A DNA stretch of 64,000 nt, taken from an uncultured SAR86 cluster bacterium. GTDB taxonomy: Bacteria > Pseudomonadota > Gammaproteobacteria > Magnimaribacterales > D2472. The notes below the pieces were generated by a model, which did no database searches, was not told where the DNA came from, and worked only from the letters and a program-made list of their open reading frames with translations. The DNA is taken from contig CAXYDN010000007.1 in NCBI GenBank assembly GCA_964276145.1, forward strand, positions 167,122 through 231,121, written 5' to 3'. Position numbers and translations under genes: made by a program. This document shows positions 1-64,000 of the stretch, piece by piece. Position 1 is the stretch's first letter. Each line of letters starts with the position of its first letter.

Positions 1-2147
1 TTTGCAGCAACATAACTTCCTTCCGCATAGTAGTTTTCATATGCTAGATCGTAGTTATTAGATTTAAGTGATTGAAGGTTTGGATTACCGCCACTTGCTG
101 TAGGGTTCCAAAAGTCTGCATTTCCGTATGATAATTGTGATCTTTTATCTTGAAGACTTGGTCTTGCAATTGTTTTACTTGCTGAAAATCTAATGACTTC
201 ATTTTCACTTAATGCATAAGAAGCAGCAATACTCGGAAGAGTATCTTCAGTACTCCCGAATCTTGGAGCATCAATAATTCCACCTGAAGCTACGTACTCA
301 ACACCGTTGATAAAATCAACTCTAATCATATCTGGTCTAGCTTCTAAACTTGTTGATTTTGTATCAGATGATTCGTATCTGACACCTGCAATAATATTTA
401 AAGGCTTTCCTAGTAATTCAGTTTCCATGTTAAATTGAATAAATGCTGATTCTAAGTCTTCTGAAACTCTTTCATTTGAATCAATTGCACCTGGATCAAC
501 AGAACCACCAGCAGCAATGAATGCTGCAACGGCTGCATCTTTATCTATATCAAAGTAGTAAGAAGTTCCTAGTGTAGTATTAAAAGCATCCATAAACTCG
601 CCTAAATCTGTTTTAACAAAAAGGCTATCACTGAAATCATCTGCACTCGGACTTTGAATATTGTTAGCATTCTCGTATCTTTCATCATAGAACTTGCTTT
701 TAGTTGTAGACATACCAAAATCAACTGAATTAATTATTCCACCATCAAGGTTGATCCATTCGCCTTTTAATTGATACTGGTTCATTTCATTCTTTTTATA
801 TGCATCACGCGCGTATATGTTTGAAATATAATAATCAGAAGCATCAAAAGTATCGCTGTATGCAAAACTATTTATTCCAGAAGCTCCACCATTAGTATGA
901 GTAACTGTAGCTCTTTTGGCTGTCGATATTCCCATTTCATTTGGAAGCTCTGTACCATTTTTAATAGCAGCTGAGTGGTGAGCATCAAATGTAAAATTTA
1001 AAGAATCACTCACAACAAATTCAGTATTAAAACCTAGTGATTTATTAGCACTATTAGTGTCACCCCAAATTAATTGATGATCATATGCTCTATTAGCTAC
1101 AACAACGTCTGTAAACACACCATTCGAATTAACTGTTCCTGATTGTGTATCCCATCCACCGAGCCAAGATCCAAACATAGTACCAACTGAACTAAATTCA
1201 ACACCACTGTAAGTATAGTCAAAGGTTGAAACAACATTGTCAGAAAATGCAAATTGGAAAGTCAATTGAGCATTCTTTCTTAGTCTGTCATTATCTTTTA
1301 TTTGGTAAGCAGTAGGCTCTTGATAAAAAGTTGCGCCATCAGCTCTTGTATTATTATTTGTGATACCAGTCTGGTTTGGAGTAACTCTATTGTAACCTTC
1401 TAATGCAGCCATTCTTGACGGTATTAACCAGTTAGATTCTCTTGTACCTTCTTCTCTATTATTTCTATCTTGATATGAACCTGAGAATGAAAAACCCCAA
1501 TAATCTTTATTCGTTGCATATAGTAAGGATATTTCTGGTGTTTCTGAAGTAGTACTAGAAGTGTCATGGACTGTACCTACACTTATAGCTACTTTTGTTC
1601 CATCAATCATTAAAGGTTTGGTGGTTACCATATTAATAGTTGAACCAATACCACCTGAAGGTAATGAGTTATTAGTAGATTTAAACAATTCAACAGCAGA
1701 TACACCTGGAGATGCAATATCACCAAAGTTAAATGATCTTCCTCCACCCCACTGTCCTGGAACTGTAGGCATCTGCCTTCCATTTAAAGTAACTAGGTTA
1801 AGCTCTGGGCCAAAACCCCTAACAGCTACCCCTGCTCCCTCTAGGTTGCTTCTATCGATACCGACACCAGAAACTCTAGCTAGTGATTCAGCTAAATTAC
1901 CATCTGGAAACTTACCAAAGTCTTCAGCTGTAATTGCTTCCATAACCCCTACATTGTTTCTTTTGATGTCAATAGCACTTATTAAACTGCTTTTAATACC
2001 TGTAGTAACAATTTCCTCTACTTCAGTATTCTCAGCCTCTTCAGCTTCTTGTGAATACAATGAAGTTGAAAGTGGCAAAAGCACGATTAATGATAATAAA
2101 TATTTATACACGGATTTCCCCTTAAAAATTAACGAAATTAGTCGCAT
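1..2147 (-). CDS. TonB-dependent receptor (C-terminal part runs off the left window edge)
   Basis: Absent from the ORF track because it is edge-truncated. Hand translation of the minus strand from ATG 2147 (alternative GTG 2111 preceded by AAGGGG) gives MRLISLIFKGKSVYKYLLSLIVLLPLSTSLYSQEAEEAENTEVEEIVTTGIKSSLISAIDIKRNNVGVMEAITAEDFGKFPDGNLAESLARVSGVGIDRS...VRGFGPELNLVTLNGRQMP. That is a signal peptide followed by a plug domain. The same frame is still open at nt 56..1 (NYDLAYENYYAEGSYVAA, barrel-like). The + ORF 1561..2151 is its antisense shadow. Confidence 0.85.
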   Translation of the reverse strand, partial: MRLISLIFKGKSVYKYLLSLIVLLPLSTSLYSQEAEEAENTEVEEIVTTGIKSSLISAIDIKRNNVGVMEAITAEDFGKFPDGNLAESLARVSGVGIDRSNLEGAGVAVRGFGPELNLVTLNGRQMPTVPGQWGGGRSFNFGDIASPGVSAVELFKSTNNSLPSGGIGSTINMVTTKPLMIDGTKVAISVGTVHDTSSTTSETPEISLLYATNKDYWGFSFSGSYQDRNNREEGTRESNWLIPSRMAALEGYNRVTPNQTGITNNNTRADGATFYQEPTAYQIKDNDRLRKNAQLTFQFAFSDNVVSTFDYTYSGVEFSSVGTMFGSWLGGWDTQSGTVNSNGVFTDVVVANRAYDHQLIWGDTNSANKSLGFNTEFVVSDSLNFTFDAHHSAAIKNGTELPNEMGISTAKRATVTHTNGGASGINSFAYSDTFDASDYYISNIYARDAYKKNEMNQYQLKGEWINLDGGIINSVDFGMSTTKSKFYDERYENANNIQSPSADDFSDSLFVKTDLGEFMDAFNTTLGTSYYFDIDKDAAVAAFIAAGGSVDPGAIDSNERVSEDLESAFIQFNMETELLGKPLNIIAGVRYESSDTKSTSLEARPDMIRVDFINGVEYVASGGIIDAPRFGSTEDTLPSIAASYALSENEVIRFSASKTIARPSLQDKRSQLSYGNADFWNPTASGGNPNLQSLKSNNYDLAYENYYAEGSYVAA

Positions 2148-2196
2148 TTAACTCTTTCGTAAAGTAAATGTCAAGAATAATGTAAAGAGTATAAAA

Positions 2197-2215
2197 AATG
2201 TAAATAATTTACATT
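2197..2215. promoter_or_regulatory. 19-bp perfect palindrome AATGTAAAT-A-ATTTACATT upstream of the TonB-dependent receptor gene (candidate operator)
   Basis: Read directly: 9-bp arms with a 1-nt spacer, 50-100 nt upstream of the receptor start. The half-site AATGTAAA recurs at 2179..2186 and TAAATG at 2165..2170. The regulator is unknown. Resemblance to AT-rich Fur-type hexamers is only loose. Confidence 0.3.
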
Positions 2216-2231
2216 AAATTTTAGATAGTAT

Positions 2232-2267
2232 AAACAATTAGTCTTATAGATTTAAGACTAATTGTTT
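2232..2267 (-). terminator. Perfect 15-bp stem / 6-nt loop hairpin downstream of the RRM protein gene
   Basis: AAACAATTAGTCTTA-tagatt-TAAGACTAATTGTTT lies 30 nt after the stop codon at 2297. The A/T-rich stem ends give U-stretches in both orientations. Confidence 0.6.
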
Positions 2268-2296
2268 AGTAAATGTAGGTAAAAGTTGGTTGGGTT

Positions 2297-2542
2297 TTAT
2301 CTAGATTCTTTTGGTCTAGATTCGTTTACAACTAATTTTCTGCCCTCTATCTCAGTTTCGTTGAGAGCTTCTATAGCTGCTTCAGCACCGTCACTCATTT
2401 CAACAAAACCAAAACCTCTAGAACGATTTGTCATTCTATCAGTAATAATTTTTGCTGAGGTAACAGTTCCGTGTTCTGCAAAAAGATTTTCAAGGTCTTG
2501 GTCGCTCATGCCCCAAGATAAGTTTCCGACGTAAATATTCAT
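2297..2542 (-). CDS. RNA-binding protein with a single RRM (RNP-1/RNP-2) domain
   Basis: MNIYVGNLSWGMSDQDL (RNP-2) and RGFGFVEM (RNP-1). ATG 2542 is preferred over the track's TTG at 2551. Confidence 0.88.
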   Translation of the reverse strand: MNIYVGNLSWGMSDQDLENLFAEHGTVTSAKIITDRMTNRSRGFGFVEMSDGAEAAIEALNETEIEGRKLVVNESRPKESR

Positions 2543-2603
2543 AATATCCAATAATTAAAAAAAGTGTATCTTACAGTAAAATTTAGAATAATAGTAAAAA
2601 AAT

Positions 2604-3533
2604 TTACTCTTCAATAAACCTTAATGTTTCATCCCCAAATTCCGACCACCACTCAAGACCCATTAAATGAATTTTTTCTATGTTTTCATCGGAATCGTCA
2701 TCAAGCATTTTATTGATGTTGCCAATTGAAGAGTTAACCCTTAAGTAATTTTTATCTATAATATGTTTAGCAATATCATTATGAATTTCAGAATCAAGCA
2801 TCATTCCCATAATGTCATTCCTGAGCCAGCCAACACCACCCCATTTAGATGATATTTCGCCTTTAATTCGTTGTTTGTTAATTCCAGCTCCAATGCTTAA
2901 GACCTTAATATTATCGCTATTAAAATAATCTTTTGCATGATTAAAGCCAATTAAAGTAGGGTTATTAGTAACAACTCCTCCATCGATCATCCAGGAGCCA
3001 TCTTGCATCTGATATGTAGGAAAATACATTGGAGCTGCACTAGATGCTGAAACTGCATCTATGAAATTAACATTAGGTGTCAGTATACTCGAATGAATAA
3101 CATGCTTTCTATTTTCAATGTCATAACACAGAGTAAGAATAGGTTTTTTTGATTCTCCAAGAGTTTTCTTTCCGAATATTTCATTCAGAACTTTTACTCT
3201 TCCTTTGGTCTCATATCTTGGTCTAGCCTGAATAAGCGATGCCTGATCCCAAAAAAAAGATGTTTCCATAATTCTATCGGTATATTCTTTTGTCCAATAA
3301 TTTTTTAACGTAGCGGCTGACATTTCATGAAATGCTAAACAAGATGCGTTAAACGCCCCTGCGCTTGTTCCAACAAACATATCAAAAATATCAGATATTT
3401 TTCTTCCACTCTGAGCTTCAAGTTTTTTTAAAAAGACTATTCCTGCGATTACACGAACACCACCACCATCAAATGAAATAATTTTTTTAGTTTTTTCTTT
3501 TTTTTTATTAAAAAGATTAGAAAACATATTCAC
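2604..3533 (-). CDS. Patatin-like phospholipase
   Basis: FDGGGVRV oxyanion motif, GTSAG nucleophile elbow and MIDGGVVTNNP (catalytic Asp). Confidence 0.88.
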   Translation of the reverse strand: MNMFSNLFNKKKEKTKKIISFDGGGVRVIAGIVFLKKLEAQSGRKISDIFDMFVGTSAGAFNASCLAFHEMSAATLKNYWTKEYTDRIMETSFFWDQASLIQARPRYETKGRVKVLNEIFGKKTLGESKKPILTLCYDIENRKHVIHSSILTPNVNFIDAVSASSAAPMYFPTYQMQDGSWMIDGGVVTNNPTLIGFNHAKDYFNSDNIKVLSIGAGINKQRIKGEISSKWGGVGWLRNDIMGMMLDSEIHNDIAKHIIDKNYLRVNSSIGNINKMLDDDSDENIEKIHLMGLEWWSEFGDETLRFIEE

Positions 3534-3570
3534 CTAAATATTGTAACTTCCTACATTCAGTATAGATATA

Positions 3571-3598
3571 AAAAAAGGCTCTTATGAGCCCCTTTTTA
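3571..3598. terminator. Bidirectional rho-independent terminator
   Basis: AAAAAAGGCTC-ttat-GAGCCCCTTTTT sits between the PAN-domain gene stop (3614) and the patatin gene start (3533). Confidence 0.65.
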
Positions 3599-3613
3599 AT
3601 TTACATCTAAGAT

Positions 3614-3904
3614 TTAACTTTTAATGCCTGAAGTTGAATTAGAGTCTGAAATTTCTCTAGAAACATTCTTAAGAATGGTGCAACTTCCTTTTGATGTATC
3701 TAATGTAAATGCTACACAAGAATTTCTAGATTCACATAAAGCTTGGCAAGCCTCTACATTTGTATATTTTTTAGACGTTTTGACATTAGAAATCTTACCT
3801 TTAAACAAGATGTTTTCTTTTGTTTCAAATTTCATGTCAGCAGCTTCTGTTGAAACAGCAAAGAACACAATGCTTAATGCGGTTACTTTAATTAAATGAT
3901 TCAT
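3614..3904 (-). CDS. Small secreted Cys-rich protein, PAN/Apple-like domain
   Basis: Signal peptide MNHLIKVTALSIVFFAVSTEA. The cysteine pattern ACQALCESRNSCVAFTLDTSKGSCTILKN is typical of PAN/Apple modules. Confidence 0.6.
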   Translation of the reverse strand: MNHLIKVTALSIVFFAVSTEAADMKFETKENILFKGKISNVKTSKKYTNVEACQALCESRNSCVAFTLDTSKGSCTILKNVSREISDSNSTSGIKS

Positions 3905-3934
3905 TTTAATACCTATAGTTTGGGGGTTAAATTA

Positions 3935-3953
3935 ATGTTTACACTGTAAACAT
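3935..3953. promoter_or_regulatory. Perfect palindrome ATGTTTACA-C-TGTAAACAT upstream of the PAN-domain gene
   Basis: Read directly: 9-bp arms, about 31 nt upstream of the start at 3904. Function unknown. Confidence 0.25.
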
Positions 3954-4015
3954 AGAAGATGATACAGTATAATGTATGCACTGTATACATTATGTTTAAA
4001 ATTAAATATATAAAA

Positions 4016-4330
4016 TTAATTACTTATATTTATATCTAATAATTTACTTGCTTCTTTAATGCTGCCTGCATTGGTTACCTTCAAAAAACCATTTTCTAAA
4101 AGAATCTTTGTAGCCTTGCCAGACCTGTTACCACTTCTACAATAAAGATAAATTTCTTCGTCTTTAGAGGTATTTGATGATATGTCTAAAATATCTTCCC
4201 ACTGGACATGAATTGCAGATTCTAAATGACCAGTTTCCCACTCCTGTAAGGTTCTAACATCGATTACAGTTAAAGCAAAACAATTGATTGACAGGATACT
4301 AAAAAAGAAAATTTTTATATTACAAATCAT
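4016..4330 (-). CDS. Rhodanese-domain sulfurtransferase, exported
   Basis: N-terminal hydrophobic signal and active-site loop YCRSGNRS. Its start abuts the GMC gene stop (4331). Confidence 0.85.
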   Translation of the reverse strand: MICNIKIFFFSILSINCFALTVIDVRTLQEWETGHLESAIHVQWEDILDISSNTSKDEEIYLYCRSGNRSGKATKILLENGFLKVTNAGSIKEASKLLDINISN

Positions 4331-6010
4331 TTAATTCCAATCTTTTAGAATGATATCAGAAGCTTTTTCACCAATCATGATTGTAGGTGCATTGGTATTG
4401 CCTCCGACCAATGTAGGCATGATTGAAGCATCCACAACTCTTAACCCATCAACCTTATGAACTTTTAATTTATTATTAACAACTGACATTTCATCCAATC
4501 CCATCATGCAAGTCCCAACTGGATGATAGACAGTGTCTGCTTCTTCTCGAATGGCTTTCTCAATATCTTCATCATCATCCATATCGATAGGCCTATAAAC
4601 ATGTTTACTTGTATATTTTGATAAAGGTTCTTTATTCATAATCTTCATCATTTTTTTATAGCCCTCAACCATATCTCTCATGTCATCTGGATGAGATAAA
4701 AATTTAGGGTCTATTTTTGGGTCCTCAAAAGGATCAGCTGAATTTAATGTTACCTGCCCTCTTGATTTTGGCCTTAAAAGACATGTGTGACAGCTTATAC
4801 CAGTCCCCCAAAGTTGTTGTCTTCCATGGTCTACAACCATTCCAGGTGCAAAATGAAGCTGTATATCAGGCACTGAAATATCATTCCTAGATCTTATAAA
4901 ACCTCCTGCCTCAGCAACAGTTGAAGTAAATAGTCCTGTCTTAGTAAAAATGTACTTCAAAATTTCATAAGGAAACTTAAAGAATATAGTTCCCAAAGAA
5001 AAACCTATTAGATTGATTGATTTATATTTATGTACGGAAAGATAGTCGATATGGTCTTGTAAGTTTTTACCAACTCCAGGTAGGTCAACTTTATGTTCGA
5101 TGCCATGTTTTATAATCTCTTCACTAGGACCAACCCCTGATCTCAATAAAATTTGAGGCGAACCAAAGGCTCCAGAAGATAGAAGAACTTCTTTTGTTGC
5201 TTTAACAAAAAATTCTTCTCCCTCTTCGTTGATACAATGAACACCCGAAGCTTTATTGTCGTCAATAGCTATTTTAGCTACATTAGTATCAGTCAATATT
5301 GTGAGGTTTTCTCTATCCAAAATTGGGACTAAATATGCTTTTGCTGCACTACACCTTTTACCGTCTTTTTGAGTGGTCTGATAGTAACCAATTCCCTCTT
5401 GGCTTTCTCCATTAAAATCTTCGTTATAGCCAAATATTGAAGAACCTGTTTTTACAAAATCATCTACCGATTTATTTTTGTGTCTTATTTTTGCAACGTT
5501 TAATGGTCCATTTTGACCATGAAAATTATCATCAAAGATTTCGTTGTGTTCAGCTTTTTTAAAATAGGGTAAAACATCATCATACGACCAGCCCTCATTT
5601 CCAAGTTCTGCCCAGTGGTCGTAATCCCATTTGTGACCTCGCACATATAGCATTGCATTAATTGAGCTTGATCCTCCTAAAGTCTTTCCTCTTGGCTGGT
5701 ATCCTCTTCTATGCTCTTGAACTTCATTTTCAATTTCATGCACTCCTCCAGCAGAGTCAACAACAGCTGTTGAAGGAGCTGTTACTGATACTTTTTCAAA
5801 TTCCGTTTGTGGCTCAGTATTATAATTCCAGCTATATTTACTACCCTCTCCTAGAAAAGCGAAACCTAAAGGGACATGCAATCGCATATCCGTATCTTTA
5901 GAACCAGCTTCAATGAGACACACATTAAAATTTGAATTTGCACTAAGCCTATTCGCTAGAACACAACCAGCCGAGCCAGCCCCTAAAATAATAAAATCAT
6001 AGCTTTTCAT
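4331..6010 (-). CDS. GMC-family FAD oxidoreductase (choline/alcohol dehydrogenase-like)
   Basis: [22 protein letters not shown]-binding fold and C-terminal HPVGTCMMG / [15 protein letters not shown] signatures. 559 aa. Confidence 0.9.
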
Positions 6011-6099
6011 TTATCAACACTCTAATTTATAGTCTCTTAAGTTTATGATTTCAAAAACAAACTGTAAACTTATATATTAATAAACAGCTAAGACATATT

Positions 6100-6849
6100 G
6101 TGAGTATTTTTAATAGTTTTCTAATCTTATGGATCGTGGTAGCAGCAATTACCTTTGTATATCTATTTTTTGTAAGTGCTCCATACGGCAGACATATTAG
6201 GACAGGATGGGGTAGAAATATTTCAGCAAGGGCAGGATGGGTAATAATGGAATCACCCTGTGTTGTCATAATGTCGGTCTATGCTTTCATTGTTAGAGAT
6301 AACTTAGAGACCGTACATATAATTTTTTTATCGCTTTGGATGCTGCACTACATTCACAGATCATTTATTTATCCATTTGTCATTGATATGACAAATCCTA
6401 AGATGCCAATAAGCATCGCAAGCTCTGCATTCTTTTTTAATATTGTTAATGTGAACCTGCAAGCATTTGGTATCTATTATCTTACTGAATATTCTTCGGA
6501 TTGGATTAATAATCAGATATTTTATATAGGACTGATTATCTTTTTTACAGGCATGTATATCAATATAAAGTCTGACTATCTTATTATTGCTCTAAGAAAA
6601 AATATGGGTCCTGGTTATCATCTTCCAACAAAGTTTATGCATAAATATATCTCTTCACCCAATTACTTTGGTGAAATAATAGAATGGCTTGGGTGGGCTA
6701 TTTTGACCTGGAGCATCTCTGGAGCTGTTTTTGCTCTATGGACTATAGCGAATTTATTGCCAAGAGCATTTACCCACCATCAATGGTACAAAGAAAAATT
6801 TCCTGATTATCCCAAAAATAGAAAAGCTATTATTCCTGGAATTATTTAA
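6100..6849 (+). CDS. 3-oxo-5-alpha-steroid 4-dehydrogenase (steroid 5-alpha-reductase) family membrane protein
   Basis: Polytopic membrane protein with the C-terminal SSPNYFGEIIEWLGWAILT motif. GTG start. Confidence 0.8.
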   Translation: MSIFNSFLILWIVVAAITFVYLFFVSAPYGRHIRTGWGRNISARAGWVIMESPCVVIMSVYAFIVRDNLETVHIIFLSLWMLHYIHRSFIYPFVIDMTNPKMPISIASSAFFFNIVNVNLQAFGIYYLTEYSSDWINNQIFYIGLIIFFTGMYINIKSDYLIIALRKNMGPGYHLPTKFMHKYISSPNYFGEIIEWLGWAILTWSISGAVFALWTIANLLPRAFTHHQWYKEKFPDYPKNRKAIIPGII

Positions 6850-7849
6850 GCATTCCTAACTCTTTCATTTGATTAGCAATTTCAACAATTGACTCCTCTG
6901 CTGGCCTAGGATTCCATCCCAAAATATCTTTTGCTTTAGAAGTATGCTTAACGCTTCTTAGCCTACCAAGATAAGGAAGAGTAAGCTTTAATTCCTTACT
7001 AAAATTAGCCATAATTTTTGCAAGCCAAACTGGAATTCCAACAGTTGGTGCTTTTTCAAAGCCATTTTCTCTTAAGAGCTTGGCGACATCCTTATACCAT
7101 AAATCTTTTTCGGCTAATGCAAATCTTTCCCCGCTTGAAGCTGGAGTTTGCATTGCAAGAATATGAGCTGCTGCTACATCTTTAACATCTACATATCCAA
7201 ACATGAGAGGAACTGCTACAGGCATTTTACCGCTAGCTACCATTTGCACTGCTTTATTAGATTCGCCAATATCACCAGACAATGATGAGCCCACAACAAG
7301 CGCAGGATTGATAACAGCTAATTCAAAAGGGTCATCATGAGTCTCTACAAAATCCCAGGCAGCTCTCTCTGCAAGAGTCTTACTTTTTGAGTAATGACTT
7401 ATTGCTGGGTTTTTTGGATCTGACCAGTCTGTTTCATCGTAGTAACTTTTCTTCTCCATGGTATCAAAGATTGCAGCCACAGATGAGGTCAAGACAACTT
7501 TTTTAACTTTATGTTTTTTTGCAAACTTAAATGCTCTGTTTACTCCTGCAACTGCTGGCTTAACAAAAAAATCTTCATCATGATTTTCAAGAGCAATCGG
7601 TGAGGCAACATGAAGCAGATAATCACAGCCTGACATACCATCATCCCAGCCATCATCTTCTGTTAAATTAAAAGTATACAAATTAAGGTTCTCAGTAGAT
7701 GTATTGTGCTTTTGTAATGCTTCTATTATTTCATTTTTTCTATCAGGAGATCTAACAGAGCCGTTTACTGCATACCCTTGATTTAAAAGTTGGTGAATGC
7801 AATGAAGTCCTATAAAACCTGTTGCTCCTGTTACTAAAACTTTTTCCAT
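6842..7849 (-). CDS. NAD(P)-dependent epimerase/dehydratase-fold reductase (dihydroflavonol/aldehyde reductase-like)
   Basis: VLVTGATGFIGLH Rossmann motif and YSKSK (YxxxK). Confidence 0.85.
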   Translation of the reverse strand: MEKVLVTGATGFIGLHCIHQLLNQGYAVNGSVRSPDRKNEIIEALQKHNTSTENLNLYTFNLTEDDGWDDGMSGCDYLLHVASPIALENHDEDFFVKPAVAGVNRAFKFAKKHKVKKVVLTSSVAAIFDTMEKKSYYDETDWSDPKNPAISHYSKSKTLAERAAWDFVETHDDPFELAVINPALVVGSSLSGDIGESNKAVQMVASGKMPVAVPLMFGYVDVKDVAAAHILAMQTPASSGERFALAEKDLWYKDVAKLLRENGFEKAPTVGIPVWLAKIMANFSKELKLTLPYLGRLRSVKHTSKAKDILGWNPRPAEESIVEIANQMKELGMLK

Positions 7850-7880
7850 TTTTTCCTTAATTAAAATTTATATCCCATTA

Positions 7881-9216
7881 TTACATATCGTTAGCTTCTC
7901 TCTCTAAAGCAGCAGCAAAAGATATTATTTGTTTATCTGCCCATGGTCTTCCTATAAAGGATAATCCAACTGGAAAATTATTGATTTTAAAATATGGGAT
8001 TGTTATGTGTGGAAGCCCTCCAAACGCAGCATAGCCGCCGTTACCAAAAGATAAAGTATCTTTAGTGGCTTCTCTATCTCCACCTTGATAATTAATTTTC
8101 CATGCAGGACCTCTAGTAAGACCAATAAATGCATCCAAATTATATTTATTCATGAGCTCTAATGTCTTGTTTTTTGAAGCCATTAATGCGGCTTTAGAGT
8201 TGCGATATTTATTTAAATCTTTAGCTGCATCTTCAGCAGCATAAAAAATTTCTTGATTAAAAAAAGGCATAACCACTTTAGAATTTTCATTATTAAAATC
8301 TATGATTTCTTTCAAGGATTTTTTTTCTTCCGACGAATGCTTAAGATAGTCTTCAAGCCCATATTTAAATTCATACAAAAGAACAAAATATTCTTCTGCA
8401 GATGGATATTTCCTTTCATCCTCAATGAAAATAATTTCACCACCAAGATCCCTAACATTCTGTATCAAGTATTTTTAAAAAATTTTTTCCATGTTCGCTA
8501 TTAAAACCCGAATCAAGTAAGCCAAATCTTTTTCCATTCAAAGTTTTATTGCTTGCAGCTTCTTTAAAATTAAAATCAAAGCTTGTTGGTATTTCTTTTG
8601 TTTTTAAGTCGCTTGAATCAAGGCCGGCTATACTTTGAAGAGTTAGAGCGACAATCTCAACAGATATACCAATAGGTCCTGCAGTATCTTGAGATTCTGA
8701 TATAGGTATTATTCCACTTCTGCTTACCAAGCCAAGTGTAGGCTTCATACCAACCACACCAACAACTGAAGCTGGGCAAGTTATAGAGCCATTAGTTTCA
8801 GTTCCTATAGCCACATCAACTATGCCTGATGCGACTGCAACTGCAGATCCAGAACTTGAGCCGCAAGGATTGTATTCTTTATTTAGTGGATGCATAGTTT
8901 GACCGTTAATACTAGACCAGCCGCTAATTGAGTTTGTTGACCTAAAGTTTGCCCATTCAGATAAATTAGCCTTACCTTTAATATGAAAGCCATTAATAAG
9001 TAATTTATCTATTAAAAACGCATTTTCTTTAGCAATATTATTTTTAAGTGCCAAAGATCCAGCAGAAGTAACGGTCCCCTTAATATCAATATTGTCTTTA
9101 ACAACAATATTTATCTTACTGGTATCTGTTGATGAGGGATATTCCTTAATTAATGCATTAAAATCATCTGCTTGAAGATGATGAAAGATAAACAAAAGAA
9201 GAAGATAATTTTTCAT
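7881..9216 (-). pseudogene. Amidase (amidase-signature family), split by a frameshift near 8455..8475
   Basis: The N-terminal ORF 8452..9216 carries the signal-like N-terminus and the CGSSSGSAVAVASG...GTETNGSI signature. The C-terminal ORF 7881..8468 continues the family in another frame (..IQNVRDLGGEIIFIED.., ..GLPHITIP..). The junction lies in GGAAAAAATTTTTTAAAAATACTTGATACAG. Confidence 0.7.
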
Positions 9217-9319
9217 TCTTTTATTGTACTAGATTCTATATTCTCTTAAATGCTGTCAAGTTTGCTTGACATAAATTATTGTTATAATATGAGTGATATT
9301 AATTTATATTCAACATATT

Positions 9320-12103
9320 ATGAAAAAAATTTCTTCTATACTTTTTGTTATTTCTTTTTTTGCTTTAAATGTAATTGCAGATATTAATAAGAGTCCAAGC
9401 GACCCTAGAAAATATTCAACATTTACCCTTAAAAATGGTATTGAGGTTGTTACTGTAAGCGATCCAAAACTTACCACATCAGCAGTAACCTTAAGTGTTG
9501 GTGTTGGACAGTTTCAAGACCCTGAAAATGCCCAAGGTATTGCACATTTTCTAGAGCATATGATTTTTATGGGATCAGAGAAATACAAGTCACCAAATGA
9601 GTATATGCAGTTTATAAGTGAAAATGGAGGCTCAACAAATGCATTTACAGCAGCAGAGCAAACAACATATCTATTTTCTATTAATAGTAGAATGTTTTCT
9701 CAAGGGCTTGATAGACTAAGCTCAGCTATAAAATCTCCATTATTTGATGCTTCAATGGTTGAAAAAGAAATAAGTGCAGTTAATTCTGAATGGTTGCTTT
9801 TAAGACAAAGTGATCAATTTGTTGTTAATCGAGCGTCTGTTAATACAACCAACCCAAATCATCCTAAATCTCAATTAGGAGTTGGTAATAACGAAACACT
9901 ATCAAGAGATAAAGAAATTCTCTTATCATCTCTAAGAGAATTTTATAATCAATATTATTCAGCCAATTTAATGAAATTGGTGCTTGTTGGAAACCAATCA
10001 CAACGAGAGCTTAAATCATATGCAAAAAAATATTTTGGAAACATTAAAAATAACAAAATTGAAAGGCCTGTTACAAAAGAGTCAGGGTATCTAAAGGATA
10101 GTCTGTTAAAAAATATTTATGTTCAAACAAAGACCGGTCAACCCTCTTTAACATTAGAATTTCCTTTTAAAGATAATAGAGACAAATGGAAATCTAAACC
10201 AAATCAATATGTTTCAAGGCTCTTGAATTCTCAGGAGGAAAATTCTTTATTTTCATACTTAACTGATGAAGGATATATTGAAGGCGGTGTTGCCAGCATT
10301 AATCCAAATGTTTGGGGAGCAGATGGCGCAGTTTTTTTTGATTTTACTCTTACAAGTAAAGGGCTAGCTAACAAAGATTTAGTAATAGATTTAACTTTCA
10401 AATATATTGATCTGATATCTACCCAAGGAATCAATAAAAAATATTATGATGAAATGAAAGCTATTAATGACAGAGAGTTTGAGGACTATACACCACCGCA
10501 AGCATTGAGCATGGCTGTTAACTTTGGTAGTCAAATTTTTGATGTTCCGATTGAAAACTTGATTGATTATAATTTAAGAACAGATTTTTTTGATGAAAAA
10601 GCTATTCAAGATGTTTTGTCACAATTAGTTCCATCTAATGTCCGTATTTATCACTTAAGTCCTGATGAAAGTACTTCAATAGATCTTAAGTATGCGGATG
10701 GTTCCTATAGAGTCGAGACAATCCCCCAAGACGATTTAACTAATTGGGGAAATACTGACATAGCGATTTATCTTCCAGAGCCAGAAGTGATTTCATTCGA
10801 TGATAAAGACGATATAACATTTGCATCAAAAGAATTTGAAACTCCACAAATTGTTTTCTCAGAAAAAGGCGTGCAGGCATTTTTATCACAAAGTAAAGAC
10901 CACAAAAATAATAAAGGAATAATGCAGGTAAAGTTTATGTCGCCTACGAGCGGTAAAAGTGCTCAAGTTGAAGCAGAGCTAAGTATAATCCTCTATCATT
11001 TCTTTAAAAAAAATAGGGGTAAGCTTGCTAAAGCATATCGAGGTGCAGGTATATCCATCATTCCGCAGCCAGATCAATATGGGAACTTAGGCTTTACTTT
11101 TATTGGTAGGTCTTTAAGTCAAATAAAATATGCTAACCAATTAATGGAATCATTTGCATCTTTTGAAATTAAAGATTGGGAGGTCCAAAACGCCATAAAG
11201 ATAATATTAGATAGTCTTGAGGATAGCGAAGAAGATGATATAAGCAATCAATTATTTACTTATGACTCAGAACTAGATAAAACATCTCGCTGGAATAGAA
11301 CTCAAGTAATTTCAGCAATGAAAAATGTGACTCGTCAAAGTATCTTAAAAACGCATAAGGATTACATGAGTACAACCTTTCTAGATATTTATGCATATGG
11401 CAATTATAATCCAGCAAAGGTTAAAATTTTTGCAAAAGATCTGAGGGATATCATTGGCCCATCAACTCAATTAACTCATTTTAGATATATACCCTCTTTT
11501 AAACCTATGCCTGGAACAGCTTCGATGAAAAAGGTTTCAATACCCAAAGATGGCGTTGGGATACTTGATAATTATATATACCCTGAAAAATCAAAAAAAA
11601 TAACTGCTCAGCTATCATTAATAAATAAACTGTTTAGGCCTACATTCTTTAATGAATTGAGAAGTAATCAAGAAGTTGGTTATATTGCATCTAGCTTTAG
11701 TTCTGAAACCAATGAATATCCAACACTTTCTACAGTAATTGTTAGTGACAGCAATAACCTTGAAGACCTAAAAGTTAAAGTTATGAGCTTTAACTATGGT
11801 TTTGCAGTTGCTTTTAAAGATTTAGATAACAAGACAATAGAAAATGTTAAAAAAGCAATGATTGAAGAATTAGAAAAAGAAGCAGAGAATTTATTTGTTG
11901 AATCATCTTCATATCTGGATGACTGGGGTAAAGGAAACTATAATTTTGATACCGATCAGTTAATGATAAATCACATCAAAAATACTTCTAAAGATGATCT
12001 AGTAGCATTAGTAAATCAAATGTTTGTTGAAGGGCAGTATATGAATACCACTGTTCAAATTAGAGGTGAGGACTTCAAAGATACCCCATTTTTTAACTGG
12101 TAG
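9320..12103 (+). CDS. M16-family zinc metallopeptidase (pitrilysin/insulinase-like), exported
   Basis: HFLEHMIFMGSEKY inverted zinc motif (HxxEH). Signal peptide MKKISSILFVISFFALNVIA. ATG 9320 is preferred over the track start at 9293. Confidence 0.9.
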   Translation: MKKISSILFVISFFALNVIADINKSPSDPRKYSTFTLKNGIEVVTVSDPKLTTSAVTLSVGVGQFQDPENAQGIAHFLEHMIFMGSEKYKSPNEYMQFISENGGSTNAFTAAEQTTYLFSINSRMFSQGLDRLSSAIKSPLFDASMVEKEISAVNSEWLLLRQSDQFVVNRASVNTTNPNHPKSQLGVGNNETLSRDKEILLSSLREFYNQYYSANLMKLVLVGNQSQRELKSYAKKYFGNIKNNKIERPVTKESGYLKDSLLKNIYVQTKTGQPSLTLEFPFKDNRDKWKSKPNQYVSRLLNSQEENSLFSYLTDEGYIEGGVASINPNVWGADGAVFFDFTLTSKGLANKDLVIDLTFKYIDLISTQGINKKYYDEMKAINDREFEDYTPPQALSMAVNFGSQIFDVPIENLIDYNLRTDFFDEKAIQDVLSQLVPSNVRIYHLSPDESTSIDLKYADGSYRVETIPQDDLTNWGNTDIAIYLPEPEVISFDDKDDITFASKEFETPQIVFSEKGVQAFLSQSKDHKNNKGIMQVKFMSPTSGKSAQVEAELSIILYHFFKKNRGKLAKAYRGAGISIIPQPDQYGNLGFTFIGRSLSQIKYANQLMESFASFEIKDWEVQNAIKIILDSLEDSEEDDISNQLFTYDSELDKTSRWNRTQVISAMKNVTRQSILKTHKDYMSTTFLDIYAYGNYNPAKVKIFAKDLRDIIGPSTQLTHFRYIPSFKPMPGTASMKKVSIPKDGVGILDNYIYPEKSKKITAQLSLINKLFRPTFFNELRSNQEVGYIASSFSSETNEYPTLSTVIVSDSNNLEDLKVKVMSFNYGFAVAFKDLDNKTIENVKKAMIEELEKEAENLFVESSSYLDDWGKGNYNFDTDQLMINHIKNTSKDDLVALVNQMFVEGQYMNTTVQIRGEDFKDTPFFNW

Positions 12104-12117
12104 ATAATATTTTAAGA

Positions 12118-12150
12118 TAAAAAAAAGAGAGCTTATGCTCTCTTTTTTTT
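12118..12150. terminator. Bidirectional rho-independent terminator
   Basis: AAAAAAAGAGAGC-ttat-GCTCTCTTTTTTTT sits between the convergent genes ending at 12103 (+) and 12165 (-). Confidence 0.8.
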
Positions 12151-12164
12151 ATTTATTTGTCTTA

Positions 12165-12977
12165 TTAATTTGATAAAAAATTTGGCATAAATTCTTTATC
12201 GTCTGCATTATAAAGTGTGAATCCGTTATAAAGATCAATCTGTTCACCGCATGAAGCAAACTCACTAAATATTGGAAACATTTTTTCTCTTACGCTGGTC
12301 TCAAATGAAGCAGTAGCTTTATCCATTGATTTCTTGCTATTTGTGAAATTCATCCATAAAAAACTAGATGGATCTTCATGAAAAAAATAATTGCCTAGAT
12401 GATATGTGGTATCAGCATAATCTGATTGGGCCACTGCATCTCTAAAGCCAGGTAAAAAACCTATAGCATCTTCTTTTGAGTATCCGCTATTTAATTCACA
12501 TACATAAACCTCTGTATAAAAATAACCTGACTCAGGTAGTTCTCCATATGTGGCAGCTGGAATTGGAAAAACGCTATCAAAAGCATTTCTTGATTCACCA
12601 TCGCACTGTAAAACAGAAGCATATTTCTCTTGCCATGCAAGTGCATCTTCATTATCGACCCATTCTTCCCATGCAGCATCAGCAGCTTCTTCAGATGACC
12701 ATTGTATTTCCCACCATCCAGTATCACCAACTGAATTAGTATCAACAGCTGGAGCATAACCCCATACACCTTGAAGATCTTCAGCAGTTAAGAGTTTTTG
12801 CCATTCAGCGATCATGGCTGTCATATTCTCTGAGTTAAAGTCTGGGCCAGCTTCGCATGGCATGAATTCAGTAAAATAAGAAGTATCGAGTGGGTCAGCA
12901 ACTTGTTCAGCAGCTTCCTCCATTGAGCAACTCACTATAAAAATGACTGGTAATATCAATGTAATTAATTTTTTCAT
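12165..12977 (-). CDS. Acidic, Trp-rich lipoprotein of unknown function
   Basis: Lipobox LPVIFIVSC. I recognise no family. Confidence 0.6.
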   Translation of the reverse strand: MKKLITLILPVIFIVSCSMEEAAEQVADPLDTSYFTEFMPCEAGPDFNSENMTAMIAEWQKLLTAEDLQGVWGYAPAVDTNSVGDTGWWEIQWSSEEAADAAWEEWVDNEDALAWQEKYASVLQCDGESRNAFDSVFPIPAATYGELPESGYFYTEVYVCELNSGYSKEDAIGFLPGFRDAVAQSDYADTTYHLGNYFFHEDPSSFLWMNFTNSKKSMDKATASFETSVREKMFPIFSEFASCGEQIDLYNGFTLYNADDKEFMPNFLSN

Positions 12978-13083
12978 GTTTTTCCCTATTTTTTAAAACT
13001 TAAAATTATTCTCTCATCTAGAATTATTAAGTCAAATAGAAATAAGATATAGAAAATATGTATAAAAAATTACTTATATGCAT

Positions 13084-13116
13084 AAAAAAAGAGAGCTAAA
13101 AGCTCTCTTTTTTTTA
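13084..13116. terminator. Rho-independent terminator closing the riboswitch/small-ORF unit
   Basis: AAAAAAAGAGAGCT-aaa-AGCTCTCTTTTTTTT. On the minus strand the hairpin is followed by a U-run 5 nt after the stop at 13121. Confidence 0.8.
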
Positions 13117-13120
13117 AACC

Positions 13121-13285
13121 TTACAAATAGTAAGGGAAAAATACATCCTTTTTAGGCTGTGACTTATTCTCAGTTTTATTTTGAGTACGTAAGTTATAGT
13201 TAAGCTTATTAATTGCAATTTGCAACATAACTGGGCTTCCTAGCTTAGGTGTATTTAGTTTTTTTTGAATGTTTAAAGCATTCAT
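13121..13285 (-). CDS. 54-aa basic protein of unknown function, riboswitch-controlled
   Basis: MNALNIQKKLNTPKLGSPVMLQIAINKLNYNLRTQNKTENKSQPKKDVFFPYYL. AAGGAG (13291..13296) lies 5 nt upstream of ATG 13285. The track's longer start at 13324 runs into the aptamer. Confidence 0.6.
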   Translation of the reverse strand: MNALNIQKKLNTPKLGSPVMLQIAINKLNYNLRTQNKTENKSQPKKDVFFPYYL

Positions 13286-13306
13286 AACATCTCCTTTTAA
13301 AAAGAT

Positions 13307-13354
13307 GCGTTCCTTCGGTATCATTACCTACTTCCGTCTCTTTAGAGATGAACG
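13307..13354 (-). promoter_or_regulatory. Glutamine-riboswitch-like aptamer (glnA RNA motif), ORF-proximal copy
   Basis: Minus-strand RNA: AUCGUUCA-UCUC[UAAA]GAGA-CGGAAGUAG-GUA[AUGA]UAC-CGAAGGAACGCAU. P1 is CGUUC/GAACG. The junction strings CGGAAGUAG and CGAAGGAACGC match my recollection of the glnA RNA consensus. Confidence 0.7.
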
Positions 13355-13362
13355 ATGATAAT

Positions 13363-13409
13363 GCGTTCCTTCGTCTTGCGACTACTTCCGTCCCCCTAGG
13401 GGATGAACG
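13363..13409 (-). promoter_or_regulatory. Glutamine-riboswitch-like aptamer (glnA RNA motif), distal copy
   Basis: Minus-strand RNA: AUCGUUCA-UCCCC[UAG]GGGGA-CGGAAGUAG-UC[GCAA]GA-CGAAGGAACGCAU. The junction sequences are identical to the other copy. Both hairpins differ in sequence but keep pairing (covariation). Confidence 0.7.
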
Positions 13410-13548
13410 ATAATTAATAGTAGCAAAGAAATAATTTATATACAAATTCTATATATAAACTTATATATTTTTTTTTTATACTTTAAAGAGTTTGGATAGC
13501 TTATTTCATAGATATATTAAATATTCAATATTTAATTATGGAGTAATT

Positions 13549-13965
13549 ATGAAAAAATATTTCTTGCTATGCGCTGTTATTGGATTCTCAACATCAGCAT
13601 TTTCTTTAACCCTTGAAGATACTTTTAATGCAACGTTTAAGATTGACTCTGTTACGGTGGGTAAAAGCGAAAGCACAATAAATTTATCCAGCCCTTCAAC
13701 CGGTCAATACGGAAAAGTTTATGTTTCTTATACTTTCACATCAAATCCTGATATTCCTGGCTCAGGAACATGGACTGGCCATGGCAGAGGAATTAGCCCT
13801 GAGGGAGTTATAGCCAGAGGAGATCTAATGGGTGTCTATACTTTAGAAGGTGGAAAAATTCATGTGAAGTCACTTGATAGCGTCACTGATGGTATAAACT
13901 TTTTAGAAGGATCAATTGACCTTGTTTCTGGTGTGATGGAAGCATCAGTATCTAAAGTTAAATAA
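13549..13965 (+). CDS. Secreted protein of unknown function
   Basis: GGAG lies 6 nt before ATG 13549. Signal peptide MKKYFLLCAVIGFSTSAFS. The track start at 13492 is unlikely. Confidence 0.6.
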   Translation: MKKYFLLCAVIGFSTSAFSLTLEDTFNATFKIDSVTVGKSESTINLSSPSTGQYGKVYVSYTFTSNPDIPGSGTWTGHGRGISPEGVIARGDLMGVYTLEGGKIHVKSLDSVTDGINFLEGSIDLVSGVMEASVSKVK

Positions 13966-13980
13966 TTTTTTTTATTTTAT

Positions 13981-14009
13981 AAAAAGCGGTCTTGAGCCGC
14001 TTTTTTTTA
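13981..14009 (+). terminator. Rho-independent terminator
   Basis: AAAAAGCGG-tcttgag-CCGCTTTTTTTT follows the stop at 13965. Confidence 0.7.
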
Positions 14010-14216
14010 TTGAGATATCATTAGATCAGGATTAATCTGGCATTCATTAATAACCGATTCTTTCTTTCTTTTTGGATAGCCTTTTTTTGCATCTGATTTA
14101 TTTACATAATCTACGCATTCATCAATGTTAGTAAAAGGTGGTTTAGGAATATTTTCATTCGATGATCTTCCACACCCAACTAATCCAACAACTATTATTA
14201 ATACTAAATATTTCAT
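14007..14216 (-). CDS. Small lipoprotein
   Basis: MKYLVLIIVVGLVGC lipobox. 69 aa. Confidence 0.55.
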   Translation of the reverse strand: MKYLVLIIVVGLVGCGRSSNENIPKPPFTNIDECVDYVNKSDAKKGYPKRKKESVINECQINPDLMISQ

Positions 14217-14228
14217 AATGTCTTCACC

Positions 14229-15104
14229 TTAAAGCATATCAATTTTTTGATTAACTATATCTTTTAGTAACGGACTTTTTTCAGATTTAGCGAATGCCTC
14301 ATCAATGCCAGCAAATCTTGCTTGATTTACTTCGCGATAATTGGGATGAGTGAAAATGTATAATTCTCCATCGTTAATTGCTTCTACTACTCTTTTACCA
14401 ACAATAGAGGCATCTATTCCGTCCTTTACCATCTGCTTTGTTTGTTTTGAAAAGCTACTTTCATTTTCAGTATTATATATATCTGATTTATATTTATCTG
14501 GTCGATTTCTTTCTGAGTCATATATACGAGTTTTTACAAAAGCAGGACATAATACAGATACGCCAATACGCTTATCTTGTAGCTCTTGAGCCCAGCTTTC
14601 AGACAATGCAACAACCGCAGCTTTGCTGGCAGTATATGCCCCACTATATGGAACACCTCCCATACCTGCCATTGAGGATACATTTAAAATCCAACCTCCT
14701 TCACCATGCTCCTTAATTAGAGGTGTTATTGTCTTTGCGCCATAAACAACACCCATTAAATTAACTTCCAATGCCCAATGCCAGCCTTCTTTTTCTTGGC
14801 TTTCTATAGGTCCTGAATCACCACCAACGCCAGCGTTATTAACAACCATATGAACCTTACCAAATTTGTCTATTGCTTTTTTAGCAACTGATTTCCATTG
14901 CATTTCATCAGCTACATCTAGCAAAGCAGACAGTACAGGAATTCCTAATGACTCTAATTCTGCAGTAGATTTAAGTAGATTTTCTTTATCGATATCAGCA
15001 AGAACTATATTCATCTTTTGCTCACCTAATGCTTTGGCAATAGAGAGGCCAATACCTTCAGCTCCACCACTAATTACAGCAGTTCGTCCTTCAAATTTAA
15101 ACAT
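14229..15104 (-). CDS. Short-chain dehydrogenase/reductase (SDR)
   Basis: TAVISGGAEGIGLSIA cofactor motif and YTASKAAV catalytic YxxxK. Confidence 0.9.
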   Translation of the reverse strand: MFKFEGRTAVISGGAEGIGLSIAKALGEQKMNIVLADIDKENLLKSTAELESLGIPVLSALLDVADEMQWKSVAKKAIDKFGKVHMVVNNAGVGGDSGPIESQEKEGWHWALEVNLMGVVYGAKTITPLIKEHGEGGWILNVSSMAGMGGVPYSGAYTASKAAVVALSESWAQELQDKRIGVSVLCPAFVKTRIYDSERNRPDKYKSDIYNTENESSFSKQTKQMVKDGIDASIVGKRVVEAINDGELYIFTHPNYREVNQARFAGIDEAFAKSEKSPLLKDIVNQKIDML

Positions 15105-15114
15105 TTAAAGTTTT

Positions 15115-15390
15115 CTATTTTTTAATGGCTTCTTCATATATCGAAACAGTATCTAGCATGATATATCCAGAAACAAATTCTCCAAGAAAAGTAACTGTTG
15201 TTACAAACAAGCCAATAATTAAATAAAAATTAAACATACTGGAGCTATGCCTTAGTTCGTTGGAGCCAATCAATATATAAACTATCCCCATAAGATAAAG
15301 AGTTAGTCCTGAAAAATAATTATCTATATATATTAATACCAATGAAATTAGTAATAAAACAAACGTTAGAATATGTGCGTAATTTTTCAT
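15115..15390 (-). CDS. 91-aa polytopic small membrane protein
   Basis: MKNYAHILTFVLLLISLVLIYI.. has three hydrophobic spans. ATG 15390 overlaps the TAA of the upstream 28-aa ORF (TAATG). Confidence 0.5.
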   Translation of the reverse strand: MKNYAHILTFVLLLISLVLIYIDNYFSGLTLYLMGIVYILIGSNELRHSSSMFNFYLIIGLFVTTVTFLGEFVSGYIMLDTVSIYEEAIKK

Positions 15391-15476
15391 TAGAACCACC
15401 CCTGTAATCTACCAATCATTCCAAAAATTATTCCTGGTAATACCAATATGATTGTTGTTTTAGTATCTATGTTCAT
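15390..15476 (-). CDS. 28-aa hydrophobic peptide (not in ORF track)
   Basis: MNIDTKTTIILVLPGIIFGMIGRLQGWF. It is preceded by the conserved GGAGAGAAC leader of repeat family A and is translationally coupled to the next ORF. Confidence 0.4.
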   Translation of the reverse strand: MNIDTKTTIILVLPGIIFGMIGRLQGWF

Positions 15477-15554
15477 GTTCTCTCCAGCTTAAAAATAAAC
15501 ATCTCAATAATGCCATAATAATTTGTCAAAATAAAACACATTGTTGTAAATATT
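15477..15554. repeat. Repeat family A copy 1 (conserved promoter/leader module)
   Basis: gttctctccagcttaaaaataaacatctcaataatgccataataatttgtcaaaataaaacacattgtt aligns with copies at 15779 and 16513. The minus strand reads TTGACA-17 nt-TGAGAT-leader-GGAGAG-ATG. Confidence 0.6.
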
Positions 15555-15576
15555 AGACTGGGGAGAACCCCTCTTT

Positions 15577-15599
15577 GTAACTCTACCTAGTTGCTTTTA
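15577..15599. repeat. Repeat family X copy 1
   Basis: GTAACTCTACCTAGTTGCTTTTA compared with GCAACTCTACCCAGTTACTTTTA at 16847. Both lie immediately 3' of a minus-strand mini-ORF. Confidence 0.5.
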
Positions 15600-15601
15600 T
15601 A

Positions 15602-15775
15602 TTATTCTTCTAATTTTCCTTGCCCTTGCCAATAAAATAATAAAGTTAATGCGGACAACATCAATATATCGAAGAAACTTCCTTCACCGTAAAAAAAATC
15701 ATAGGTAGCATAAATAGTGATAAACAGTGAAATTATCCAAAAATGTCTTCCATATTTCGCTAATAGTTTTTTCAT
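15602..15775 (-). CDS. 57-aa small membrane protein (not in ORF track)
   Basis: MKKLLAKYGRHFWIISLFITIYATYDFFYGEGSFFDILMLSALTLLFYWQGQGKLEE. Hand-translated. Confidence 0.45.
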   Translation of the reverse strand: MKKLLAKYGRHFWIISLFITIYATYDFFYGEGSFFDILMLSALTLLFYWQGQGKLEE

Positions 15776-15778
15776 CCT

Positions 15779-15832
15779 TAGATAATGCCATAACCATTTG
15801 TCAAAATAAAATACATTGTTTAGGATGTGATT
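15779..15832. repeat. Repeat family A copy 2
   Basis: tagataatgccataaccatttgtcaaaataaaatacattgtttaggatgtgatt runs directly into ATG 15833. Confidence 0.6.
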
Positions 15833-16111
15833 ATGAAAAAAATATTACTATTACTGATGTCATTACCATTAATAACTTTTGCTGATCCTACTTCAGATAA
15901 AAGATTGGTATCTGAGCTTTCAATTGATGAATTAAAACAAATTGTTAGAAGCATTGTTGAGGAGAGTATTGAACAATGTGTTGTTACTGGAACTATGGAA
16001 GGAAGAGCAAAGGTTAATCTTAAAGTTGAGGGTGAAGTTGTTGCTAAAATGGAATGTGAGTTCAAGCAGCCGAATAAAATAGAAGAAGTAAAAAAAGATA
16101 TATCTAGTTAA
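15833..16111 (+). CDS. 92-aa secreted protein
   Basis: Signal peptide MKKILLLLMSLPLITFA. Its stop lies inside CTAGTTAA, which opens repeat R1. Confidence 0.55.
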   Translation: MKKILLLLMSLPLITFADPTSDKRLVSELSIDELKQIVRSIVEESIEQCVVTGTMEGRAKVNLKVEGEVVAKMECEFKQPNKIEEVKKDISS

Positions 16112-16172
16112 CCTCTCAAAATATTCAACCAATAGAGATATACCTACCCCACCCGACTGTTACTCCTACCTG
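16104..16172 (+). repeat. Repeat family R copy 1 (C-rich ~70-80 nt element)
   Basis: ctagttaacctctcaaaatattcaaccaatagagatatacctaccccacccgactgttactcctacctg aligns with the copies at 17178 and 19733. Confidence 0.7.
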
Positions 16173-16206
16173 TATATAGAAGTAATATAGCTAGGAGTTT
16201 TTCATA

Positions 16207-16512
16207 TTAAATATCTGTATGTTCAGGTCCGCATATAGTTGCTTTAAGGCTGGAAGCTCCCCCATCCAATAGAGGCTCTAATAAATCTAATAAACCAGTT
16301 TCAATTCTCCATGCAAGGTATTTTTGTTGATGCTCTAACGTCTCCCAATCCTCAATTAGATGGATTGTATTTGTAGATTCCTCAATAAATGTTTTTACAC
16401 TAATACAACCATCAAAATTTCTTGTATCTGGTAAAGCTGATTTTAATGTCTCTTTAAGGTTATTAATTGTTTCAGGTTTTGCAGGGAATGAAACGACTAC
16501 TAAATTTTTCAT
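16207..16512 (-). CDS. Antibiotic-biosynthesis-monooxygenase (ABM) fold protein
   Basis: About 100 aa. MKNLVVVSFPAKPE...HLIEDWETLEHQQKYLAWR shows a ferredoxin-like ABM pattern. Confidence 0.6.
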   Translation of the reverse strand: MKNLVVVSFPAKPETINNLKETLKSALPDTRNFDGCISVKTFIEESTNTIHLIEDWETLEHQQKYLAWRIETGLLDLLEPLLDGGASSLKATICGPEHTDI

Positions 16513-16593
16513 ATTTTCTCCAATTTAAAATAAAGCATCTCAATAATGCCACAATCAATTGTCAAAATAAAACACATTGTTTAGGATGTGGTT
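16513..16593. repeat. Repeat family A copy 3
   Basis: attttctccaatttaaaataaagcatctcaataatgccacaatcaattgtcaaaataaaacacattgtttaggatgtggtt lies between the ABM start (16512) and ATG 16594. Confidence 0.6.
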
Positions 16594-16842
16594 ATGAGCA
16601 GTGAGTACGAAGAGTTTATGAACTCTAACAAAAATGAAGACTCTTCTTCTGCTGAAGAAATAGATGAAGTGGAAATAGATACAATTGATGTAGAGGTGGT
16701 TGGAGTCTCTATTCCATTTATAGATATCTTTGTGTTGGTTTTTAAATACGTGATAGCTTTCTTTTTGGTATCAGTATGTATAGCTATTATCGGATTCTTT
16801 ATAACAGCATTATTAGGTATTAGTGCTTTAAGCTTTATCTAA
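16594..16842 (+). CDS. 82-aa protein with an acidic N-terminus and two TM spans
   Basis: MSSEYEEFMNSNKNEDSSSAEEIDEVEID...FVLVFKYVIAFFLVSVCIAIIGFFITALLGI. Confidence 0.5.
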   Translation: MSSEYEEFMNSNKNEDSSSAEEIDEVEIDTIDVEVVGVSIPFIDIFVLVFKYVIAFFLVSVCIAIIGFFITALLGISALSFI

Positions 16843-16846
16843 CTCC

Positions 16847-16869
16847 GCAACTCTACCCAGTTACTTTTA
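16847..16869. repeat. Repeat family X copy 2
   Basis: GCAACTCTACCCAGTTACTTTTA. Confidence 0.5.
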
Positions 16870-16876
16870 ATAGAAC

Positions 16877-16954
16877 CTACTTTAATAGGAAGGTTAATAT
16901 AACTATTACAGTACAACCTAAGATTACCCAATTAACCCAATTATTCATACTCAT
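16877..16954 (-). CDS. 25-aa hydrophobic peptide (not in ORF track)
   Basis: MSMNNWVNWVILGCTVIVILTFLLK. GGAGAG lies 6 nt upstream, within the family A leader. Confidence 0.35.
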   Translation of the reverse strand: MSMNNWVNWVILGCTVIVILTFLLK

Positions 16955-16985
16955 AATCTTCTCTCCATTTTAAAAATAAGTTTGA
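16955..16985. repeat. Repeat family A, leader-only partial copy 4
   Basis: aatcttctctccattttaaaaataag matches the ttctctcca..ttaaaaataa part of copies 1 and 3, then diverges. Confidence 0.45.
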
Positions 16986-17055
16986 TTTATTTTGGCATAG
17001 TCTACAAAGAAAAAGAAATCGCAACCTTCGTTGGTCATTTGCTAAGATAGAGCCA

Positions 17056-17181
17056 ATGGAAGAAAAGACTAAATCAGTAATAGGAATAGTAATTATTATT
17101 GTTGGTCTAATTGCATACAACTATTATGAATACAATAAATGGTGTGATGGTTGGTTTTATATATGGAAACCATGGTGCTAG
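17056..17181 (+). CDS. 41-aa TM peptide with a Trp/Cys-rich tail (not in ORF track)
   Basis: MEEKTKSVIGIVIIIVGLIAYNYYEYNKWCDGWFYIWKPWC. Its TAG stop lies inside the CTAGTTAA opening of repeat R2. Confidence 0.4.
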   Translation: MEEKTKSVIGIVIIIVGLIAYNYYEYNKWCDGWFYIWKPWC

Positions 17182-17257
17182 TTAATATCCCAAAACCTTT
17201 CAAAATATTTGACCACTAGATATATACCCACCCCACCCGGCTGGTACTCCTGCCCTG
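17178..17257 (+). repeat. Repeat family R copy 2
   Basis: ctagttaatatcccaaaacctttcaaaatatttgaccactagatatatacccaccccacccggctggtactcctgccctg. Confidence 0.7.
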
Positions 17258-17405
17258 CCCAAGCTAAAAAGAGACTTTAGGCATCCTTTTTATATGCGAA
17301 ATATAAATCAGTATATGATAACTTTTTTTGATTTATAGGTACTTAATACATTCTATTGATAACCCTAACATCCTCTCAAAGGTGCATTATTATAGGCTTT
17401 TAAAA

Positions 17406-17451
17406 TGGTGGGCCCGGGAGGACTCGAACCTCCGACCAATGGATTATGAGT
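17406..17451 (-). pseudogene. 3' fragment of a tRNA-Met(CAU)-type gene (anticodon loop to CCA)
   Basis: The minus strand reads ACUCAUAAUCCAUUGGUC-GGAGG-UUCGAGU-CCUCC-CGGGCCC-A-CCA. The T-arm, 3' acceptor strand and CUCAUAA loop are present. No matching 5' acceptor strand (GGGCCCG) or D-arm lies upstream. Confidence 0.65.
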
Positions 17452-17510
17452 GCATAAGTCGACAATTTAACCCCTATAAATAAGTGTTTCAGACAATTAG
17501 TATTCACATT

Positions 17511-19622
17511 TTAATTAATTTTTTGTTTTGGGTTTGAGTCATAACTCTCAACTACAATGCTTGATAGAGACTTCGCATTTGGTAAAAGCCCTTGATCTTT
17601 TCCAACAGCTATATAATGTTCTAAGCCATTTTCATATTCTCCAGACTCTACTGCTGTTCTTGCAGATAAATTATTTAATAAATAAAAGAATTCACTATAT
17701 CCATCCTCTCCTACCAAAGAAGGATCTATGCCATTAGGTCCGGTGCTTAATGGAGAATCTAAAGATGCAATAAATACATCCCAATCACCATTTGCATAAC
17801 AACCATCATTGCATCCTTTTCCAGTCATATAAGTCCATTTTAAATTTTTATCATTGTCTAAACTAAAGATTGCACCCAATTGTCCTGTTTTGTATTCATT
17901 ATTTTCAAAAATTTGATAGATTTCCATGGGTCCAATAATTTGAATAAAATGTCCAGTACCATCGTTAATTGCTACCTTTTTTTCACAACCAAAATTTCTT
18001 GGTAAATTTAAACCACTTCCTGATGGTGGGCCACCACAACCATCGGTAGTTGTTATATCTAGATATCCATCTCCATTTACATCAGAAAAATTCCAATGAT
18101 GAAGACTGCCAGTCCTAATATTCCAGTTAAATAGCCTTTGAGCTGTTTGATCTCTATAAACACCATCATCATTTATTATTATCTGAAGTACATTTGATTT
18201 TTCATACCAGTATGACTGATTGCTTATTAGAATATCTTTGTCACCGTCATAATCGATATCTAAAAATTGAGAATGAGTGTCATGAGATTTTCCATTGCCT
18301 CCAATCCAATTTTGATCTTCTTGATAATATTCCAAATTTATAAAATTAGCTTCAACATATGGTATTGGTAATTCTATGACTTCAAGAATATTAAGATTAT
18401 TTAAATCATATTTAATAACTACATTCTTTTCTGGCTCAATTATCCAGCTTGGATTGGTATGGTTTGGATTGCTGTTAAAGTCTGTATAAGTAACGTAAAG
18501 AATATTATTTTCAACATATGCATGCGCACTCATGGCTCCTCCACACCCCTCATTTGGTAAGAATCCATTTGTGGCAGGATCTGGGTTAGAGACATCATTT
18601 GGTAATGGAACAGTAATAAGATTGAAGTCGTTAAAACCATTATTTTGCAAAATCCCAATTTCTCCACAGTTTTTTGTGGATACAGATGCATTTCGATCAT
18701 TTACAAACCAGCCTGCTCCAGTTGTAATAATGTCATCATCACCATCAAGATCATAATCAAATATGCCTTGCCCATGTGATGCTAGAATTATATCCATATC
18801 AAAAAATTCTTTAGAAGAAACATCAAACACAAAGCTAGTTGCATAAGGTGCTAAGCCTGCAGAAATCTTACCTTCGTCATGGCCTGGGAAAACTATTTGG
18901 AAACTGCCATCAGAGTTTTTGAGCGGCAAAGGATGATTGCAACCTTCAATTTCTTTGTAATAAAAATTAGTAAAAACTCCATCTATTAGTTCAATAATTT
19001 TAATTGCTCCTTCATTGGGTTTTTGCGGGACCCAGTTACAATTTAAATTAAAGGTTGAATCACCGATATTTATCCAAGTATCATAGCCAACATTACCTTT
19101 AAAATTTTCATCGTCTATAAAAGTATTTGTTACATCTGTTGTAAATCTTGATTGTGGTATTGTAAAAGTTTTAAACCAAGTCTCTTCTTGATTAATTCCT
19201 ACTGGATTTTCATAAACAGATTTTAAAGATTCCCTGTAAGTATTTATCTCATCCCAGTGATCTGCATAAAGATATGGTGATATTGAAGTAACTGTAATAT
19301 TTTTATTTACAGAGGATGAGCTTGATGAACAAATTAAAATAAATGAGCTTTCCTTTGCCTCTCTAATTACTATCTCTTCAGACCCATTGTTTGCTTTTGT
19401 GCCGCTCCAGTCGCCAGAAGCTGAGCAAGAATCTGCATTTGATGATGACCATGTGAGAATAATCTTGTTATGAATATAAATCTCACTTAGATTAGATGAG
19501 AAACTAAGTGATACATTTGGAACAATGGGATTAGGGTCTGCTGATCCGCCTCCACCACCGCCTCCACATGATGCTAAAATTATTAACAAAGATATAAATT
19601 TAAAATGGTCTAGATTTCTCAT
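17511..19622 (-). CDS. FG-GAP/VCBS-repeat (integrin-alpha-like) lipoprotein
   Basis: MRNLDHFKFISLLIILASCGGGGGGGS gives a lipobox plus poly-Gly. Ca-binding-type repeats are DYDLDGDDDIITTG, DIDYDGDKDILISN and DVNGDGYLDITTTDG. ATG 19622 is preferred over the track start at 19661. Confidence 0.8.
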   Translation of the reverse strand: MRNLDHFKFISLLIILASCGGGGGGGSADPNPIVPNVSLSFSSNLSEIYIHNKIILTWSSSNADSCSASGDWSGTKANNGSEEIVIREAKESSFILICSSSSSSVNKNITVTSISPYLYADHWDEINTYRESLKSVYENPVGINQEETWFKTFTIPQSRFTTDVTNTFIDDENFKGNVGYDTWINIGDSTFNLNCNWVPQKPNEGAIKIIELIDGVFTNFYYKEIEGCNHPLPLKNSDGSFQIVFPGHDEGKISAGLAPYATSFVFDVSSKEFFDMDIILASHGQGIFDYDLDGDDDIITTGAGWFVNDRNASVSTKNCGEIGILQNNGFNDFNLITVPLPNDVSNPDPATNGFLPNEGCGGAMSAHAYVENNILYVTYTDFNSNPNHTNPSWIIEPEKNVVIKYDLNNLNILEVIELPIPYVEANFINLEYYQEDQNWIGGNGKSHDTHSQFLDIDYDGDKDILISNQSYWYEKSNVLQIIINDDGVYRDQTAQRLFNWNIRTGSLHHWNFSDVNGDGYLDITTTDGCGGPPSGSGLNLPRNFGCEKKVAINDGTGHFIQIIGPMEIYQIFENNEYKTGQLGAIFSLDNDKNLKWTYMTGKGCNDGCYANGDWDVFIASLDSPLSTGPNGIDPSLVGEDGYSEFFYLLNNLSARTAVESGEYENGLEHYIAVGKDQGLLPNAKSLSSIVVESYDSNPKQKIN

Positions 19623-19732
19623 TTTTATAATTCTATTGATATATGTTAAAAAAATAAACATTTTTTAGATTTATCTATTTAGTGATTGCTCTTGTTGCTT
19701 GGTTATGTTCCTAATTGAAAACAGAAGATTAG

Positions 19733-19809
19733 CTAGTTAACACTCCAAAACTTCTCAGAATTTATAACCACTAGATATATGCCGACCCCACCCGGCTGGT
19801 ACTCCTGCC
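19733..19809 (+). repeat. Repeat family R copy 3
   Basis: ctagttaacactccaaaacttctcagaatttataaccactagatatatgccgaccccacccggctggtactcctgcc. Confidence 0.7.
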
Positions 19810-19837
19810 TAACCCCCAACAAGGACAATGCGGATTT

Positions 19838-19950
19838 TGTGGCTACATATTGCGGACTATGGCTACAAAGTGGCTACATTTATGGCTACATTAAGAAACG
19901 AAGTTAATGGATTTCATGGCTACTTTCGTGGCTACATGGTGGCTACATTA
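19838..19950 (+). repeat. Array of seven direct (T)GGCTAC(A) repeats (iteron/arm-site-like)
   Basis: GGCTAC starts at 19841, 19861, 19872, 19884, 19918, 19930 and 19941, all in the same orientation. Spacings are 20, 11, 12, 34, 12 and 11 nt. The array ends about 50 nt from the 3' end of tRNA-Glu. Confidence 0.7.
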
Positions 19951-19998
19951 TTTTTTTTGATGCCCTGAGAAGCCCTATTTAAAGGGCTTCACAAGAAA

Positions 19999-20074
19999 TT
20001 GGCATCCCGTAGGGGAGTCGAACCCCTGTTGCCGAGATGAAAACCCGGTGTCCTAGGCCTCTAGACGAACGGGA
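19999..20074 (-). tRNA. tRNA-Glu (anticodon UUC)
   Basis: GTCCCGTTCGTCTAGAGGCCTAGGACACCGGGTTTTCATCTCGGCAACAGGGGTTCGACTCCCCTACGGGATGCCA folds as a cloverleaf with anticodon loop UUUUCAU and an encoded CCA. It closely resembles the E. coli tRNA-Glu layout. Confidence 0.92.
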
Positions 20075-20088
20075 CTAGATGCGAAACG

Positions 20089-20116
20089 TATTATATGGAA
20101 TCAAAAGCAATTAGCA
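20089..20116 (-). promoter_or_regulatory. Candidate sigma-70 promoter of tRNA-Glu
   Basis: The minus strand reads TTGCTA-16 nt-TATAAT, with the -10 ending 14 nt before the mature tRNA 5' end. Confidence 0.5.
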
Positions 20117-20129
20117 AAGTAATTAATGA

Positions 20130-20855
20130 CTAATTTAGCTTCTTATTTATAGCGGCTAAAAAACCTCTCATAAAACTTGTTTCCATTTCATCAGGATGAA
20201 GTCTGCTGAACATTCTTTTGATTCTTGAAATAATCTTTTTAGGATTTTCTGGTTGGATTACATCAATATTTACAGCTGTTTCAATAAAATGATCTATGAG
20301 CATTTGTAAGTTTTCAGAGTCTACCTCAGGATAATCATGCCAGTCTCTGGCTTCTTGATTAAAGTGAGATTTAAAAATCTCATAGCATACTATCTGTGAA
20401 GACATAGCTAAATTTAAAACTGGGTATTCTGGATTTGCAGGTATCTCTATATGAGTATTTGCAAGCTGTAGCTCTTCGTTGGTCAAACCCCTATCCTCTC
20501 TTCCAAATAAAATTGAAACTTTCTTGTCCGAAGAAACTTGATTGTTTATTAAAGATGCTCCTTCTTCTGCATGAACAGTTGGCCATTGAATCGTTCTGCT
20601 TCTTGAAGAAGTAGCATATACAAAAGTACTGTCTTTTATTGCATCCTCAATAGAATCAAAAATTTTAGCATTCTCTAAAACATCTGTAGCATTACCTGAT
20701 AATGCATTAGCTTCACCAGATGGAAATTTCCTAGGATTAACCAAAGATAATTCTGATAACCCCATAGTTTTCATCGCTCTAGCTACAGAACCAATATTTC
20801 CAGGATGAGAGGTTTCTACTAAAACTATGTTTATTAAATTACTTTTAAAACTCAT
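20130..20855 (-). CDS. trmJ: tRNA (cytidine/uridine-2'-O)-methyltransferase TrmJ (SpoU family)
   Basis: IVLVETSHPGNIGSVARAMKTMG. It is divergent from suhB, as in enterobacteria. ATG 20855 is preferred; the track's extension to 20990 would overlap suhB. Confidence 0.88.
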   Translation of the reverse strand: MSFKSNLINIVLVETSHPGNIGSVARAMKTMGLSELSLVNPRKFPSGEANALSGNATDVLENAKIFDSIEDAIKDSTFVYATSSRSRTIQWPTVHAEEGASLINNQVSSDKKVSILFGREDRGLTNEELQLANTHIEIPANPEYPVLNLAMSSQIVCYEIFKSHFNQEARDWHDYPEVDSENLQMLIDHFIETAVNIDVIQPENPKKIISRIKRMFSRLHPDEMETSFMRGFLAAINKKLN

Positions 20856-20890
20856 ATGCCTATTATCGTCATTTCCATTACAATAGCGAC

Positions 20891-21688
20891 ATGTCAATAC
20901 CAGCTTTATTAAATGTAAATCAACTTGCCGCAAGAAAAGGAGCTCATGAGCTCGAGTTTGCTGTAAAAAAAGTTCATAGCCTTGATGCATCTAAAGGTGG
21001 TCCTGAAGGTTATCTTGAGGCAATTATTAGAAGAGTTGAAGACATGGTTATAGAAGAAATAAGAAGGTTCTATCCTGAAGATAATTTCTTGGGCTCACAT
21101 ACTGGCTCTGAAATCAATAATTCAAATATAACCTGGGTTCTAAAAGCAATTGACGGTGAGATCAACTTTATAAATGGATATCCACATTTTGCGCTTTCTC
21201 TTTGCTCTTTAATAGATGAAGTTCCAACTACTGCTGTTATTATTGACCCTATTAGGAGAGAAGAGTTTTCCGCATCTAAAGGTTCAGGTTCTGATTTAAA
21301 TAATGGAAAAATTAGAGTGAGTAAACAGCAAGGTTTGAAAGACTCTATCTTGGCCTATTCAACTACTAAAGAAGCTCCAAAGGAATATGTATACGATTTT
21401 AATCAAACATACAAAGAGCTTGCTAATCAGGATTTAGCTATTAGAAATTCTGGTTCAATAGCTCTTGATTTAGCCTATATCGCTACAGGAAGATTAGATG
21501 GCATCTGGGCTCATGGCGTTAAACTCTGGGATGTTGCTGCGGGATTGTTGATAGCCCAAGAGTCAGGTGCATTAATAAGTAATTTTAATGGGGATCCAAA
21601 ATACTTAGACGGAGACCATTTTGTGTGTTCAACACCTAAAGTATATAAGTCTATTTTAAAATCAGTAAAGCCTTACTTTAAAGATTAA
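20891..21688 (+). CDS. suhB: Inositol monophosphatase family protein SuhB
   Basis: AIDGEINFINGYPHF and WDVAAGLLIAQESGA motifs. Confidence 0.9.
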   Translation: MSIPALLNVNQLAARKGAHELEFAVKKVHSLDASKGGPEGYLEAIIRRVEDMVIEEIRRFYPEDNFLGSHTGSEINNSNITWVLKAIDGEINFINGYPHFALSLCSLIDEVPTTAVIIDPIRREEFSASKGSGSDLNNGKIRVSKQQGLKDSILAYSTTKEAPKEYVYDFNQTYKELANQDLAIRNSGSIALDLAYIATGRLDGIWAHGVKLWDVAAGLLIAQESGALISNFNGDPKYLDGDHFVCSTPKVYKSILKSVKPYFKD

Positions 21689-22599
21689 GGAAGTTCATCA
21701 AACTCAGCGCCTTCCGGCTCTGGAATAGCTAAGTCATCTTGAGTTAATGTTAAAGACATAAGCATATTGGCTACTACATAAATGGATGAATATGTTCCTA
21801 CTATGACTCCTAGAATTAAAGCTAAGCTAAATCCCTTAATCATTTCTCCACCAAAAATAAATAAAGCAAATAAAACTAATAAAGTTGTTAAAGATGTAAC
21901 AACTGTTCTGCCTAAAGTTTGATTTAGTGAAAGGTCAATCATTTCTCTTGAATCCATTTCTCTTTGAGTTCTAAAATTCTCTCTAATCCTATCAGAAACA
22001 ACAATTGTATCGTTTAAAGAGTAACCAATAACTGCCAAGAGTGCTGCTAAAACTGTTAGATCAAAATCCCATGCAAATATGGAAAATAAACCTAAAATAA
22101 TAACAACATCATGTCCTAATGCAGTTACTGCACCTAATGCAAATTTATATTGGAATCTAAAAGCAACATACATAAGTATCATAAACAAAGCGACCAACAT
22201 ACCTAGTCCACCTTGATCTCTTAATTCAGCACCAACTTGAGGCCCTACGAACTCAACTCTTTTAAGTTCACCTTTAAAACCTTCTTCATTAAGCAGTGTA
22301 TATACTGCTTCACCTATTGAACTATTGCCATTTTGATCTGCAACTTTTATTAGTACGTCTAAATTGGTACCAAAGTTAACAACCTGGGAATCCTCATACC
22401 CATTTGCTATGAGAGTATTTCTAATTGATTCAAGCTCCACGGGTGTTTCGTATGTAACCTCTACAAGAGTTCCGCCACTAAAATCTAGACCAAGACTTAA
22501 TCCACGAAATGTTAAAGATAATACAGATACAGTAAAAATAATCATAGATGCTATTCCAGCAATCTTTCTGTACTTCATAAATTGGAATCTAATATTCAT
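21685..22599 (-). CDS. secF: Protein translocase subunit SecF
   Basis: Family-typical sequence and its position after secD. Confidence 0.95.
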   Translation of the reverse strand: MNIRFQFMKYRKIAGIASMIIFTVSVLSLTFRGLSLGLDFSGGTLVEVTYETPVELESIRNTLIANGYEDSQVVNFGTNLDVLIKVADQNGNSSIGEAVYTLLNEEGFKGELKRVEFVGPQVGAELRDQGGLGMLVALFMILMYVAFRFQYKFALGAVTALGHDVVIILGLFSIFAWDFDLTVLAALLAVIGYSLNDTIVVSDRIRENFRTQREMDSREMIDLSLNQTLGRTVVTSLTTLLVLFALFIFGGEMIKGFSLALILGVIVGTYSSIYVVANMLMSLTLTQDDLAIPEPEGAEFDELP

Positions 22600-24455
22600 T
22601 ATATTTTTAATTCCTTTATATTTTTATTCCCATAAACGAGATTGACCATCGCCCTTGTGCACATAATTGCTGTAAACATAGAGGTAACAATTCCAATGGA
22701 AAGAGTTATTGCAAAACCTTTGACTGGACCTGTTCCAATGATATATAGAATTAGAGCCGCTATTAAGGTAGTTACATTTGCATCAAAAATAGTAATAAAT
22801 GCTCTTGAGAAACCATCTCTTATAGCTGTTTGAGGATCTTTCTCTTTGAGCTCTTCTCTAATCCTTGCAAAAATTAGCACGTTAGCGTCTACCGCCATAC
22901 CAACTGTTAATACAATTCCTGCAATACCAGGAAGTGTAAGTGTTGCGCCAAGTAAAGACATAATTCCAGTTATTAATACTAAATTAATTAACAAGGAGAT
23001 ATTTGCAGCTATTCCAAAAACTCGATAATAAAAAGTCATAAATAAAACTACTAAAGCAAGTCCTATCATTATTGACCTCATGCCTAACTCAATATTCTCT
23101 TTGCCTAAACTAGGTCCAACAGTTCTTTCTTCAACAAATTTCATTGGAGCAGCTAGAGCGCCAGCTCTCAATAGCAGTGCAAGCTCACTTGCCTCCTGAG
23201 GAGACCCAACACCGGTGATTCTAAAACTCGTTCCCAGGACAGCTTGAATTGTAGCTAAACTAATTATATTTTTTTCAATGTAGGTCGTTTGTTCAATAAC
23301 AGACTTTCCATCATCACCAATTACAAGCTCTGAGTTGTTTTTTTGTTCAACAAATAAAACAGCTAATTTTCTTCCGATATTTCCAGAAGTTGCTTTTTGC
23401 ATTTGCCTTCCGCCCTGCATATCAAGTGTAATGTTTACCTGTGAAAATCCACTTTCATCAAAACCAGTGCTAGCGTTAGTAACTCTATCTCCAGATACAA
23501 CAACAGCTTTTTCAAGCGTAGCAGTTGTATATTCATTATTCTTAAAATTAAACTCTTCTTTTCTAAGTGGTGATGTTCTTGAATTTGCTTCTAACCTAAA
23601 TTCTAAATTAGCCGTCTTACCTATAATTTTTTTTGCTGCCGTTGGGTCTTGGACACCCGGCAACTGAACAACAATCCTATTAGATCCCTGTCTTTGAACA
23701 ATAGGTTCTGAAACTCCAAGCTCATTCACCCTATTTCTGAGAGTTGTTAAATTTTGTCCTACTGCATAATCTCTTATTTCTCGCAATGCAACGTCAGAAT
23801 ATTCTAGTAAGAGAATATTAGACCCAGGCCTTTCGGTAATGACATACTGCAAGCCATTTAGACCAGGACTATCTAGTCTATATTTATTAAGAGCCTTGTT
23901 ATAACTATCCCTATCTTTAAATTCAAAATGTAATTTAAGATCTTTAATTGAAGATTTTATAACTTGCAGCCTGTCCTCTTTAAAGGTTTTTCTGTAAGTA
24001 TCTAAAAGTAATTCGAGCCTACCTTGTTGAGCTGTATCAATATCGACTTCAAGAAGAAAATGAACTCCTCCTGATAAATCAAGACCAAGTTTGACAGGCT
24101 TACCACCCAGATTCTTTAACCAATCAGGTGTTGTTGGCTCTAGATTTAAAGCAATAATAACTTTATCTAATAGCTTATTTTGTAATATTGTCTTTGATTC
24201 AAGTTGTTGATCTAGGGTAGAAAATTTAATAACTATTTTACCCTCTCTTAAAAATAATTCTTCATAACTAACTTGGTTAGTTTCTAAAATATCTTCTAAT
24301 TCATTTAAAAGGGATTGATCGGCAGACTTGCCAGAATCAGTGTATGCGACTTGTATAGACGGCTGAGTTGGATAAAGATTTGGGAGTGCATAAGTGAATC
24401 CTAATACCAATACACATAGTATTAAAAGGTATTGATAGATGGAAAACTTATTCAC
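22599..24455 (-). CDS. secD: Protein translocase subunit SecD
   Basis: 618 aa with a large periplasmic domain and a C-terminal 6-TM bundle. Sits in the yajC-secD-secF order. Confidence 0.95.
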   Translation of the reverse strand: MNKFSIYQYLLILCVLVLGFTYALPNLYPTQPSIQVAYTDSGKSADQSLLNELEDILETNQVSYEELFLREGKIVIKFSTLDQQLESKTILQNKLLDKVIIALNLEPTTPDWLKNLGGKPVKLGLDLSGGVHFLLEVDIDTAQQGRLELLLDTYRKTFKEDRLQVIKSSIKDLKLHFEFKDRDSYNKALNKYRLDSPGLNGLQYVITERPGSNILLLEYSDVALREIRDYAVGQNLTTLRNRVNELGVSEPIVQRQGSNRIVVQLPGVQDPTAAKKIIGKTANLEFRLEANSRTSPLRKEEFNFKNNEYTTATLEKAVVVSGDRVTNASTGFDESGFSQVNITLDMQGGRQMQKATSGNIGRKLAVLFVEQKNNSELVIGDDGKSVIEQTTYIEKNIISLATIQAVLGTSFRITGVGSPQEASELALLLRAGALAAPMKFVEERTVGPSLGKENIELGMRSIMIGLALVVLFMTFYYRVFGIAANISLLINLVLITGIMSLLGATLTLPGIAGIVLTVGMAVDANVLIFARIREELKEKDPQTAIRDGFSRAFITIFDANVTTLIAALILYIIGTGPVKGFAITLSIGIVTSMFTAIMCTRAMVNLVYGNKNIKELKI

Positions 24456-24461
24456 AGTATT

Positions 24462-24758
24462 TTATTTAATCGAGTCGATCGTACCCTTTGGTAAGATGTT
24501 TGCAATTGCAGATTTTTGAAGTTTAATAATATTGTTTTCACTTATCTCTATTGAGACATAAGCGCCGCTAATATCTTTAACTTTTCCTAAAATTCCACTT
24601 GCTGCAATAACTTCTGAACCTTTCTCTAGTTTTGAAATCATGTCTGATATTTGTTTATTTCTCTTATTTTGCGGTCTGATGATCATGAAATACATGAACA
24701 AAAACAATCCACCAAAAATAACAAATGTTGGCCATAGTGAAGGTTGTGTCGGTTCCAT
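24462..24758 (-). CDS. yajC: Preprotein translocase subunit YajC
   Basis: FMYFMIIRPQNKRNK motif and synteny. Confidence 0.92.
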   Translation of the reverse strand: MEPTQPSLWPTFVIFGGLFLFMYFMIIRPQNKRNKQISDMISKLEKGSEVIAASGILGKVKDISGAYVSIEISENNIIKLQKSAIANILPKGTIDSIK

Positions 24759-24769
24759 AATATTTAATC

Positions 24770-26894
<2,125 letters not shown>

Positions 26895-26942
26895 GAGAAG
26901 CTGATTTTAAATTAGATAATACTTAGCTACAATGCCCGGCAT

Positions 26943-27027
26943 GCCCCATTGGCGGAATTGGTAGACGCGCGCGATTCAAAATCGCGTTCCTTCGGGAGTG
27001 CCTGTTCGACTCAGGCATGGGGCACCA
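26943..27027 (+). tRNA. tRNA-Leu (anticodon CAA)
   Basis: GCCCCATTGGCGGAATTGGTAGACGCGCGCGATTCAAAATCGCGTTCCTTCGGGAGTGCCTGTTCGACTCAGGCATGGGGCACCA has a long variable arm, anticodon loop UUCAAAA and an encoded CCA. Confidence 0.92.
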
Positions 27028-27097
27028 TAACTTTTTATATTTATATTTTAAATATTCTATTAATTGTTAATCATCTAGTAATAACTATAATCGAGCA

Positions 27098-27886
27098 GTG
27101 AAAAATAATAATTCTTTTAATATCAGCAAAAGATTGGTAGTCAAAATTGGCTCTTCCCTTCTTACAAATAAAAAAGGTGGAGTAAATAAATCTGTCTTAA
27201 AAAATGTCGTATCTGATATTGTTTGGCTGCTTAATAAAAACAAAGAGGTTATTATTGTTTCATCTGGAGCTATTGCACTTGGAAGAGGACAGTTAAACCT
27301 TAAAGATGATTTAACCCTTAATGAATCTCAAGCAGTTGCAGCTAGAGGCCAAATAGAGCTTATGACTGCTTGGAAGAATGAATTTAAAAAACATAAATTA
27401 CAAGTTGCTCAAATTTTATTATCACCATCTGATGCAGAAAACAAAAAATCATCTAAAAATGCTATAGCTACAATTGAAAATCTAATAAGTTTTAATTGTA
27501 TTCCCATAATTAATGAGAACGATACAACCTCAACTGATGAAATAAAGTTTGGAGATAATGATATTCTTGCATCTAAAATATCCAAACTCATTAAAGCAGA
27601 TCATCTAATCCTTTTATCTAATGTTGATGGTCTTTATAAAGAACCGCCAAAAAATAAAAAAAATGATGTACTTGTATCTGAGATTTTATTTATTAATAAA
27701 TCTATTAGAAATATGGCTGGAACCGCATCAAGACTTGGCAAAGGCGGAATGATTTCAAAAATTAAAGCTGCAGAGATATGTATGAAATCAAAATGTTCAG
27801 TTATTATCACTTCTGGATTAAAAAAGGACCCTATTAAAAGCCTTGCTAGAAAAACTACTAAATCAACAAGATTCATATCTAAATAA
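27098..27886 (+). CDS. proB: Glutamate 5-kinase (short form, no PUA domain)
   Basis: LVVKIGSSLLT N-terminus. 262 aa. GTG start. The stop overlaps the proA ATG (TAATG). Confidence 0.9.
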   Translation: MKNNNSFNISKRLVVKIGSSLLTNKKGGVNKSVLKNVVSDIVWLLNKNKEVIIVSSGAIALGRGQLNLKDDLTLNESQAVAARGQIELMTAWKNEFKKHKLQVAQILLSPSDAENKKSSKNAIATIENLISFNCIPIINENDTTSTDEIKFGDNDILASKISKLIKADHLILLSNVDGLYKEPPKNKKNDVLVSEILFINKSIRNMAGTASRLGKGGMISKIKAAEICMKSKCSVIITSGLKKDPIKSLARKTTKSTRFISK

Positions 27887-29148
27887 TGATTTCCTTTATA
27901 GATAAAATTAATCAGATAGGCCTTCAAGCTAAAGAAGCATCAAAAATCTTGGCTAAAATTCCAGCTAATAAAAAAAATGAAGCTCTATTGGCTATGGCTG
28001 ATCACATCCTAAATGACAAAGAGTTAATCTTAGAAGCAAATAAAATAGATATAGAACAAGCAAAAGCAAAGGGTTTATCAGAATCATTTGTCGATAGATT
28101 GGAACTTAATGAGGAAAGACTTGAATCAATTTCAGCAACTCTTAGAGAAATTGAAAACTTTAAAGACCCTATTGGAAGGGTTTTAGATTCTTGGACAAGG
28201 CCAAATGGATTGAATATATCAAGGGTATCTACTCCTCTTGGAACCATTGGAGTCATTTATGAAAGTAGGCCCAATGTTACAGCAGACGCAGGAGCGTTAT
28301 GTCTTAAATCAGGTAATGCCTCTATCTTGAGAGGAGGTTCTGATAGTATTAATTCTTGCATAGCAATTCATGACAGTATGATAAAAGGACTCAATGATGC
28401 TGGTATCACTGAGCACGCAATTCAAATTATTGAGGATACAAATAGAGAAGCTGTAAATATGATGTTACAGGGAATTAACAAATCTATTGATGTTATTGTT
28501 CCTAGAGGTGGTAAGAGCTTAGTTGCTCAGATTGAAAAAGAAGCCAAGGTTCCAGTATTTGCTCATCTAGAAGGTATTTGTCATATATATATTGATAAAG
28601 ATGCTGATCTAGAAAAAACTATAAATGTTTGTGTAAACGCAAAAATGAGAAGGCCAGGTATATGCGGTGCCGTAGAAACTATCTTAGTTCACTCAGAAAT
28701 TGCAATGACGTGTTTGCCAGACTTAATTAATGCATTATCAGCAAGAGCTTGTGAAATAAGGGGATGCAAAGAAACTCAACAATATTCTGAGAATGTTTTA
28801 GCTGCAAGTGATGAAGATTGGAGAACAGAATATTTATTACCAATTGTTAGTATTAAGATCGTTAAAGATTATGAAGAAGCTATTGAACATATAGAAACTT
28901 TCTCATCAGGCCATACCGAATCTATACTGACTGAAAATTTAAATACAGCAGCACAATTTCAAAAAGATTTAGATAGTGCCATTGTAATGCACAATGTCTC
29001 AACTCAGTTTGCAGATGGTGGTGAGTTTGGTCTGGGTGGTGAAATTGGAATTGCAACTGGAAAATTTCATGCAAGAGGCCCTGTTGGAGTTGATCAATTA
29101 ACTAGTTTTAAATATCTTGTAAATGGTAATGGTCATACAAGACCTTAA
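27886..29148 (+). CDS. proA: Gamma-glutamyl phosphate reductase
   Basis: Aldehyde dehydrogenase fold, SSGHTESILTEN, and synteny with proB. Confidence 0.95.
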   Translation: MISFIDKINQIGLQAKEASKILAKIPANKKNEALLAMADHILNDKELILEANKIDIEQAKAKGLSESFVDRLELNEERLESISATLREIENFKDPIGRVLDSWTRPNGLNISRVSTPLGTIGVIYESRPNVTADAGALCLKSGNASILRGGSDSINSCIAIHDSMIKGLNDAGITEHAIQIIEDTNREAVNMMLQGINKSIDVIVPRGGKSLVAQIEKEAKVPVFAHLEGICHIYIDKDADLEKTINVCVNAKMRRPGICGAVETILVHSEIAMTCLPDLINALSARACEIRGCKETQQYSENVLAASDEDWRTEYLLPIVSIKIVKDYEEAIEHIETFSSGHTESILTENLNTAAQFQKDLDSAIVMHNVSTQFADGGEFGLGGEIGIATGKFHARGPVGVDQLTSFKYLVNGNGHTRP

Positions 29149-29288
29149 CCATCCATAAATATAACTATCATAAATAATTCTCTTATTTGTAATAAAACTA
29201 CAAATATATAGTCTTAAATATCCTTTAGAATTAGCATAAAATAAAATCATTGACAATTTCAAGGTTAAAAAACATTATTCACTACATA

Positions 29289-29376
29289 AGTATTGCTTGT
29301 TCACAAAATAGTTTATTTATTCTCCCCTATTAGAATGACTAACTAACTCCTCTCCAAGAACTGAATAAGCAATACT
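29289..29376 (+). other. Long-range 15-bp inverted repeat in the 300-nt leader of the lipoprotein gene
   Basis: AGTATTGCTTGTTCA (29289..29303) pairs with TGAATAAGCAATACT (29362..29376) with one G-U. The stem encloses a 58-nt pyrimidine-rich segment. A TTGACA-17 nt-CATTAT candidate promoter lies just upstream, near 29259..29287. Confidence 0.4.
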
Positions 29377-29448
29377 ACCTTTTTACTGCTTTGACTTCTA
29401 AGTACGCCCAGTAAATAACTTTAACTTTTTATATGGTAGAGTGTTTAT

Positions 29449-31344
29449 ATGAGCAAAAATTATTTCTTAACCCCACTTTTTTTATCAACAATACTTGTAT
29501 CCTGCGGTGGCGGTGGTGGCGGTGGTGGCGGTGAATCAAATGGTTCTTCTGGTGGTGGATATGGTACACCTACCAATGCTGCTCCAACAATTAATAATAC
29601 AGATATGAATATTTCAGTGCAGGAGAATCAAACTTCGGCATTCACTGTAAATGCTTCAGATTCTAATGGAGATACCCTAGCGTATAGTTTGTCTGGAGAT
29701 GATTCATCTTTACTAAGTATTTCAACTGCAGGTTTAGTAACTTTTAATACCGCTCCAGATTATGAAGATCCTAGTGATGCAGATACTAACAACATCTACA
29801 AAATTACAGCTTCGGTTTCGGATGGTAGCTTAAATGCAACAAAAAATTTTGAAGTTACAGTGACTAACGATACAGCCGATGATGTTACAACAAGCAATTT
29901 TGATGGAGTCTTGATTAGAGATGGCTACATCCAATCTGCAACAGTTTGCATGCCAGTTACCGATGCAGATGGGGATGACACTTGTGAAGGCGCAACCTAT
30001 TTAACCACAACTAATGCTGATGGATCATTCTCATTAGACATAGATGATAATATTACCGCCACTATTAAATTATTAGCTGAGGATGGTTTTAATCCCATTA
30101 CTAATGATGAAGATTCATTCACTATGGGATTAATTGATCCCTCAGCTGAACAAAATCTTGTTATTTCACCATTGAGTACGATGCTTTATGTTGATGATAG
30201 ATTCTCTTATGAATCTATAAAAGAAAAGCTTGGCGTTGACTCAAACTTTATGATTCGCACTGTCGATCCGTATATGAGCGTTAGCAGCGCTGCATCAAAT
30301 AAAGCGGCCTTAGTAAATACTCAACTACTAATGATGTATGAAACACTTAGTGTTCTGCAAACTCAGTCAGGTGCTTCAAATTTAACAGCTGTTACCACAG
30401 TTAATAATGCTATTTTTGAACGTGATGCTGCAACTGAAACGTCTCTTGGCGATACGACCCTAGTAAGAGACGTTCTACTAAACCTTAATTTACCAAACTA
30501 TACAGTTACAAATGAACAACTAGAAAACTTGTCAGGGAGTTTTTCTTCATTTTTACAGAAGGTTTATGTAGATTCAAATAACGAGCAGGCATACTTCTCT
30601 ATGACAGCAAGAGATCATGTTGCTCCTCTTCTTAAAGGTATTTTAGATGACACAGCCGATAGCAGTGAAATTGATCAAATCATTTTTAATACCTTGCAAT
30701 GGATTTCAGATAAAAGTTCAAGAACAAATCTTACAGATGTTGAAGACTTTAGAACAACCTCCTATACCATTGGAAATAGTGGCTCTGCATACTATACAGT
30801 TGATGGAGTTAATGCTGATTCAACTGCCTTAATAATATATGCAAGAGTTGGAGATACCATAGTCTTTGAACCAACCACAAATAGTGTTTTTACTGCACAT
30901 CCATTTGAAATATCTACTGCTCAAAATGATACTGCTGGTAATAACAATATTGGTTCAAGCGAAGGATGGAGCCAGTCAAATAACACTCTTACAGTAACAG
31001 CAGATACCCCGACAATTCTATATCCTCATTGCGGTGTTCATTCTGGTATGTACACTAATGGAAAAATAGAAATCGTGACAACATTTGATCAATCGAAAAT
31101 AGATATTAATCAAGCTTCTAGTGCATTAGAGGTAAATGGAACTGTTTCTGTAGGTCCATATAAAGGTGCCTCAGGATTTACACATAAAGTCTATTTAAGA
31201 ACTGCTGATGCTGGAGATAGTCAACATGCACATGAGTTTAATGAATATCCAGGAATTACCTTTTATATGCCTCCTGCACAAGGCTACCATGGACAAAGTA
31301 CAAGTTCTGGAGAGCCTAGATTTAAAACTAAGTCGCATTATTAA
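29449..31344 (+). CDS. Surface lipoprotein with a cadherin-like repeat and a C-terminal cupredoxin (type-1 copper) domain
   Basis: The N-terminus is a lipobox plus poly-Gly (LVSCGGGGGGGGGESNGSSGGGYG). The cadherin-like block is ISVQENQTSAFTVNASDSNGDTLAYSLSGDDSSLLSIS..GLVTFNTAPDYE. The copper ligand pattern is AHPFEI ... YPHCGVHSGM (H...C-x2-H-x2-M). Confidence 0.7.
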   Translation: MSKNYFLTPLFLSTILVSCGGGGGGGGGESNGSSGGGYGTPTNAAPTINNTDMNISVQENQTSAFTVNASDSNGDTLAYSLSGDDSSLLSISTAGLVTFNTAPDYEDPSDADTNNIYKITASVSDGSLNATKNFEVTVTNDTADDVTTSNFDGVLIRDGYIQSATVCMPVTDADGDDTCEGATYLTTTNADGSFSLDIDDNITATIKLLAEDGFNPITNDEDSFTMGLIDPSAEQNLVISPLSTMLYVDDRFSYESIKEKLGVDSNFMIRTVDPYMSVSSAASNKAALVNTQLLMMYETLSVLQTQSGASNLTAVTTVNNAIFERDAATETSLGDTTLVRDVLLNLNLPNYTVTNEQLENLSGSFSSFLQKVYVDSNNEQAYFSMTARDHVAPLLKGILDDTADSSEIDQIIFNTLQWISDKSSRTNLTDVEDFRTTSYTIGNSGSAYYTVDGVNADSTALIIYARVGDTIVFEPTTNSVFTAHPFEISTAQNDTAGNNNIGSSEGWSQSNNTLTVTADTPTILYPHCGVHSGMYTNGKIEIVTTFDQSKIDINQASSALEVNGTVSVGPYKGASGFTHKVYLRTADAGDSQHAHEFNEYPGITFYMPPAQGYHGQSTSSGEPRFKTKSHY

Positions 31345-31446
31345 ATAGCTTTAATACTTGTATTAGGTCTATGAACCATAAACTATTAAGCTAATATAAT
31401 ATTACTTGTTTCTGATTAGGGTATGAGAGATACAAATAAGAACAAA

Positions 31447-31791
31447 CTAAGAAGGCTCGCTAGCGCTAAACCTTATTAAATTCTTAGCAAGTTTTTTTGC
31501 ATATCTTTTAAAAACTTTTAAGGCTTTATTTAAATCTTTCTGAATCTCCTCTTCAGCTAAAGAATAGCCATCCCAATACGAAATTCTATAACCATAATCT
31601 TTCTCGACAATTTCTATTGAAGCAGAATCTATATTTATAGCATCACTATGTCTAATGCTTACTGAATTATCTGCCAAATGAATATATGTATTGGGAATAT
31701 TTGAGAAAATAGATTTAAATAAATTTTCAATTCTAATGCTGCTATTTTTTATATTTGTGTTGATCATATGAATGATGTCTTCCAACTCCAA
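31447..31791 (-). CDS. Hypothetical protein
   Basis: 114-aa ORF overlapping the 3' end of the upstream gene. No family recognised, and the start is uncertain (alternative Met at 31767). Confidence 0.4.
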   Translation of the reverse strand: MELEDIIHMINTNIKNSSIRIENLFKSIFSNIPNTYIHLADNSVSIRHSDAINIDSASIEIVEKDYGYRISYWDGYSLAEEEIQKDLNKALKVFKRYAKKLAKNLIRFSASEPS

Positions 31792-31990
31792 ATTCTCTTA
31801 AGCCAATATGTTTTGTTTTTCTTCCCTTTGCTCTTTTTCGCCATAAAACATAACTATTTTTCTTCAAATTATCTCTCATTAAATCTTCAACTTGATTTTG
31901 ATTTAAGCCATAAGTAGCCTCTATGGCATCAAAGGGAGTTCTGTCTTCCCATGCCATTTCAATAATTCTAGATATGTCTTCTTGCTTCAA
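31742..31990 (-). CDS. DUF2805 / TIGR03643-family protein
   Basis: EDISRIIEMAWEDRTPFDAIEATYGL...LWRKRAKGRKTKH matches my recollection of this family. The TTG start overlaps the upstream stop (TTGA). Confidence 0.65.
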   Translation of the reverse strand: MKQEDISRIIEMAWEDRTPFDAIEATYGLNQNQVEDLMRDNLKKNSYVLWRKRAKGRKTKHIGLREFGVGRHHSYDQHKYKK

Positions 31991-32154
31991 GATTGTAACT
32001 TAGAGATCTGATTCTCAAGTTCTGAGATTCGTCTTTTGAGAGGCTCAAGCTCTTCTTTTTTAATAAAACCTGCTTCTTTCATAAATTTTTCAAGAGCTGG
32101 TTTCATCATTTTCTCCATATTTTTTGCGTCTTTCATCATGCTGAATGGGTTCAT
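31987..32154 (-). CDS. 55-aa coiled-coil protein, UbiK/YqiC-like (not in ORF track)
   Basis: MNPFSMMKDAKNMEKMMKPALEKFMKEAGFIKKEELEPLKRRISELENQISKLQS. AGGAGA lies upstream of ATG 32154. Confidence 0.5.
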   Translation of the reverse strand: MNPFSMMKDAKNMEKMMKPALEKFMKEAGFIKKEELEPLKRRISELENQISKLQS

Positions 32155-32177
32155 TTTTTCTCCTAAATATTCATGTA

Positions 32178-32930
32178 TTATATATAAACATCGAATCGTG
32201 TGGATTTACCTTTAATTTGATAATTAAATTTATTATCTAATAAGTCTGATTTGATAGGTCTTTTCAAGACTATTTTTTTGTAATTATTCTCTTTAAATTC
32301 AAAAAATATATTATCTCCACAATCTTCGATCATTTCAATTTGTAGAATGTCTTTTATGAGAGCAATATTTCCTGATCTTAGGATATTCTTCTTTGGTTCT
32401 GGATACATAGGATCTAAATAAATAACATCAACGTTTTTATAATCTTTATAGCATTCTGCAGAATTTCCATTTATTAATTTAAGATTTTCTATAAATGGTA
32501 ATTGATCTCTTGCTCTCTTAAGCGCGTCAGAAATTAGTAAAAAAAGAATCTTGCTTTGCTCGCATGCAATTACTCTATGACCTAAGGCTAAGAAAATAAG
32601 AGTATCAGAAAGCAGTCCAGCTGTTCCGTCAAAAATACTAAGTGGCCCATTATTTCTTCCAAGTGTTTTTTTAAGTAATTTTTCATGATCGGATCTTTTA
32701 AGCCTCCATCCCATAGAGCCTTTTAGAAAATCTACATGTAAAGATTTAGAATTATCAGAATTAAAAATGAAATTTAAGCCATTCTGTTTGAAAATAAAAA
32801 AAGGTTCATTGATAGGTATTTTAGTAACTACATTTAAATCAAAGCTTTCTTGAATATTATTGACCTTGTTTTCATTGCTTGAACAATCAAGGAAAATACT
32901 TAGGGTCATATTAAAAGCAATAGAATACAT
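32178..32930 (-). CDS. rsmJ: 16S rRNA (guanine1516-N2)-methyltransferase RsmJ-like
   Basis: FDGTAGLLSDTLIFLALGHRVIACE (compare the DATAGLGRD motif) and VIYLDPMYP. Confidence 0.8.
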   Translation of the reverse strand: MYSIAFNMTLSIFLDCSSNENKVNNIQESFDLNVVTKIPINEPFFIFKQNGLNFIFNSDNSKSLHVDFLKGSMGWRLKRSDHEKLLKKTLGRNNGPLSIFDGTAGLLSDTLIFLALGHRVIACEQSKILFLLISDALKRARDQLPFIENLKLINGNSAECYKDYKNVDVIYLDPMYPEPKKNILRSGNIALIKDILQIEMIEDCGDNIFFEFKENNYKKIVLKRPIKSDLLDNKFNYQIKGKSTRFDVYI

Positions 32931-33697
32931 CCCAAAATAATTCTATAGATGACAAATGGATACATACCAATTCTATCAACAAAAATAAGGAAATATTTTA
33001 TTGTTAAAAAAGCAACAACACATGAAGTAATCAAGCCAATAAACAAAGAAACAAAATTAAATGAATAACTTGATGTGCTTATCTCGATAAGCAAAAAAAC
33101 TAACGCCCCAAAAATTGTTGGGATACTTAATAAAAAGGCGAATTTAGAGGCATCTTTTAAACTTAAACCTATGAACAATGCTGCTGTCATTGCAGTTCCA
33201 GATCTTGAAGCTCCAGGTAAGAGTGCAAAAACCTGAAACAATCCAATAAACAAAGCTCCTATGATACTAAGCTCAACTAATGTTTTACTAACAGAGCTAT
33301 ACAGGTATGCAATAAATAAGAATCCTGCAAATATTAAGTTCATATAAGCAATACTGCTAATGTTAGTTCTATTGATATTGATTAAATCAGAGCCAAAGAA
33401 CCCAGCTAAAACAATAGGTATGGTTGCAATGATTAACAATAAAGCCAACCCTCTTTCCTCTGCAAGCGAACTATTGCTTTGAAATAAAGATTTTGTCATA
33501 GCCAAGATGTCGTCACGGAAGTAGTAAATAACAGCAAGCAAAGTTCCAACATGAACTGAAATATCAAAAGCTAGCCCAAGATCATTTGAGCCAAATACTA
33601 AGGATGGAAACAATAAATGTGCTGAGCTTGATATTGGTAAAAACTCAGTTAATCCTTGAATAATGCCTAGTATAAAACTTAAAAATAAATCACTCAT
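32906..33697 (-). CDS. uppP: Undecaprenyl-diphosphate phosphatase
   Basis: MSDLFLSFILGIIQGLTEFLPISSSAHL and PGASRSG motifs. ATG 33697 is preferred over the track start at 33754. Confidence 0.92.
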   Translation of the reverse strand: MSDLFLSFILGIIQGLTEFLPISSSAHLLFPSLVFGSNDLGLAFDISVHVGTLLAVIYYFRDDILAMTKSLFQSNSSLAEERGLALLLIIATIPIVLAGFFGSDLININRTNISSIAYMNLIFAGFLFIAYLYSSVSKTLVELSIIGALFIGLFQVFALLPGASRSGTAMTAALFIGLSLKDASKFAFLLSIPTIFGALVFLLIEISTSSYSFNFVSLFIGLITSCVVAFLTIKYFLIFVDRIGMYPFVIYRIILGCILLLLI

Positions 33698-34121
33698 GAA
33701 TCTTTTTATATTGAGTTTCTTCTGTGTATGTTGGATTTGCATCTTTAGGCTCAAAAAAATCAGCCTTCATGCCTGAATCTATAAATTTTTGATGAGCTTT
33801 TTTTGCAATTAAGTCAGATGAAATATCCTTTATATCCTCGACATCTACAATTATCAAAGGTTTATTAAGTGCTGAAGAAATGCCTTTCAAGAAAGATGCA
33901 ACACTTCTTGTAGCAGTATATGAACCCTCATCATTAGCATATGCAAAAATATCAATATCATCCATAGAAAAGAAAGAATCTAAGCCAATTGCCGATAACA
34001 TTTCTAACCAATTGGGTCGATCTTTCCTATCATGGTTAATTGAGTACTGAAGAACATCGTCTTTTAAGACAACGCATAATGAAGTTGTGTTACCAGAACT
34101 TTGAATAGCCAGAATATTCAT
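33690..34121 (-). CDS. TsaB (YeaZ)-like protein, short and divergent
   Basis: MNILAIQSSGNTTSLCVVL... and DEGSYTATRSVASFLKGISSALNKPLI resemble the TsaB N-terminal ASKHA subdomain. It is only 143 aa. Confidence 0.5.
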   Translation of the reverse strand: MNILAIQSSGNTTSLCVVLKDDVLQYSINHDRKDRPNWLEMLSAIGLDSFFSMDDIDIFAYANDEGSYTATRSVASFLKGISSALNKPLIIVDVEDIKDISSDLIAKKAHQKFIDSGMKADFFEPKDANPTYTEETQYKKIHE

Positions 34122-34126
34122 GAAAT

Positions 34127-34771
34127 TTAAATTTGACTAGATATCAATTCAAAAACTTCGTCTACAGTTTTGCTGCCATCAACCTTTATATATTTTAAAT
34201 TACTGGAGTTTGATTGATTAATATAAAATTCTGATAAAGGCTTTGTTTGATCATGATATACGCTCAATCTTTTGATAACTGTATCTGGTTTGTCATCTTC
34301 TCTTTGAATTAAAGGCTCTCCTGTTTCATCATCAATGCCTTCTACTTTTGGAGGATTGTATTCGATGTGATAATTCTTACCCGAGCCAGGATGCACTCTT
34401 CTCCCAGACATCCTATTAACAATTACCTCATCATCTACATGAATTTCAATTACATGAGTAAATTGTATTCCCATGCTTTGCAGTTCTGAGGCTTGGCCTA
34501 AAGTTCTTGGTACACCATCAAATAAAGAACCATTTATACAGTCTGGTTTTGTTAGCCTATCTTCAATTAATGAACCGATAATTTCATCAGAAACAAGTCC
34601 GCCTGTATCAAGAATATTTGATACTTTTTTGCCAAAATCGCTACCCGAAGCAACTGCTTCTCTTAGCATATCACCGGTGCTAATTTTTGGAATATTGCAA
34701 AGACTGCATATTAAATCTGCCTGTGTTCCCTTCCCAGCTCCTGGAGGACCTAATAAAATAATGTTTTTCAT
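34127..34771 (-). CDS. adk: Adenylate kinase
   Basis: ILLGPPGAGKGTQA P-loop. 214 aa. Confidence 0.96.
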   Translation of the reverse strand: MKNIILLGPPGAGKGTQADLICSLCNIPKISTGDMLREAVASGSDFGKKVSNILDTGGLVSDEIIGSLIEDRLTKPDCINGSLFDGVPRTLGQASELQSMGIQFTHVIEIHVDDEVIVNRMSGRRVHPGSGKNYHIEYNPPKVEGIDDETGEPLIQREDDKPDTVIKRLSVYHDQTKPLSEFYINQSNSSNLKYIKVDGSKTVDEVFELISSQI

Positions 34772-35145
34772 ATCTCTAATATAGCAAATGCTATTGCGTG
34801 CTCACTTTCGTCTGCAAGACTAACATGAGTTTTTGTTATACCCAAGTTTATAATAGTTTTTTTTACATCCCCTAACGGATTAAAGTATGGCTTACCTTTT
34901 TCGTCCCTTAGAATCTCAAGTTCTTTAAATAAAATTGGTTTTCTTATCCCGGTTCCAAAGGCTTTTGATAGAGCTTCCTTGCAAGCAAATTGTTTTGCTA
35001 GATAAGCAATGAATTTATTTACATCATAGGATGCGGATATCTTTAATTCATTAGCTGACAATATCTTTTCAGAGAATGATTTAAGTGAATCCATCTTCTT
35101 GATCCTTGATATATTTACAATATCTGTGCCAATGCCATAAATCAT
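34768..35145 (-). CDS. acpS: Holo-[acyl-carrier-protein] synthase
   Basis: MIYGIGTDIVNISRI. 125 aa. Confidence 0.92.
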   Translation of the reverse strand: MIYGIGTDIVNISRIKKMDSLKSFSEKILSANELKISASYDVNKFIAYLAKQFACKEALSKAFGTGIRKPILFKELEILRDEKGKPYFNPLGDVKKTIINLGITKTHVSLADESEHAIAFAILEI

Positions 35146-35837
35146 TACTGAATCCTCTTAAAAATATCTCTACTAGATAAATCTCTTCCATCAAGACAAA
35201 AATGAATAGCTTCTTGAGTAATGTGTTTTAAATGTTTTTTTGAAACCTTTGCTAAATCCCTAATTCTTATATTGATAATATCTTTTCCAGAAAAATTTGA
35301 ACTATCTGATTCTCTAAATCCTCTTTGAGGAATAAAAGAATAATTTTTATCAGGATCTATTTGCTCATTTTTATCGATATCACTTTCAAAATCCAACCCA
35401 TATCCAAGCATATCTAATAAATCTAATTCAAAATGCCTCAAAGTAAACTCAATATCATCTCCACTATGAATCTTGGTTAAAAAGTCTTCATATAGATTGA
35501 ATAGGTCTTCTTGGGATGCATCTTTTGGTAATAATCGTATAAGTAATTCATTGATGTACAAAAGGCTATAGCTAGTTTTTGATAGACTATTTGTAGATTG
35601 AGAAAAATCTCTATCAATATTGGTTAATGTTTTTAATTCAGATCTTCCTGAATAAGTAATTTTTAATTTTGTAAAAGGAGCAAGATAACCAAAGAATTTA
35701 GATTTAGGTTTTTTTGCGCCCTTTGCGATTAAAGACATTTTTCCATTAGTTCTTGTAAATACATCCACTATAAGACTGGTTTCACCATGGGCTCGTTGAT
35801 GAAGAAGAAAGCAATCATCCCATTCGTTATGTTTCAT
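35145..35837 (-). CDS. recO: DNA repair protein RecO
   Basis: CFLLHQRAHGETSLIVDVFTRTNGKMSLIAKGAKK matches the RecO N-terminal OB fold. It follows era. Alternative start at 35855. Confidence 0.88.
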   Translation of the reverse strand: MKHNEWDDCFLLHQRAHGETSLIVDVFTRTNGKMSLIAKGAKKPKSKFFGYLAPFTKLKITYSGRSELKTLTNIDRDFSQSTNSLSKTSYSLLYINELLIRLLPKDASQEDLFNLYEDFLTKIHSGDDIEFTLRHFELDLLDMLGYGLDFESDIDKNEQIDPDKNYSFIPQRGFRESDSSNFSGKDIINIRIRDLAKVSKKHLKHITQEAIHFCLDGRDLSSRDIFKRIQ

Positions 35838-36732
35838 AGCTCCCACCCACTCCAAGGCTTTGAATATAATCAGAATCGGTATTCCAATTTTTCTTTACTT
35901 TTACCCAAGTCTTTAAGAAAACTTTCTTTCTGAAGTAGTCCTCAAGTTCCAATCGAGCTTGTTGGCCAATTTTCTTCAGAGTTCCTCCACCTTTACCTAT
36001 AACAATTTGTTTTTGGCTATCTCTAACAACATAAATAACTGCATGAATTTTAATAATCTCATCCTCATCCTCAAGAAGCTCAACTTGAACGAAAGTATCA
36101 TGAGGCAATTCATCACCCAGCATCCTAATAATTTTTTCTCGAATAAGTTCCGAAATCATGAAGGTATCTTTATGAGAATTTTGAATATCTTCTTCGCCAT
36201 AGATATGGTCATTTTCTGGGAGATATTTCTTAATTAAATGCTCTAATTCTTTTATACCTTCATTATTAATTGCAGATATTGGAATAATATCCAAAAAAGA
36301 ATATTCCTCTGCAAGTCTTCCAATCATTGGTAATAATTTATTTTTATCTGAAATTTGATCAACCTTATTTACTACACATATGACTTTTGAATTTGCCTCT
36401 TTCAGCTTTTTGAGTACTGATAGATCTTCATCGTCTAAGGTTAGTCTTTGTACTACAAATAAAATAATATCTGAGTCTTCGATTAGACTCTCTGCAGATC
36501 GATTCAATACCTTATTCATGACCTTAGGTGATTTAATATGCATTCCAGGAGTGTCAGCAAAAATCATTTGTTTATCATTTTCTGTTTTTATACCTAGGAT
36601 ATTGTTTCGAGTTGTTTGCGATTTACGTGAGGTTATCGAAATCTTTTTTCCCAAGATATGATTGAGAATAGTTGATTTACCTACATTAGGTTTTCCAATA
36701 ATAGATATGTATCCGCAGTATGTTTTATTCAT
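35827..36732 (-). CDS. era: GTPase Era
   Basis: GKPNVGKST G1 motif, DTPG, and a C-terminal KH domain. Confidence 0.96.
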   Translation of the reverse strand: MNKTYCGYISIIGKPNVGKSTILNHILGKKISITSRKSQTTRNNILGIKTENDKQMIFADTPGMHIKSPKVMNKVLNRSAESLIEDSDIILFVVQRLTLDDEDLSVLKKLKEANSKVICVVNKVDQISDKNKLLPMIGRLAEEYSFLDIIPISAINNEGIKELEHLIKKYLPENDHIYGEEDIQNSHKDTFMISELIREKIIRMLGDELPHDTFVQVELLEDEDEIIKIHAVIYVVRDSQKQIVIGKGGGTLKKIGQQARLELEDYFRKKVFLKTWVKVKKNWNTDSDYIQSLGVGGSYET

Positions 36733-37386
36733 CTATTTTTTTATATGAGCTAGTACTTTCATTGCTACATTTGTTTCAGCTACCCTTTTAGATGGGCCTG
36801 TTGATTCAAAGCTTATGCCTTCATAGGCTACAATACATGAAAAAAGTCCTCCACCCGCATCCTCAATAATGTATTTAGGTAAATCGTATTTCATCGACTG
36901 AAGTAATTCTTGTAATTCAGTTTTAGCGTCTTTAAAAGTCATATCTTCTGATAATGCTAATAAATTTTTATTAAAAATATTCAATATAACTTCGTTTGCA
37001 TGCTCCCAACCACCATCAATAAAGATTGCTCCAATAATCGCTTCAAAAGCATCTTCTAAAATAGAGTTTTTTCTATCTTTTGACAGATTTGCAGTTCCTT
37101 TTGATAGCTTAATGTAATCACCAAGAGCAAACTCTTCAGCTTTAATAATAAGTGTCTCAGCCTTTACTAGATATGCTCTCATTCTTGTTAAAAGACCTTC
37201 TTTTTCATTTGTAAATCTTTTAAAAAGATATTGAGAGATGGCGGAGTTTAGTATGGAATCCCCTAGATATTCTAATCTTTCATTATTATTAGAGTTGCTA
37301 TAACTTTTATGAGTTAAGGCCAGCTCTAAAAGCTCTATATTTTTAAACTTATAGTTTAGTTGGTGTTGTAATTCCTTGTAATCCAT
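36733..37386 (-). CDS. rnc: Ribonuclease III
   Basis: ERLEYLGDSILN signature plus a dsRBD. Confidence 0.96.
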   Translation of the reverse strand: MDYKELQHQLNYKFKNIELLELALTHKSYSNSNNNERLEYLGDSILNSAISQYLFKRFTNEKEGLLTRMRAYLVKAETLIIKAEEFALGDYIKLSKGTANLSKDRKNSILEDAFEAIIGAIFIDGGWEHANEVILNIFNKNLLALSEDMTFKDAKTELQELLQSMKYDLPKYIIEDAGGGLFSCIVAYEGISFESTGPSKRVAETNVAMKVLAHIKK

Positions 37387-38333
37387 TAATTGATCTTACC
37401 AACTCGAGAGAAATAAGGCAGGCAAGTCCAACATTCCCAAGTCATAAATAAATAACTAGCTTGTCCGAAAAAATTCTCTCTTGGGACAAAGCCAACATCT
37501 TTGGTACTGTCATTTGAATTATCTCTATTATCACCCATGACAAAATAATGACCAGGCGGAACTTCCCATTCTGATGGATATTGAATATTTTCATTTCGAA
37601 TATTTCTTGTAAGGTATTTTGTACCTCCATGCTCTTCATAAAAGAAATCAATCACCACATCTTTTTCTTTCGTCGTAATCTTACCTGAGATATCACGGTA
37701 TCTTTTTGTAATAGTGCTTTTTTCAGTCTTATAGAATGTTTTTTTAATAAGCTCTCCATTTACATATACTTGCTTATTGATAATTCTAACTTTATCTCCT
37801 GGTTCGCCAATTAATCTTTTTACATACGGAACCGGATTATGTTTAGGTACAAAAACAACAACATCTCCATACTTTGGATCATTATTAACTATTGATGGTG
37901 GTGCAATTCTATTTATTTTATATCCATAAGAGTTCTTATCTACCAATAAAAAATCACCAACCTTTAATCCAGGCATCATAGAGCCTGATGGGATTTGATA
38001 TGGCTCATAAATAAATGTTCTTAAAACAAATATTAAAAATATAGGAATAAAATATCCTCTTGAAGAAGAAATAATTGTTTGATTGCTAATAATTATTCCA
38101 ACGATTAAAACTATTAATGAGATAATAGATGCAACTAAGAGAACAATACTTAAATCTCCTGCATTTATAAAAATGCTATACAGCATCATCAAACCAAATA
38201 TAGTCGATAAAAATGATATATTTTTTATAACGAAATTTTCTTCTAAGCTTTCATCAATCTCACTCTTAATCCAAAATCCAAGAATTATTGCCATTCCTAA
38301 AATTGAAGATATAAATAAAGGATCTGTAATCAA
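37386..38333 (-). CDS. lepB: Signal peptidase I
   Basis: PSGSMMPGL (catalytic Ser) and GDNRDNSNDS boxes. Confidence 0.95.
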   Translation of the reverse strand: MITDPLFISSILGMAIILGFWIKSEIDESLEENFVIKNISFLSTIFGLMMLYSIFINAGDLSIVLLVASIISLIVLIVGIIISNQTIISSSRGYFIPIFLIFVLRTFIYEPYQIPSGSMMPGLKVGDFLLVDKNSYGYKINRIAPPSIVNNDPKYGDVVVFVPKHNPVPYVKRLIGEPGDKVRIINKQVYVNGELIKKTFYKTEKSTITKRYRDISGKITTKEKDVVIDFFYEEHGGTKYLTRNIRNENIQYPSEWEVPPGHYFVMGDNRDNSNDSTKDVGFVPRENFFGQASYLFMTWECWTCLPYFSRVGKIN

Positions 38334-38334
38334 G

Positions 38335-40122
38335 TTATTCTCCTGATTTAAAATAGTTTAAAAAAGCGTCTTGAGGAATAGATACTTTACCAAATTGCTT
38401 CATTTTCTTTTTTCCATCTTTCTGCTTCTCTAAAAGCTTTTTCTTTCTTGAGATATCTCCACCATAGCACTTTGCAGTAACATTCTTTCTTAATGCCTTT
38501 ACAGTTTCTCTTGAAATAATTTTAGAACCGAGTGCAACTTGAATTGGAACATCAAACATTTGACGTGGTATTAATTTTTGAAGATTTGCAGCTATCTCTC
38601 TAGCTTTTTGCGTTGAAAAAGATTTATGTACAATCATTGATAATGCATCAATCTTTTGATTGTTTATCAGAATATCTATTTTTGTAAGATCTGATTTAAA
38701 AAAGCCAATCAAAGAATATTCAATAGAAGCAAATCCTTTTGTTGATGATTTAATTTGATCAAAGAAATCAACTATGACTGAGGACAAAGGCATTTCAAAA
38801 ACTATAGATACTTGATTGCCAAAATAAGTCATATCTTTTTGTGTTCCCCTTTTTCCAGTACATAAAGTAATTACATTTCCCACATATTCGTTTGGTGTGA
38901 GGATAGTAGTATTAACGATAGGCTCTCTTATCTCTTCGATATCATTTGGTGCTGGTAATTGAGAGGGATTGTCAATTTTAATAACCTCTCCATCTGTCTT
39001 TAGAACTTCATATTCAACTGAGGGTGCTGTGGAGATAAGATCTAAATCGTACTCCCTTTCTAATCTTTCTCTAATGACTTCCATGTGAAGAGTTCCTAAA
39101 AAACCACATCTAAAGCCAAAACCAAGAGCATCTGAAACCTCTGGCTCATATATTAAAGATGAGTCATTGAGTATTAATTTTGATAAAGCATCTCTGAATC
39201 TTTCATAGTCATCTGAATTTACTGTAAACATTGAGGCAAATACTTTAGGATTTACTTTTTTAAAGCCAGGTAGCGGATCGGTAGATTCGTCATTAGCCTC
39301 TAAAATGGTATCTCCAACAGGAGCACCTTTAATATTTTTAATTCCTGCAACCAAATACCCTACTTCTCCAGCAGATAAAGAATCTTTTTTAATTTTTTTT
39401 GGAGAAAAGATGCCTATCTCATCAACATTATGGGTTTGACCTGTTGAGTGTATCTTAAATTTTTGTCCTGTTTTAATTGTCCCATTTTTAATTCTTATCA
39501 ACGAAACAACGCCAAGATATGAATCAAACCATGAGTCAACGATTAATGCTTGTAATGGCTTGGTTGGACTTCCGCTTGGAGATGGAATGCCCATCACAAG
39601 ACTATCAAGCAATTCCTCAATGCCTACTCCTGTTTTGGCACTCACCAAAGGTGCAGAGGTAGCATTTATACCAATCATATCTTCAATTTCTTTTTTTACT
39701 CTTTCAGGCTCGGATTGAGGTAAATCAATTTTATTTATTACAGGTACTACTTCTAGATCTTGATCAACAGCTGTATAGCAATTTGCTAATGTCTGAGCTT
39801 CAACACCTTGAGAGCCATCTACAACCAACAACGCACCCTCACATGCTGATAATGATCTTGAAACCTCATATGAAAAATCAACGTGACCGGGCGTATCGAT
39901 GAAATTTAACTGGTAAGTTTCGTTATTTTTTGTGTATTCAAGAGTTACAGCTTGAGCTTTAATTGTAATGCCTCTCTCGCGCTCAATATCCATAGAATCA
40001 AGGATTTGCTCTGACATTTCTCTTGCAGAAAGACCTCCACAAAACTCTATCAATCTATCAGACAAAGTAGATTTTCCATGGTCAATATGGGCTATAACAG
40101 AGAAGTTTCTAATGTTTTTCAT
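38335..40122 (-). CDS. lepA: Elongation factor 4 (LepA)
   Basis: [21 protein letters not shown]. 595 aa. Confidence 0.97.
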
Positions 40123-40183
40123 AAGATGCAGCTATTTTACAGCCAATACTGTAAATATAGGAGTAAATAGACTATTTTATCTA

Positions 40184-41587
40184 CTAATTAATTGTGATTG
40201 ATCTAATTATTCGACTTCCATTTCTATTAAGATGCAATGCGATCTTATTGCCAGAAGTAAAGTAATCTAAAGCTTCTTCATATGACTCTACGTCAATGAT
40301 GTCATATTTTTTACCCTTATATTGAATCATAGTAATCAAGTCGCCCTTTGAAACCTTTCCTGCAGCTGGTGATCCTGGGTTCACTCTTGAAACTATAACT
40401 CCATCTGGAAGATTAGACATAGATGGATTGTCTCTATCTATTTCAGCAACCTTAATTCCAATGGGGTCTGAAGAATTTTGTGATTTTGCAGGTACAAAAG
40501 ATTCATTATTTACAGGTAGCTCACCAAGTGTGAACTTTAGTTTAATTTCTTTTCCATCCCTAATGACTTTACCAATTGCTTTGGTTTGCGGCTGTATCTG
40601 ACCTACAACATGAGGCAAGTCAGAGCTAAACTTAATTTCTTTATTATCAAATTCAATAATGACATCACCAGGCATAAGTCCGGCCTTGTCAGCAGATTCA
40701 CCCTCTTCAACATCATTGATAAGAGCTCCATAAGGTTTTTTCATACCTAAAGCATCAGCAAGATCGCTATCAACCTCGCTCATTCTTACTCCAAGATAAC
40801 CTCTAGAGACTTCTCCTTTATCAATAATTTGATTTGCAACGTCAACGGCGACATTAATTGGGATTGCAAAAGCCAAACCTTGGTATCCACCGCTTCGAGA
40901 ATAAATTTGTGAATTAATTCCTACCACCTTTCCATCTAAATCAAATAAAGGACCTCCAGAATTTCCAGGATTTATTGCAACATCTGTTTGTAAAAATGGT
41001 ACATAGTTTCCAATATTGTTGTTTTGTATACTTCTTCCTTTGGCGCTAACAATTCCTGCTGTTACTGAGAAATCAAAGCTAAAAGGTGAGCCAATTGCAA
41101 CAACCCAATCTCCAACTTTTAAATCATCACTGTTTCCTGTGTTTACTTGAGGAAGATTATTTCCTTCCACTTTAAGTAAAGCTAAGTCCGATAAAGGATC
41201 AACGCCGACAATTTCTGCAATAAATTCTCTTCTATCAGAAAGAGAAACAATGACTTCTGTAGCATCCTCTACAACATGAAAATTAGTTAAAATATAGTTA
41301 TCTTTTAATATAAAGCCTGAGCCGTATGATACTGATTCTCTTTTTTGCTGTGGCATTTCCCTATATTGTCTAGGTATACCAAATCTCTCTAGCATCTCAT
41401 CTGGTATTCCCCCATATCCATATGCTTGTCTTTGAGTTATTTCTTTTTTTGAGGTTATGTTAACTACTGCTGGAGCTGTATTCTCAACTAATTCAGAGAT
41501 ATTTTGTGGCAAAGCAGAAGCATAGATATTTGTAATAAAAAATATACTTGAGAGAAATATAGTTAATGTTTTTTTTGTTGATTTCAT
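40184..41587 (-). CDS. Periplasmic Do/HtrA-family serine endoprotease (MucD/DegP-like)
   Basis: Signal peptide, the catalytic triad context HVV...D...GNSGGPLFD, and two PDZ domains. Confidence 0.93.
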   Translation of the reverse strand: MKSTKKTLTIFLSSIFFITNIYASALPQNISELVENTAPAVVNITSKKEITQRQAYGYGGIPDEMLERFGIPRQYREMPQQKRESVSYGSGFILKDNYILTNFHVVEDATEVIVSLSDRREFIAEIVGVDPLSDLALLKVEGNNLPQVNTGNSDDLKVGDWVVAIGSPFSFDFSVTAGIVSAKGRSIQNNNIGNYVPFLQTDVAINPGNSGGPLFDLDGKVVGINSQIYSRSGGYQGLAFAIPINVAVDVANQIIDKGEVSRGYLGVRMSEVDSDLADALGMKKPYGALINDVEEGESADKAGLMPGDVIIEFDNKEIKFSSDLPHVVGQIQPQTKAIGKVIRDGKEIKLKFTLGELPVNNESFVPAKSQNSSDPIGIKVAEIDRDNPSMSNLPDGVIVSRVNPGSPAAGKVSKGDLITMIQYKGKKYDIIDVESYEEALDYFTSGNKIALHLNRNGSRIIRSITIN

Positions 41588-41601
41588 TTTTGCTGTTTAA
41601 T

Positions 41602-42288
41602 TTAATTTAAATTAGTAATAGAGTTGGCAACATCTATAGCGGATTGACTATCGATATTTCCATATATGGTCACAACTCTTCCATCAGTTAAAGGGACAAC
41701 ATATATCATTTTGTTACCATGCTGCCAGTATCTTACTTTATTAATGCCTAAATTCTTTTTTTCAATACGTAATAAAAAGTTTTTATTTCCTTTGTTGAAC
41801 ATTCTTCCATTAGAACTCATCCTATTATAACCAACATTCCTTAAATCAATGTCAAAGGGCGTACTATTATCAATATCTGGATTGTTTATAACGTGCATTA
41901 CATGGTCTACAAGATTTTCTTCAGCTTTAGAAACAATTTCTTTTGCTTCCTTGCTGTTCATAGCTATATTTAATTGATTTTTTGCTGAAATATCTTCACC
42001 CATTCTAGAAAAATCAAACTGATTTATTGCAAATAAGGTAAGCAATACAGTAGCTGCTGCTGTGATTGAATTTGAAAACCAAAAACTATAATTTCTAACC
42101 TTACTGTTTGTTTTTATTGATTGAACATTATTTAAATTATTGATGGATGAGCTCATCAAAGCATAAGTAGATAATTTTTTTTGAAGATTAGTATCCTTAT
42201 CAAGCATGCTAAGAACTTCATCAATTTCATTAGCATCTAGCTCTCCATCATACAGTGCTGATAATTTTTCATCGATATTATTATTCAT
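41602..42288 (-). CDS. Anti-sigma-E factor (RseA/MucA N-domain, TM) with an RseB/MucB-C-like periplasmic tail
   Basis: LSALYDGELDANE N-domain. TM span FWFSNSITAAATVLLTLFAI. The C-terminal part FLLRIEKKN...GRVVTIYGNIDSQSAIDVANSI resembles the RseB C-terminal pattern. The start overlaps the rpoE stop. Confidence 0.7.
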   Translation of the reverse strand: MNNNIDEKLSALYDGELDANEIDEVLSMLDKDTNLQKKLSTYALMSSSINNLNNVQSIKTNSKVRNYSFWFSNSITAAATVLLTLFAINQFDFSRMGEDISAKNQLNIAMNSKEAKEIVSKAEENLVDHVMHVINNPDIDNSTPFDIDLRNVGYNRMSSNGRMFNKGNKNFLLRIEKKNLGINKVRYWQHGNKMIYVVPLTDGRVVTIYGNIDSQSAIDVANSITNLN

Positions 42289-42853
42289 CGGCTAGCTCCT
42301 CTGATATAAAATTAAGAATATTTTCACGAGCACGAAAAATTCTAGACCTAACTGTTCCAATTGGAGTATCAGTTATTAAAGATATTTCTTCATAACTTTT
42401 GCCCTCAGACTCCCTAAGTGTGAATGCTGTTTTCAAAGATTCTGGGAGTTGGTCAACAAATGAACTTATTTTTCTTAGTGATTGATCGTGCATTAAATCT
42501 GATTCTGGATTCGTAAAGGTAGCAAACTCAATCTCAAGATCTGTAGAAGAAATATTTAGTTTATCTTTTTTTGATGCAGAACTAACAAAATGGTTCTTAG
42601 CAAGATTGATTGCAATTCTATATACCCAAGTAAAAAAAGCACTATCACCTCTGAATGTACTAATTTGCTGCCAAACCTTTACAAAGGTCTGTTGAGCTAG
42701 GTCTTCAGAGTCCTCTTTTGATTTTGTGTAAGAGTATAAAGAGGCATAAACCCTTGGATAGTATTTAGTCATTAAAAAATTAAATGCTCCTTCATGCCCA
42801 CTTTGAGCTTTCTCAATTAGCAAGGAATCATCATTATTTGAGTTATTGATCAT
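42281..42853 (-). CDS. rpoE: ECF RNA polymerase sigma factor (RpoE/AlgU-type)
   Basis: Sigma-70 regions 2 and 4 (..TPIGTVRSRIFRAR..), followed by an anti-sigma gene and an HtrA protease. Confidence 0.92.
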   Translation of the reverse strand: MINNSNNDDSLLIEKAQSGHEGAFNFLMTKYYPRVYASLYSYTKSKEDSEDLAQQTFVKVWQQISTFRGDSAFFTWVYRIAINLAKNHFVSSASKKDKLNISSTDLEIEFATFTNPESDLMHDQSLRKISSFVDQLPESLKTAFTLRESEGKSYEEISLITDTPIGTVRSRIFRARENILNFISEELADE

Positions 42854-42892
42854 ATATAAATGCTTCCTTTAATTATCTGACAAATAAAAAGA

Positions 42893-43150
42893 TTAAAAGT
42901 TTCCTTGATGAGTAAAATTTTTTAAATGGGTATCAATAAAGATTTCATGCGTCTCAATGCCAATAGTTTCACCTTTAAAAATATAATCAAATAGCTTTTG
43001 ATCATCATAATCAAGAATTGCATCGAAGATTTGAATATCTTCATGCTTCATTGAATCTAATTTTTTTTGGGAAAACTCTCTCAGAAGAAGGTCAATTTCT
43101 CTCATACCCCTTCTGCATTTCCAATGTATTCTGTTTATTTCTTGGTTCAT
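42893..43150 (-). CDS. sdhE: FAD assembly factor SdhE (YgfY)
   Basis: RIHWKCRRGMREIDLLL matches the SdhE RGxxE motif. Divergent from ygfZ, as in E. coli. Confidence 0.9.
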   Translation of the reverse strand: MNQEINRIHWKCRRGMREIDLLLREFSQKKLDSMKHEDIQIFDAILDYDDQKLFDYIFKGETIGIETHEIFIDTHLKNFTHQGNF

Positions 43151-43319
43151 TAGTTAAAATAAGTTATTAATTAAATAATTTTACAAGAAAATAGACATTC
43201 AAAAAAAATTAATATCATTTGGCTCGATTTATTTAGATACTTTAAAAGTTATTGAGATCATTGGAAATGAAGAAAAAGTTAAAAATTTTCTTCAAGGTCA
43301 GATAACATCTGATATCAAT

Positions 43320-43976
43320 TTGGTTTCTAGTGAAACCTTTCATCTTTCCTCAATATGCAATCAAAAAGGCTTGGTAATGGCTGGATTTTTAATTTGCAAA
43401 TTTAATAATGAATTTAAAATCATAATTAATAACGAGCTTGTTGATACTTTCATAAAAGAATTGATGCCATTTGCTAAATTCTTTGGAGTAACTTTCCTTG
43501 AAACAAAAAATCATGTTTGTGCATCTATTGAATCCAAGCCATTTAGTAAAAGCGTCTTTTTAAAAAACAAGGATTTTGCACTATCTGTAAAAATACATGA
43601 CAAGGTGAAAGATATTTCTGATTCCATTTCATGGAAGGGATGGTCTATAGCTAATATGCTATTAGGTAATTTTTATCTATCAAAAAATGATATTGGTAAA
43701 TATAGGCCTTTAGAAATAAATTATGACAAGCAGCGAGTTTCATTTGATAAAGGTTGTTTTAGAGGCCAAGAAATAGTTGCAAGAATGAAATATCTTGGTG
43801 TTGATAGAAGAAAGTTTTGCACTATTATTTCAAAAAATGAAATTCAAGAAAATAAAGATTTAAAAATGTTATGTGAGCCATTGAGGCTTCAAGATAACTT
43901 TGTTTGTCTGTGTATAATTAAAAAAGATTTTCTAGAAATTTTTAAACGGGAAAATCCATCTATTACTATTATTTAG
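43320..43976 (+). CDS. ygfZ: Folate-binding protein YgfZ (true N-terminus probably upstream; see findings)
   Basis: KGCFRGQEIVARMKYLG signature. The frame is open from 43179 and encodes YgfZ-like residues (VIEIIGNEEKVKNFLQGQITSDINL) upstream of the track's TTG start. Confidence 0.85.
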   Translation: MVSSETFHLSSICNQKGLVMAGFLICKFNNEFKIIINNELVDTFIKELMPFAKFFGVTFLETKNHVCASIESKPFSKSVFLKNKDFALSVKIHDKVKDISDSISWKGWSIANMLLGNFYLSKNDIGKYRPLEINYDKQRVSFDKGCFRGQEIVARMKYLGVDRRKFCTIISKNEIQENKDLKMLCEPLRLQDNFVCLCIIKKDFLEIFKRENPSITII

Positions 43977-43978
43977 TT

Positions 43979-44656
43979 TTACCATTTTATGGGACTCTTG
44001 TTCATATTTAATAGTATATTGTTTGTTTTTGAAAAGTGCTTACATCCAAAAAACCCTTTATAAGATGAAAGAGGAGATGGATGAGCAGATTTAAGAACAT
44101 GGTTAACTTCTTTATTTATGAGTTTTTCTTTTTTTGCTGAACTATTTCCCCATAGAAGAAAAATAATATCTGTTTTATTGTTGAGGGTTGCGATAATAGA
44201 ATCTACTAATAGACTCCAGCCAATATTGGCATGAGATCCTGGCATTGAATCTATTACACTAAGAGAAGTATTTAAAAGAAGAACTCCTTGTTTGGCCCAC
44301 TCTTCTAAATTACCAGAGTTATAAAAACAAGTACCTATATCAGCATTAATTTCTTTATAAATATTTTGTAATGATGGAGGAATTTTATGCCCTTTATTCA
44401 CAGCAAATGCTAGACCGTTTGCAACACCTTTTTGATGATATGGATCTTGACCAAATATAACAACTTTTGTCTTGTGATAACTACATAAATGAAAAGCATT
44501 AAAAATATTATCTATGACTGGATATACAGAATGGCCAAGACGTATGTCAGAGTATATATGCTCTAATGGGGAATAAATATCCTGACAAAGTTTTATCTTT
44601 TTTAGCTCTTGCTCCCAATTATTTGGAAGTTTAATCATAGATGTAAATTTGTGCAT
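43979..44656 (-). CDS. ung: Uracil-DNA glycosylase
   Basis: GQDPYH water-activating loop and HPSPLS. Confidence 0.96.
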   Translation of the reverse strand: MHKFTSMIKLPNNWEQELKKIKLCQDIYSPLEHIYSDIRLGHSVYPVIDNIFNAFHLCSYHKTKVVIFGQDPYHQKGVANGLAFAVNKGHKIPPSLQNIYKEINADIGTCFYNSGNLEEWAKQGVLLLNTSLSVIDSMPGSHANIGWSLLVDSIIATLNNKTDIIFLLWGNSSAKKEKLINKEVNHVLKSAHPSPLSSYKGFFGCKHFSKTNNILLNMNKSPIKW

Positions 44657-44670
44657 ATTTCATGTAAATC

Positions 44671-44705
44671 TTATCCACAGAAACTGTGGATAAAGTTATG
44701 GATAA
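44671..44705. promoter_or_regulatory. Cluster of three DnaA boxes
   Basis: TTATCCACA (44671..44679, perfect), TGTGGATAA (44685..44693, perfect, opposite orientation) and TATGGATAA (44697..44705, one mismatch). The cluster starts 15 nt upstream of the ung ATG. Confidence 0.7.
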
Positions 44706-44950
44706 CTTTATTTTTACTATAATAAAGCTTGCAGTATAAAGGTTTTCTTAAAGTTGAGCAAAAATTATACAGATATTAAAAAAAACACCGTATATCAGTA
44801 AGATAAATAAATATTATAGATAATTCAAATTTTAACGATTAAAATATAGGTAACAGCATTTACCATTGTTTTACACTGTTGACAAGTATAAAAATATGTT
44901 AATTGTTTACAAAATAAAATGTGACATAAGTTGCGGTAATAATTATAGAA

Positions 44951-46135
44951 TTACGTGTATTTATTGCACAGCCTTACACTTATAACATGATTAATATTTT
45001 CAATATTTTCAATCAGTTCTTCCGATGGCTCGTCCTCTAAATCAATTAAATTAATACCAACAGCATCTCTACTCTTATGGGTCATATCCGCTATATTAAT
45101 ATTTTTATAACCAATTTCATCTGTAATTTTACCAATCATTCCAGGTTCATTTTGATTGATAATGACCATCCTATATTTTGTCTTTCTTCCTAACTTTATA
45201 GAAGGAAAATTAACTGAATTTACTATTACCCCATCATTAAGAAAGTTAGAGATTTGTTCAGCTGCCATAACTGCACAATTCACCTCTGCTTCTTTTGTGC
45301 TGGCTCCTAAATGAGGAAGTAGAATTACATCATGGTATTCATTAGAACGAGTTACAAGTTCAGGAGTTGGGAAGTCAGTAACAAAGTTATCAATAGTTTT
45401 TGAATCTAGGGCTTCTATTATATCTTCATTATTAACAATACCTCCCCTCGAAAGATTGATAAGTTTTGAGCCTTTTTTAAATTTTTTAAGCGTTTCTTTA
45501 TTTATTAGATCCTTAGTAGCGTCAACTAGTGGGACATGGATTGAAACATAGTCAGAGTTATTTAATAAGTAATTCATTGAATCTGCTTTTTCAACATCTT
45601 TAGGTAAACGCCAAGCAGCATCAATTGAAATATATGGGTCATATCCAATGATTTTCATACCCATTATTTCTGCAGTTTGAGCAAGCAATGAGCCTATTGC
45701 ACCAAGACCAATAATTCCTAGAGTTTTACCTTTAAGCTCGTTGCCTTTAAAGTTTTTTTTCTGTGATTCCATTGATTTGTTTAATTCCACAGAATTTTGT
45801 CCAGACAATGTTTTGGAATAGATGTTCCCTTGTATAATTCCTCTAGAAGATAAAAGCATTCCACAAACAACAAGCTCTTTAACAGCATTTGCATTAGCGC
45901 CAGGCGTATTAAATACAACAATCCCTTTGTCTGTTGCGTCTTTTACAGGGATATTGTTTGTGCCAGCACCAGCTCTTCCAATACATTTTAAAGATTTATT
46001 AAAATCATCATTTGAAAGATTTTGACTCCTTAAAATTAAAGAATCTGGATCTATCTCATCTATATGAAAATCGTTTCCATCTAATATATTTAAGCCATCT
46101 TCAGCTATATTATTAAAAATTTTATATGTGAACAT
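44951..46135 (-). CDS. serA: D-3-phosphoglycerate dehydrogenase with a C-terminal ACT domain
   Basis: GIIGLGAIGSLLAQ NAD motif, 2-hydroxyacid dehydrogenase core and ACT-like tail. 394 aa. Confidence 0.88.
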   Translation of the reverse strand: MFTYKIFNNIAEDGLNILDGNDFHIDEIDPDSLILRSQNLSNDDFNKSLKCIGRAGAGTNNIPVKDATDKGIVVFNTPGANANAVKELVVCGMLLSSRGIIQGNIYSKTLSGQNSVELNKSMESQKKNFKGNELKGKTLGIIGLGAIGSLLAQTAEIMGMKIIGYDPYISIDAAWRLPKDVEKADSMNYLLNNSDYVSIHVPLVDATKDLINKETLKKFKKGSKLINLSRGGIVNNEDIIEALDSKTIDNFVTDFPTPELVTRSNEYHDVILLPHLGASTKEAEVNCAVMAAEQISNFLNDGVIVNSVNFPSIKLGRKTKYRMVIINQNEPGMIGKITDEIGYKNINIADMTHKSRDAVGINLIDLEDEPSEELIENIENINHVISVRLCNKYT

Positions 46136-46202
46136 TTGAATTATGTTTGTGATTAAACAAATGCATTATATAGAAAAAAAAATTATTATTTAAGAAATTA
46201 AG

Positions 46203-47663
46203 CTACTTAATATTAGATATAGTTTTCTCTAAATAATTTCTCCAAATTTTATAATCTATTTCAAAAAAGTCTTTCAAGCTATCTTGAGGTTTATATTTTT
46301 TCTCTATTTGTGATTTTATATCATTGATACTTACGCCTTCAGATATTTGTGATACAACACAAGCACCCAAAGCGGTTGATTCAATATTCTGTGGCTTAAG
46401 GATATTTACTTGGAGAGTATCTGATAATAACTGACAGAAAGTTTTGTTCGCAGTCATGCCTCCATCTATAAAGAGCGAATTTATCTCAATATTATTTTGA
46501 ATAAGTAGCTCAGTTATATCTCTTGTCTGATAGCATATTGATTTAAATGCTGCTGTTATCATGTCTTTCCTTGAGGAATCCTGTGTAATACCATAGAAAC
46601 CACCTCTTACATCCGAATTCCAATATGGCGCTGCAAGTCCATTAAAGGCAGGGAGAAATTGTACATTATTAGAAAACCCATTGTGATCTATGTATTTTTC
46701 ACTATCAGATGCATTATTAAAAAATTCCATTTTATCTCTGAGCCATTGAATTATATTGCCACATGAATAAATACTTCCTTCAATTGCATAGTTGACTTCG
46801 TTATTTAGCGCGTATCCTACAGTTGTGAGAAGTCCTTCATCGAGTGTTATTAATTTTTCTTTGGTATTTACCATTAAGAAACAGCCGGTACCATATGTTG
46901 ACTTCATATCTCCATTATTAAAACAGCTTTGCCCAACCAAGGCAGATTGTTGATCTCCAATAACACCTTTTATAGCTATATTTTGGCCACTTATTGAAAG
47001 TGTTCCATAGTCTGAATCACAAGATCTCACCTCAGGCAGCATAGATCTTGGTATATCAAATAGATTTAATAGATCTTCATCCCATTGCATATCGTTAATA
47101 TTAAATAACATGGTTCTTGAGGCATTAGTTACATCTGTCAGATGTAAGCCCTCTCTGGATAATTTACTTACTAAAAAAGAATCTATTGTTCCAAATCTAA
47201 GCTTTCCTGCTTCAGCCTCCCTTCTCGCCCCATCCACGTTATCTAATATCCACTTTATTTTTGTAGCAGAAAAATATGGATCAATTACTAAGCCAGTTTT
47301 AGCCCTAACCATTTCCTCATATCCATTTTCTTTTAATGATTTACATAATTCATGAGTTCTTCTATCTTGCCAAACAATTGCAGGATAAATGGGCTCCCCT
47401 GTTTCTGCAGACCAAACAACAGTAGTTTCCCTTTGGTTTGTTATTCCACAACAAGTTATTGTTTCTGAGGTTTCTTTTAAAACTTTTTCCAGTGTCTGGT
47501 TTACTGTTTTTAAAATGTCATTTGGTTCTGCCTCAACCCAACCGTCATTTGGGTAAGATAAAGAATATTCTTCTTGAGAGTCTGTTATAAGCTCATGATT
47601 AGAACTAAATATTATTGCCCTCGAGCTTGTTGTTCCTTGATCTATAGCTAAAAAATTACTCAT
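46203..47663 (-). CDS. glpK: Glycerol kinase
   Basis: LAIDQGTTSSRAIIF and FGGY-family signatures. 486 aa. Confidence 0.95.
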   Translation of the reverse strand: MSNFLAIDQGTTSSRAIIFSSNHELITDSQEEYSLSYPNDGWVEAEPNDILKTVNQTLEKVLKETSETITCCGITNQRETTVVWSAETGEPIYPAIVWQDRRTHELCKSLKENGYEEMVRAKTGLVIDPYFSATKIKWILDNVDGARREAEAGKLRFGTIDSFLVSKLSREGLHLTDVTNASRTMLFNINDMQWDEDLLNLFDIPRSMLPEVRSCDSDYGTLSISGQNIAIKGVIGDQQSALVGQSCFNNGDMKSTYGTGCFLMVNTKEKLITLDEGLLTTVGYALNNEVNYAIEGSIYSCGNIIQWLRDKMEFFNNASDSEKYIDHNGFSNNVQFLPAFNGLAAPYWNSDVRGGFYGITQDSSRKDMITAAFKSICYQTRDITELLIQNNIEINSLFIDGGMTANKTFCQLLSDTLQVNILKPQNIESTALGACVVSQISEGVSINDIKSQIEKKYKPQDSLKDFFEIDYKIWRNYLEKTISNIK

Positions 47664-47684
47664 ATTATTTCTCCATTATAAGAA

Positions 47685-47693
47685 TTATCCACA
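47685..47693 (+). promoter_or_regulatory. DnaA box (perfect TTATCCACA) upstream of nrdA
   Basis: Read directly. Confidence 0.6.
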
Positions 47694-47733
47694 ATTTATA
47701 CACTGATTGCCAACAGTTAAAAAACAGCTTACA

Positions 47734-47749
47734 TACACTATATAGTGAA
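47734..47749. promoter_or_regulatory. NrdR box 1
   Basis: tACACTATATAGTGaa matches the palindromic NrdR consensus acaCwAtATaTwGtgt. Confidence 0.75.
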
Positions 47750-47763
47750 AAAAAACGTAATTG

Positions 47764-47779
47764 TCACAATATATAGTGT
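47764..47779. promoter_or_regulatory. NrdR box 2
   Basis: tCACAATATATAGTGt. Its centre is about 31 bp from box 1, the usual tandem NrdR-box phasing. Confidence 0.75.
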
Positions 47780-47795
47780 TTTTTTACTTGATTCT

Positions 47796-47804
47796 TTATC
47801 CACA
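47796..47804 (+). promoter_or_regulatory. DnaA box (perfect TTATCCACA) upstream of nrdA
   Basis: Read directly. Same orientation as the box at 47685. Confidence 0.6.
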
Positions 47805-47940
47805 ACAAGTAATATTACATTAGCGGAACAAAAAGTAAGTGTAACTGCAGACACACAAACTTCTTCCAGAAAGTTAAATTTAAATGAACTCTTTATGAGT
47901 GGACAAGTTACGGCGAATAAATAGGGAAACTGAGAAAAAA

Positions 47941-50820
47941 ATGGAAACAACACAACAAGAAACCAGCAAAACATTAGAAGTTCAACAGCAGACTCAAATG
48001 AATGATGTTGAAACAACCGCTCCTGGAAAGCTAAGAGTTATTAAAAGAAATGGAAAAGTGGTTGCTTTCGAAGAAGATAAAATAAAAGTTGCAATAACAA
48101 AAGCATTTCTAGCAACTGAATCAGGTAACGCAGCTGCAAGTGAAAGAATTCATAAAAAAGTTAATGTTATATCGACTGGTGTTATTGAGGTTTTTGAAAG
48201 AAGGATGCCATCAGGAGGAACACTTCATATTGAAGAAATACAAGACCAGGTTGAGCTTCAACTAATGAGAAGTGAAGAGCTCGAAGTGGCAAGAAGTTAT
48301 ATTCTATATAGAGCTGGAAGAACACAAGAAAGAAAAAAAGAAACACCAGAAATAGATATACCAAATAAACCTAATATAAATATTACTAAGTCGGATGGAA
48401 CATCTGTGCCACTTGATATTGATAAGGTAGCTGCGTTAATAAATGATGCATGTGACGGGCTTGAGGAAGTATCAATGAATGTTGTTCTTGAAGAAGCTCT
48501 AAAAAATCTATATGACGGAGTCTCTATAGCGGATATGAGAACAAGTCTTGTGATGTCAGCAAGAACAAAGGTAGAACAGGAACCAAATTACTCATTTGTA
48601 ACAGCAAGAATTCTAATGGACCAAATTAGAAGTGAAGCACTTGGGTTTCTAGGAGTTGCCGAAGAGTCAACATACGATCAGATGAAGGAATATTATCCAA
48701 AAGCATTCTTAGCATATATTGATAAAGGGATTGAGTTGGACATATTAGATCCTGGCTTAAAAACTTTTGATCTAGATAAGCTTAGCCAAGCCATTGACCA
48801 CACAAGAGATAATCAGTTTACTTATCTAGGATTGCAAACACTCTATGATAGATATTTTATTCATAGCAACGATGTAAGATATGAACTACCTCAGGTATTT
48901 TTCATGAGGGTTGCAATGGGACTTGCTGTGGAGGAGGATAATAGAGAAGAAAGAGCAATAGAATTTTATAGATTGCTATCTAGCTTTGACTATATGAGCT
49001 CAACTCCAACTCTTTTTAACTCAGGAACTAAAAGACCTCAACTATCTTCTTGCTATTTGACAACTATACCAGATGACCTGGATGGCATTTTTGGAGCTAT
49101 GAAAGATAATGCACTTCTTTCAAAGTGGGCTGGAGGTTTAGGAAATGATTGGACATCAGTAAGAGCAATGAACTCCTACATCAAAGGTACAAATGGAAAA
49201 AGCCAAGGTGTTGTACCTTTTCTGAAAGTGGCTAATGACACTGCTGTTGCTGTTAACCAAGGCGGCAAAAGAAAAGGAGCTATGTGCGCTTACTTAGAAA
49301 CATGGCATCTAGATGTGGAAGAATTTTTAGAGCTTAGAAAAAATACAGGCGATGAAAGAAGAAGAACTCATGATATGAATACTGCTAACTGGGTACCAGA
49401 TTTATTTATGAAAAGAGTTGAGGAAGACAAAAATTGGACACTCTTCTCGCCTGGAGAAGCACCAGAACTTCACGATCTTATAGGTAAGGCTTTTGAAGAG
49501 AAATATGAAGAGTATGAAAGAAAAGCTGAGGCTGGAGAAATGGATCAATTTAAATCATTGCCAGCCAAAGAACTATGGAGAAAAATGTTAACAATGTTGT
49601 TTGAAACAGGACATCCCTGGATAACATTTAAGGATTCATGCAACCTTAGATCTCCTCAACAACATGCAGGCGTTGTTCATTCTTCAAACCTTTGTACAGA
49701 AATTACTTTAAATACAAGTGCAGATGAAATTGCTGTTTGTAATCTAGGCTCAGTAAATCTTGCAAGGCATATGAAAGACGGAAAACTTGATGAAGAGAAA
49801 ATAAAGCAAACTGTATCAACGGCCATAAGAATGCTTGATAACGTTATAAATATTAACTATTACTCTGTAGATACAGCAAAAAATTCTAATCTAAAGCATA
49901 GGCCTATAGGTCTGGGCATGATGGGGTTCCAGGACGCCTTATACGTTCAAGATATAGCTTATTGCAGTGATGATGCTGTCAACTTTGCTGATAGAAGTAT
50001 GGAATTAATTAGCTACTACGCAATTCATGCATCAACAGAACTTGCAAAAGAAAGAGGAGCTTATGAATCCTATGAGGGGTCTCTTTGGAGCAGAGGAATC
50101 CTTCCGAAGGATTCAATAGAAATATTAGAAGAAAATAGAGGTTCAGAGTATCTAAATGTTGATAGATCAGAAACACTTGATTGGGAAACACTAAGAAAGA
50201 AAGTTATTTCAGATGGTATGAGAAATTCTAACGTTATGGCTATAGCCCCTACTGCAACCATTTCAAATATAACTGGCGTAACTCAGTCTGTTGAGCCGAC
50301 TTATCAAAACCTATATGTTAAGTCCAATCTTTCAGGAGAATTTACTATTGTTAATCCACATCTGGTACATAAGCTAAAAGAGTTAAACTTATGGGATGAT
50401 GTCATGATTAATGATCTTAAATATTTTGAAGGAAGCTTATCTCAGATTTCAAGAATACCTGATGAAATAAAAACTATATATTCGACAGCTTTTGAAGTAG
50501 AGCCAAGGTATATAGTTGAATCAGCAAGTAGAAGACAAAAATGGATTGATCAAGCTCAGTCGTTAAATTTGTATATAGGAAATGCTGATGGGAAAAAACT
50601 AGATATCACATACAGAATGGCATGGTATTCTGGCTTAAAAACAACTTATTACCTTAGATCTATCGCTGCAACATCAACTGAAAAGTCAACTGTTGCGCAA
50701 GGAAAACTAAATGCAGTGAGTGCGGAAGCAACTCAATCTGCACCACAGGAACTTGGAGCGCCGGCTCCTGTTCCAGATGCTTGCTCTCTGGACGATCCAG
50801 ATTGTGAAGCATGTCAATAA
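47941..50820 (+). CDS. nrdA: Class Ia ribonucleoside-diphosphate reductase alpha subunit
   Basis: ATP-cone RVIKRNGKVVAFEEDKI, active-site SSNLCTEI, TTYYLRS, and a C-terminal Cys pair (DPDCEACQ). ATG 47941 is preferred; the alternative GTG is at 47899. Confidence 0.96.
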   Translation: METTQQETSKTLEVQQQTQMNDVETTAPGKLRVIKRNGKVVAFEEDKIKVAITKAFLATESGNAAASERIHKKVNVISTGVIEVFERRMPSGGTLHIEEIQDQVELQLMRSEELEVARSYILYRAGRTQERKKETPEIDIPNKPNINITKSDGTSVPLDIDKVAALINDACDGLEEVSMNVVLEEALKNLYDGVSIADMRTSLVMSARTKVEQEPNYSFVTARILMDQIRSEALGFLGVAEESTYDQMKEYYPKAFLAYIDKGIELDILDPGLKTFDLDKLSQAIDHTRDNQFTYLGLQTLYDRYFIHSNDVRYELPQVFFMRVAMGLAVEEDNREERAIEFYRLLSSFDYMSSTPTLFNSGTKRPQLSSCYLTTIPDDLDGIFGAMKDNALLSKWAGGLGNDWTSVRAMNSYIKGTNGKSQGVVPFLKVANDTAVAVNQGGKRKGAMCAYLETWHLDVEEFLELRKNTGDERRRTHDMNTANWVPDLFMKRVEEDKNWTLFSPGEAPELHDLIGKAFEEKYEEYERKAEAGEMDQFKSLPAKELWRKMLTMLFETGHPWITFKDSCNLRSPQQHAGVVHSSNLCTEITLNTSADEIAVCNLGSVNLARHMKDGKLDEEKIKQTVSTAIRMLDNVININYYSVDTAKNSNLKHRPIGLGMMGFQDALYVQDIAYCSDDAVNFADRSMELISYYAIHASTELAKERGAYESYEGSLWSRGILPKDSIEILEENRGSEYLNVDRSETLDWETLRKKVISDGMRNSNVMAIAPTATISNITGVTQSVEPTYQNLYVKSNLSGEFTIVNPHLVHKLKELNLWDDVMINDLKYFEGSLSQISRIPDEIKTIYSTAFEVEPRYIVESASRRQKWIDQAQSLNLYIGNADGKKLDITYRMAWYSGLKTTYYLRSIAATSTEKSTVAQGKLNAVSAEATQSAPQELGAPAPVPDACSLDDPDCEACQ

Positions 50821-50834
50821 TATAGGAGAAAGAA

Positions 50835-52100
50835 ATGTTAAATTGGGATGAATACGGAAAAGAGGAAGTAAATACAGCAGCTGTTGTTACAGCAACAAAA
50901 CCTGTTATTGAAACACCTCAAGCTGCTGAACAACAACCCACTCCAGCACCTGTAAATACAGTAGCTGAAACAAAAAGTGAGAATGTGAGTATTGAAGAAG
51001 GTTCTAGAGCAAAAATTGCTAGAGAAGCTATACAAAATTTAGATGTTGCAGCAGGAGTAGAAGAGCTAGATGAAATGGCTGGATCAAGGGTTCAGGTTGA
51101 TGACAAAATGATGATTAACTGTAAAGCAGATTTAAATCAACTTGTTCCATTTAAATACGACTGGGCATGGCAAAAGTACTTAGATGGCAGTGCAAATCAT
51201 TGGATGCCTCAAGAGATTAATATGACTAGTGACATAGTTCTTTGGAAATCAGAAGATGGCTTAACTGAAGATGAAAGAACAATAGTAAAAAGAAACTTAG
51301 GTTTCTTTTCAACAGCTGACTCACTAGTTGCTAATAACTTAGTTTTAGCTCTATATAGATTAATAACAAATCCAGAATGTAGGCAATATATTTTAAGACA
51401 GAGCCTAGAGGAAGCGATACATACTCATGCATATCAATATTGCATAGAATCTCTTGGAATGGATGAAGGAGAGATTTTTAATATGTATAGAGAAATACCG
51501 TGCGTATCAAGAAAGGCAGCTTGGGGACTAAAATATACTCAAGAAATATCAAATCCTGAATTCAAAACAGGGACAGTGGAGACAGATAAGCAACTTCTTA
51601 AAAATCTTATTGCCTTCTATTGTGTATTGGAAGGGATTTTCTTCTATTGTGGTTTTACTCAAATATTATCAATGGGAAGAAGAAATAAAATGACTGGAAC
51701 ATCTGAGCAATTTCAATATATTCTCAGAGATGAGTCCATGCATGTAAATTTTGGCATCGATGTGATTAATCAAATTAAAATTGAGAATCCTCATTTGTGG
51801 GACGAAGAAATGAAGGCTGAAGCTGCACAAATGATACTTGAAGGTACTGAATTAGAAATCATGTATGCAAGAGATACCATGCCTCGAGGTGTTTTAGGAA
51901 TGAATGCTGCAATGATGGAAGAATATCTTAAATTTATTGCAAATAGAAGATTGACTCAGATAGGTTTGGAAGAAGAGTTTAAAGGTGTGGGAAATCCTTT
52001 TCCTTGGATGTCTGAAATTATTGACTTGAGAAAAGAGAAGAACTTCTTTGAAACCAGAGTTACTGAGTATCAGGTAGGCGGTGCCCTTAACTGGGAGTAA
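50835..52100 (+). CDS. nrdB: Class Ia ribonucleoside-diphosphate reductase beta subunit (long N-terminal extension)
   Basis: Di-iron ligand motifs [11 protein letters not shown] and [10 protein letters not shown]. Confidence 0.95.
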
Positions 52101-52739
52101 ATGAAAAGCTCATTAGAAAAGCCTCTCTTAAGAGGCTATTTTCATGAGTGGATGTTTTTTATTTCAATAGGTGCCTGTATACCTCTAATTATAAAAAGCA
52201 CTTCATCAACAGAGCTTATATCTACCATTATTTATTCTGTAGGAATATTTATGATGTTTGGTTTTAGTGCCCTTTACCACAGGGTTAACTGGAGACCTAA
52301 AGTTCTTAAAGTGATGAGAAAGCTTGATCATCTATCGATATTTATAATGATAGCTGGCAGCTTCACTCCGATATGTCTTCTGGTGCTTCCAAAAAATCTT
52401 GGGTTCCAGCTTTTATTAATTATTTGGATTATTGCAGGAATAGGTATCGTGCAAGCAGTCATATTTACAAACATACATCGTTTACTAAGAGCATTTATTT
52501 ATGTAGTTGCAGGGTATATGGCACTACCCTATCTAGCGGTCATGTCATCAGCAATGGGTCTAACTAATTTTATTTTAACAGTTGTAGGCGGAGGTATATA
52601 TTCAGTTGGAGCTATTGGCTATGGATTAAAGTTTCCAAACTTTAGTCCAAAGTATTTTGGCTATCATGAGTTTTTTCATGTTCTAGTCTCAATTGCAGCG
52701 ATACTACATTTTATAGTTATATATTCTATAGTTGGATAA
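52101..52739 (+). CDS. Hemolysin-III / PAQR-family channel protein
   Basis: Seven TM spans, YFHEW.. N-terminus and HEFFHVLV C-terminal motif. The ATG directly abuts the nrdB TAA. Confidence 0.85.
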   Translation: MKSSLEKPLLRGYFHEWMFFISIGACIPLIIKSTSSTELISTIIYSVGIFMMFGFSALYHRVNWRPKVLKVMRKLDHLSIFIMIAGSFTPICLLVLPKNLGFQLLLIIWIIAGIGIVQAVIFTNIHRLLRAFIYVVAGYMALPYLAVMSSAMGLTNFILTVVGGGIYSVGAIGYGLKFPNFSPKYFGYHEFFHVLVSIAAILHFIVIYSIVG

Positions 52740-52759
52740 AAGGATAGAGATAAAATTAA

Positions 52760-53374
52760 TTATATAGAGAAACTCGATCTGCTAGAGACCTGGTTTATAT
52801 AATCATTCAGATTTTCATAATCTTTTAGATCAAGCTTATTAAGTCTGACCAAGAATTGCAGTGAAGTGACCATTTGTATATCTGCATAAGTAAACCTTTC
52901 TCCTGCAATGTATTCTCTACTGGCAATAATATCGTTATAAATATCTAAAGACTTAACTGCTAATTCTCTTTGAGCAAGTCCATATTCTTGGTTTTGATTT
53001 TCCATTTGACTCATATGAGGATGTGTATGCCTAAAACCATGCATCAATGGCACCATCAACTCATAAGTCACCCTGGAGTACCACATCTCAATAGAAGCTA
53101 TTTCAATCGGATTTTCTCCAAATAAATTAGGCTCTGGATACAAAGATTCTAAATATCTACATATAGCAGTTGTTTCTAGAATGATTGTATCGTCATCCAA
53201 CTTCAATGCAGGAACTTTTGAGTTAGGAGCTATAACTTTATATTCTGATGTTTTATGCTCAAGCTTTCCTAAGTCTAGGTCAATAATTTTTACCTGATCT
53301 AATATGCCCTTTTCTTTTAAAAAAATTAAAACTTTGAGCGGACTAGGAGCAAGCTTGCTTGAATATAGAATCAA
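52760..53374 (-). CDS. Glutathione S-transferase
   Basis: Thioredoxin-like N-domain (SPLKVLIFLKEKG.., VPAL..D..ILETTAICRYL) plus a helical C-domain. Confidence 0.85.
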   Translation of the reverse strand: MILYSSKLAPSPLKVLIFLKEKGILDQVKIIDLDLGKLEHKTSEYKVIAPNSKVPALKLDDDTIILETTAICRYLESLYPEPNLFGENPIEIASIEMWYSRVTYELMVPLMHGFRHTHPHMSQMENQNQEYGLAQRELAVKSLDIYNDIIASREYIAGERFTYADIQMVTSLQFLVRLNKLDLKDYENLNDYINQVSSRSSFSI

Positions 53375-53376
53375 TA

Positions 53377-54279
53377 TTATGCCTTGTTGATTAATTCAAA
53401 TATTTTTAAAGTCTGCTCACCGCCATTTTGTAGAGGTCTAGCATCATCCATATCTGAAACTTTATCCCAATTTGCAGCTATATTCTCTGGAGTCATATCT
53501 TCTGCAGTACCAAGATTAATACCCATAGTTTCATGGATAAATATTCGAGCAAAAACTCCAGCACCAGCAGCCATAACAACTCCATTAGGAGCATCTTTAC
53601 TAGCAAGATATAGAACAGCAGGTGTAACATGTTCTGGCTGCATATTTTTACCAAAATCTTCAGGTATAAGACCTTCTGTCATTCTTGTGTATGCCACAGG
53701 AGTTATAGAATTGGTAAATACGTTATATTTCTGCCCTTCTAATTTAAGTGTATTCATTAATCCTACCATTGCCATTTTTGCAGATCCATAATTTGCTTGA
53801 CCAAAATTACCAAACACCCCACTGGATGAACTGGTAAAAATGATTCTTCCAAATTCTTGCTCTCTCATTATAGGGTATACGGTATGAGTACAATTTAAAG
53901 TACCTTGAAAATGGACATCCATAACTGCATTAAAGCTCTCTATGGTGTCTTTATGAAAACTTTTGTCTCTTAAAATACCAGCATTATTGACAAGAATATC
54001 TATTCTTCCCCATTTTTCTTTAGCTTCATTTACCATAGCTTGAACTGCTTCTAAATCAGTAACGCTTGCACCATTTGCAATTGCCTCACCGCCCTCAGAA
54101 ATAATCTGATCAACAACAGCGTTGGCAGCATCACTAGCACCACTTCCATCTACACCTCCGCCAAGATCATTAACAACTACCTTTGCGCCTCTTCTTGCAA
54201 GCCCTAATGCATGTTCTTTTCCTAGTCCGCCACCTGCTCCAGTAACAATTGCAACTTGATCATCAAATCTAATACTCAT
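53377..54279 (-). CDS. SDR-family oxidoreductase (MFE-2 / 3-hydroxyacyl-CoA dehydrogenase-like)
   Basis: VAIVTGAGGGLGKEHALGLARRGAKVVVNDLGG and NYGSAKMA (YxxxK). Confidence 0.88.
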   Translation of the reverse strand: MSIRFDDQVAIVTGAGGGLGKEHALGLARRGAKVVVNDLGGGVDGSGASDAANAVVDQIISEGGEAIANGASVTDLEAVQAMVNEAKEKWGRIDILVNNAGILRDKSFHKDTIESFNAVMDVHFQGTLNCTHTVYPIMREQEFGRIIFTSSSSGVFGNFGQANYGSAKMAMVGLMNTLKLEGQKYNVFTNSITPVAYTRMTEGLIPEDFGKNMQPEHVTPAVLYLASKDAPNGVVMAAGAGVFARIFIHETMGINLGTAEDMTPENIAANWDKVSDMDDARPLQNGGEQTLKIFELINKA

Positions 54280-54376
54280 TTATTTCACCCCTTTTTTGGA
54301 AGTCGTTATACGTTTAAGATAAGGTTATTCTAATAAAAATTAGTCTTATTTACTATCATCTAAAAAAGGAGCATTC

Positions 54377-54970
54377 TTGATTAAAAAAGAAGTAATAGCT
54401 GGATATGAAAATTTAGAAATTGATATATATAAGAATATTGGCTTAGGACAAAAAGAAGATCTATGGTTTCAATCCTGCTTGCATGATTTAAATTGGGAAA
54501 CAGGATTTATTAAAATCTTTGGTAAAACTCATCAAATACCTAGACTACAATCATGGTATGCAGACGATGGTATTGAATACACATACTCTGGAAAAAAACT
54601 TCAAAGACACAATTGGAATAAAACATTAATAGAGATTAAGCAAGAAATTGAAAGTATTACATCTATTAAATTTAATTCTGTTCTTGCAAATTTGTACAGA
54701 AATGGAAATGACTCTATGGGACTTCATTCTGATAATGAAAAAGAACTCGGAATTAATCCTGTAATAGCATCTTTGTCACTTGGAGAATCCAGGGATATTC
54801 ACTTCAAGCATAAAAATATAAAAACAAGCATAAATATTCCCCAAATTAGTGGTCAGCTTATTGTGATGTATGGTCAAACACAAAAATATTGGAAACATGA
54901 AATAAAAAAGACAAAAAAATTTAAAAAGCCAAGAATAAATTTAACTTTTAGGAATATAATTACAAATTAA
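54377..54970 (+). CDS. alkB: Fe(II)/2-oxoglutarate-dependent DNA/RNA repair dioxygenase AlkB
   Basis: LHSDNE (HxD), HE.., and RINLTFRNI. TTG start with AAGGAG 5 nt upstream. Confidence 0.88.
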   Translation: MIKKEVIAGYENLEIDIYKNIGLGQKEDLWFQSCLHDLNWETGFIKIFGKTHQIPRLQSWYADDGIEYTYSGKKLQRHNWNKTLIEIKQEIESITSIKFNSVLANLYRNGNDSMGLHSDNEKELGINPVIASLSLGESRDIHFKHKNIKTSINIPQISGQLIVMYGQTQKYWKHEIKKTKKFKKPRINLTFRNIITN

Positions 54971-54994
54971 ATTTCATAATTCAAAAGGAAAAAA

Positions 54995-55993
54995 ATGAGT
55001 TCAAGAGTAAAAGTGGTCGTTACTGGAGCAGCAGGTCAAATAGCCTACTCTCTTATTCCAAGATTGGTTGATGGAAAAACATTTGGTGAAAAGACTGTAG
55101 ATTTATGTCTTGTTGAGATCCCACAAGTTGTAAGCAAGCTTGAAGGTTTGGTTATGGAGCTTGAGGATTCATATTTTCCAAATATGGGTGAAGTAACCTA
55201 TACAGATAACTTTGATGAAGCTTCACATGATGCTGATTGGTTCCTCCTAGTGGGAAGTATTCCTAGAGGAATAGTATATGAAGGTAAAAAAATTGAAGAA
55301 AGATCAGATTTACTTAAGATTAATGGAGGTATTTTTGTTAATCAAGGTTCAGCTATAGGTAAATATGCTAAAGATGATGCAAAAATTCTTGTTGTTGGCA
55401 ATCCTGCAAATACAAATGCATTAATAGGTAAAAATGCAGCTGGAAAAGACTCTCAGCTTTGGATGGCTATGACTATGCTTGACTCAAGCAGAGCCAAGTC
55501 AGTAATAAGTAAAAAGACTGATACTAATATAAAAAATGTTAAGAATATGATTATTTGGGGTAATCATAGTCCAACCATGTATCCAGATATAGAGAATGTT
55601 TTAGTTGATGGAAAACTAGGCAAAGATGCTATTGATGATATGAATTGGGTTGAGGAGTATTTCTTGCCCACTGTTCAGCAAAGAGGTAAGGCTGTTATAG
55701 ATTCCAGAGGTGCTTCTTCTGCAACATCAGCTGCGAAAGCAGCATTGGACACTATTATTGCTTGTGAAAAACCTACAGAAGATGGAGATTCATTTAGTGC
55801 AGCTGTTTCAAGTGATGGAGCTTATGATGTTCCTGAGGGTCTTATATGTGGCTATCCGCTAATAACTCTTTCTGATGGAAGTGTTGAAATTAAAAGAGAT
55901 GTGAGTATGTCTCAATTTGCAAAAGAAAAATTCCAAATATCTATTGATGAACTTGAATCTGAGAGAGAGGCTGTAAAACATTTATTAAAATGA
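54995..55993 (+). CDS. mdh: Malate dehydrogenase (LDH-like type)
   Basis: VVVTGAAGQIAYSL, VVGNPANTNA and WGNHS motifs. Confidence 0.95.
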   Translation: MSSRVKVVVTGAAGQIAYSLIPRLVDGKTFGEKTVDLCLVEIPQVVSKLEGLVMELEDSYFPNMGEVTYTDNFDEASHDADWFLLVGSIPRGIVYEGKKIEERSDLLKINGGIFVNQGSAIGKYAKDDAKILVVGNPANTNALIGKNAAGKDSQLWMAMTMLDSSRAKSVISKKTDTNIKNVKNMIIWGNHSPTMYPDIENVLVDGKLGKDAIDDMNWVEEYFLPTVQQRGKAVIDSRGASSATSAAKAALDTIIACEKPTEDGDSFSAAVSSDGAYDVPEGLICGYPLITLSDGSVEIKRDVSMSQFAKEKFQISIDELESEREAVKHLLK

Positions 55994-56445
55994 AAGAAAA
56001 AGGAAATATTCTAAATAACTTTATCCTAAATACGCTTAAAGAAGAAAATTCCTTAAATATTCAATTTATAACAAATCAAGATATATCTAAATTAGTTAAA
56101 TTAATTGAAAGTACGTCTGTAGAACAGTTAAACATATCACCTTCAGTTCAAGATATTAAAGAGACTAGCGATCTTTTTATTGTATTAGAAGATATAGAAC
56201 TCAAAGAAAGTGAAATAGGCATTATTAAAAATCTCTTAAGTCAAAAGATAGTTATCTTCTCTATTCCTAGGGATGGTGTTAAAGAATCAAATATGATCAA
56301 GCTTGGGTTTCAGGTAGAGCTAGAGGACAGTAAAAACAAAATACTATGTTTTTCATATAACCTTAAAACTTATAATAACAAAAGGTCATGGAATAATGCT
56401 GAAGGCTGGGCAAATCCAGAAAATTTTGATAAATACAGATGGTAA
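55990..56445 (+). CDS. Hypothetical protein, translationally coupled to mdh (ATGA overlap)
   Basis: 151 aa with the C-terminal WNNAEGWANPENFDKYRW. Family not confidently recognised. Confidence 0.5.
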   Translation: MKEKGNILNNFILNTLKEENSLNIQFITNQDISKLVKLIESTSVEQLNISPSVQDIKETSDLFIVLEDIELKESEIGIIKNLLSQKIVIFSIPRDGVKESNMIKLGFQVELEDSKNKILCFSYNLKTYNNKRSWNNAEGWANPENFDKYRW

Positions 56446-56448
56446 AGG

Positions 56449-58164
56449 CTATCTAAAATAGGTTAAAAAATTAAGAAACTCTGTATTACTTCCATTAACT
56501 TCAATATCACCAGTAGCTATAGCCATTACAGGATTCGTTAGTCCTGATATTGCCATTTTAAAGTTAAATTCTGTTGCTTTAACTGAAATATCACATGAAT
56601 CTGCAATCTTATCAGATATTGCTGCAACCTGATTTCTAATAGATATTGTTTTTCTAAGGCCTGATAAAAAATAAAAACAAACATTCATATTCTTATTTAT
56701 AACTTTTTCAGGATTTAATCTAACAGATAGAATACTAAAAATCGTATCTATTGAAATTTCTTTAACTCCTTCTGAGGTTCTTTCAGTCTCTGGAAAAGAA
56801 ACAAAATCATCGCTTAATTCAAGTGCTGATGAAAGAATATAATTTCTTTTATTAGGATTTGAGGATCTTGCTCCTATATAAAGTAATGCCTGTCTCCTGA
56901 GAGACTCAACTTCAGATGTAGAAAAATCTAATGCTATAAGCCTGTCACTAAGTTCAAGAGCCCACTGCATTTCATTCTGATTAACTGCGTTTGTGAGAGC
57001 TAAAAATAAAGCCTCTTCTCCGCCTATTAGATCTGCAAACTTTTGAGCTTCATCTTTTCTAGATAATGGATCTAATTCAGCAGGATTACCATTAAACCAA
57101 CCCAGATAGCCATTATAGATACTTTTAACTGACCATCTAACCGTGCCATAAAATTCATTTAAAAAAGGAGATTTTTTTATAGCTTCTGGTAAATCAACTA
57201 GCTCAATAATCTGATCAGGGTAGTAGCCTTGATTCATTAACCTAACAGTTTGATCGTGCACAAACTGAATTGCATCTCGATACAGAATAAAGGTATCTGA
57301 TATTGTCTCTGATCCAATGATTGGCTTTGTATGACTTGGAAATACATACTTAGGATGAAATGAGCGCATATGATCAAGGCTTGAGATCCAACCCATTACA
57401 TCTCTATGAGTTGTTCCTCTTATTGTATACAGGTTTGGAAATGTCTTATATATGTTGTCTCCGGGCATCAATGATTCATGATTTGGCAACCAAACAAATA
57501 ACTGATCATTGGTTTCGCCAGGAGCATGATAAAGCTCAATACTAATACCAGCTATATTAATTTTAAGCTCATCTTCAAAGGTGGTATCAGGCTTAACATA
57601 ACCAAATGGTGATTTTGAAACATTAAGACTTTTACCTATACCTACATTTATAAGATCATCTTCTGGTAAAGCAGTTCCAAACATTCTAGTGCTTCTGGTA
57701 CTGATGATAGGGTTTATTATTCCCAAAATTCTTTGCATATAATAATCCGTAGATTGATGTGCAATAATCTTGGGCCTTTCTGGTTGTGTTGTCAGGTAAT
57801 ATGCAGTACCAAAAGTATGATCGCCATGATTGTGAGTATAAATAATAGCCTTTATAGGATTTGAATTTTTTTGTTTAAACAGTTTATATATCTCTTTGGC
57901 TTCATAAGTACTGTCTGATGCATCAATGATTATATTTCCATTATCTCCTTCAACCATTATTGAATTAGCAATACCAAAACCAACTGCTATATGTATTTTC
58001 CCCCCAGGAGTGTCATAAGAATATATATTTTTTTCAAATTCTTTTGAGTGCTCAATAAGATCTTCTACTTTAGAAGTGGTAGGAATTTCAATTTGTTCCT
58101 CTGAGGGGGTGCACGAAAAAAGAAGTACACATAATGATAGGCATAGTATATTTTTATAAATCAC
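56449..58164 (-). CDS. Alkyl/aryl-sulfatase (metallo-beta-lactamase fold with dimerisation and SCP2-like domains), lipoprotein
   Basis: YTHNHGDH zinc motif, lipobox LLFSC, and a length and C-terminal architecture like SdsA1/BDS1-type sulfatases. Confidence 0.85.
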   Translation of the reverse strand: MIYKNILCLSLCVLLFSCTPSEEQIEIPTTSKVEDLIEHSKEFEKNIYSYDTPGGKIHIAVGFGIANSIMVEGDNGNIIIDASDSTYEAKEIYKLFKQKNSNPIKAIIYTHNHGDHTFGTAYYLTTQPERPKIIAHQSTDYYMQRILGIINPIISTRSTRMFGTALPEDDLINVGIGKSLNVSKSPFGYVKPDTTFEDELKINIAGISIELYHAPGETNDQLFVWLPNHESLMPGDNIYKTFPNLYTIRGTTHRDVMGWISSLDHMRSFHPKYVFPSHTKPIIGSETISDTFILYRDAIQFVHDQTVRLMNQGYYPDQIIELVDLPEAIKKSPFLNEFYGTVRWSVKSIYNGYLGWFNGNPAELDPLSRKDEAQKFADLIGGEEALFLALTNAVNQNEMQWALELSDRLIALDFSTSEVESLRRQALLYIGARSSNPNKRNYILSSALELSDDFVSFPETERTSEGVKEISIDTIFSILSVRLNPEKVINKNMNVCFYFLSGLRKTISIRNQVAAISDKIADSCDISVKATEFNFKMAISGLTNPVMAIATGDIEVNGSNTEFLNFLTYFR

Positions 58165-58179
58165 AGAGTTGCGTTTTTC

Positions 58180-58692
58180 TTATAAAAAGCTAAGCATTAT
58201 TTCATCTACAATTAAATCAGAACCATCTTCTGAGGTGGCTGCTTTTGCGGAGCCTGATCTCCAAACAGTAACAACCGTCCAAAGGGTCGAGTCTGCAGTA
58301 CTATCTTTAAGATTCACCCTAAGGATGTTCTCTGTGATTGTTCTAATATCATCACGATACATATATCTATCCCAGTAGTATCTTGAATAATAATGATTCA
58401 TTCTGTCAGATTGAACTTTATCTTTTGTGGTTAGATTTATATCAAACGTGAGATTGGAATCGGAAGAGTAATTAAGCCCTCTTTCCTGAAGAGCGGATTT
58501 TAAATTTTCTTTAAATCTCTCGAGATCAATGGGATTTATTTCAGCACTAATATTAGATTCATTTATCTTTATATAAAAGTCGTTATAATTGTCTAAGTTG
58601 AAAGTATCAACCGAATCAACTTCAATATTAGTTTGAATACTGTTACAACCAATTATTAGTAGCAGTGTTAGCAGTGTTGTTATTTTTTTCAT
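58180..58692 (-). CDS. Lipoprotein, DUF4136-like
   Basis: Lipobox LLIIGC. 170 aa. The family assignment is tentative. Confidence 0.55.
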   Translation of the reverse strand: MKKITTLLTLLLIIGCNSIQTNIEVDSVDTFNLDNYNDFYIKINESNISAEINPIDLERFKENLKSALQERGLNYSSDSNLTFDINLTTKDKVQSDRMNHYYSRYYWDRYMYRDDIRTITENILRVNLKDSTADSTLWTVVTVWRSGSAKAATSEDGSDLIVDEIMLSFL

Positions 58693-58721
58693 AGAATTAA
58701 TTATAAATTTATATAGATATT

Positions 58722-61589
58722 ATGTTTAACCTCAAAGAACAAAAGTATATTCCTTTATTGGGCCTCAATGCTCAAATATATAACGAATCCGAATTCAATT
58801 GCAAGCATGTTCACCTAGATGCAGATAGTGACGAGAAAGTATTTATGGTTGCTTTTAGAACTATACCAGAGGATTCAACCGGAGTTGCTCATATTCTTGA
58901 GCATACAGCTCTTTGCGGATCAAAGAAATATCCCGTTCGTGATCCTTTCTTTATGATGATCAGAAGGTCTTTGAATACATTTATGAATGCTTTTACGTCA
59001 AGCGATTGGACAGCATACCCTTTCGCAACTCTTAATAAAAAAGATTTTGATAATTTACTGGGAGTCTATTTAGATTCATCTTTCTTTCCAAACCTTGATG
59101 GTCTAGATTTTGCACAAGAAGGTCACAGACTAGAGTTTAAAGAAAAAAATAATCCTGAAAGTGAGATTGAAATTAAAGGTGTTGTATACAATGAAATGAA
59201 AGGAGCTATGAGCTCAATCACAAGTCAGCTATGGCATGGTATGTCCAGACATTTATACTCTTCTTCAACTTATAAACATAATAGTGGCGGGGATCCAGAA
59301 AATATTATTGATCTTACTCATGAAGATTTAGTAAATTTTCATAAAAAACATTATCATCCCTCTAATGCAACTTTCTTCACCTTTGGCAAACTAGATCCTG
59401 CAGAAATTCAAAATTTTATTAAAGCTAATGTCTTGGATAGCTTCTCTCCATCTGACGATGTTGTTGGAGTTAAGAATGAAGAAAGATTATCTGCACCTAA
59501 GACAATCTCCGACTTTTATAATCCTCAACCTGGAGACGAAGATAATCATCATGTCGTCATAAGCTGGCTTCTAAATGAAAGTCATAATCCAGTGGAATTA
59601 CTAGAAACTTATTTAATGTCTAACATACTCTTAGATAATTCTGCCTCTCCTTTAAGAAAAGCTCTTGAGGGATCAAAATTAGGGACATCACCCTCTCCTC
59701 TTACTGGATTAGAAGCAGATCAAAAAGAGCTTGTCTTTGCAGCAGGTCTTGAGGGAGTATCTGCTAATAAGCATTTTGAAGTTGAAGAATTAATAGTTAA
59801 CTGCCTCAAATCACTTATTAAAGATGGAGTTCCTGAAGACTTAATCCATTCTTCCTTACATCAGCTTGAAATTAGACAGAGAGAGATAACAGGTTCAGGC
59901 ATGCCATTTGGATTACAAATAATGTTAAATTGTCTTCCAGCTTGCATACATAATGATAACCCGCTTGAAATTCTAGATTTAGACAACGCATTTAATACCA
60001 TAAAAGAAAATCTTAAATCAGAAAACTATATTGAAAGTTTGATAGAAAAGAATCTTATATCTAACTCTCATAGATTAAATTACTCGCTTATACCTGACAC
60101 TGAGTTTAATAGAAAAAATGAAGAAAAAATTCAGCAAAAGGTAATAGAAAAAACTAGAGATTTATCACACAAAGATAAGGAAGATATAATTCAACTGGCA
60201 AATGATCTCGAGTCTAGACAAAATGCACATGATGATCCTGAAATTCTTCCAAAGGTTACTAAAGATGATATTCCTCAATCAAGAACCTATGCATGTCCAG
60301 TAATCTCATCACATAATTCGAATTCAAGTTACTTTTATAAAACCGGTACTAACGGTATTGTTTACCACTCAATGTTATTTCCTTGTGATGCACTAAATCA
60401 AAATGAACTTAAAGTTGCAAGCCTTTTCACAAGCACATTGACAGATATTGGTCTTGGTGAAGACTCTTACGAAGATATTCAAAAATATCAATCTTCAATA
60501 ACAGGAGGTATTTCAGCCTCTTTTATTACATTGCCTAACAAAGAAGATGACTCATACAAGTTAGCTTTAAAAGTTTCTTCAAAGAGTTTAGAAAAAAATG
60601 ATTTATTAATGCAAGATTTAATGCTCAAAACTGTGAATGAATCTAGTTTCCTTGAGCAAAATAGAATTAAAGAGCTATTAGAGTTTATTTCTGCAGATAA
60701 TGAAAAATCAGTAATTCAAAATGGTCACATTCTTTCTATGGGCAATGCTGCATCTCAAATATCAAGTATTGCTGCAACGAATGACTTAACTTCAGGCCTT
60801 CAATTCATTCATAATACTAATAACTTATCTAGAATAATGAATGATGAAAATGAATTTAAGCTATATTTAGATACTCTTCATTCAATAAAAAATAAGCTAT
60901 CAAGTGATCCAAATTATTTATTTACAGCTTCTTCTTTAGACATAAATGATCTTAAGCTGAATACTATATTTAAATCAGCGTCTACTAATTTTAATAATCA
61001 AAGTTTTGTTGCTACACAAGATAGTTCTATTGGATGGATTACTGGCTCACAAGTATGTTTTTGTGCAGAAGCTTTTCCATCAGTTGATTCTAAGCATGAA
61101 GATGCTCCTGCTTTAACTATTCTTGCGACAGTATTACGAAATGGCTATCTTCATTCGGCAATACGTGAGAAAGGTGGAGCATATGGATCGGGAGCTGCAC
61201 AAGACTCAAATAATAAAGTATTCAAATTTTTCTCATACAGAGATCCAAAATGCTCTGAAACCTTTGAAGAATTTCAAAAGTCACGCGATTGGTCATTAAA
61301 GCAGATATCAGCGGAGCAACTTGAAGAAGGTATCCTGGGAGTTATTTCAAGCATTGATAAACCATTATCTCCATATGGTGAGGCAATTAGTGATTTCATG
61401 AGCGAGCTTGATAATAAAACTCAAAATGAGCGATTGCTTTTTAGATCTAGAGTTAAAGAATGTACTCTTTCAGACCTTGCAAGAGTATCAAAAAAATATT
61501 TATTTAATGATTCAAAAAAATCAGTAATAGCAGGTGAAAATTTTATAAAAGAACTTACTGACCTAGGTTTTGCAATAAAAAATATCTAA
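58722..61589 (+). CDS. M16C-family metallopeptidase (PreP/presequence-protease-like)
   Basis: HILEHTALCGSKKYP (HxxEH). 955 aa. No signal peptide. Confidence 0.9.
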   Translation: MFNLKEQKYIPLLGLNAQIYNESEFNCKHVHLDADSDEKVFMVAFRTIPEDSTGVAHILEHTALCGSKKYPVRDPFFMMIRRSLNTFMNAFTSSDWTAYPFATLNKKDFDNLLGVYLDSSFFPNLDGLDFAQEGHRLEFKEKNNPESEIEIKGVVYNEMKGAMSSITSQLWHGMSRHLYSSSTYKHNSGGDPENIIDLTHEDLVNFHKKHYHPSNATFFTFGKLDPAEIQNFIKANVLDSFSPSDDVVGVKNEERLSAPKTISDFYNPQPGDEDNHHVVISWLLNESHNPVELLETYLMSNILLDNSASPLRKALEGSKLGTSPSPLTGLEADQKELVFAAGLEGVSANKHFEVEELIVNCLKSLIKDGVPEDLIHSSLHQLEIRQREITGSGMPFGLQIMLNCLPACIHNDNPLEILDLDNAFNTIKENLKSENYIESLIEKNLISNSHRLNYSLIPDTEFNRKNEEKIQQKVIEKTRDLSHKDKEDIIQLANDLESRQNAHDDPEILPKVTKDDIPQSRTYACPVISSHNSNSSYFYKTGTNGIVYHSMLFPCDALNQNELKVASLFTSTLTDIGLGEDSYEDIQKYQSSITGGISASFITLPNKEDDSYKLALKVSSKSLEKNDLLMQDLMLKTVNESSFLEQNRIKELLEFISADNEKSVIQNGHILSMGNAASQISSIAATNDLTSGLQFIHNTNNLSRIMNDENEFKLYLDTLHSIKNKLSSDPNYLFTASSLDINDLKLNTIFKSASTNFNNQSFVATQDSSIGWITGSQVCFCAEAFPSVDSKHEDAPALTILATVLRNGYLHSAIREKGGAYGSGAAQDSNNKVFKFFSYRDPKCSETFEEFQKSRDWSLKQISAEQLEEGILGVISSIDKPLSPYGEAISDFMSELDNKTQNERLLFRSRVKECTLSDLARVSKKYLFNDSKKSVIAGENFIKELTDLGFAIKNI

Positions 61590-61590
61590 T

Positions 61591-62202
61591 TTAAAAGAAA
61601 ATGAATCTTTTCTTTTTAAGTTGTTTTGCACATCCCCAGTATTGCTGTTGATATTTAGTTGACCTTATTTGCACTCTGTCTGCTACTTTGATAAGCCATG
61701 GTTTTTTTCTATAAGTTTTTTTCTTAAATCCTCCATATCCTTCATGATATGCAAGATAGAGTGAGCGAGCATCTAGCTTCTCAAAACCTTGATAATACCC
61801 CTTGCTAGCATACCAACCTATAAAATCTGCTGAATCTTTAAAATCCTTTCTATTAGCTCTTGTATTTCCTGTTTCTTCTTTATAGTCTTCCCAAGTCATG
61901 CTCAGAGCCTGAGAATAACCAACAGCAGTTGATTTTCTTTTCCATGGAATAACCCATAGTAATTTTGTTCTTTCGGGTTTCGCATCCGATTGAAAACTTG
62001 ATTCTTGATAAACAAAAGACATTAAAACATATGGTGGTATCTTCCATCTCTTTTCAGATCTCATTGCTGCTTTATACCAACTCTTCTTTTCTTCAAAAAT
62101 CAGACAGATATTATCTGGATTTTTTGGAGGTGTTGCCATACAAGATTGAAGTACTAAAACCAGTAATAAGGCTGATAAAACTTTGATGTATTTAATACTC
62201 AT
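61591..62202 (-). CDS. Lytic transglycosylase (SLT-domain) lipoprotein
   Basis: Lipobox VLQSC and VYQESSF (catalytic Glu). The ATG overlaps the ligase TAA (TAATG). Confidence 0.75.
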   Translation of the reverse strand: MSIKYIKVLSALLLVLVLQSCMATPPKNPDNICLIFEEKKSWYKAAMRSEKRWKIPPYVLMSFVYQESSFQSDAKPERTKLLWVIPWKRKSTAVGYSQALSMTWEDYKEETGNTRANRKDFKDSADFIGWYASKGYYQGFEKLDARSLYLAYHEGYGGFKKKTYRKKPWLIKVADRVQIRSTKYQQQYWGCAKQLKKKRFIFF

Positions 62203-63485
62203 TAGATTTTTTCACCTGGCTCAAATCCTCTAAAAGTTTTAAAACGAGGGAATCTTAAGCTATAGTTTTCTCCTTCTATGCTTTGGGTTACAGCATCAGC
62301 TCTTATTTCAATTAATTGTCCTATTAAAGAATCCTTAGCTTTCCAAAATTTTTCTCTATCATCGTCTGTAAGGCCGCTGCCAACACTCAAAGAAAAAAAC
62401 TTTCCATCATCCTCACCCTCAACAGAAAATGCACCTAGCTTTCCTTCATGCTTTCCAGTGCCCTCCTGTACTTGAGTAACCTTTAGAGTGACTTCTATAA
62501 AAGGTTTAATTTTTAGCCAGGCATGGCTTCTCTTAGATTCGTAGATATCATTTACTGGTTTAATCATTAACCCCTCATAACCCTCATCAAGTGCTCTTTT
62601 GTTCATATCTGAAAATGTTTTTTGGCCATCTTCTGTATCAAAATTTAAAATTTCATATTCAACTGGCTTAATACAAGAATCAAAATTCTTTGATACATCA
62701 TCAAGCATGTCTTTTCTTTCCAAACTATTAAGACTACTTTTACCCTTATTAAATTCATGTAAAGGCAAGATATCAAATAAAGCTAGATACGCATCGTCGG
62801 TCTTAGCATTAGTTTTTCTATGAACTTGTTTCATAAGAGACTGAAAATCATCACTAACAACCTCACCATCAAATACTAAATTATTAAATTCTGATTTATT
62901 TAAGGCACTTTCTATATGAGGAAAGTTGCTGAGAATTTTTCCATTTCTACTATAAAGAGTTGTGCTATTGTTTTTTGTAATTGCTATAACTCTCACCCCA
63001 TCATATTTGTACTCAACAAGGCATTTACCTTGAATCTTTTTTGGGTGTTTAGCGCCATCATGAGCAAGCATGCATGAAAAAACAGGAACACTATATTTCA
63101 AGCCCATTTTTTTTGAAACATTATTGACTGTTTTTTGACTTACTCCACATCTAAGATCTTTTATTAAGATCCTTCTATACCAATCATTCCATTGTTCAGA
63201 TGTAGCCTGAGACATCAAATTTACTATTTCATCTCTAGCAGCATGACCAGTTCTTTCTCTATCTATTAAAAGTATTGCAGAAGATTTAAATTTCTCCCAA
63301 CTAAGACCTTTACCATTTTCTTTTGACTCTGGAACCTGTTTAACACCAAATGTTACCAATGCATCTAAGCACATTGATAATCCTTCTTGTAAAATAATAT
63401 CTTTAAGGTTGTCTTCAATAACGCTTTCTTTAAATAGCCTACTATTATCGCTTTCTAATTTCTGTATTATTTTCCAAGGCTTCAT
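62202..63485 (-). CDS. ATP-dependent DNA ligase (cytoplasmic, with an N-terminal helical domain)
   Basis: Nucleotidyltransferase motifs: I EYKYDGVR, III LVFDGEVV, IV LALFDIL, V EGLMIKP, plus WLKIKP and an OB domain. 427 aa. No signal peptide. Confidence 0.9.
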   Translation of the reverse strand: MKPWKIIQKLESDNSRLFKESVIEDNLKDIILQEGLSMCLDALVTFGVKQVPESKENGKGLSWEKFKSSAILLIDRERTGHAARDEIVNLMSQATSEQWNDWYRRILIKDLRCGVSQKTVNNVSKKMGLKYSVPVFSCMLAHDGAKHPKKIQGKCLVEYKYDGVRVIAITKNNSTTLYSRNGKILSNFPHIESALNKSEFNNLVFDGEVVSDDFQSLMKQVHRKTNAKTDDAYLALFDILPLHEFNKGKSSLNSLERKDMLDDVSKNFDSCIKPVEYEILNFDTEDGQKTFSDMNKRALDEGYEGLMIKPVNDIYESKRSHAWLKIKPFIEVTLKVTQVQEGTGKHEGKLGAFSVEGEDDGKFFSLSVGSGLTDDDREKFWKAKDSLIGQLIEIRADAVTQSIEGENYSLRFPRFKTFRGFEPGEKI

Positions 63486-63503
63486 CTTAATTAAAAATCA
63501 TAA

Positions 63504-64000
63504 TTATGTATTTTCAGTTGTGCTTAACTGTTTTAACCTCATAACTTCTTGGGCTTGAGATTCTATATGTGAAATCATTTGCTTCGTTATAGGCATTCTT
63601 TCTTGATCACATATGTTTGCATAAAATTTTTCTGAGAATTGATAGGCAAAATTTACCATTTCTTTTACTGAGCCTAAGGGATCAGTGACGTTATTGAGGT
63701 CTGTAGCTAAGAGAATAGCAAAAGTTTTTGTTTCATTTTCAAAAGTGCCAGGATTTATAGCATTTGCTATGCGAAATGATTCCTTGTCATTACTATCTTT
63801 AATTACAAAAAAACCATGGGCAAGAATGGCATTTGAATTAGTCATAAAGCCATATATTTGGTCAATATCGAATATAGATTTATCAACAGATATTAAATTA
63901 AGGGCAACAAGTTGTTGTTCTGGATATTCAATATGATCATGATCATTAAAATCAAAAGCTTTTTGTGATTTAACCTCTATTTCGTCTATTTCTTTAATTT
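63504..64000 (-). CDS. zipA: Cell division protein ZipA (C-terminal FtsZ-binding domain; N-terminus off the right window edge)
   Basis: The minus-strand frame is open from nt 63998 down through the track's ATG at 63845: ..EQQLVALNLISVDKSIFDIDQIYGFMTNSNAILAHGFFVIKD..FRIANAINPGTFE..DQERMPITKQ parallels E. coli ZipA (..LFSLANMVKPGSF.., ..DDERRMMTPQ..). Confidence 0.8.
   Translation of the reverse strand, partial: IKEIDEIEVKSQKAFDFNDHDHIEYPEQQLVALNLISVDKSIFDIDQIYGFMTNSNAILAHGFFVIKDSNDKESFRIANAINPGTFENETKTFAILLATDLNNVTDPLGSVKEMVNFAYQFSEKFYANICDQERMPITKQMISHIESQAQEVMRLKQLSTTENT

Follow-up and report, generated by a model that had tools for sequence, protein, structure and literature searches.

A tandem glutamine riboswitch leader upstream of a conserved 54-aa orphan protein gene in a SAR86 gammaproteobacterium

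The analyzed window is a stretch of 64,000 nt, and the unit described here lies on its minus strand, as do all features given below. Read in the direction of transcription, it is composed of a predicted extended −10 promoter, two aptamers, a hairpin that buries the Shine–Dalgarno (SD) sequence, a 54-aa ORF and a terminator. The locus is chromosomal and the host is a SAR86 gammaproteobacterium whose best relative is the SAG AG-390-L11 (94% identity for the 54-aa peptide and 91% for a neighbouring protein), which agrees with the proteobacterial-looking heterotroph suggested by the first-pass annotation of this DNA. SAR86 bacteria rank with the most abundant heterotrophs in surface ocean waters; to our knowledge, nitrogen sensing in them is essentially unstudied. 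The annotation had further described a self-contained unit with an ATG at 13285, a 54-aa ORF and a strong terminator; all of these parts are present, and its other statements on the sequence were likewise correct in every position. We found no nitrogen genes among the neighbours of the unit, which differ from relative to relative, and for this reason synteny was discarded as a clue to function. Two neighbouring proteins gave no match in Pfam, NCBIfam or PDB-sequence searches.

The promoter and the terminator were established by sequence reading, folding and comparison with relatives. The predicted sigma-70 promoter (13417–13445) consists of a −35 element TTGTAT (13445–13440), a 17-nt spacer and an extended −10 element TGcTACTAT (13425–13417). 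The promoter-like elements stop ~6 nt ahead of aptamer 1, and the transcript is predicted to start near A13411. In nine relatives of family A, the arrangement TTTGTATATA ... TGnTAnnAT is conserved 5′ of aptamer 1. A consensus promoter/terminator scan reported neither element of the unit, and the promoter is for that reason predicted rather than mapped. At the other end the monocistronic unit is closed by an intrinsic terminator (13084–13115), made up of an A-tract, the stem GAGAGCU/AGCUCUC and a U7 tract. Its fold of −17 kcal/mol (z = −3.9) was equalled by none of 200 shuffled sequences.

Two adjacent elements of the leader had been likened to the glnA RNA motif. Searching the 64 kb on both strands with 4227 families, we obtained two matches to this family (RF01739) far above its gathering score of 35: aptamer 1 at 13360–13411 (64.1 bits, E = 7e-12) and aptamer 2 at 13304–13356 (64.3 bits, E = 6e-12), both covering the full model (positions 1–53). 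By covariance model, the leader contains two genuine type-I glutamine riboswitch aptamers in tandem. The Downstream-peptide model (RF01704), the second model that the first-pass annotation had brought forward, reached only 14.0 and 12.0 bits compared with a gathering score of 33, and the leader is not a Glutamine-II riboswitch by this measure. In aptamer 1, P1 is formed by 13409–13405 with 13368–13364, P2 by 13403–13391 and P3 by 13382–13373, all pairs being canonical; J2/3 is CGGAAGUA (13390–13383) and the linchpin C is 13363. The corresponding elements of aptamer 2 are P1 at 13354–13350 with 13312–13308, P2 at 13348–13337, P3 at 13328–13317, J2/3 at 13336–13329 and the linchpin C at 13307. 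Both aptamers thus have the GG of J2/3 together with a linchpin C (G13389/88 with C13363 and G13335/34 with C13307), as in G22/G23–C60 of the Synechococcus structure, where the C located 3′ of P1 is captured by a G of J2/3 in a ligand-dependent manner (PMC11477058). The position of the aptamers is that of a 5′ UTR regulator, with promoter-like elements upstream and an SD hairpin that covaries with the aptamer tail.

The three-stem junction is recognizable from the conserved strings AUCGUUCA, CGGAAGUA and GAAGGAACGCA combined with variable but compensated P2 and P3 stems. The sequences of P2 and P3 are unlike between aptamers 1 and 2 while the pairing is retained, which had been put forward as a covariation signature. 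We compared these stems in 29 distinct short-linker tandem leaders of other genomes and found 19 distinct sequences for P2a, 16 for P3a, 14 for P2b and 12 for P3b. Each of them gives a stem of 3 bp or more, with the exception of one P2a (leader L029) that reflects a mis-parse of the search pattern.

The ORF MNALNIQKKLNTPKLGSPVMLQIAINKLNYNLRTQNKTENKSQPKKDVFFPYYL (13121–13285) starts with the ATG at 13285, 5 nt past GGAG, and ends with a stop codon at 13123–13121. Its conservation, on which the first-pass annotation had made its proposal depend, was observed in ocean metagenomes: a search at E ≤ 1 gave 100 homologue clusters, of which 99 reach E ≤ 2e-9, with 67–98% identity for full-length matches. 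The pN/pS ratio is 0.14, the variable columns are distributed over the three codon positions as 11/6/31, lengths vary in whole-residue steps, and 25 positions are invariant. Judged from this substitution pattern, the ORF is a real gene under purifying selection. Furthermore, 71 of the 100 clusters had been called from an upstream ATG, and each of these 71 contains the translated aptamer and platform (the translated leader being mostly PKERIFLKGDV, with three one-residue variants); the co-occurrence of ORF and aptamer is therefore complete wherever it is visible. The encoded protein is basic, and its AF2 model (pLDDT 70) predicts helices at residues 3–11 and 18–41 followed by a disordered tail (42–54) that carries an invariant FFPYYL. 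No match to the peptide was found in Pfam, NCBIfam or PDB-sequence searches, and a HMMER search of 1.8 billion representatives with the family-A profile returned only eight clusters, all of the same close family, and no remote relatives. The peptide had been described as unlike IF7 and IF17, and this holds true: it has no Pfam DUF4278 match, and the hhalign probabilities are 0.3% against IF7-like and 0.1% against DUF4278-like alignments.

Our scans showed that RF01739 is widespread in SAR11, SAR116 and SAR86 genomes. Small basic ORFs with the same leader in front of them occur throughout SAR86, at about 45 related loci including one in the cultured isolate HIMB1674 (a family-B version, L160), and DUF4278 (IF17-type) ORFs lie 3′ of the same riboswitch in Porticoccaceae and on phage contigs. 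The SAR86-type aptamer and platform also occur on 67 IMG/VR marine phage contigs, and relatives of the small-ORF families were found in phage structural modules, in one case adjoining a major head gene; among GenBank isolate phages neither tblastn nor blastn gave a match. Comparing the SAR86 families A, B and C alone by hhalign yielded non-significant probabilities of 1–35% (1.2% for A versus B). Phage intermediates tie B, C and V1 together firmly, and family A is tied to the others via a 12-residue C-terminal motif only (74% and E = 3e-5 for A versus V1+C; 41% for A versus V1). The 54-aa protein has its riboswitch leader in common with the SAR86/phage small proteins of the pattern 'MTK(Y/L)Q..RAVKK..LPxYITDNPFYP / FFxPxYL', whose C-terminal tail reads F-x-x-P-(Y/D)-Y-L. 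The N-terminal helix motif MTK..(K/R)RAVKK of this group is absent from the 54-aa protein, which begins with MNALNIQKKLN.

Between aptamer 2 and the ORF lies the expression platform hairpin (13287–13308), which extends from G13308/C13307-AUCUUUU to AGGAGAUGU and pairs the AGGAG of the SD sequence AAGGAG (13296–13291). The CAUCU/AGAUG helix, proposed earlier to occlude part of the SD sequence, is confirmed and grows to 9 bp in RNAfold (G13308–U13287, −6.8 kcal/mol). The tail and the sequence ahead of the ATG covary between lineages in four classes (CAUCU/AGAUG, CACCU/GGGUG, CACU/AGUG and CGCCUC/GAGGCG): a leader's own tail and anti-tail share 5 or more consecutive base pairs in 88% of the pairings, compared to 18% for swapped ones, and this covariation spans SAR86, other proteobacteria and cyanobacteria. 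Since the hairpin begins exactly at the linchpin C13307 and takes in the last P1 nucleotide (G13308), ligand capture and SD hairpin should compete. A transcriptional attenuator is unlikely, because the hairpin is not followed by a U-run.

From these observations we propose that the unit is a monocistronic nitrogen-status module of SAR86 whose transcript would begin at the first of the two type-I aptamers. As long as glutamine is absent, C13307-AUCU... in the aptamer 2 tail would pair with ...AGAUG and bury the SD sequence; with glutamine bound, the aptamer would capture C13307 and the base of P1, the hairpin would become weaker and the 54-aa protein would be translated. This reading as a translational ON switch at high glutamine follows from the covarying tail/anti-SD helix, which matches the proven design of a single cyanobacterial leader, that of gifB in Synechocystis, found experimentally to be glutamine-ON (PMC6212724). 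Aptamer 1 has no platform of its own in this leader class, and its tail probably invades P3 of aptamer 2, in which case two glutamines would be needed in series and the response would be steeper. By analogy, the 54-aa protein would most likely dock onto a larger nitrogen-assimilation protein, the prime candidate being glutamine synthetase (GS), and serve as a brake when nitrogen is plentiful. For this explanation as a whole, which combines an ON switch, a serial relay and an effector of nitrogen assimilation, we estimate a probability of roughly 0.6.

Each of these elements has a competing explanation. The switch could have the opposite direction, with glutamine steadying P1, the SD hairpin stacking coaxially and the peptide being made only under nitrogen limitation. 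The same aptamer class occurs 5′ of amtB and glnA in SAR11-type genomes, where repression by glutamine would be logical, so that both polarities must exist in the class; the switch direction of glnA leaders is unknown according to Klähn et al. (PMC6212724). However, the amtB and glnA leaders are quite unlike this one downstream, the only tested leader with this tail/RBS design (gifB) is ON, and a hairpin which competes with ligand capture does not fit an OFF switch, which we therefore regard as rather improbable. Much closer to an even chance is that the two aptamers act independently, in a pseudo-cooperative or redundant manner, and that the complementarity on which the relay depends is fortuitous; tandem glutamine riboswitches have been classed as pseudo-cooperative (PMC9481103). 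The candidate relay helix, termed Alt-1, would be formed by the aptamer 1 tail CAUUAUC (13357–13363), which is complementary to GGUAAUG (13328–13322), i.e. to the 5′ half and loop of aptamer 2 P3. Alt-1 appears in the RNAfold centroid and is isoenergetic with folded aptamer 2 (−23.6 versus −23.9 kcal/mol). Its ensemble probability is 0.5–0.75 in most CAUUAU-linker leaders (0.29 in L133), compared with 0.04–0.27 for shuffled linkers, and it is retained in several lineages, including L080, where one U-to-C change turns a G-U into a G-C pair. On the other hand, the shuffle fractions of the duplex (0.04–0.10, and 0.16 for L080) are weak statistics, Alt-1 is absent from the leaders of families B and D, and the P3 of the GUAAUGAUAC type is also found in SAR86 leaders with a single aptamer, which lack an upstream tail. 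We had considered the near-invariant P3 of aptamer 2 as proof of linker pairing and dropped it, because single-aptamer DUF4177 leaders have the same P3. The layout also speaks against independence: the Rfam matches are separated by a gap of 3 nt, no separate expression platform follows each aptamer, and the sole terminator/SD structure lies 3′ of aptamer 2, which would leave an independent aptamer 1 without any output.

With regard to the product, the transcript might be a glutamine-sensing small RNA or sponge with a non-functional ORF. The unit is short and has its own terminator like an sRNA gene, and Yfr6 was initially considered a non-coding RNA; yet the low pN/pS with substitutions mainly at third codon positions, the whole-residue length variants with their 25 invariant residues and a canonical SD sequence 5 nt from the ATG make this hardly credible. 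A protein outside nitrogen metabolism, either a basic nucleic-acid or ribosome binder or a phage-derived moron for which glutamine is merely a growth or nutrient cue, is unlikely to a lesser degree. The very basic and largely helical (AF2) character of the protein is compatible with it, as are the varying neighbours without nitrogen genes, the related leader/small-ORF modules on the 67 phage contigs with one beside a major head gene, and the presence of RF01739 on SAR86 structural variants (PMC12379486). Against it, every other output of the class that could be identified in our scans (amtB, glnA, gltB and DUF4278/IF7-like proteins) is a nitrogen gene, and the invariant aromatic C-terminal tail, which is disordered, resembles a motif for docking to proteins rather than one for binding nucleic acids. 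Going further than the nitrogen-status module that we favour, one may speculate that the SAR86 families A–D and their phage relatives are independently arisen functional analogues of the cyanobacterial GS-inactivating factors. A small protein throttling nitrogen assimilation, switched on through a glutamine riboswitch, would then be a general circuit of streamlined marine bacteria that marine phages have captured, and in the leader class of this locus the aptamers would work as a serial relay, with aptamer 1 gating how aptamer 2 folds; we consider this version doubtful.

Type-I glutamine riboswitches are well known, also as tandems, of which 157 doublets have been listed (PMC9481103), and RF01739 was noted earlier in SAR86 (PMC12379486); these records do not cover the small-protein outputs. 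In the account of Klähn et al. (2018), glutamine riboswitches were known only from cyanobacteria and from marine metagenome sequences of unknown affiliation (PMC6212724), and with this locus and about 45 related ones in SAR86 some of these unaffiliated carriers can be named. In SAR86 the riboswitch controls small orphan proteins, just as it controls IF17 in cyanobacteria. If these proteins act on GS or another assimilation step, the regulation of nitrogen assimilation by inhibitory small proteins could no longer be called 'unique to cyanobacteria', and the copies of the module on phage contigs would represent a new type of gene for the takeover of host metabolism. A serial relay, if true, would add to this class a tandem-riboswitch logic that has so far not been described in it. 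Because the cultured isolate HIMB1674 carries a family-B version, the question is testable now.

Among known systems, gifB/IF17 of Synechocystis sp. PCC 6803 (Klähn et al. 2018, PMC6212724) shares the RF01739 class, the monocistronic small-protein output and the pairing of linchpin C and tail with the RBS region just before the ATG, which is CGCCUC/GAGGCG in cyanobacterial leaders. It differs in having one aptamer, whereas the SAR86 heterotroph has two aptamers with one platform and a product unrelated to IF17/DUF4278 or IF7. The Glutamine-II/Downstream-peptide RNA (RF01704) of marine picocyanobacteria likewise places a glutamine sensor directly 5′ of a tiny ORF, although its RNA architecture is another one (12–14 bits for the SAR86 leader compared with 33) and the peptides there are of another family, small DUF4278 ORFs. 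RF01739-type aptamers are also known from pelagiphages and Melnitz-like phages (Buchholz 2022, PMC9004378), where the riboswitch was tied to tmRNA and lysis timing; that paper does not deal with the small ORFs directly downstream, which belong to the SAR86 family B/C type, and the 54-aa locus is a chromosomal copy. The tandem riboswitches of marine metagenomes (Weinberg 2010, PMC2864571; Sherlock 2022, PMC9481103) are likewise pairs of adjacent RF01739 aptamers from marine bacteria, and the SAR86 leader probably belongs to the same sequence population as the original 'marine metagenome' hits. Those tandems lie upstream of PII, GS, GOGAT and Amt genes and have been classed with several expression platforms, whereas the SAR86 tandem combines 3-nt spacing and a single SD hairpin with an orphan small ORF as its output.

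Searching the whole window with Rfam 15 we found two full-length glutamine riboswitch aptamers (RF01739, gathering score 35) on the minus strand: aptamer 1 at 13411–13360 (64.1 bits, E 7e-12) and aptamer 2 at 13356–13304 (64.3 bits, E 6e-12), separated by 3 nt from match to match and by 9 nt from P1 helix to P1 helix. One tRNA was the only other match in the 64 kb, and a permissive local Rfam scan added nothing except sub-threshold noise. The Glutamine-II/Downstream-peptide model, which the first-pass annotation proposed to run as well, reached 12–14 bits versus 33 needed and was rejected. From these scores we conclude that both aptamers are type I and score well above chance level. The covariance model thus agrees with the glutamine riboswitch identity proposed in that annotation, whose description of the minus strand from 13445 to 13084 matches the sequence exactly.

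Upstream of the aptamers we read a −35-like TTGTAT (13445–13440, minus strand) and, after a 17-nt spacer, an extended −10 element TGcTACTAT (13425–13417); the predicted transcription start lies near A13411, the first aptamer nucleotide. This promoter was not listed by the consensus scan and is inferred, not mapped; the layout TTTGTATATA ... TGnTAnnAT is kept in nine relatives whose units encode homologues of the 54-aa protein (family A). Downstream of aptamer 2, RNAfold gave a 9-bp hairpin (G13308–U13287, −6.8 kcal/mol) in which AGGAG of the AAGGAG Shine–Dalgarno (SD) sequence is paired. Its first nucleotide, G13308, is the last of P1 and its second, C13307, is the linchpin C directly 3' of P1. 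The start ATG (13285) follows 5 nt past GGAG, the ORF ends at 13121, and a strong terminator (13115–13084; −17 kcal/mol, z = −3.9) lies downstream, all on the minus strand. Another ATG (13290–13288) inside the 3' strand of the hairpin opens a 2-codon mini-ORF, ATG TTA TGA, which overlaps the real start and is probably just a by-product of the helix sequence. Two longer frames were set aside: a 67-aa ORF, a frequent gene-caller choice whose ATG falls within the aptamer 2 P3 loop, is an artefact whose first 13 codons are translated aptamer and platform, and a 66-aa ORF (13245–13445, same strand, other frame) running across the aptamers was taken for an artefact.

In the Synechococcus aptamer glutamine orders the junction J2/3, and G23 enters the base of P1, where it forms a ‘linchpin’ pair with C60 just 3' of P1 (PMC11477058). 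We analyzed covariation of the platform in 60 distinct aptamer plus small-ORF leaders from genome scans. In 88% of these leaders at least 5 bp can form between the tail, which begins at the linchpin C, and the sequence immediately before the ATG; swapping tails between sequence classes reduced this to 18%. The tail/anti-tail classes are compensatory: CAUCU/AGAUG in SAR86, CACCU/GGGUG in other proteobacteria, CACU/AGUG in an alphaproteobacterial MAG leader (L080) and CGCCUC/GAGGCG in cyanobacteria. These leaders demonstrate both the platform architecture and its covariation. As no U-run follows the SD hairpin, control would be translational, and high glutamine would switch on translation of the 54-aa protein. 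We consider this ON behaviour most likely, with its direction taken by analogy from one tested homologous design.

Judged by its conservation, the 54-aa ORF is a genuine gene. In public metagenomes we found 100 clusters of homologues (E <= 1), of which 99 reach E <= 2e-9; full-length matches are 67–98% identical and some clusters occur on >100 contigs. There are 25 invariant residues, including a central LQ.A.NKL.YN.R and a terminal D.FFPYYL, and length variants within the family differ in whole residues. Across eight SAR86 genomes the pooled pS is 0.40 and pN 0.054 (ratio 0.14), and variable columns are distributed 11/6/31 over the codon positions. Of the clusters, 71 were called from an upstream ATG and every one of these contains translated aptamer and platform, mostly PKERIFLKGDV plus three one-residue variants, so that the riboswitch accompanies the gene wherever upstream sequence is visible. 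The peptide has no match in Pfam, NCBIfam or PDB sequences, and when 1.8 billion representatives were searched exhaustively with a profile, the close family alone was recovered. AlphaFold2 with the family alignment predicted helices at 3–11 and 18–41 and a disordered tail at 42–54 (mean pLDDT 70).

The window has a GC content of 29–36% along its length, and the unit is flanked by ordinary gammaproteobacterial housekeeping genes (secD, tgt, queA, proA, lepA, lepB, era, degP, glpK, nrdAB and mdh). Directly around it lie genes for an M16 peptidase, two lipoproteins (270 and 69 aa), a 138-aa secreted protein and an SDR; there is no nitrogen gene among them, and several belong to no family. Of the public genomes, the SAR86 single-cell genome AG-390-L11 is the closest relative, with 94% identity in the peptide and 91% in the neighbouring lipoprotein. 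The neighbours of the cassette vary among SAR86 relatives, and at locus L149 it lies between SDR/lipoprotein genes and an amidase gene. In the window an amidase gene (7881–9216, minus strand) is broken into two overlapping ORFs of 254 and 195 aa, covering positions 51–241 and 298–444 of the Pfam Amidase profile; the break falls near 8452–8468, within A/T homopolymer runs, and the L149 counterpart is a single intact 439-aa ORF (5132–6451). The split gene is either a frameshifted pseudogene or a sequencing error.

Scanning one genome per GTDB species with a sequence pattern, we found >120 type-I aptamer loci, with many of the non-cyanobacterial ones in SAR11-type Alphaproteobacteria, SAR116, SAR86 and Porticoccaceae. 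Proteobacterial downstream genes include amtB, glnA and gltB and, by our own reading of the translations, small ORFs and genes for a porin-like protein, a TonB receptor and a circularly permuted ATP-grasp-like protein. Among gammaproteobacterial genomes that are SAR86 or unclassified we observed gltB (glutamate synthase) leaders (L084, L099, L114, L116), a putative TonB-dependent receptor output (L018/L117) and a ~477-aa ATP-grasp-like output (L049, L079, L089, L093); the gltB leaders carry a 9-bp hairpin, CACCAAACU/AGUUUGGUG, beginning at the linchpin C. A second scan gave about 45 SAR86 loci with the SAR86-type platform. The small basic ORFs behind tandem aptamers fall there into four groups: family A (ending FFPYYL), to which the window copy belongs; family B (46 aa, ending NPFYP), found in the cultured isolate HIMB1674, which thereby offers an experimental handle; family C (53 aa, with FLKPYYLDGSYGL); and family D (43 aa). 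A conserved 71-aa DUF4177-like ORF (24 bits versus a cutoff of 25) instead follows a single aptamer with the same platform (SAR86 loci among L125–L187, e.g. L127, SAR86E), and its units have a clear TTGACA-N17-TAnnnT promoter ending ~7 nt upstream of the aptamer. ORFs of the DUF4278 type (IF17-type, YRG-repeat) follow the riboswitch in Porticoccaceae (L037/L108; 22.8 bits) and on a contig binned as Neomarinimicrobiota (L161; 27.6 bits versus a gathering score of 25.3). They are therefore not confined to cyanobacteria but extend to Gammaproteobacteria and to phage contigs (L189, L206, L245, L248 and others). As the L161 peptide is identical to that on the 93-kb viral contig L216, this MAG contig may be mis-binned phage.

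The SAR86-type platform pattern was also found on 69 IMG/VR viral contigs, 67 of which have aptamers upstream. The viral platform, CAUCU/GGAGAUG, stands directly before small ORFs (e.g. L214 6699–6729, L230 6189–6216), which are of family-B type (MTKYQ..RAVKK..LPxYITDNPFYP) in 43 cases, YRG/DUF4278-like in 11, of a small DYPPNPY..KYY type in six, of group V1 (MTKLQAMAFK..FFVPDYLK) in five and others in two; two contigs have no ORF. We checked gene content on four contigs: in L214 the module adjoins a major head protein gene (phrog_138, E 4e-102), L230 carries a phage ribonucleotide reductase, L208 has a phrog_1314 match (E 5e-108) and very large repetitive proteins read as tail fibres, and NAD synthetase was the sole match obtained in L229. 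Since aptamer and platform precede small ORFs on these contigs, marine phages carry, as judged from sequence, small proteins of SAR86 family B/C type behind predicted glutamine aptamers; searches of GenBank isolate phages gave no match. Profile comparison linked V1 with B (96.7%, E 4e-10) and C (95%, E 4e-8); A reached 41% with V1 and 74% with V1 plus C, the latter confined to a 12-residue C-terminal motif. It is thus possible that the window protein is part of a wider SAR86/phage group of small proteins under glutamine control.

The case for this protein as a nitrogen-assimilation effector is circumstantial and built on analogy: every recognisable output of the riboswitch class is a nitrogen gene or resembles a glutamine synthetase inactivating factor, the leader would be of the ON type like that of cyanobacterial gifB, and the protein is small and basic with an invariant, predicted disordered aromatic tail resembling a docking motif. 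The peptide does not belong to IF7 or IF17. The related copies on phage contigs and the variable gene neighbours would also fit a different role, such as that of a phage-derived moron or of a protein binding nucleic acid or the ribosome, which we regard as less likely than not.

A separate question is whether aptamer 1 would gate the folding of aptamer 2. Its tail CAUUAUC (13363–13357), beginning at its own linchpin C, is complementary to GGUAAUG (13328–13322), the 5' strand and loop of aptamer 2 P3, and this helix is present in the RNAfold centroid and isoenergetic with folded aptamer 2 (−23.6 versus −23.9 kcal/mol). Its ensemble probability is 0.5–0.75 in most leaders with a CAUUAU linker (0.29 in L133) and 0.04–0.27 with shuffled linkers, while the P3b stem stays at or below 0.27 in most of them versus mostly 0.4–0.9 after shuffling. 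Leaders with this linker come from SAR86 families A and C, from Porticoccaceae and from an alphaproteobacterial MAG, in which a U-to-C change turns a G-U into a G-C pair. However, the duplex energy beats shuffled tails at a fraction of 0.04–0.10 only (0.16 in L080), the identical P3 flavour occurs in single-aptamer leaders, and ensemble calculations gave no such helix in family B and D leaders. Such a relay is possible, at somewhat below even odds. In family B leaders (L091, L137, L160, L180, L185) both tails read CAUCUU and each could pair with AAGAUG at the SD, a possible AND gate. In SAR11-type tandem amtB leaders (e.g. L027 411–528, L033, L046, L120) a conserved GCAUG located downstream of aptamer 2 matches the aptamer 1 tail, CAUGC..., by complementarity, which suggests a long-range helix around aptamer 2 and a tandem logic unlike that of SAR86.

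The aptamer class has been known since 2010, and tandem copies of it are well documented (PMC2864571, PMC9481103). Klähn et al. (2018) placed the riboswitch only in cyanobacteria and marine metagenomes of unknown affiliation (PMC6212724), a 2022 study reported it in Melnitz-like phages and pelagiphages (PMC9004378), and a 2025 study mentioned RF01739 in SAR86 structural variants in passing (PMC12379486); in our literature search no paper described the small ORFs of SAR86 or the related phage ones. The interpretation in the first-pass annotation is partly supported: it was right about the RNA, the heterotrophic gammaproteobacterium-like host (SAR86), the ORF and the lack of relationship to IF7/IF17, its glutamine synthetase link is a hypothesis, and it overestimated the novelty. 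The RNA itself is an ordinary RF01739 member in a lineage where it was barely noted before; what is new is the family of proteins it controls and the tandem arrangement with a single platform. Glutamine aptamers often occur in tandem: 157 doublets have been recorded, and such systems are classed as pseudo-cooperative with several expression platforms (PMC9481103), whereas in the window aptamer 1 lacks a separate platform. In the Synechocystis gifB leader the linchpin C and the next nucleotides can pair with the ribosome-binding site, and reporter fusions turned ON as glutamine rose (Klähn et al., PMC6212724); the SD hairpin of the window likewise includes the linchpin C, C13307.

What the first reader, a model, noticed from the sequence alone, without database searches (positions are those of the whole stretch)
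15105..19998. Repeat-structured flexible island of mini-ORFs between an SDR gene and tRNA-Glu
This ~4.9 kb stretch departs from the otherwise housekeeping, tightly packed content.
- It holds at least nine ORFs of 25-101 aa, mostly hydrophobic or secreted, arranged as divergent pairs. It also holds one ABM-fold protein and one 703-aa FG-GAP lipoprotein.
- Three separate repeat families recur at equivalent positions: A (promoter/leader), X (3' of minus-strand mini-ORFs) and R (3' of plus-strand ORFs). The region therefore looks built from reiterated cassettes.
- It ends at a tRNA gene, contains a tRNA fragment and a phased short-repeat array, and encodes no integrase or transposase.

Inference: this is a hypervariable, recombination-built locus (island remnant or cassette array), possibly encoding small membrane toxins, immunity proteins or surface-modulating proteins.
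Basis: partly seen in the sequence, partly recalled or inferred. Interest (0 to 1): 0.6.

Follow-up and report, generated by a model that had tools for sequence, protein, structure and literature searches.

The report
Integrase-less gene-cassette island beside tRNA-Glu
This stretch of a SAR86 marine bacterium is a variable gene island beside a tRNA gene, built from worn-down mobile elements that left their small cargo genes, docking arms and promoters but lost their own insertion enzymes.

Summary
Repeat families A, R and X, the tRNA fragment, the phased 8-mer array and eight small conserved ORFs are real, and no integrase lies in the interval.

- **Extent.** The genome belongs to the SAR86 clade. 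The variable interval is wider than flagged, about 13055-19731.
- **Variability.** In relatives, the gap between tRNA-Glu and the conserved anchor gene ranges from about 115 nt to 10.5 kb.
- **Mechanism.** In five metagenome contigs the module hairpin, iterons and R follows only the last 17-23 nt of tRNA-Glu. In three of these a tyrosine integrase gene lies next to it, and its promoter carries the same iterons. The window's tRNA(CAT) fragment is the arm of a second element type whose intact copy carries a P4-like integrase.
- **Reading.** This is an additive tRNA island built by serial integration and decay, as in the tycheposon model. It is now integrase-free.
- **A and X.** A is a portable two-way promoter. 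X is half of a terminator hairpin.
- **R.** R is a sharply bounded 78-nt DNA module without RNA structure. It reassorts freely from both flanks, and its function is unresolved.
- **Coding.** The mini-ORFs are under purifying selection.
- **Verdict.** A new variant of a known kind, of moderate interest. The scan has noted similar integrase-free tRNA cassette arrays in other genomes.

The parts
12165..12977 (-). Conserved 270-aa exported protein; the distal anchor of the island. It lies outside the finding.
   Evidence: tblastn finds it at 50-68% identity in 9 of 15 relatives' loci. DNA homology runs to about 13054.
13055..19731 (.). The full variable interval (additive island) between the anchor flank and the tRNA-proximal R copy.
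   Evidence: Gap sizes of 0.1-10.5 kb with unrelated content in relatives.
13304..13411 (-). Two tandem glutamine riboswitch aptamers before a small ORF. This is island cargo.
   Evidence: Rfam RF01739, 64.3 and 64.1 bits against a gathering score of 35. The module is 78-91% identical at other loci in relatives.
14229..15104 (-). SDR oxidoreductase. It lies inside the island here but elsewhere in relatives.
   Evidence: Pfam adh_short, E 1.9e-46. Homologues at 70-91% identity sit at other loci, for example G127 at 1.287 Mb against its tRNA-Glu at 0.779 Mb.
15115..15476 (-). Overlapping pair: a 28-aa ORF (15390-15476) and a 91-aa three-helix membrane ORF (15115-15390).
   Evidence: The 91-aa ORF has 35 database relatives of mostly 91-97 aa, 70-100% identical. 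The 28-aa ORF is 82% identical in G085, with dN/dS 0.14 from one pair.
15472..15561 (.). A1: two-way promoter and leader module with no plus-strand gene behind it.
   Evidence: Repeat family D1/D3. The core is conserved in relatives.
15557..15603 (+). Hairpin whose 3' arm is X1 (15579-15599), followed by TTTTA. Together with A1 it forms an empty unit.
   Evidence: The 5' arm complements X. The same A-hairpin-X unit occurs in L116.
15602..15775 (-). 57-aa two-helix membrane ORF.
   Evidence: Homologues in G027, G020, G060 and G046, with dN/dS 0.14-0.34; one homologue carries an in-frame stop.
15782..15836 (.). A2 promoter module.
   Evidence: TTGTCA-17-TAGGAT at 15798-15826; repeat family D1.
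15833..16111 (+). 92-aa secreted protein. Its stop codon lies inside R1.
   Evidence: dN/dS 0.07-0.14 in 9 pairs. Its C-terminal part is 74-87% identical in many family genomes.
16093..16170 (+). R1, the most worn R copy, with a truncated arm remnant to its right.
   Evidence: The right flank resembles L131.
16207..16512 (-). 101-aa ABM-fold protein.
   Evidence: Pfam ABM, E 5.8e-6, 26.8 bits against a cut-off of 23.1. Widespread in the family.
16508..16597 (.). A3 promoter module.
   Evidence: TTGTCA-17-TAGGAT at 16559-16587.
16594..16842 (+). 82-aa protein with an acidic N-terminus and a membrane anchor.
   Evidence: One diverged homologue in L095 (72% aa identity), with dN/dS 0.15.
16849..16869 (+). 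X2: the hairpin 3' arm without its partner.
   Evidence: L113 is 97% identical over 16724-16869.
16877..16954 (-). 25-aa single-helix ORF.
   Evidence: Four homologues, dN/dS 0.27-0.35.
16956..17055 (.). A-like spacer that keeps the minus-strand leader and RBS.
   Evidence: Repeat family D4.
17056..17181 (+). 41-aa membrane ORF that ends at the first bases of R2.
   Evidence: dN/dS 0.22-0.41 in 4 pairs. The same ORF|R junction occurs in L098, L108 and L110.
17177..17254 (+). R2, the copy closest to the family consensus.
   Evidence: Up to 96% identical to R in other genomes.
17255..17401 (.). Arm remnant of a tRNA(CAT)-targeting element.
   Evidence: 91% identical to L067 over 17189-17454.
17402..17454 (-). 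3' part of a tRNA(CAT), from the anticodon loop to CCA. This is the att core remnant.
   Evidence: 92% identical to the C3 tRNA. In L067 an integrase gene follows it.
17511..19622 (-). 703-aa lipoprotein with FG-GAP-like repeats. A rare cargo gene.
   Evidence: Pfam FG-GAP_3 at 22.2 bits, below the cut-off. It is 33% identical (E 5e-84) to L110:991-2931, which passes the cut-off. 2 of 138 other family genomes hold a relative at E<=1e-40.
19732..19809 (+). R3, the tRNA-proximal copy at the inner end of the arm.
19840..19947 (+). Seven TGGCTAC(A/T) iterons, read as integrase arm-type binding sites.
   Evidence: Clustering. Iteron types in the same position are genome-specific. Iterons also occur in integrase promoters.
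19969..19990 (.). Hairpin just downstream of tRNA-Glu, part of the arm.
   Evidence: Read from the sequence. Relatives have a hairpin plus T-run at the same place.
20000..20075 (-). tRNA-Glu(TTC), the integration target. Its last 17-23 nt form the att core.
   Evidence: ARAGORN and Rfam at 51.7 bits. Partial copies of its 3' end in metagenome contigs.

Best explanation
The interval is the tRNA-Glu-proximal additive genomic island of a SAR86-clade genome. Small mobile elements with tyrosine integrases insert at the last ~20 nt of tRNA-Glu.

**What each element brings**
- a replacement tRNA end (the core);
- a hairpin;
- a row of helically phased integrase-binding iterons;
- the 78-nt module R;
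- cargo driven by the two-way promoter module A.

**How the island grows**
- Later arrivals push earlier ones inward.
- Deletions and recombination at the shared modules (R, A, X) then strip integrases and outer att sites. Small cargo genes are left separated by R, A and X.

**What the window shows**
- One complete arm next to tRNA-Glu: hairpin, seven TGGCTACA iterons and R3.
- Two inner R copies with truncated arms.
- The arm and tRNA(CAT) 3' half of a second, P4-like-integrase element type.
- Four A-centred divergent gene units.
- No recombinase.

**Shown and inferred**
- Shown: hypervariability, partial-tRNA cores beside integrases in related DNA, iterons in integrase promoters, purifying selection on the cargo, and structural variants with ends at module edges.
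- Inferred: that the window's own cassettes arrived this way, that iterons bind integrase, that A fires in both directions, and that reshuffling at R and A occurs mostly by homologous recombination.
For: **1. Conserved frame, variable fill**
- SecDF-SuhB-TrmJ-tRNA-Glu-iterons-R is conserved, and the far anchor ORF is conserved. The fill ranges from 0.1 to 10.5 kb with unrelated genes.

**2. Position of R**
- R was found in 32 of 139 family genomes and in 8 of 10 genera. It almost always lies 145-190 nt beyond the 3' end of tRNA-Glu.
- The spacer holds genome-specific iterons: TGGCTACA, GGACACA/GGAAACA, TAGGTACA or TGACTACA.

**3. What follows R in metagenome DNA**
- 80 distinct R copies were found in 77 metagenome loci. 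Of the 49 with enough right flank:
  - 20 are followed by a full or contig-cut tRNA-Glu;
  - 6 by only its last 14-23 nt;
  - 3 by tRNA(CAT) parts;
  - 2 by tRNA-Thr;
  - 18 by no tRNA piece.

**4. Integrases beside the cores**
- Directly beyond the partial tRNA-Glu core lie 441-456-aa integrases with DUF6538, SAM-like and catalytic domains. They occur in L137, L109 and L088 and in G001:C25.
- Their promoter region carries two TAGGTACA-type iterons.

**5. The tRNA(CAT) elements**
- L067 is 91% identical to window 17189-17454. It continues into a 456-aa integrase with an arm-DNA-binding domain.
- On contig C3 a 0.95-kb insert with R and a DUF4345 gene is flanked by the tRNA(CAT) and a copy of its 5' 46 nt.
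- G112 has a 7.2-kb element with the same ends and integrase genes.

**6. Truncated arms**
- Distal R copies keep truncated arms of other iteron types (L101 and L127).

**7. Coding signal**
- dN/dS is 0.07-0.41 for seven small ORFs. The eighth has 35 database relatives.

**8. Population variants**
- DNA-run contigs show joints 15545>17160, 17049>17176, 15811>16176 and 15109>15588, and an A3|R junction.
- One contig has R2 followed by a TAGGTACA arm.
- Summed contig depth differs up to about 100-fold between neighbouring modules.

**9. Published model**
- The scheme matches the tycheposon model in the passages read of 10.1101/2020.12.28.424599.
Against: - The window holds no partial tRNA-Glu copy at up to 4 mismatches and no integrase remnant. 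Its own history is therefore inferred from related DNA.
- Even the 'empty' G127 site has arm and R abutting the anchor gene's promoter without a second core.
- Integrases of these types are very rare in the references. The Glu type is in 1 of 139 genomes and the G112 type in 1 of 139. None turned up in viral contigs or phage records.
- R variants show no association with arm type. R is therefore not simply inherited with its arm, which the plain accretion model does not predict.
- 18 of 49 R copies have cargo rather than an arm on the right.
- The fragments held show no replication module.
- All runs laid were contigs broken at these modules, so the order of units across R in this assembled contig could be partly an assembly path.
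- One search scored only two candidate places per genome.
Confidence: 0.72

Rival explanations
1. R and A are the working sites of a cassette-exchange platform. Units bounded by R (0.4-2.9 kb) are swapped as wholes at R's edges by a recombinase acting in trans, or by very frequent conversion. A supplies the promoter and RBS to whatever lands beside it. On this view the tRNA-targeting elements are only the vehicles.
For: - R has razor-sharp edges. There are 59 distinct non-A left flanks among 80 copies, and A abuts R in 18 of them.
- The same ORF|R junction occurs with different right flanks, and the same R|arm with different left flanks.
- None of about 21 variable columns inside R is tied to arm type, except one borderline column. 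Columns 83-85, just outside R, are strongly tied (MI 0.17-0.72).
- Linkage inside R is weak beyond about 10 nt.
- R-to-R spacings of 403-2939 nt occur in direct orientation.
- A is identical up to the start codon in front of unrelated genes.
- R sits beside arms served by three different integrase types.
Against: - No candidate recombinase is known. The own genome has only two Xer-like tyrosine recombinases and no resolvase.
- R and A are unlike the genome's dif site, with at least 13 of 28 mismatches.
- R has no attC-like fold.
- Homologous recombination at the only shared sequences would also give sharp module edges and flank reassortment, and RecA is present.
- No circular R-R junction was seen.
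Confidence: 0.2
2. This is a replacement island maintained only by homologous recombination between the conserved flanks and internal repeats. Site-specific integration plays no part in this lineage, and the integrase contigs are unrelated bystanders.
For: - 137 of 139 reference genomes lack a dedicated integrase of either type.
- G+C and GC3 equal the flanks.
- Cargo genes occur at other loci in relatives.
- RecA is present.
Against: - Partial tRNA-Glu 3' ends are followed by the same hairpin-iteron-R arm and preceded by integrase genes.
- The tRNA(CAT) 5' and 3' pieces end exactly at the anticodon loop.
- Iteron type changes while tRNA and R stay the same.
Confidence: 0.06
3. The repeats are ordinary regulatory DNA. 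A would be an operator or promoter of a regulon, and R a small RNA or terminator. On this view the region is not mobile at all.
For: - A has promoter-like hexamers.
- R lies downstream of a tRNA on the same strand.
- RNA-library contigs cover parts of the region.
Against: - A and X occur nowhere else in the genome, and R occurs only at a second tRNA site.
- R has no conserved fold on either strand: -4.8 and -0.9 kcal/mol, with 0 covarying pairs in 22 sequences.
- No Rfam family matches R.
- Gene content differs between relatives.
Confidence: 0.02

Closest known systems
Tycheposon-built, tRNA-proximal genomic islands of Prochlorococcus (Hackl et al., preprint 10.1101/2020.12.28.424599; passages read)
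   Same: - A streamlined marine bacterium with islands at fixed tRNA genes.
- Elements integrate at the tRNA end and push older ones inward.
- Partial tRNAs and degraded elements are scattered in the island.
- Most islands hold no intact element.
- Cargo is niche or defence genes.
   Different: - The host is SAR86, a name that does not occur in that preprint's text.
- No replication hallmark genes were seen in the element fragments held.
- Integrase phylogeny was not tested.
- The repeated unit in this island is not a partial tRNA. It is a 78-nt non-tRNA module (R) shared by arms aimed at tRNA-Glu, tRNA-Thr and tRNA(CAT).
- Cargo carries a conserved portable promoter (A).
tDNA-integrated genomic islands and their tandem arrays as defined by Islander (PMC4383910; passages read)
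   Same: - Tyrosine integrase, with attP holding a tDNA fragment that restores the gene.
- Crossover at the T-stem/acceptor junction (tRNA-Glu, last 17-23 nt) or at the anticodon loop (tRNA(CAT)).
- Both 3' and the rarer 5' displaced fragments occur.
   Different: - The window's island would fail Islander's filters. It has no integrase on board and no tRNA-Glu fragment, and its units are often under 2 kb.
- It is a decayed array rather than a putatively active island.
Integron cassette arrays (recalled; no paper read here)
   Same: - Small one- to three-gene units in one orientation, separated by a repeated site.
- ORFs run up to that site.
- Flanks reassort at the site.
   Different: - There is no IntI-type integrase.
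- R lacks the folded attC architecture.
- The units bring their own promoter.
- The array is anchored to a tRNA arm, not to attI.
Xer-dependent modules (IMEX elements and pdif modules; recalled)
   Same: Mobile units without their own recombinase in genomes whose only tyrosine recombinases are XerC/XerD-like.
   Different: R and A do not resemble the genome's own dif site or the recalled consensus, with at least 13 of 28 mismatches.

Membership tests
tDNA-integrated genomic island (Islander definition, PMC4383910) | An intact tDNA and a displaced fragment of the same tDNA, in the same orientation, bracket the island. | tested here: not met
   - No tRNA-Glu 3'-end copy at up to 4 mismatches in window 12901-20000.
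- Met in related DNA: 6 partial tRNA-Glu ends among 49 informative R copies.
- Met at the genome's tRNA(CAT) site, which has a 46-nt 5' fragment.
tDNA-integrated genomic island (Islander definition, PMC4383910) | A tyrosine integrase is encoded on the island. | tested here: not met
   - None in the window.
- The own genome has only two ~300-aa Xer-like proteins.
- Present beside the cores in L137, L109, L088, L067, G001 and G112.
tDNA-integrated genomic island (Islander definition, PMC4383910) | The crossover lies at a canonical sublocation: the anticodon loop, the T loop or the T-stem/acceptor junction. | tested here: met
   - tRNA-Glu pieces cover positions 54/59/60/63 to 76.
- tRNA(CAT) pieces end in the anticodon loop.
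Tycheposons (10.1101/2020.12.28.424599) | [quoted passage not shown] | tested here: met
Tycheposons (10.1101/2020.12.28.424599) | Hallmark recombination plus DNA-replication genes (primase, helicase) and membership of the tycheposon integrase clades. | tested here: inconclusive
   - Pfam and PHROGs on the fragments held found integrases and HNH/endonuclease VII genes but no primase or helicase.
- No element was seen whole.
- No integrase tree was built.
Integron | An IntI integrase with attI and a promoter beside the array. | tested here: not met
   Only Xer-like tyrosine recombinases in the own genome and in 127 of 139 family genomes searched with one integrase query.
Integron | attC sites with a conserved imperfect-palindrome fold. 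| tested here: not met
   RNAalifold of 22 R copies on both strands gave 5 pairs each, -4.8 and -0.9 kcal/mol, and no covariation.
Xer/dif-dependent modules | A 28-bp dif-like site (two Xer-binding arms and a 6-bp spacer) at the module borders. | tested here: not met
   The best alignments of R2, A3 and the R3 arm to the dif consensus have 13-15 mismatches of 28. The genome's own dif, at C7:41361, has 5.
MITE or REP-type dispersed repeat | Many dispersed copies with terminal inverted repeats. | tested here: not met
   There are four R copies, all at two tRNA sites. A and X are confined to the island. No inverted termini are visible in the alignment.

The most novel reading that the evidence does not exclude
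R, together with A, is a dedicated recombination and expression platform of SAR86 mobile DNA.
- R is a 78-nt, structure-free site at which gene units are exchanged between elements aimed at different tRNAs and served by unrelated integrases.
- The exchange would be made by a recombinase not encoded nearby, or by a conversion process with tracts of only ~10-20 nt.
- A acts as a ready-made two-way promoter and RBS that expresses whatever ORF is joined to it.
- This would be an integron-like gene-capture system with neither integron integrase nor attC.
Probability: 0.2. Interest if true: 0.75.

Novelty: new variant of a known kind. Interest (0 to 1): 0.5.

Why it matters
SAR86 is among the most abundant uncultured bacteria of the surface ocean, and how its tiny genomes gain and lose genes is poorly known.

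- **A concrete mechanism.** The locus shows tRNA-targeting integrase elements whose worn remains form fine-grained cassette stacks. This parallels what was proposed for Prochlorococcus.
- **Where intact elements can be found.** Reference MAGs and SAGs almost never retain the integrases. Intact elements have to be sought in unbinned contigs that break at R.
- **Assembly and binning.** The conserved modules R and A are practical markers for locating SAR86 flexible DNA in metagenomes. They also explain why assemblies shatter there.
- **If R is a true exchange site.** It would be a new kind of cassette recombination site.
- **The cargo.** Conserved small membrane and secreted proteins, a rare FG-GAP lipoprotein, and restriction or defence genes in relatives. 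These are candidates for strain-level niche and phage-interaction differences.

Tried and rejected
**R as a structured RNA.** Rejected. RNAalifold on both strands found no structure, and no Rfam family matches at E<=1.

**R or A as a dif-like Xer site.** Rejected.

**R as a phage or satellite attP in public viral data**
- The R pattern gave 0 hits in viral contigs.
- The R3 arm gave no match in the phage records.
- The L137 integrase gave no relative in viral contigs.
- These are absences in those collections only.

**A as a genome-wide operator.** Rejected. There are no further copies at up to 4 mismatches apart from one weak hit.

**IHF site in R.** A match to the IHF consensus as I recall it falls on columns that vary between copies. 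I did not pursue it and make no claim.

**Foreign composition.** Not found.

**Integrase pseudogene in the window.** Not found.

**Expression**
- RNA-library contigs nearly identical to 15117-15274, 16273-16551, 16735-17198 and 19267-19436 (run X18), and to 13193-15014 (run X15), exist.
- These are contigs, and DNA carry-over cannot be excluded. I do not count them as proof of transcription.
- Parts without RNA cover say nothing.

**Depth differences between modules.** These are sums over contigs at 90% likeness or more. They are suggestive of unequal carriage only.

**The genome-contig scan.** It returned only 4 loci. It served to name the clade (one record is titled as a gammaproteobacterial single-cell genome, which I recall as belonging to SAR86), not to count.

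Full report
**What is in the window**

The window is G000:C7:167122-231121 of a 1.19-Mb, 11-contig, roughly 33% G+C genome. One close relative (G112) carries a public title that I recall as a SAR86 single-cell genome.

- Family A lies at 15472-15561, 15782-15836 and 16508-16597, with a partial copy at 16956-16979.
- Family R lies at 16093-16170, 17177-17254 and 19732-19809.
- Family X lies at 15579-15599 and 16849-16869.
- tRNA-Glu is at 20000-20075 on the minus strand.
- A tRNA fragment lies at 17402-17454. It is the 3' part of a tRNA(CAT), 92% identical to the gene on contig C3.
- Seven TGGCTAC(A/T) copies lie in 19840-19947, against 2.8 expected in the whole window.
- Pfam names only the SDR, the ABM protein, a sub-threshold FG-GAP hit and the flanking SpoU methylase. 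It finds no recombinase.
- A, X and the iteron cluster occur nowhere else in the genome. R has one more copy on contig C3.

**The interval is hypervariable and wider than flagged**

- Across 15 relatives' loci, the run SecDF-SuhB-TrmJ-tRNA-Glu-spacer-R is conserved. So is a 270-aa exported protein (12165-12977) on the other side.
- The distance from R to that anchor is about 115 nt in G127. It is 2.5 to 10.5 kb in eight others and 6.75 kb here.
- I scanned 116 of 151 ORFs of 75 aa or more from 11 of these islands with Pfam. ORFs under 75 aa and loci L044 and L045 were left out.
- That scan found no integrase. The cargo was varied: small membrane proteins, MORN, TonB_C, beta-lactamase fold, PhoD, RRM, and a helicase-PLD-WYL set.
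- The SDR gene lies inside the variable part. Its homologues (70-91% identical) sit at other loci in relatives, as do the glutamine-riboswitch module and several mini-ORFs. That search scored only two places per genome.
- G+C and GC3 match the flanks, so the cargo comes from the lineage's own gene pool.

**How the island is built**

R is found in 32 of 139 family genomes (8 of 10 genera). It is nearly always 145-190 nt beyond the 3' end of tRNA-Glu, and the iterons in between are genome-specific.

They contain 80 distinct R copies. For 49 of these the right flank was long enough to judge:
- 20 are followed by a full or contig-cut tRNA-Glu;
- 6 are followed by only its last 14-23 nt;
- 3 are followed by tRNA(CAT) parts;
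- 2 are followed by tRNA-Thr(TGT);
- 18 are followed by no tRNA piece.

Integrases lie beside the partial tRNA-Glu ends.
- Immediately beyond them in L137, L109 and L088, and on G001:C25, lies a conserved stretch and a 441-456-aa tyrosine integrase (DUF6538, SAM-like and catalytic domains).
- The promoter region of this integrase holds two iterons of the same TAGGTACA type as the arms.
- This is the classic layout: P arm, then the core (the tRNA end), then the P' arm. The hairpin, iterons and R therefore belong to the element, and older arms are left behind partial tRNAs when a new element enters.
- Distal R copies in two-copy contigs keep truncated arms of other iteron types.

**The second element type**

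- The window's R2, spacer and tRNA(CAT) 3' half are 91% identical to contig L067. There the next gene is a 456-aa integrase with an arm-DNA-binding domain. The homology stops in the anticodon loop.
- A third type uses the same tRNA but carries its 5' half. On contig C3 a 0.95-kb insert lies between the intact tRNA(CAT) and a 46-nt copy of its 5' end. The insert holds an element end, one iteron, R, an A-like spacer and a DUF4345 gene.
- That insert is 99% identical in two same-genus genomes and 97% identical in parts of two other genera.
- G112 has a 7.2-kb element with the same ends and two integrase-like genes.
- Dedicated integrases are rare in the references. One G112-type and one L137-type were found in 139 genomes, and otherwise only one or two Xer-like genes each.

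**A and X**

- The A core is conserved across genera and sits in relatives' islands.
- On the plus strand it reads TTGTCA-17-TAGGAT, with an ATG 6-7 nt later. The start is therefore either leaderless, or AGGA serves as the ribosome-binding site. This is inference.
- On the minus strand it offers TTGACA and a shared leader with GGAG before the start codons of the 28-aa ORF, the ABM gene and the 25-aa ORF (read).
- Unrelated genes follow the same A sequence right up to the ATG.
- X is the 3' arm of a hairpin followed by TTTTA.
- After A1 the whole hairpin is present with no gene, so this unit is empty. After the 82-aa ORF only the X half remains.

**The small ORFs are genes**

Pairwise dN/dS values (Nei-Gojobori) against homologues in stored loci are as follows.

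| ORF | dN/dS | Pairs |
|---|---|---|
| 92-aa secreted protein | 0.07-0.14 | 9 |
| 28-aa ORF | 0.14 | 1 |
| 82-aa ORF | 0.15 | 1 |
| 25-aa ORF | 0.27-0.35 | 4 |
| 41-aa ORF | 0.22-0.41 | 4 |
| 57-aa ORF | 0.14-0.34 | 4 (one homologue has an in-frame stop) |

- The 91-aa membrane ORF has 35 database relatives of mostly 91-97 aa.
- The lipoprotein is rare: 2 of 138 other genomes hold a relative at E<=1e-40.
- It is 33% identical to an island ORF in L110 that passes the FG-GAP_3 cut-off.
- Nothing tested here says what these proteins do. Most are predicted envelope proteins.

**Population data**

Twenty public runs from nine studies hold part of the stretch. I laid two DNA runs and two RNA runs, all kept as contigs.
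- The region is shattered into pieces of 0.3-1.5 kb.
- Joints and replacements end at module edges:
  - from the end of A1 to just before R2;
  - a deletion of the 41-aa ORF that ends at the first base of R2;
  - a deletion of the 92-aa ORF plus R1;
  - a deletion from the SDR start to X1;
  - an A3|R junction.
- One contig continues from R2 into a TAGGTACA arm. A variant without the tRNA(CAT) piece, the lipoprotein and R3 therefore exists.
- Summed depths differ up to about 100-fold between neighbouring modules. This is suggestive only.
- Passages of PMC12379486 report SAR86 structural variants that carry the glutamine riboswitch.

**What R is remains open**

- R has no conserved RNA fold. 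It does not resemble dif.
- Both of its edges are sharp. There are 59 distinct non-A left flanks, and A abuts R in 18 of 80 copies.
- I collected 129 distinct copies. Copies without 30 nt on the left and 70 nt on the right were dropped, as were duplicate loci L002-L031 and L058.
- 74 of these had a classifiable arm. In them no variable column inside R is associated with arm type beyond shuffling, apart from one borderline column. This includes a five-base block that exists in two inverted forms.
- The first columns outside R are strongly associated with arm type.
- Linkage inside R fades within about 10 nt.
- R therefore reassorts from its arm and is itself a mosaic.
- Frequent homologous exchange at the only sequence shared by all elements is the simplest reading, and RecA is present. 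A dedicated exchange site is not excluded.

**Comparison, caveats and verdict**

- The locus works like the tycheposon model and like decayed Islander-type tandem islands.
- It is not an active island by those definitions, because it has no integrase and no tRNA-Glu fragment.
- It is not an integron, a Xer module or a MITE.
- Earlier notes of this scan describe integrase-free cassette arrays at tRNA genes in other phyla. The general pattern has therefore been met before on other DNA. I did not test those notes.
- Caveats:
  - the window's own history is inferred from related contigs;
  - no element was seen whole;
  - the order across R in this assembled contig may be partly an assembly path;
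  - the counts rest on capped searches.
- Verdict: a new variant of a known kind, of moderate interest.

Noticed in passing
window 13304-13411 (minus strand), with the small ORF downstream to about 13121: Two tandem glutamine riboswitch aptamers (RF01739, 64 bits each) precede a small ORF inside the variable island. The module is 78-91% identical at other loci in at least 10 family genomes. A 2025 paper (PMC12379486, passages read) reports SAR86 deletions that carry this riboswitch.
   Followed up: partly
G000:C3:76966-77916 (L001 6966-7916): A 0.95-kb integrase-less mini-element sits inside the tRNA(CAT) next to yrbL-rpoD-dnaG. It is flanked by the tRNA and a 46-nt copy of its 5' end. It is 99% identical in G132 and G113, and 97% identical in parts of G026 and G016, which belong to other genera. 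That suggests recent spread.
   Followed up: partly
R copies, alignment columns 57-61 (window 17233-17237 in R2): A five-base block exists in two forms that are reverse complements of each other (ACCCC and GGGGT). The split is about 50 to 24 among the 74 copies with a classifiable arm, and it is independent of arm type. It may be a recurrent template-switch change or an old allele pair.
   Followed up: partly
L054 (G071:C2:81000-91000), positions 3132-7490: Three complete tandem tRNA(CAT) genes, each with the same upstream flank. DUF411, OYE-type and Rce1-like genes lie between them.
   Followed up: no
Metagenome loci L072, L121, L091 and L110; genome locus L040 (G001): Defence-type cargo lies directly beside R: an AlwI-type restriction-modification set, cytosine methylases with a MutH-like nuclease, an Mrr nuclease, and a helicase-PLD protein with a WYL regulator.
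   Followed up: no
L184 (G020:C1:312000-315200), positions 1470-1631: The homologue of the 57-aa ORF has an in-frame stop and lies about 450 nt from tRNA-Gly(GCC). Weak R-like hits also occur beside tRNA-Phe and tRNA-Gly in other genomes.
   Followed up: no
Metagenome loci: Very many contigs end within about 30-300 nt of R, mostly on the iteron side. R marks a place where short-read assemblies of SAR86 populations break.
   Followed up: partly
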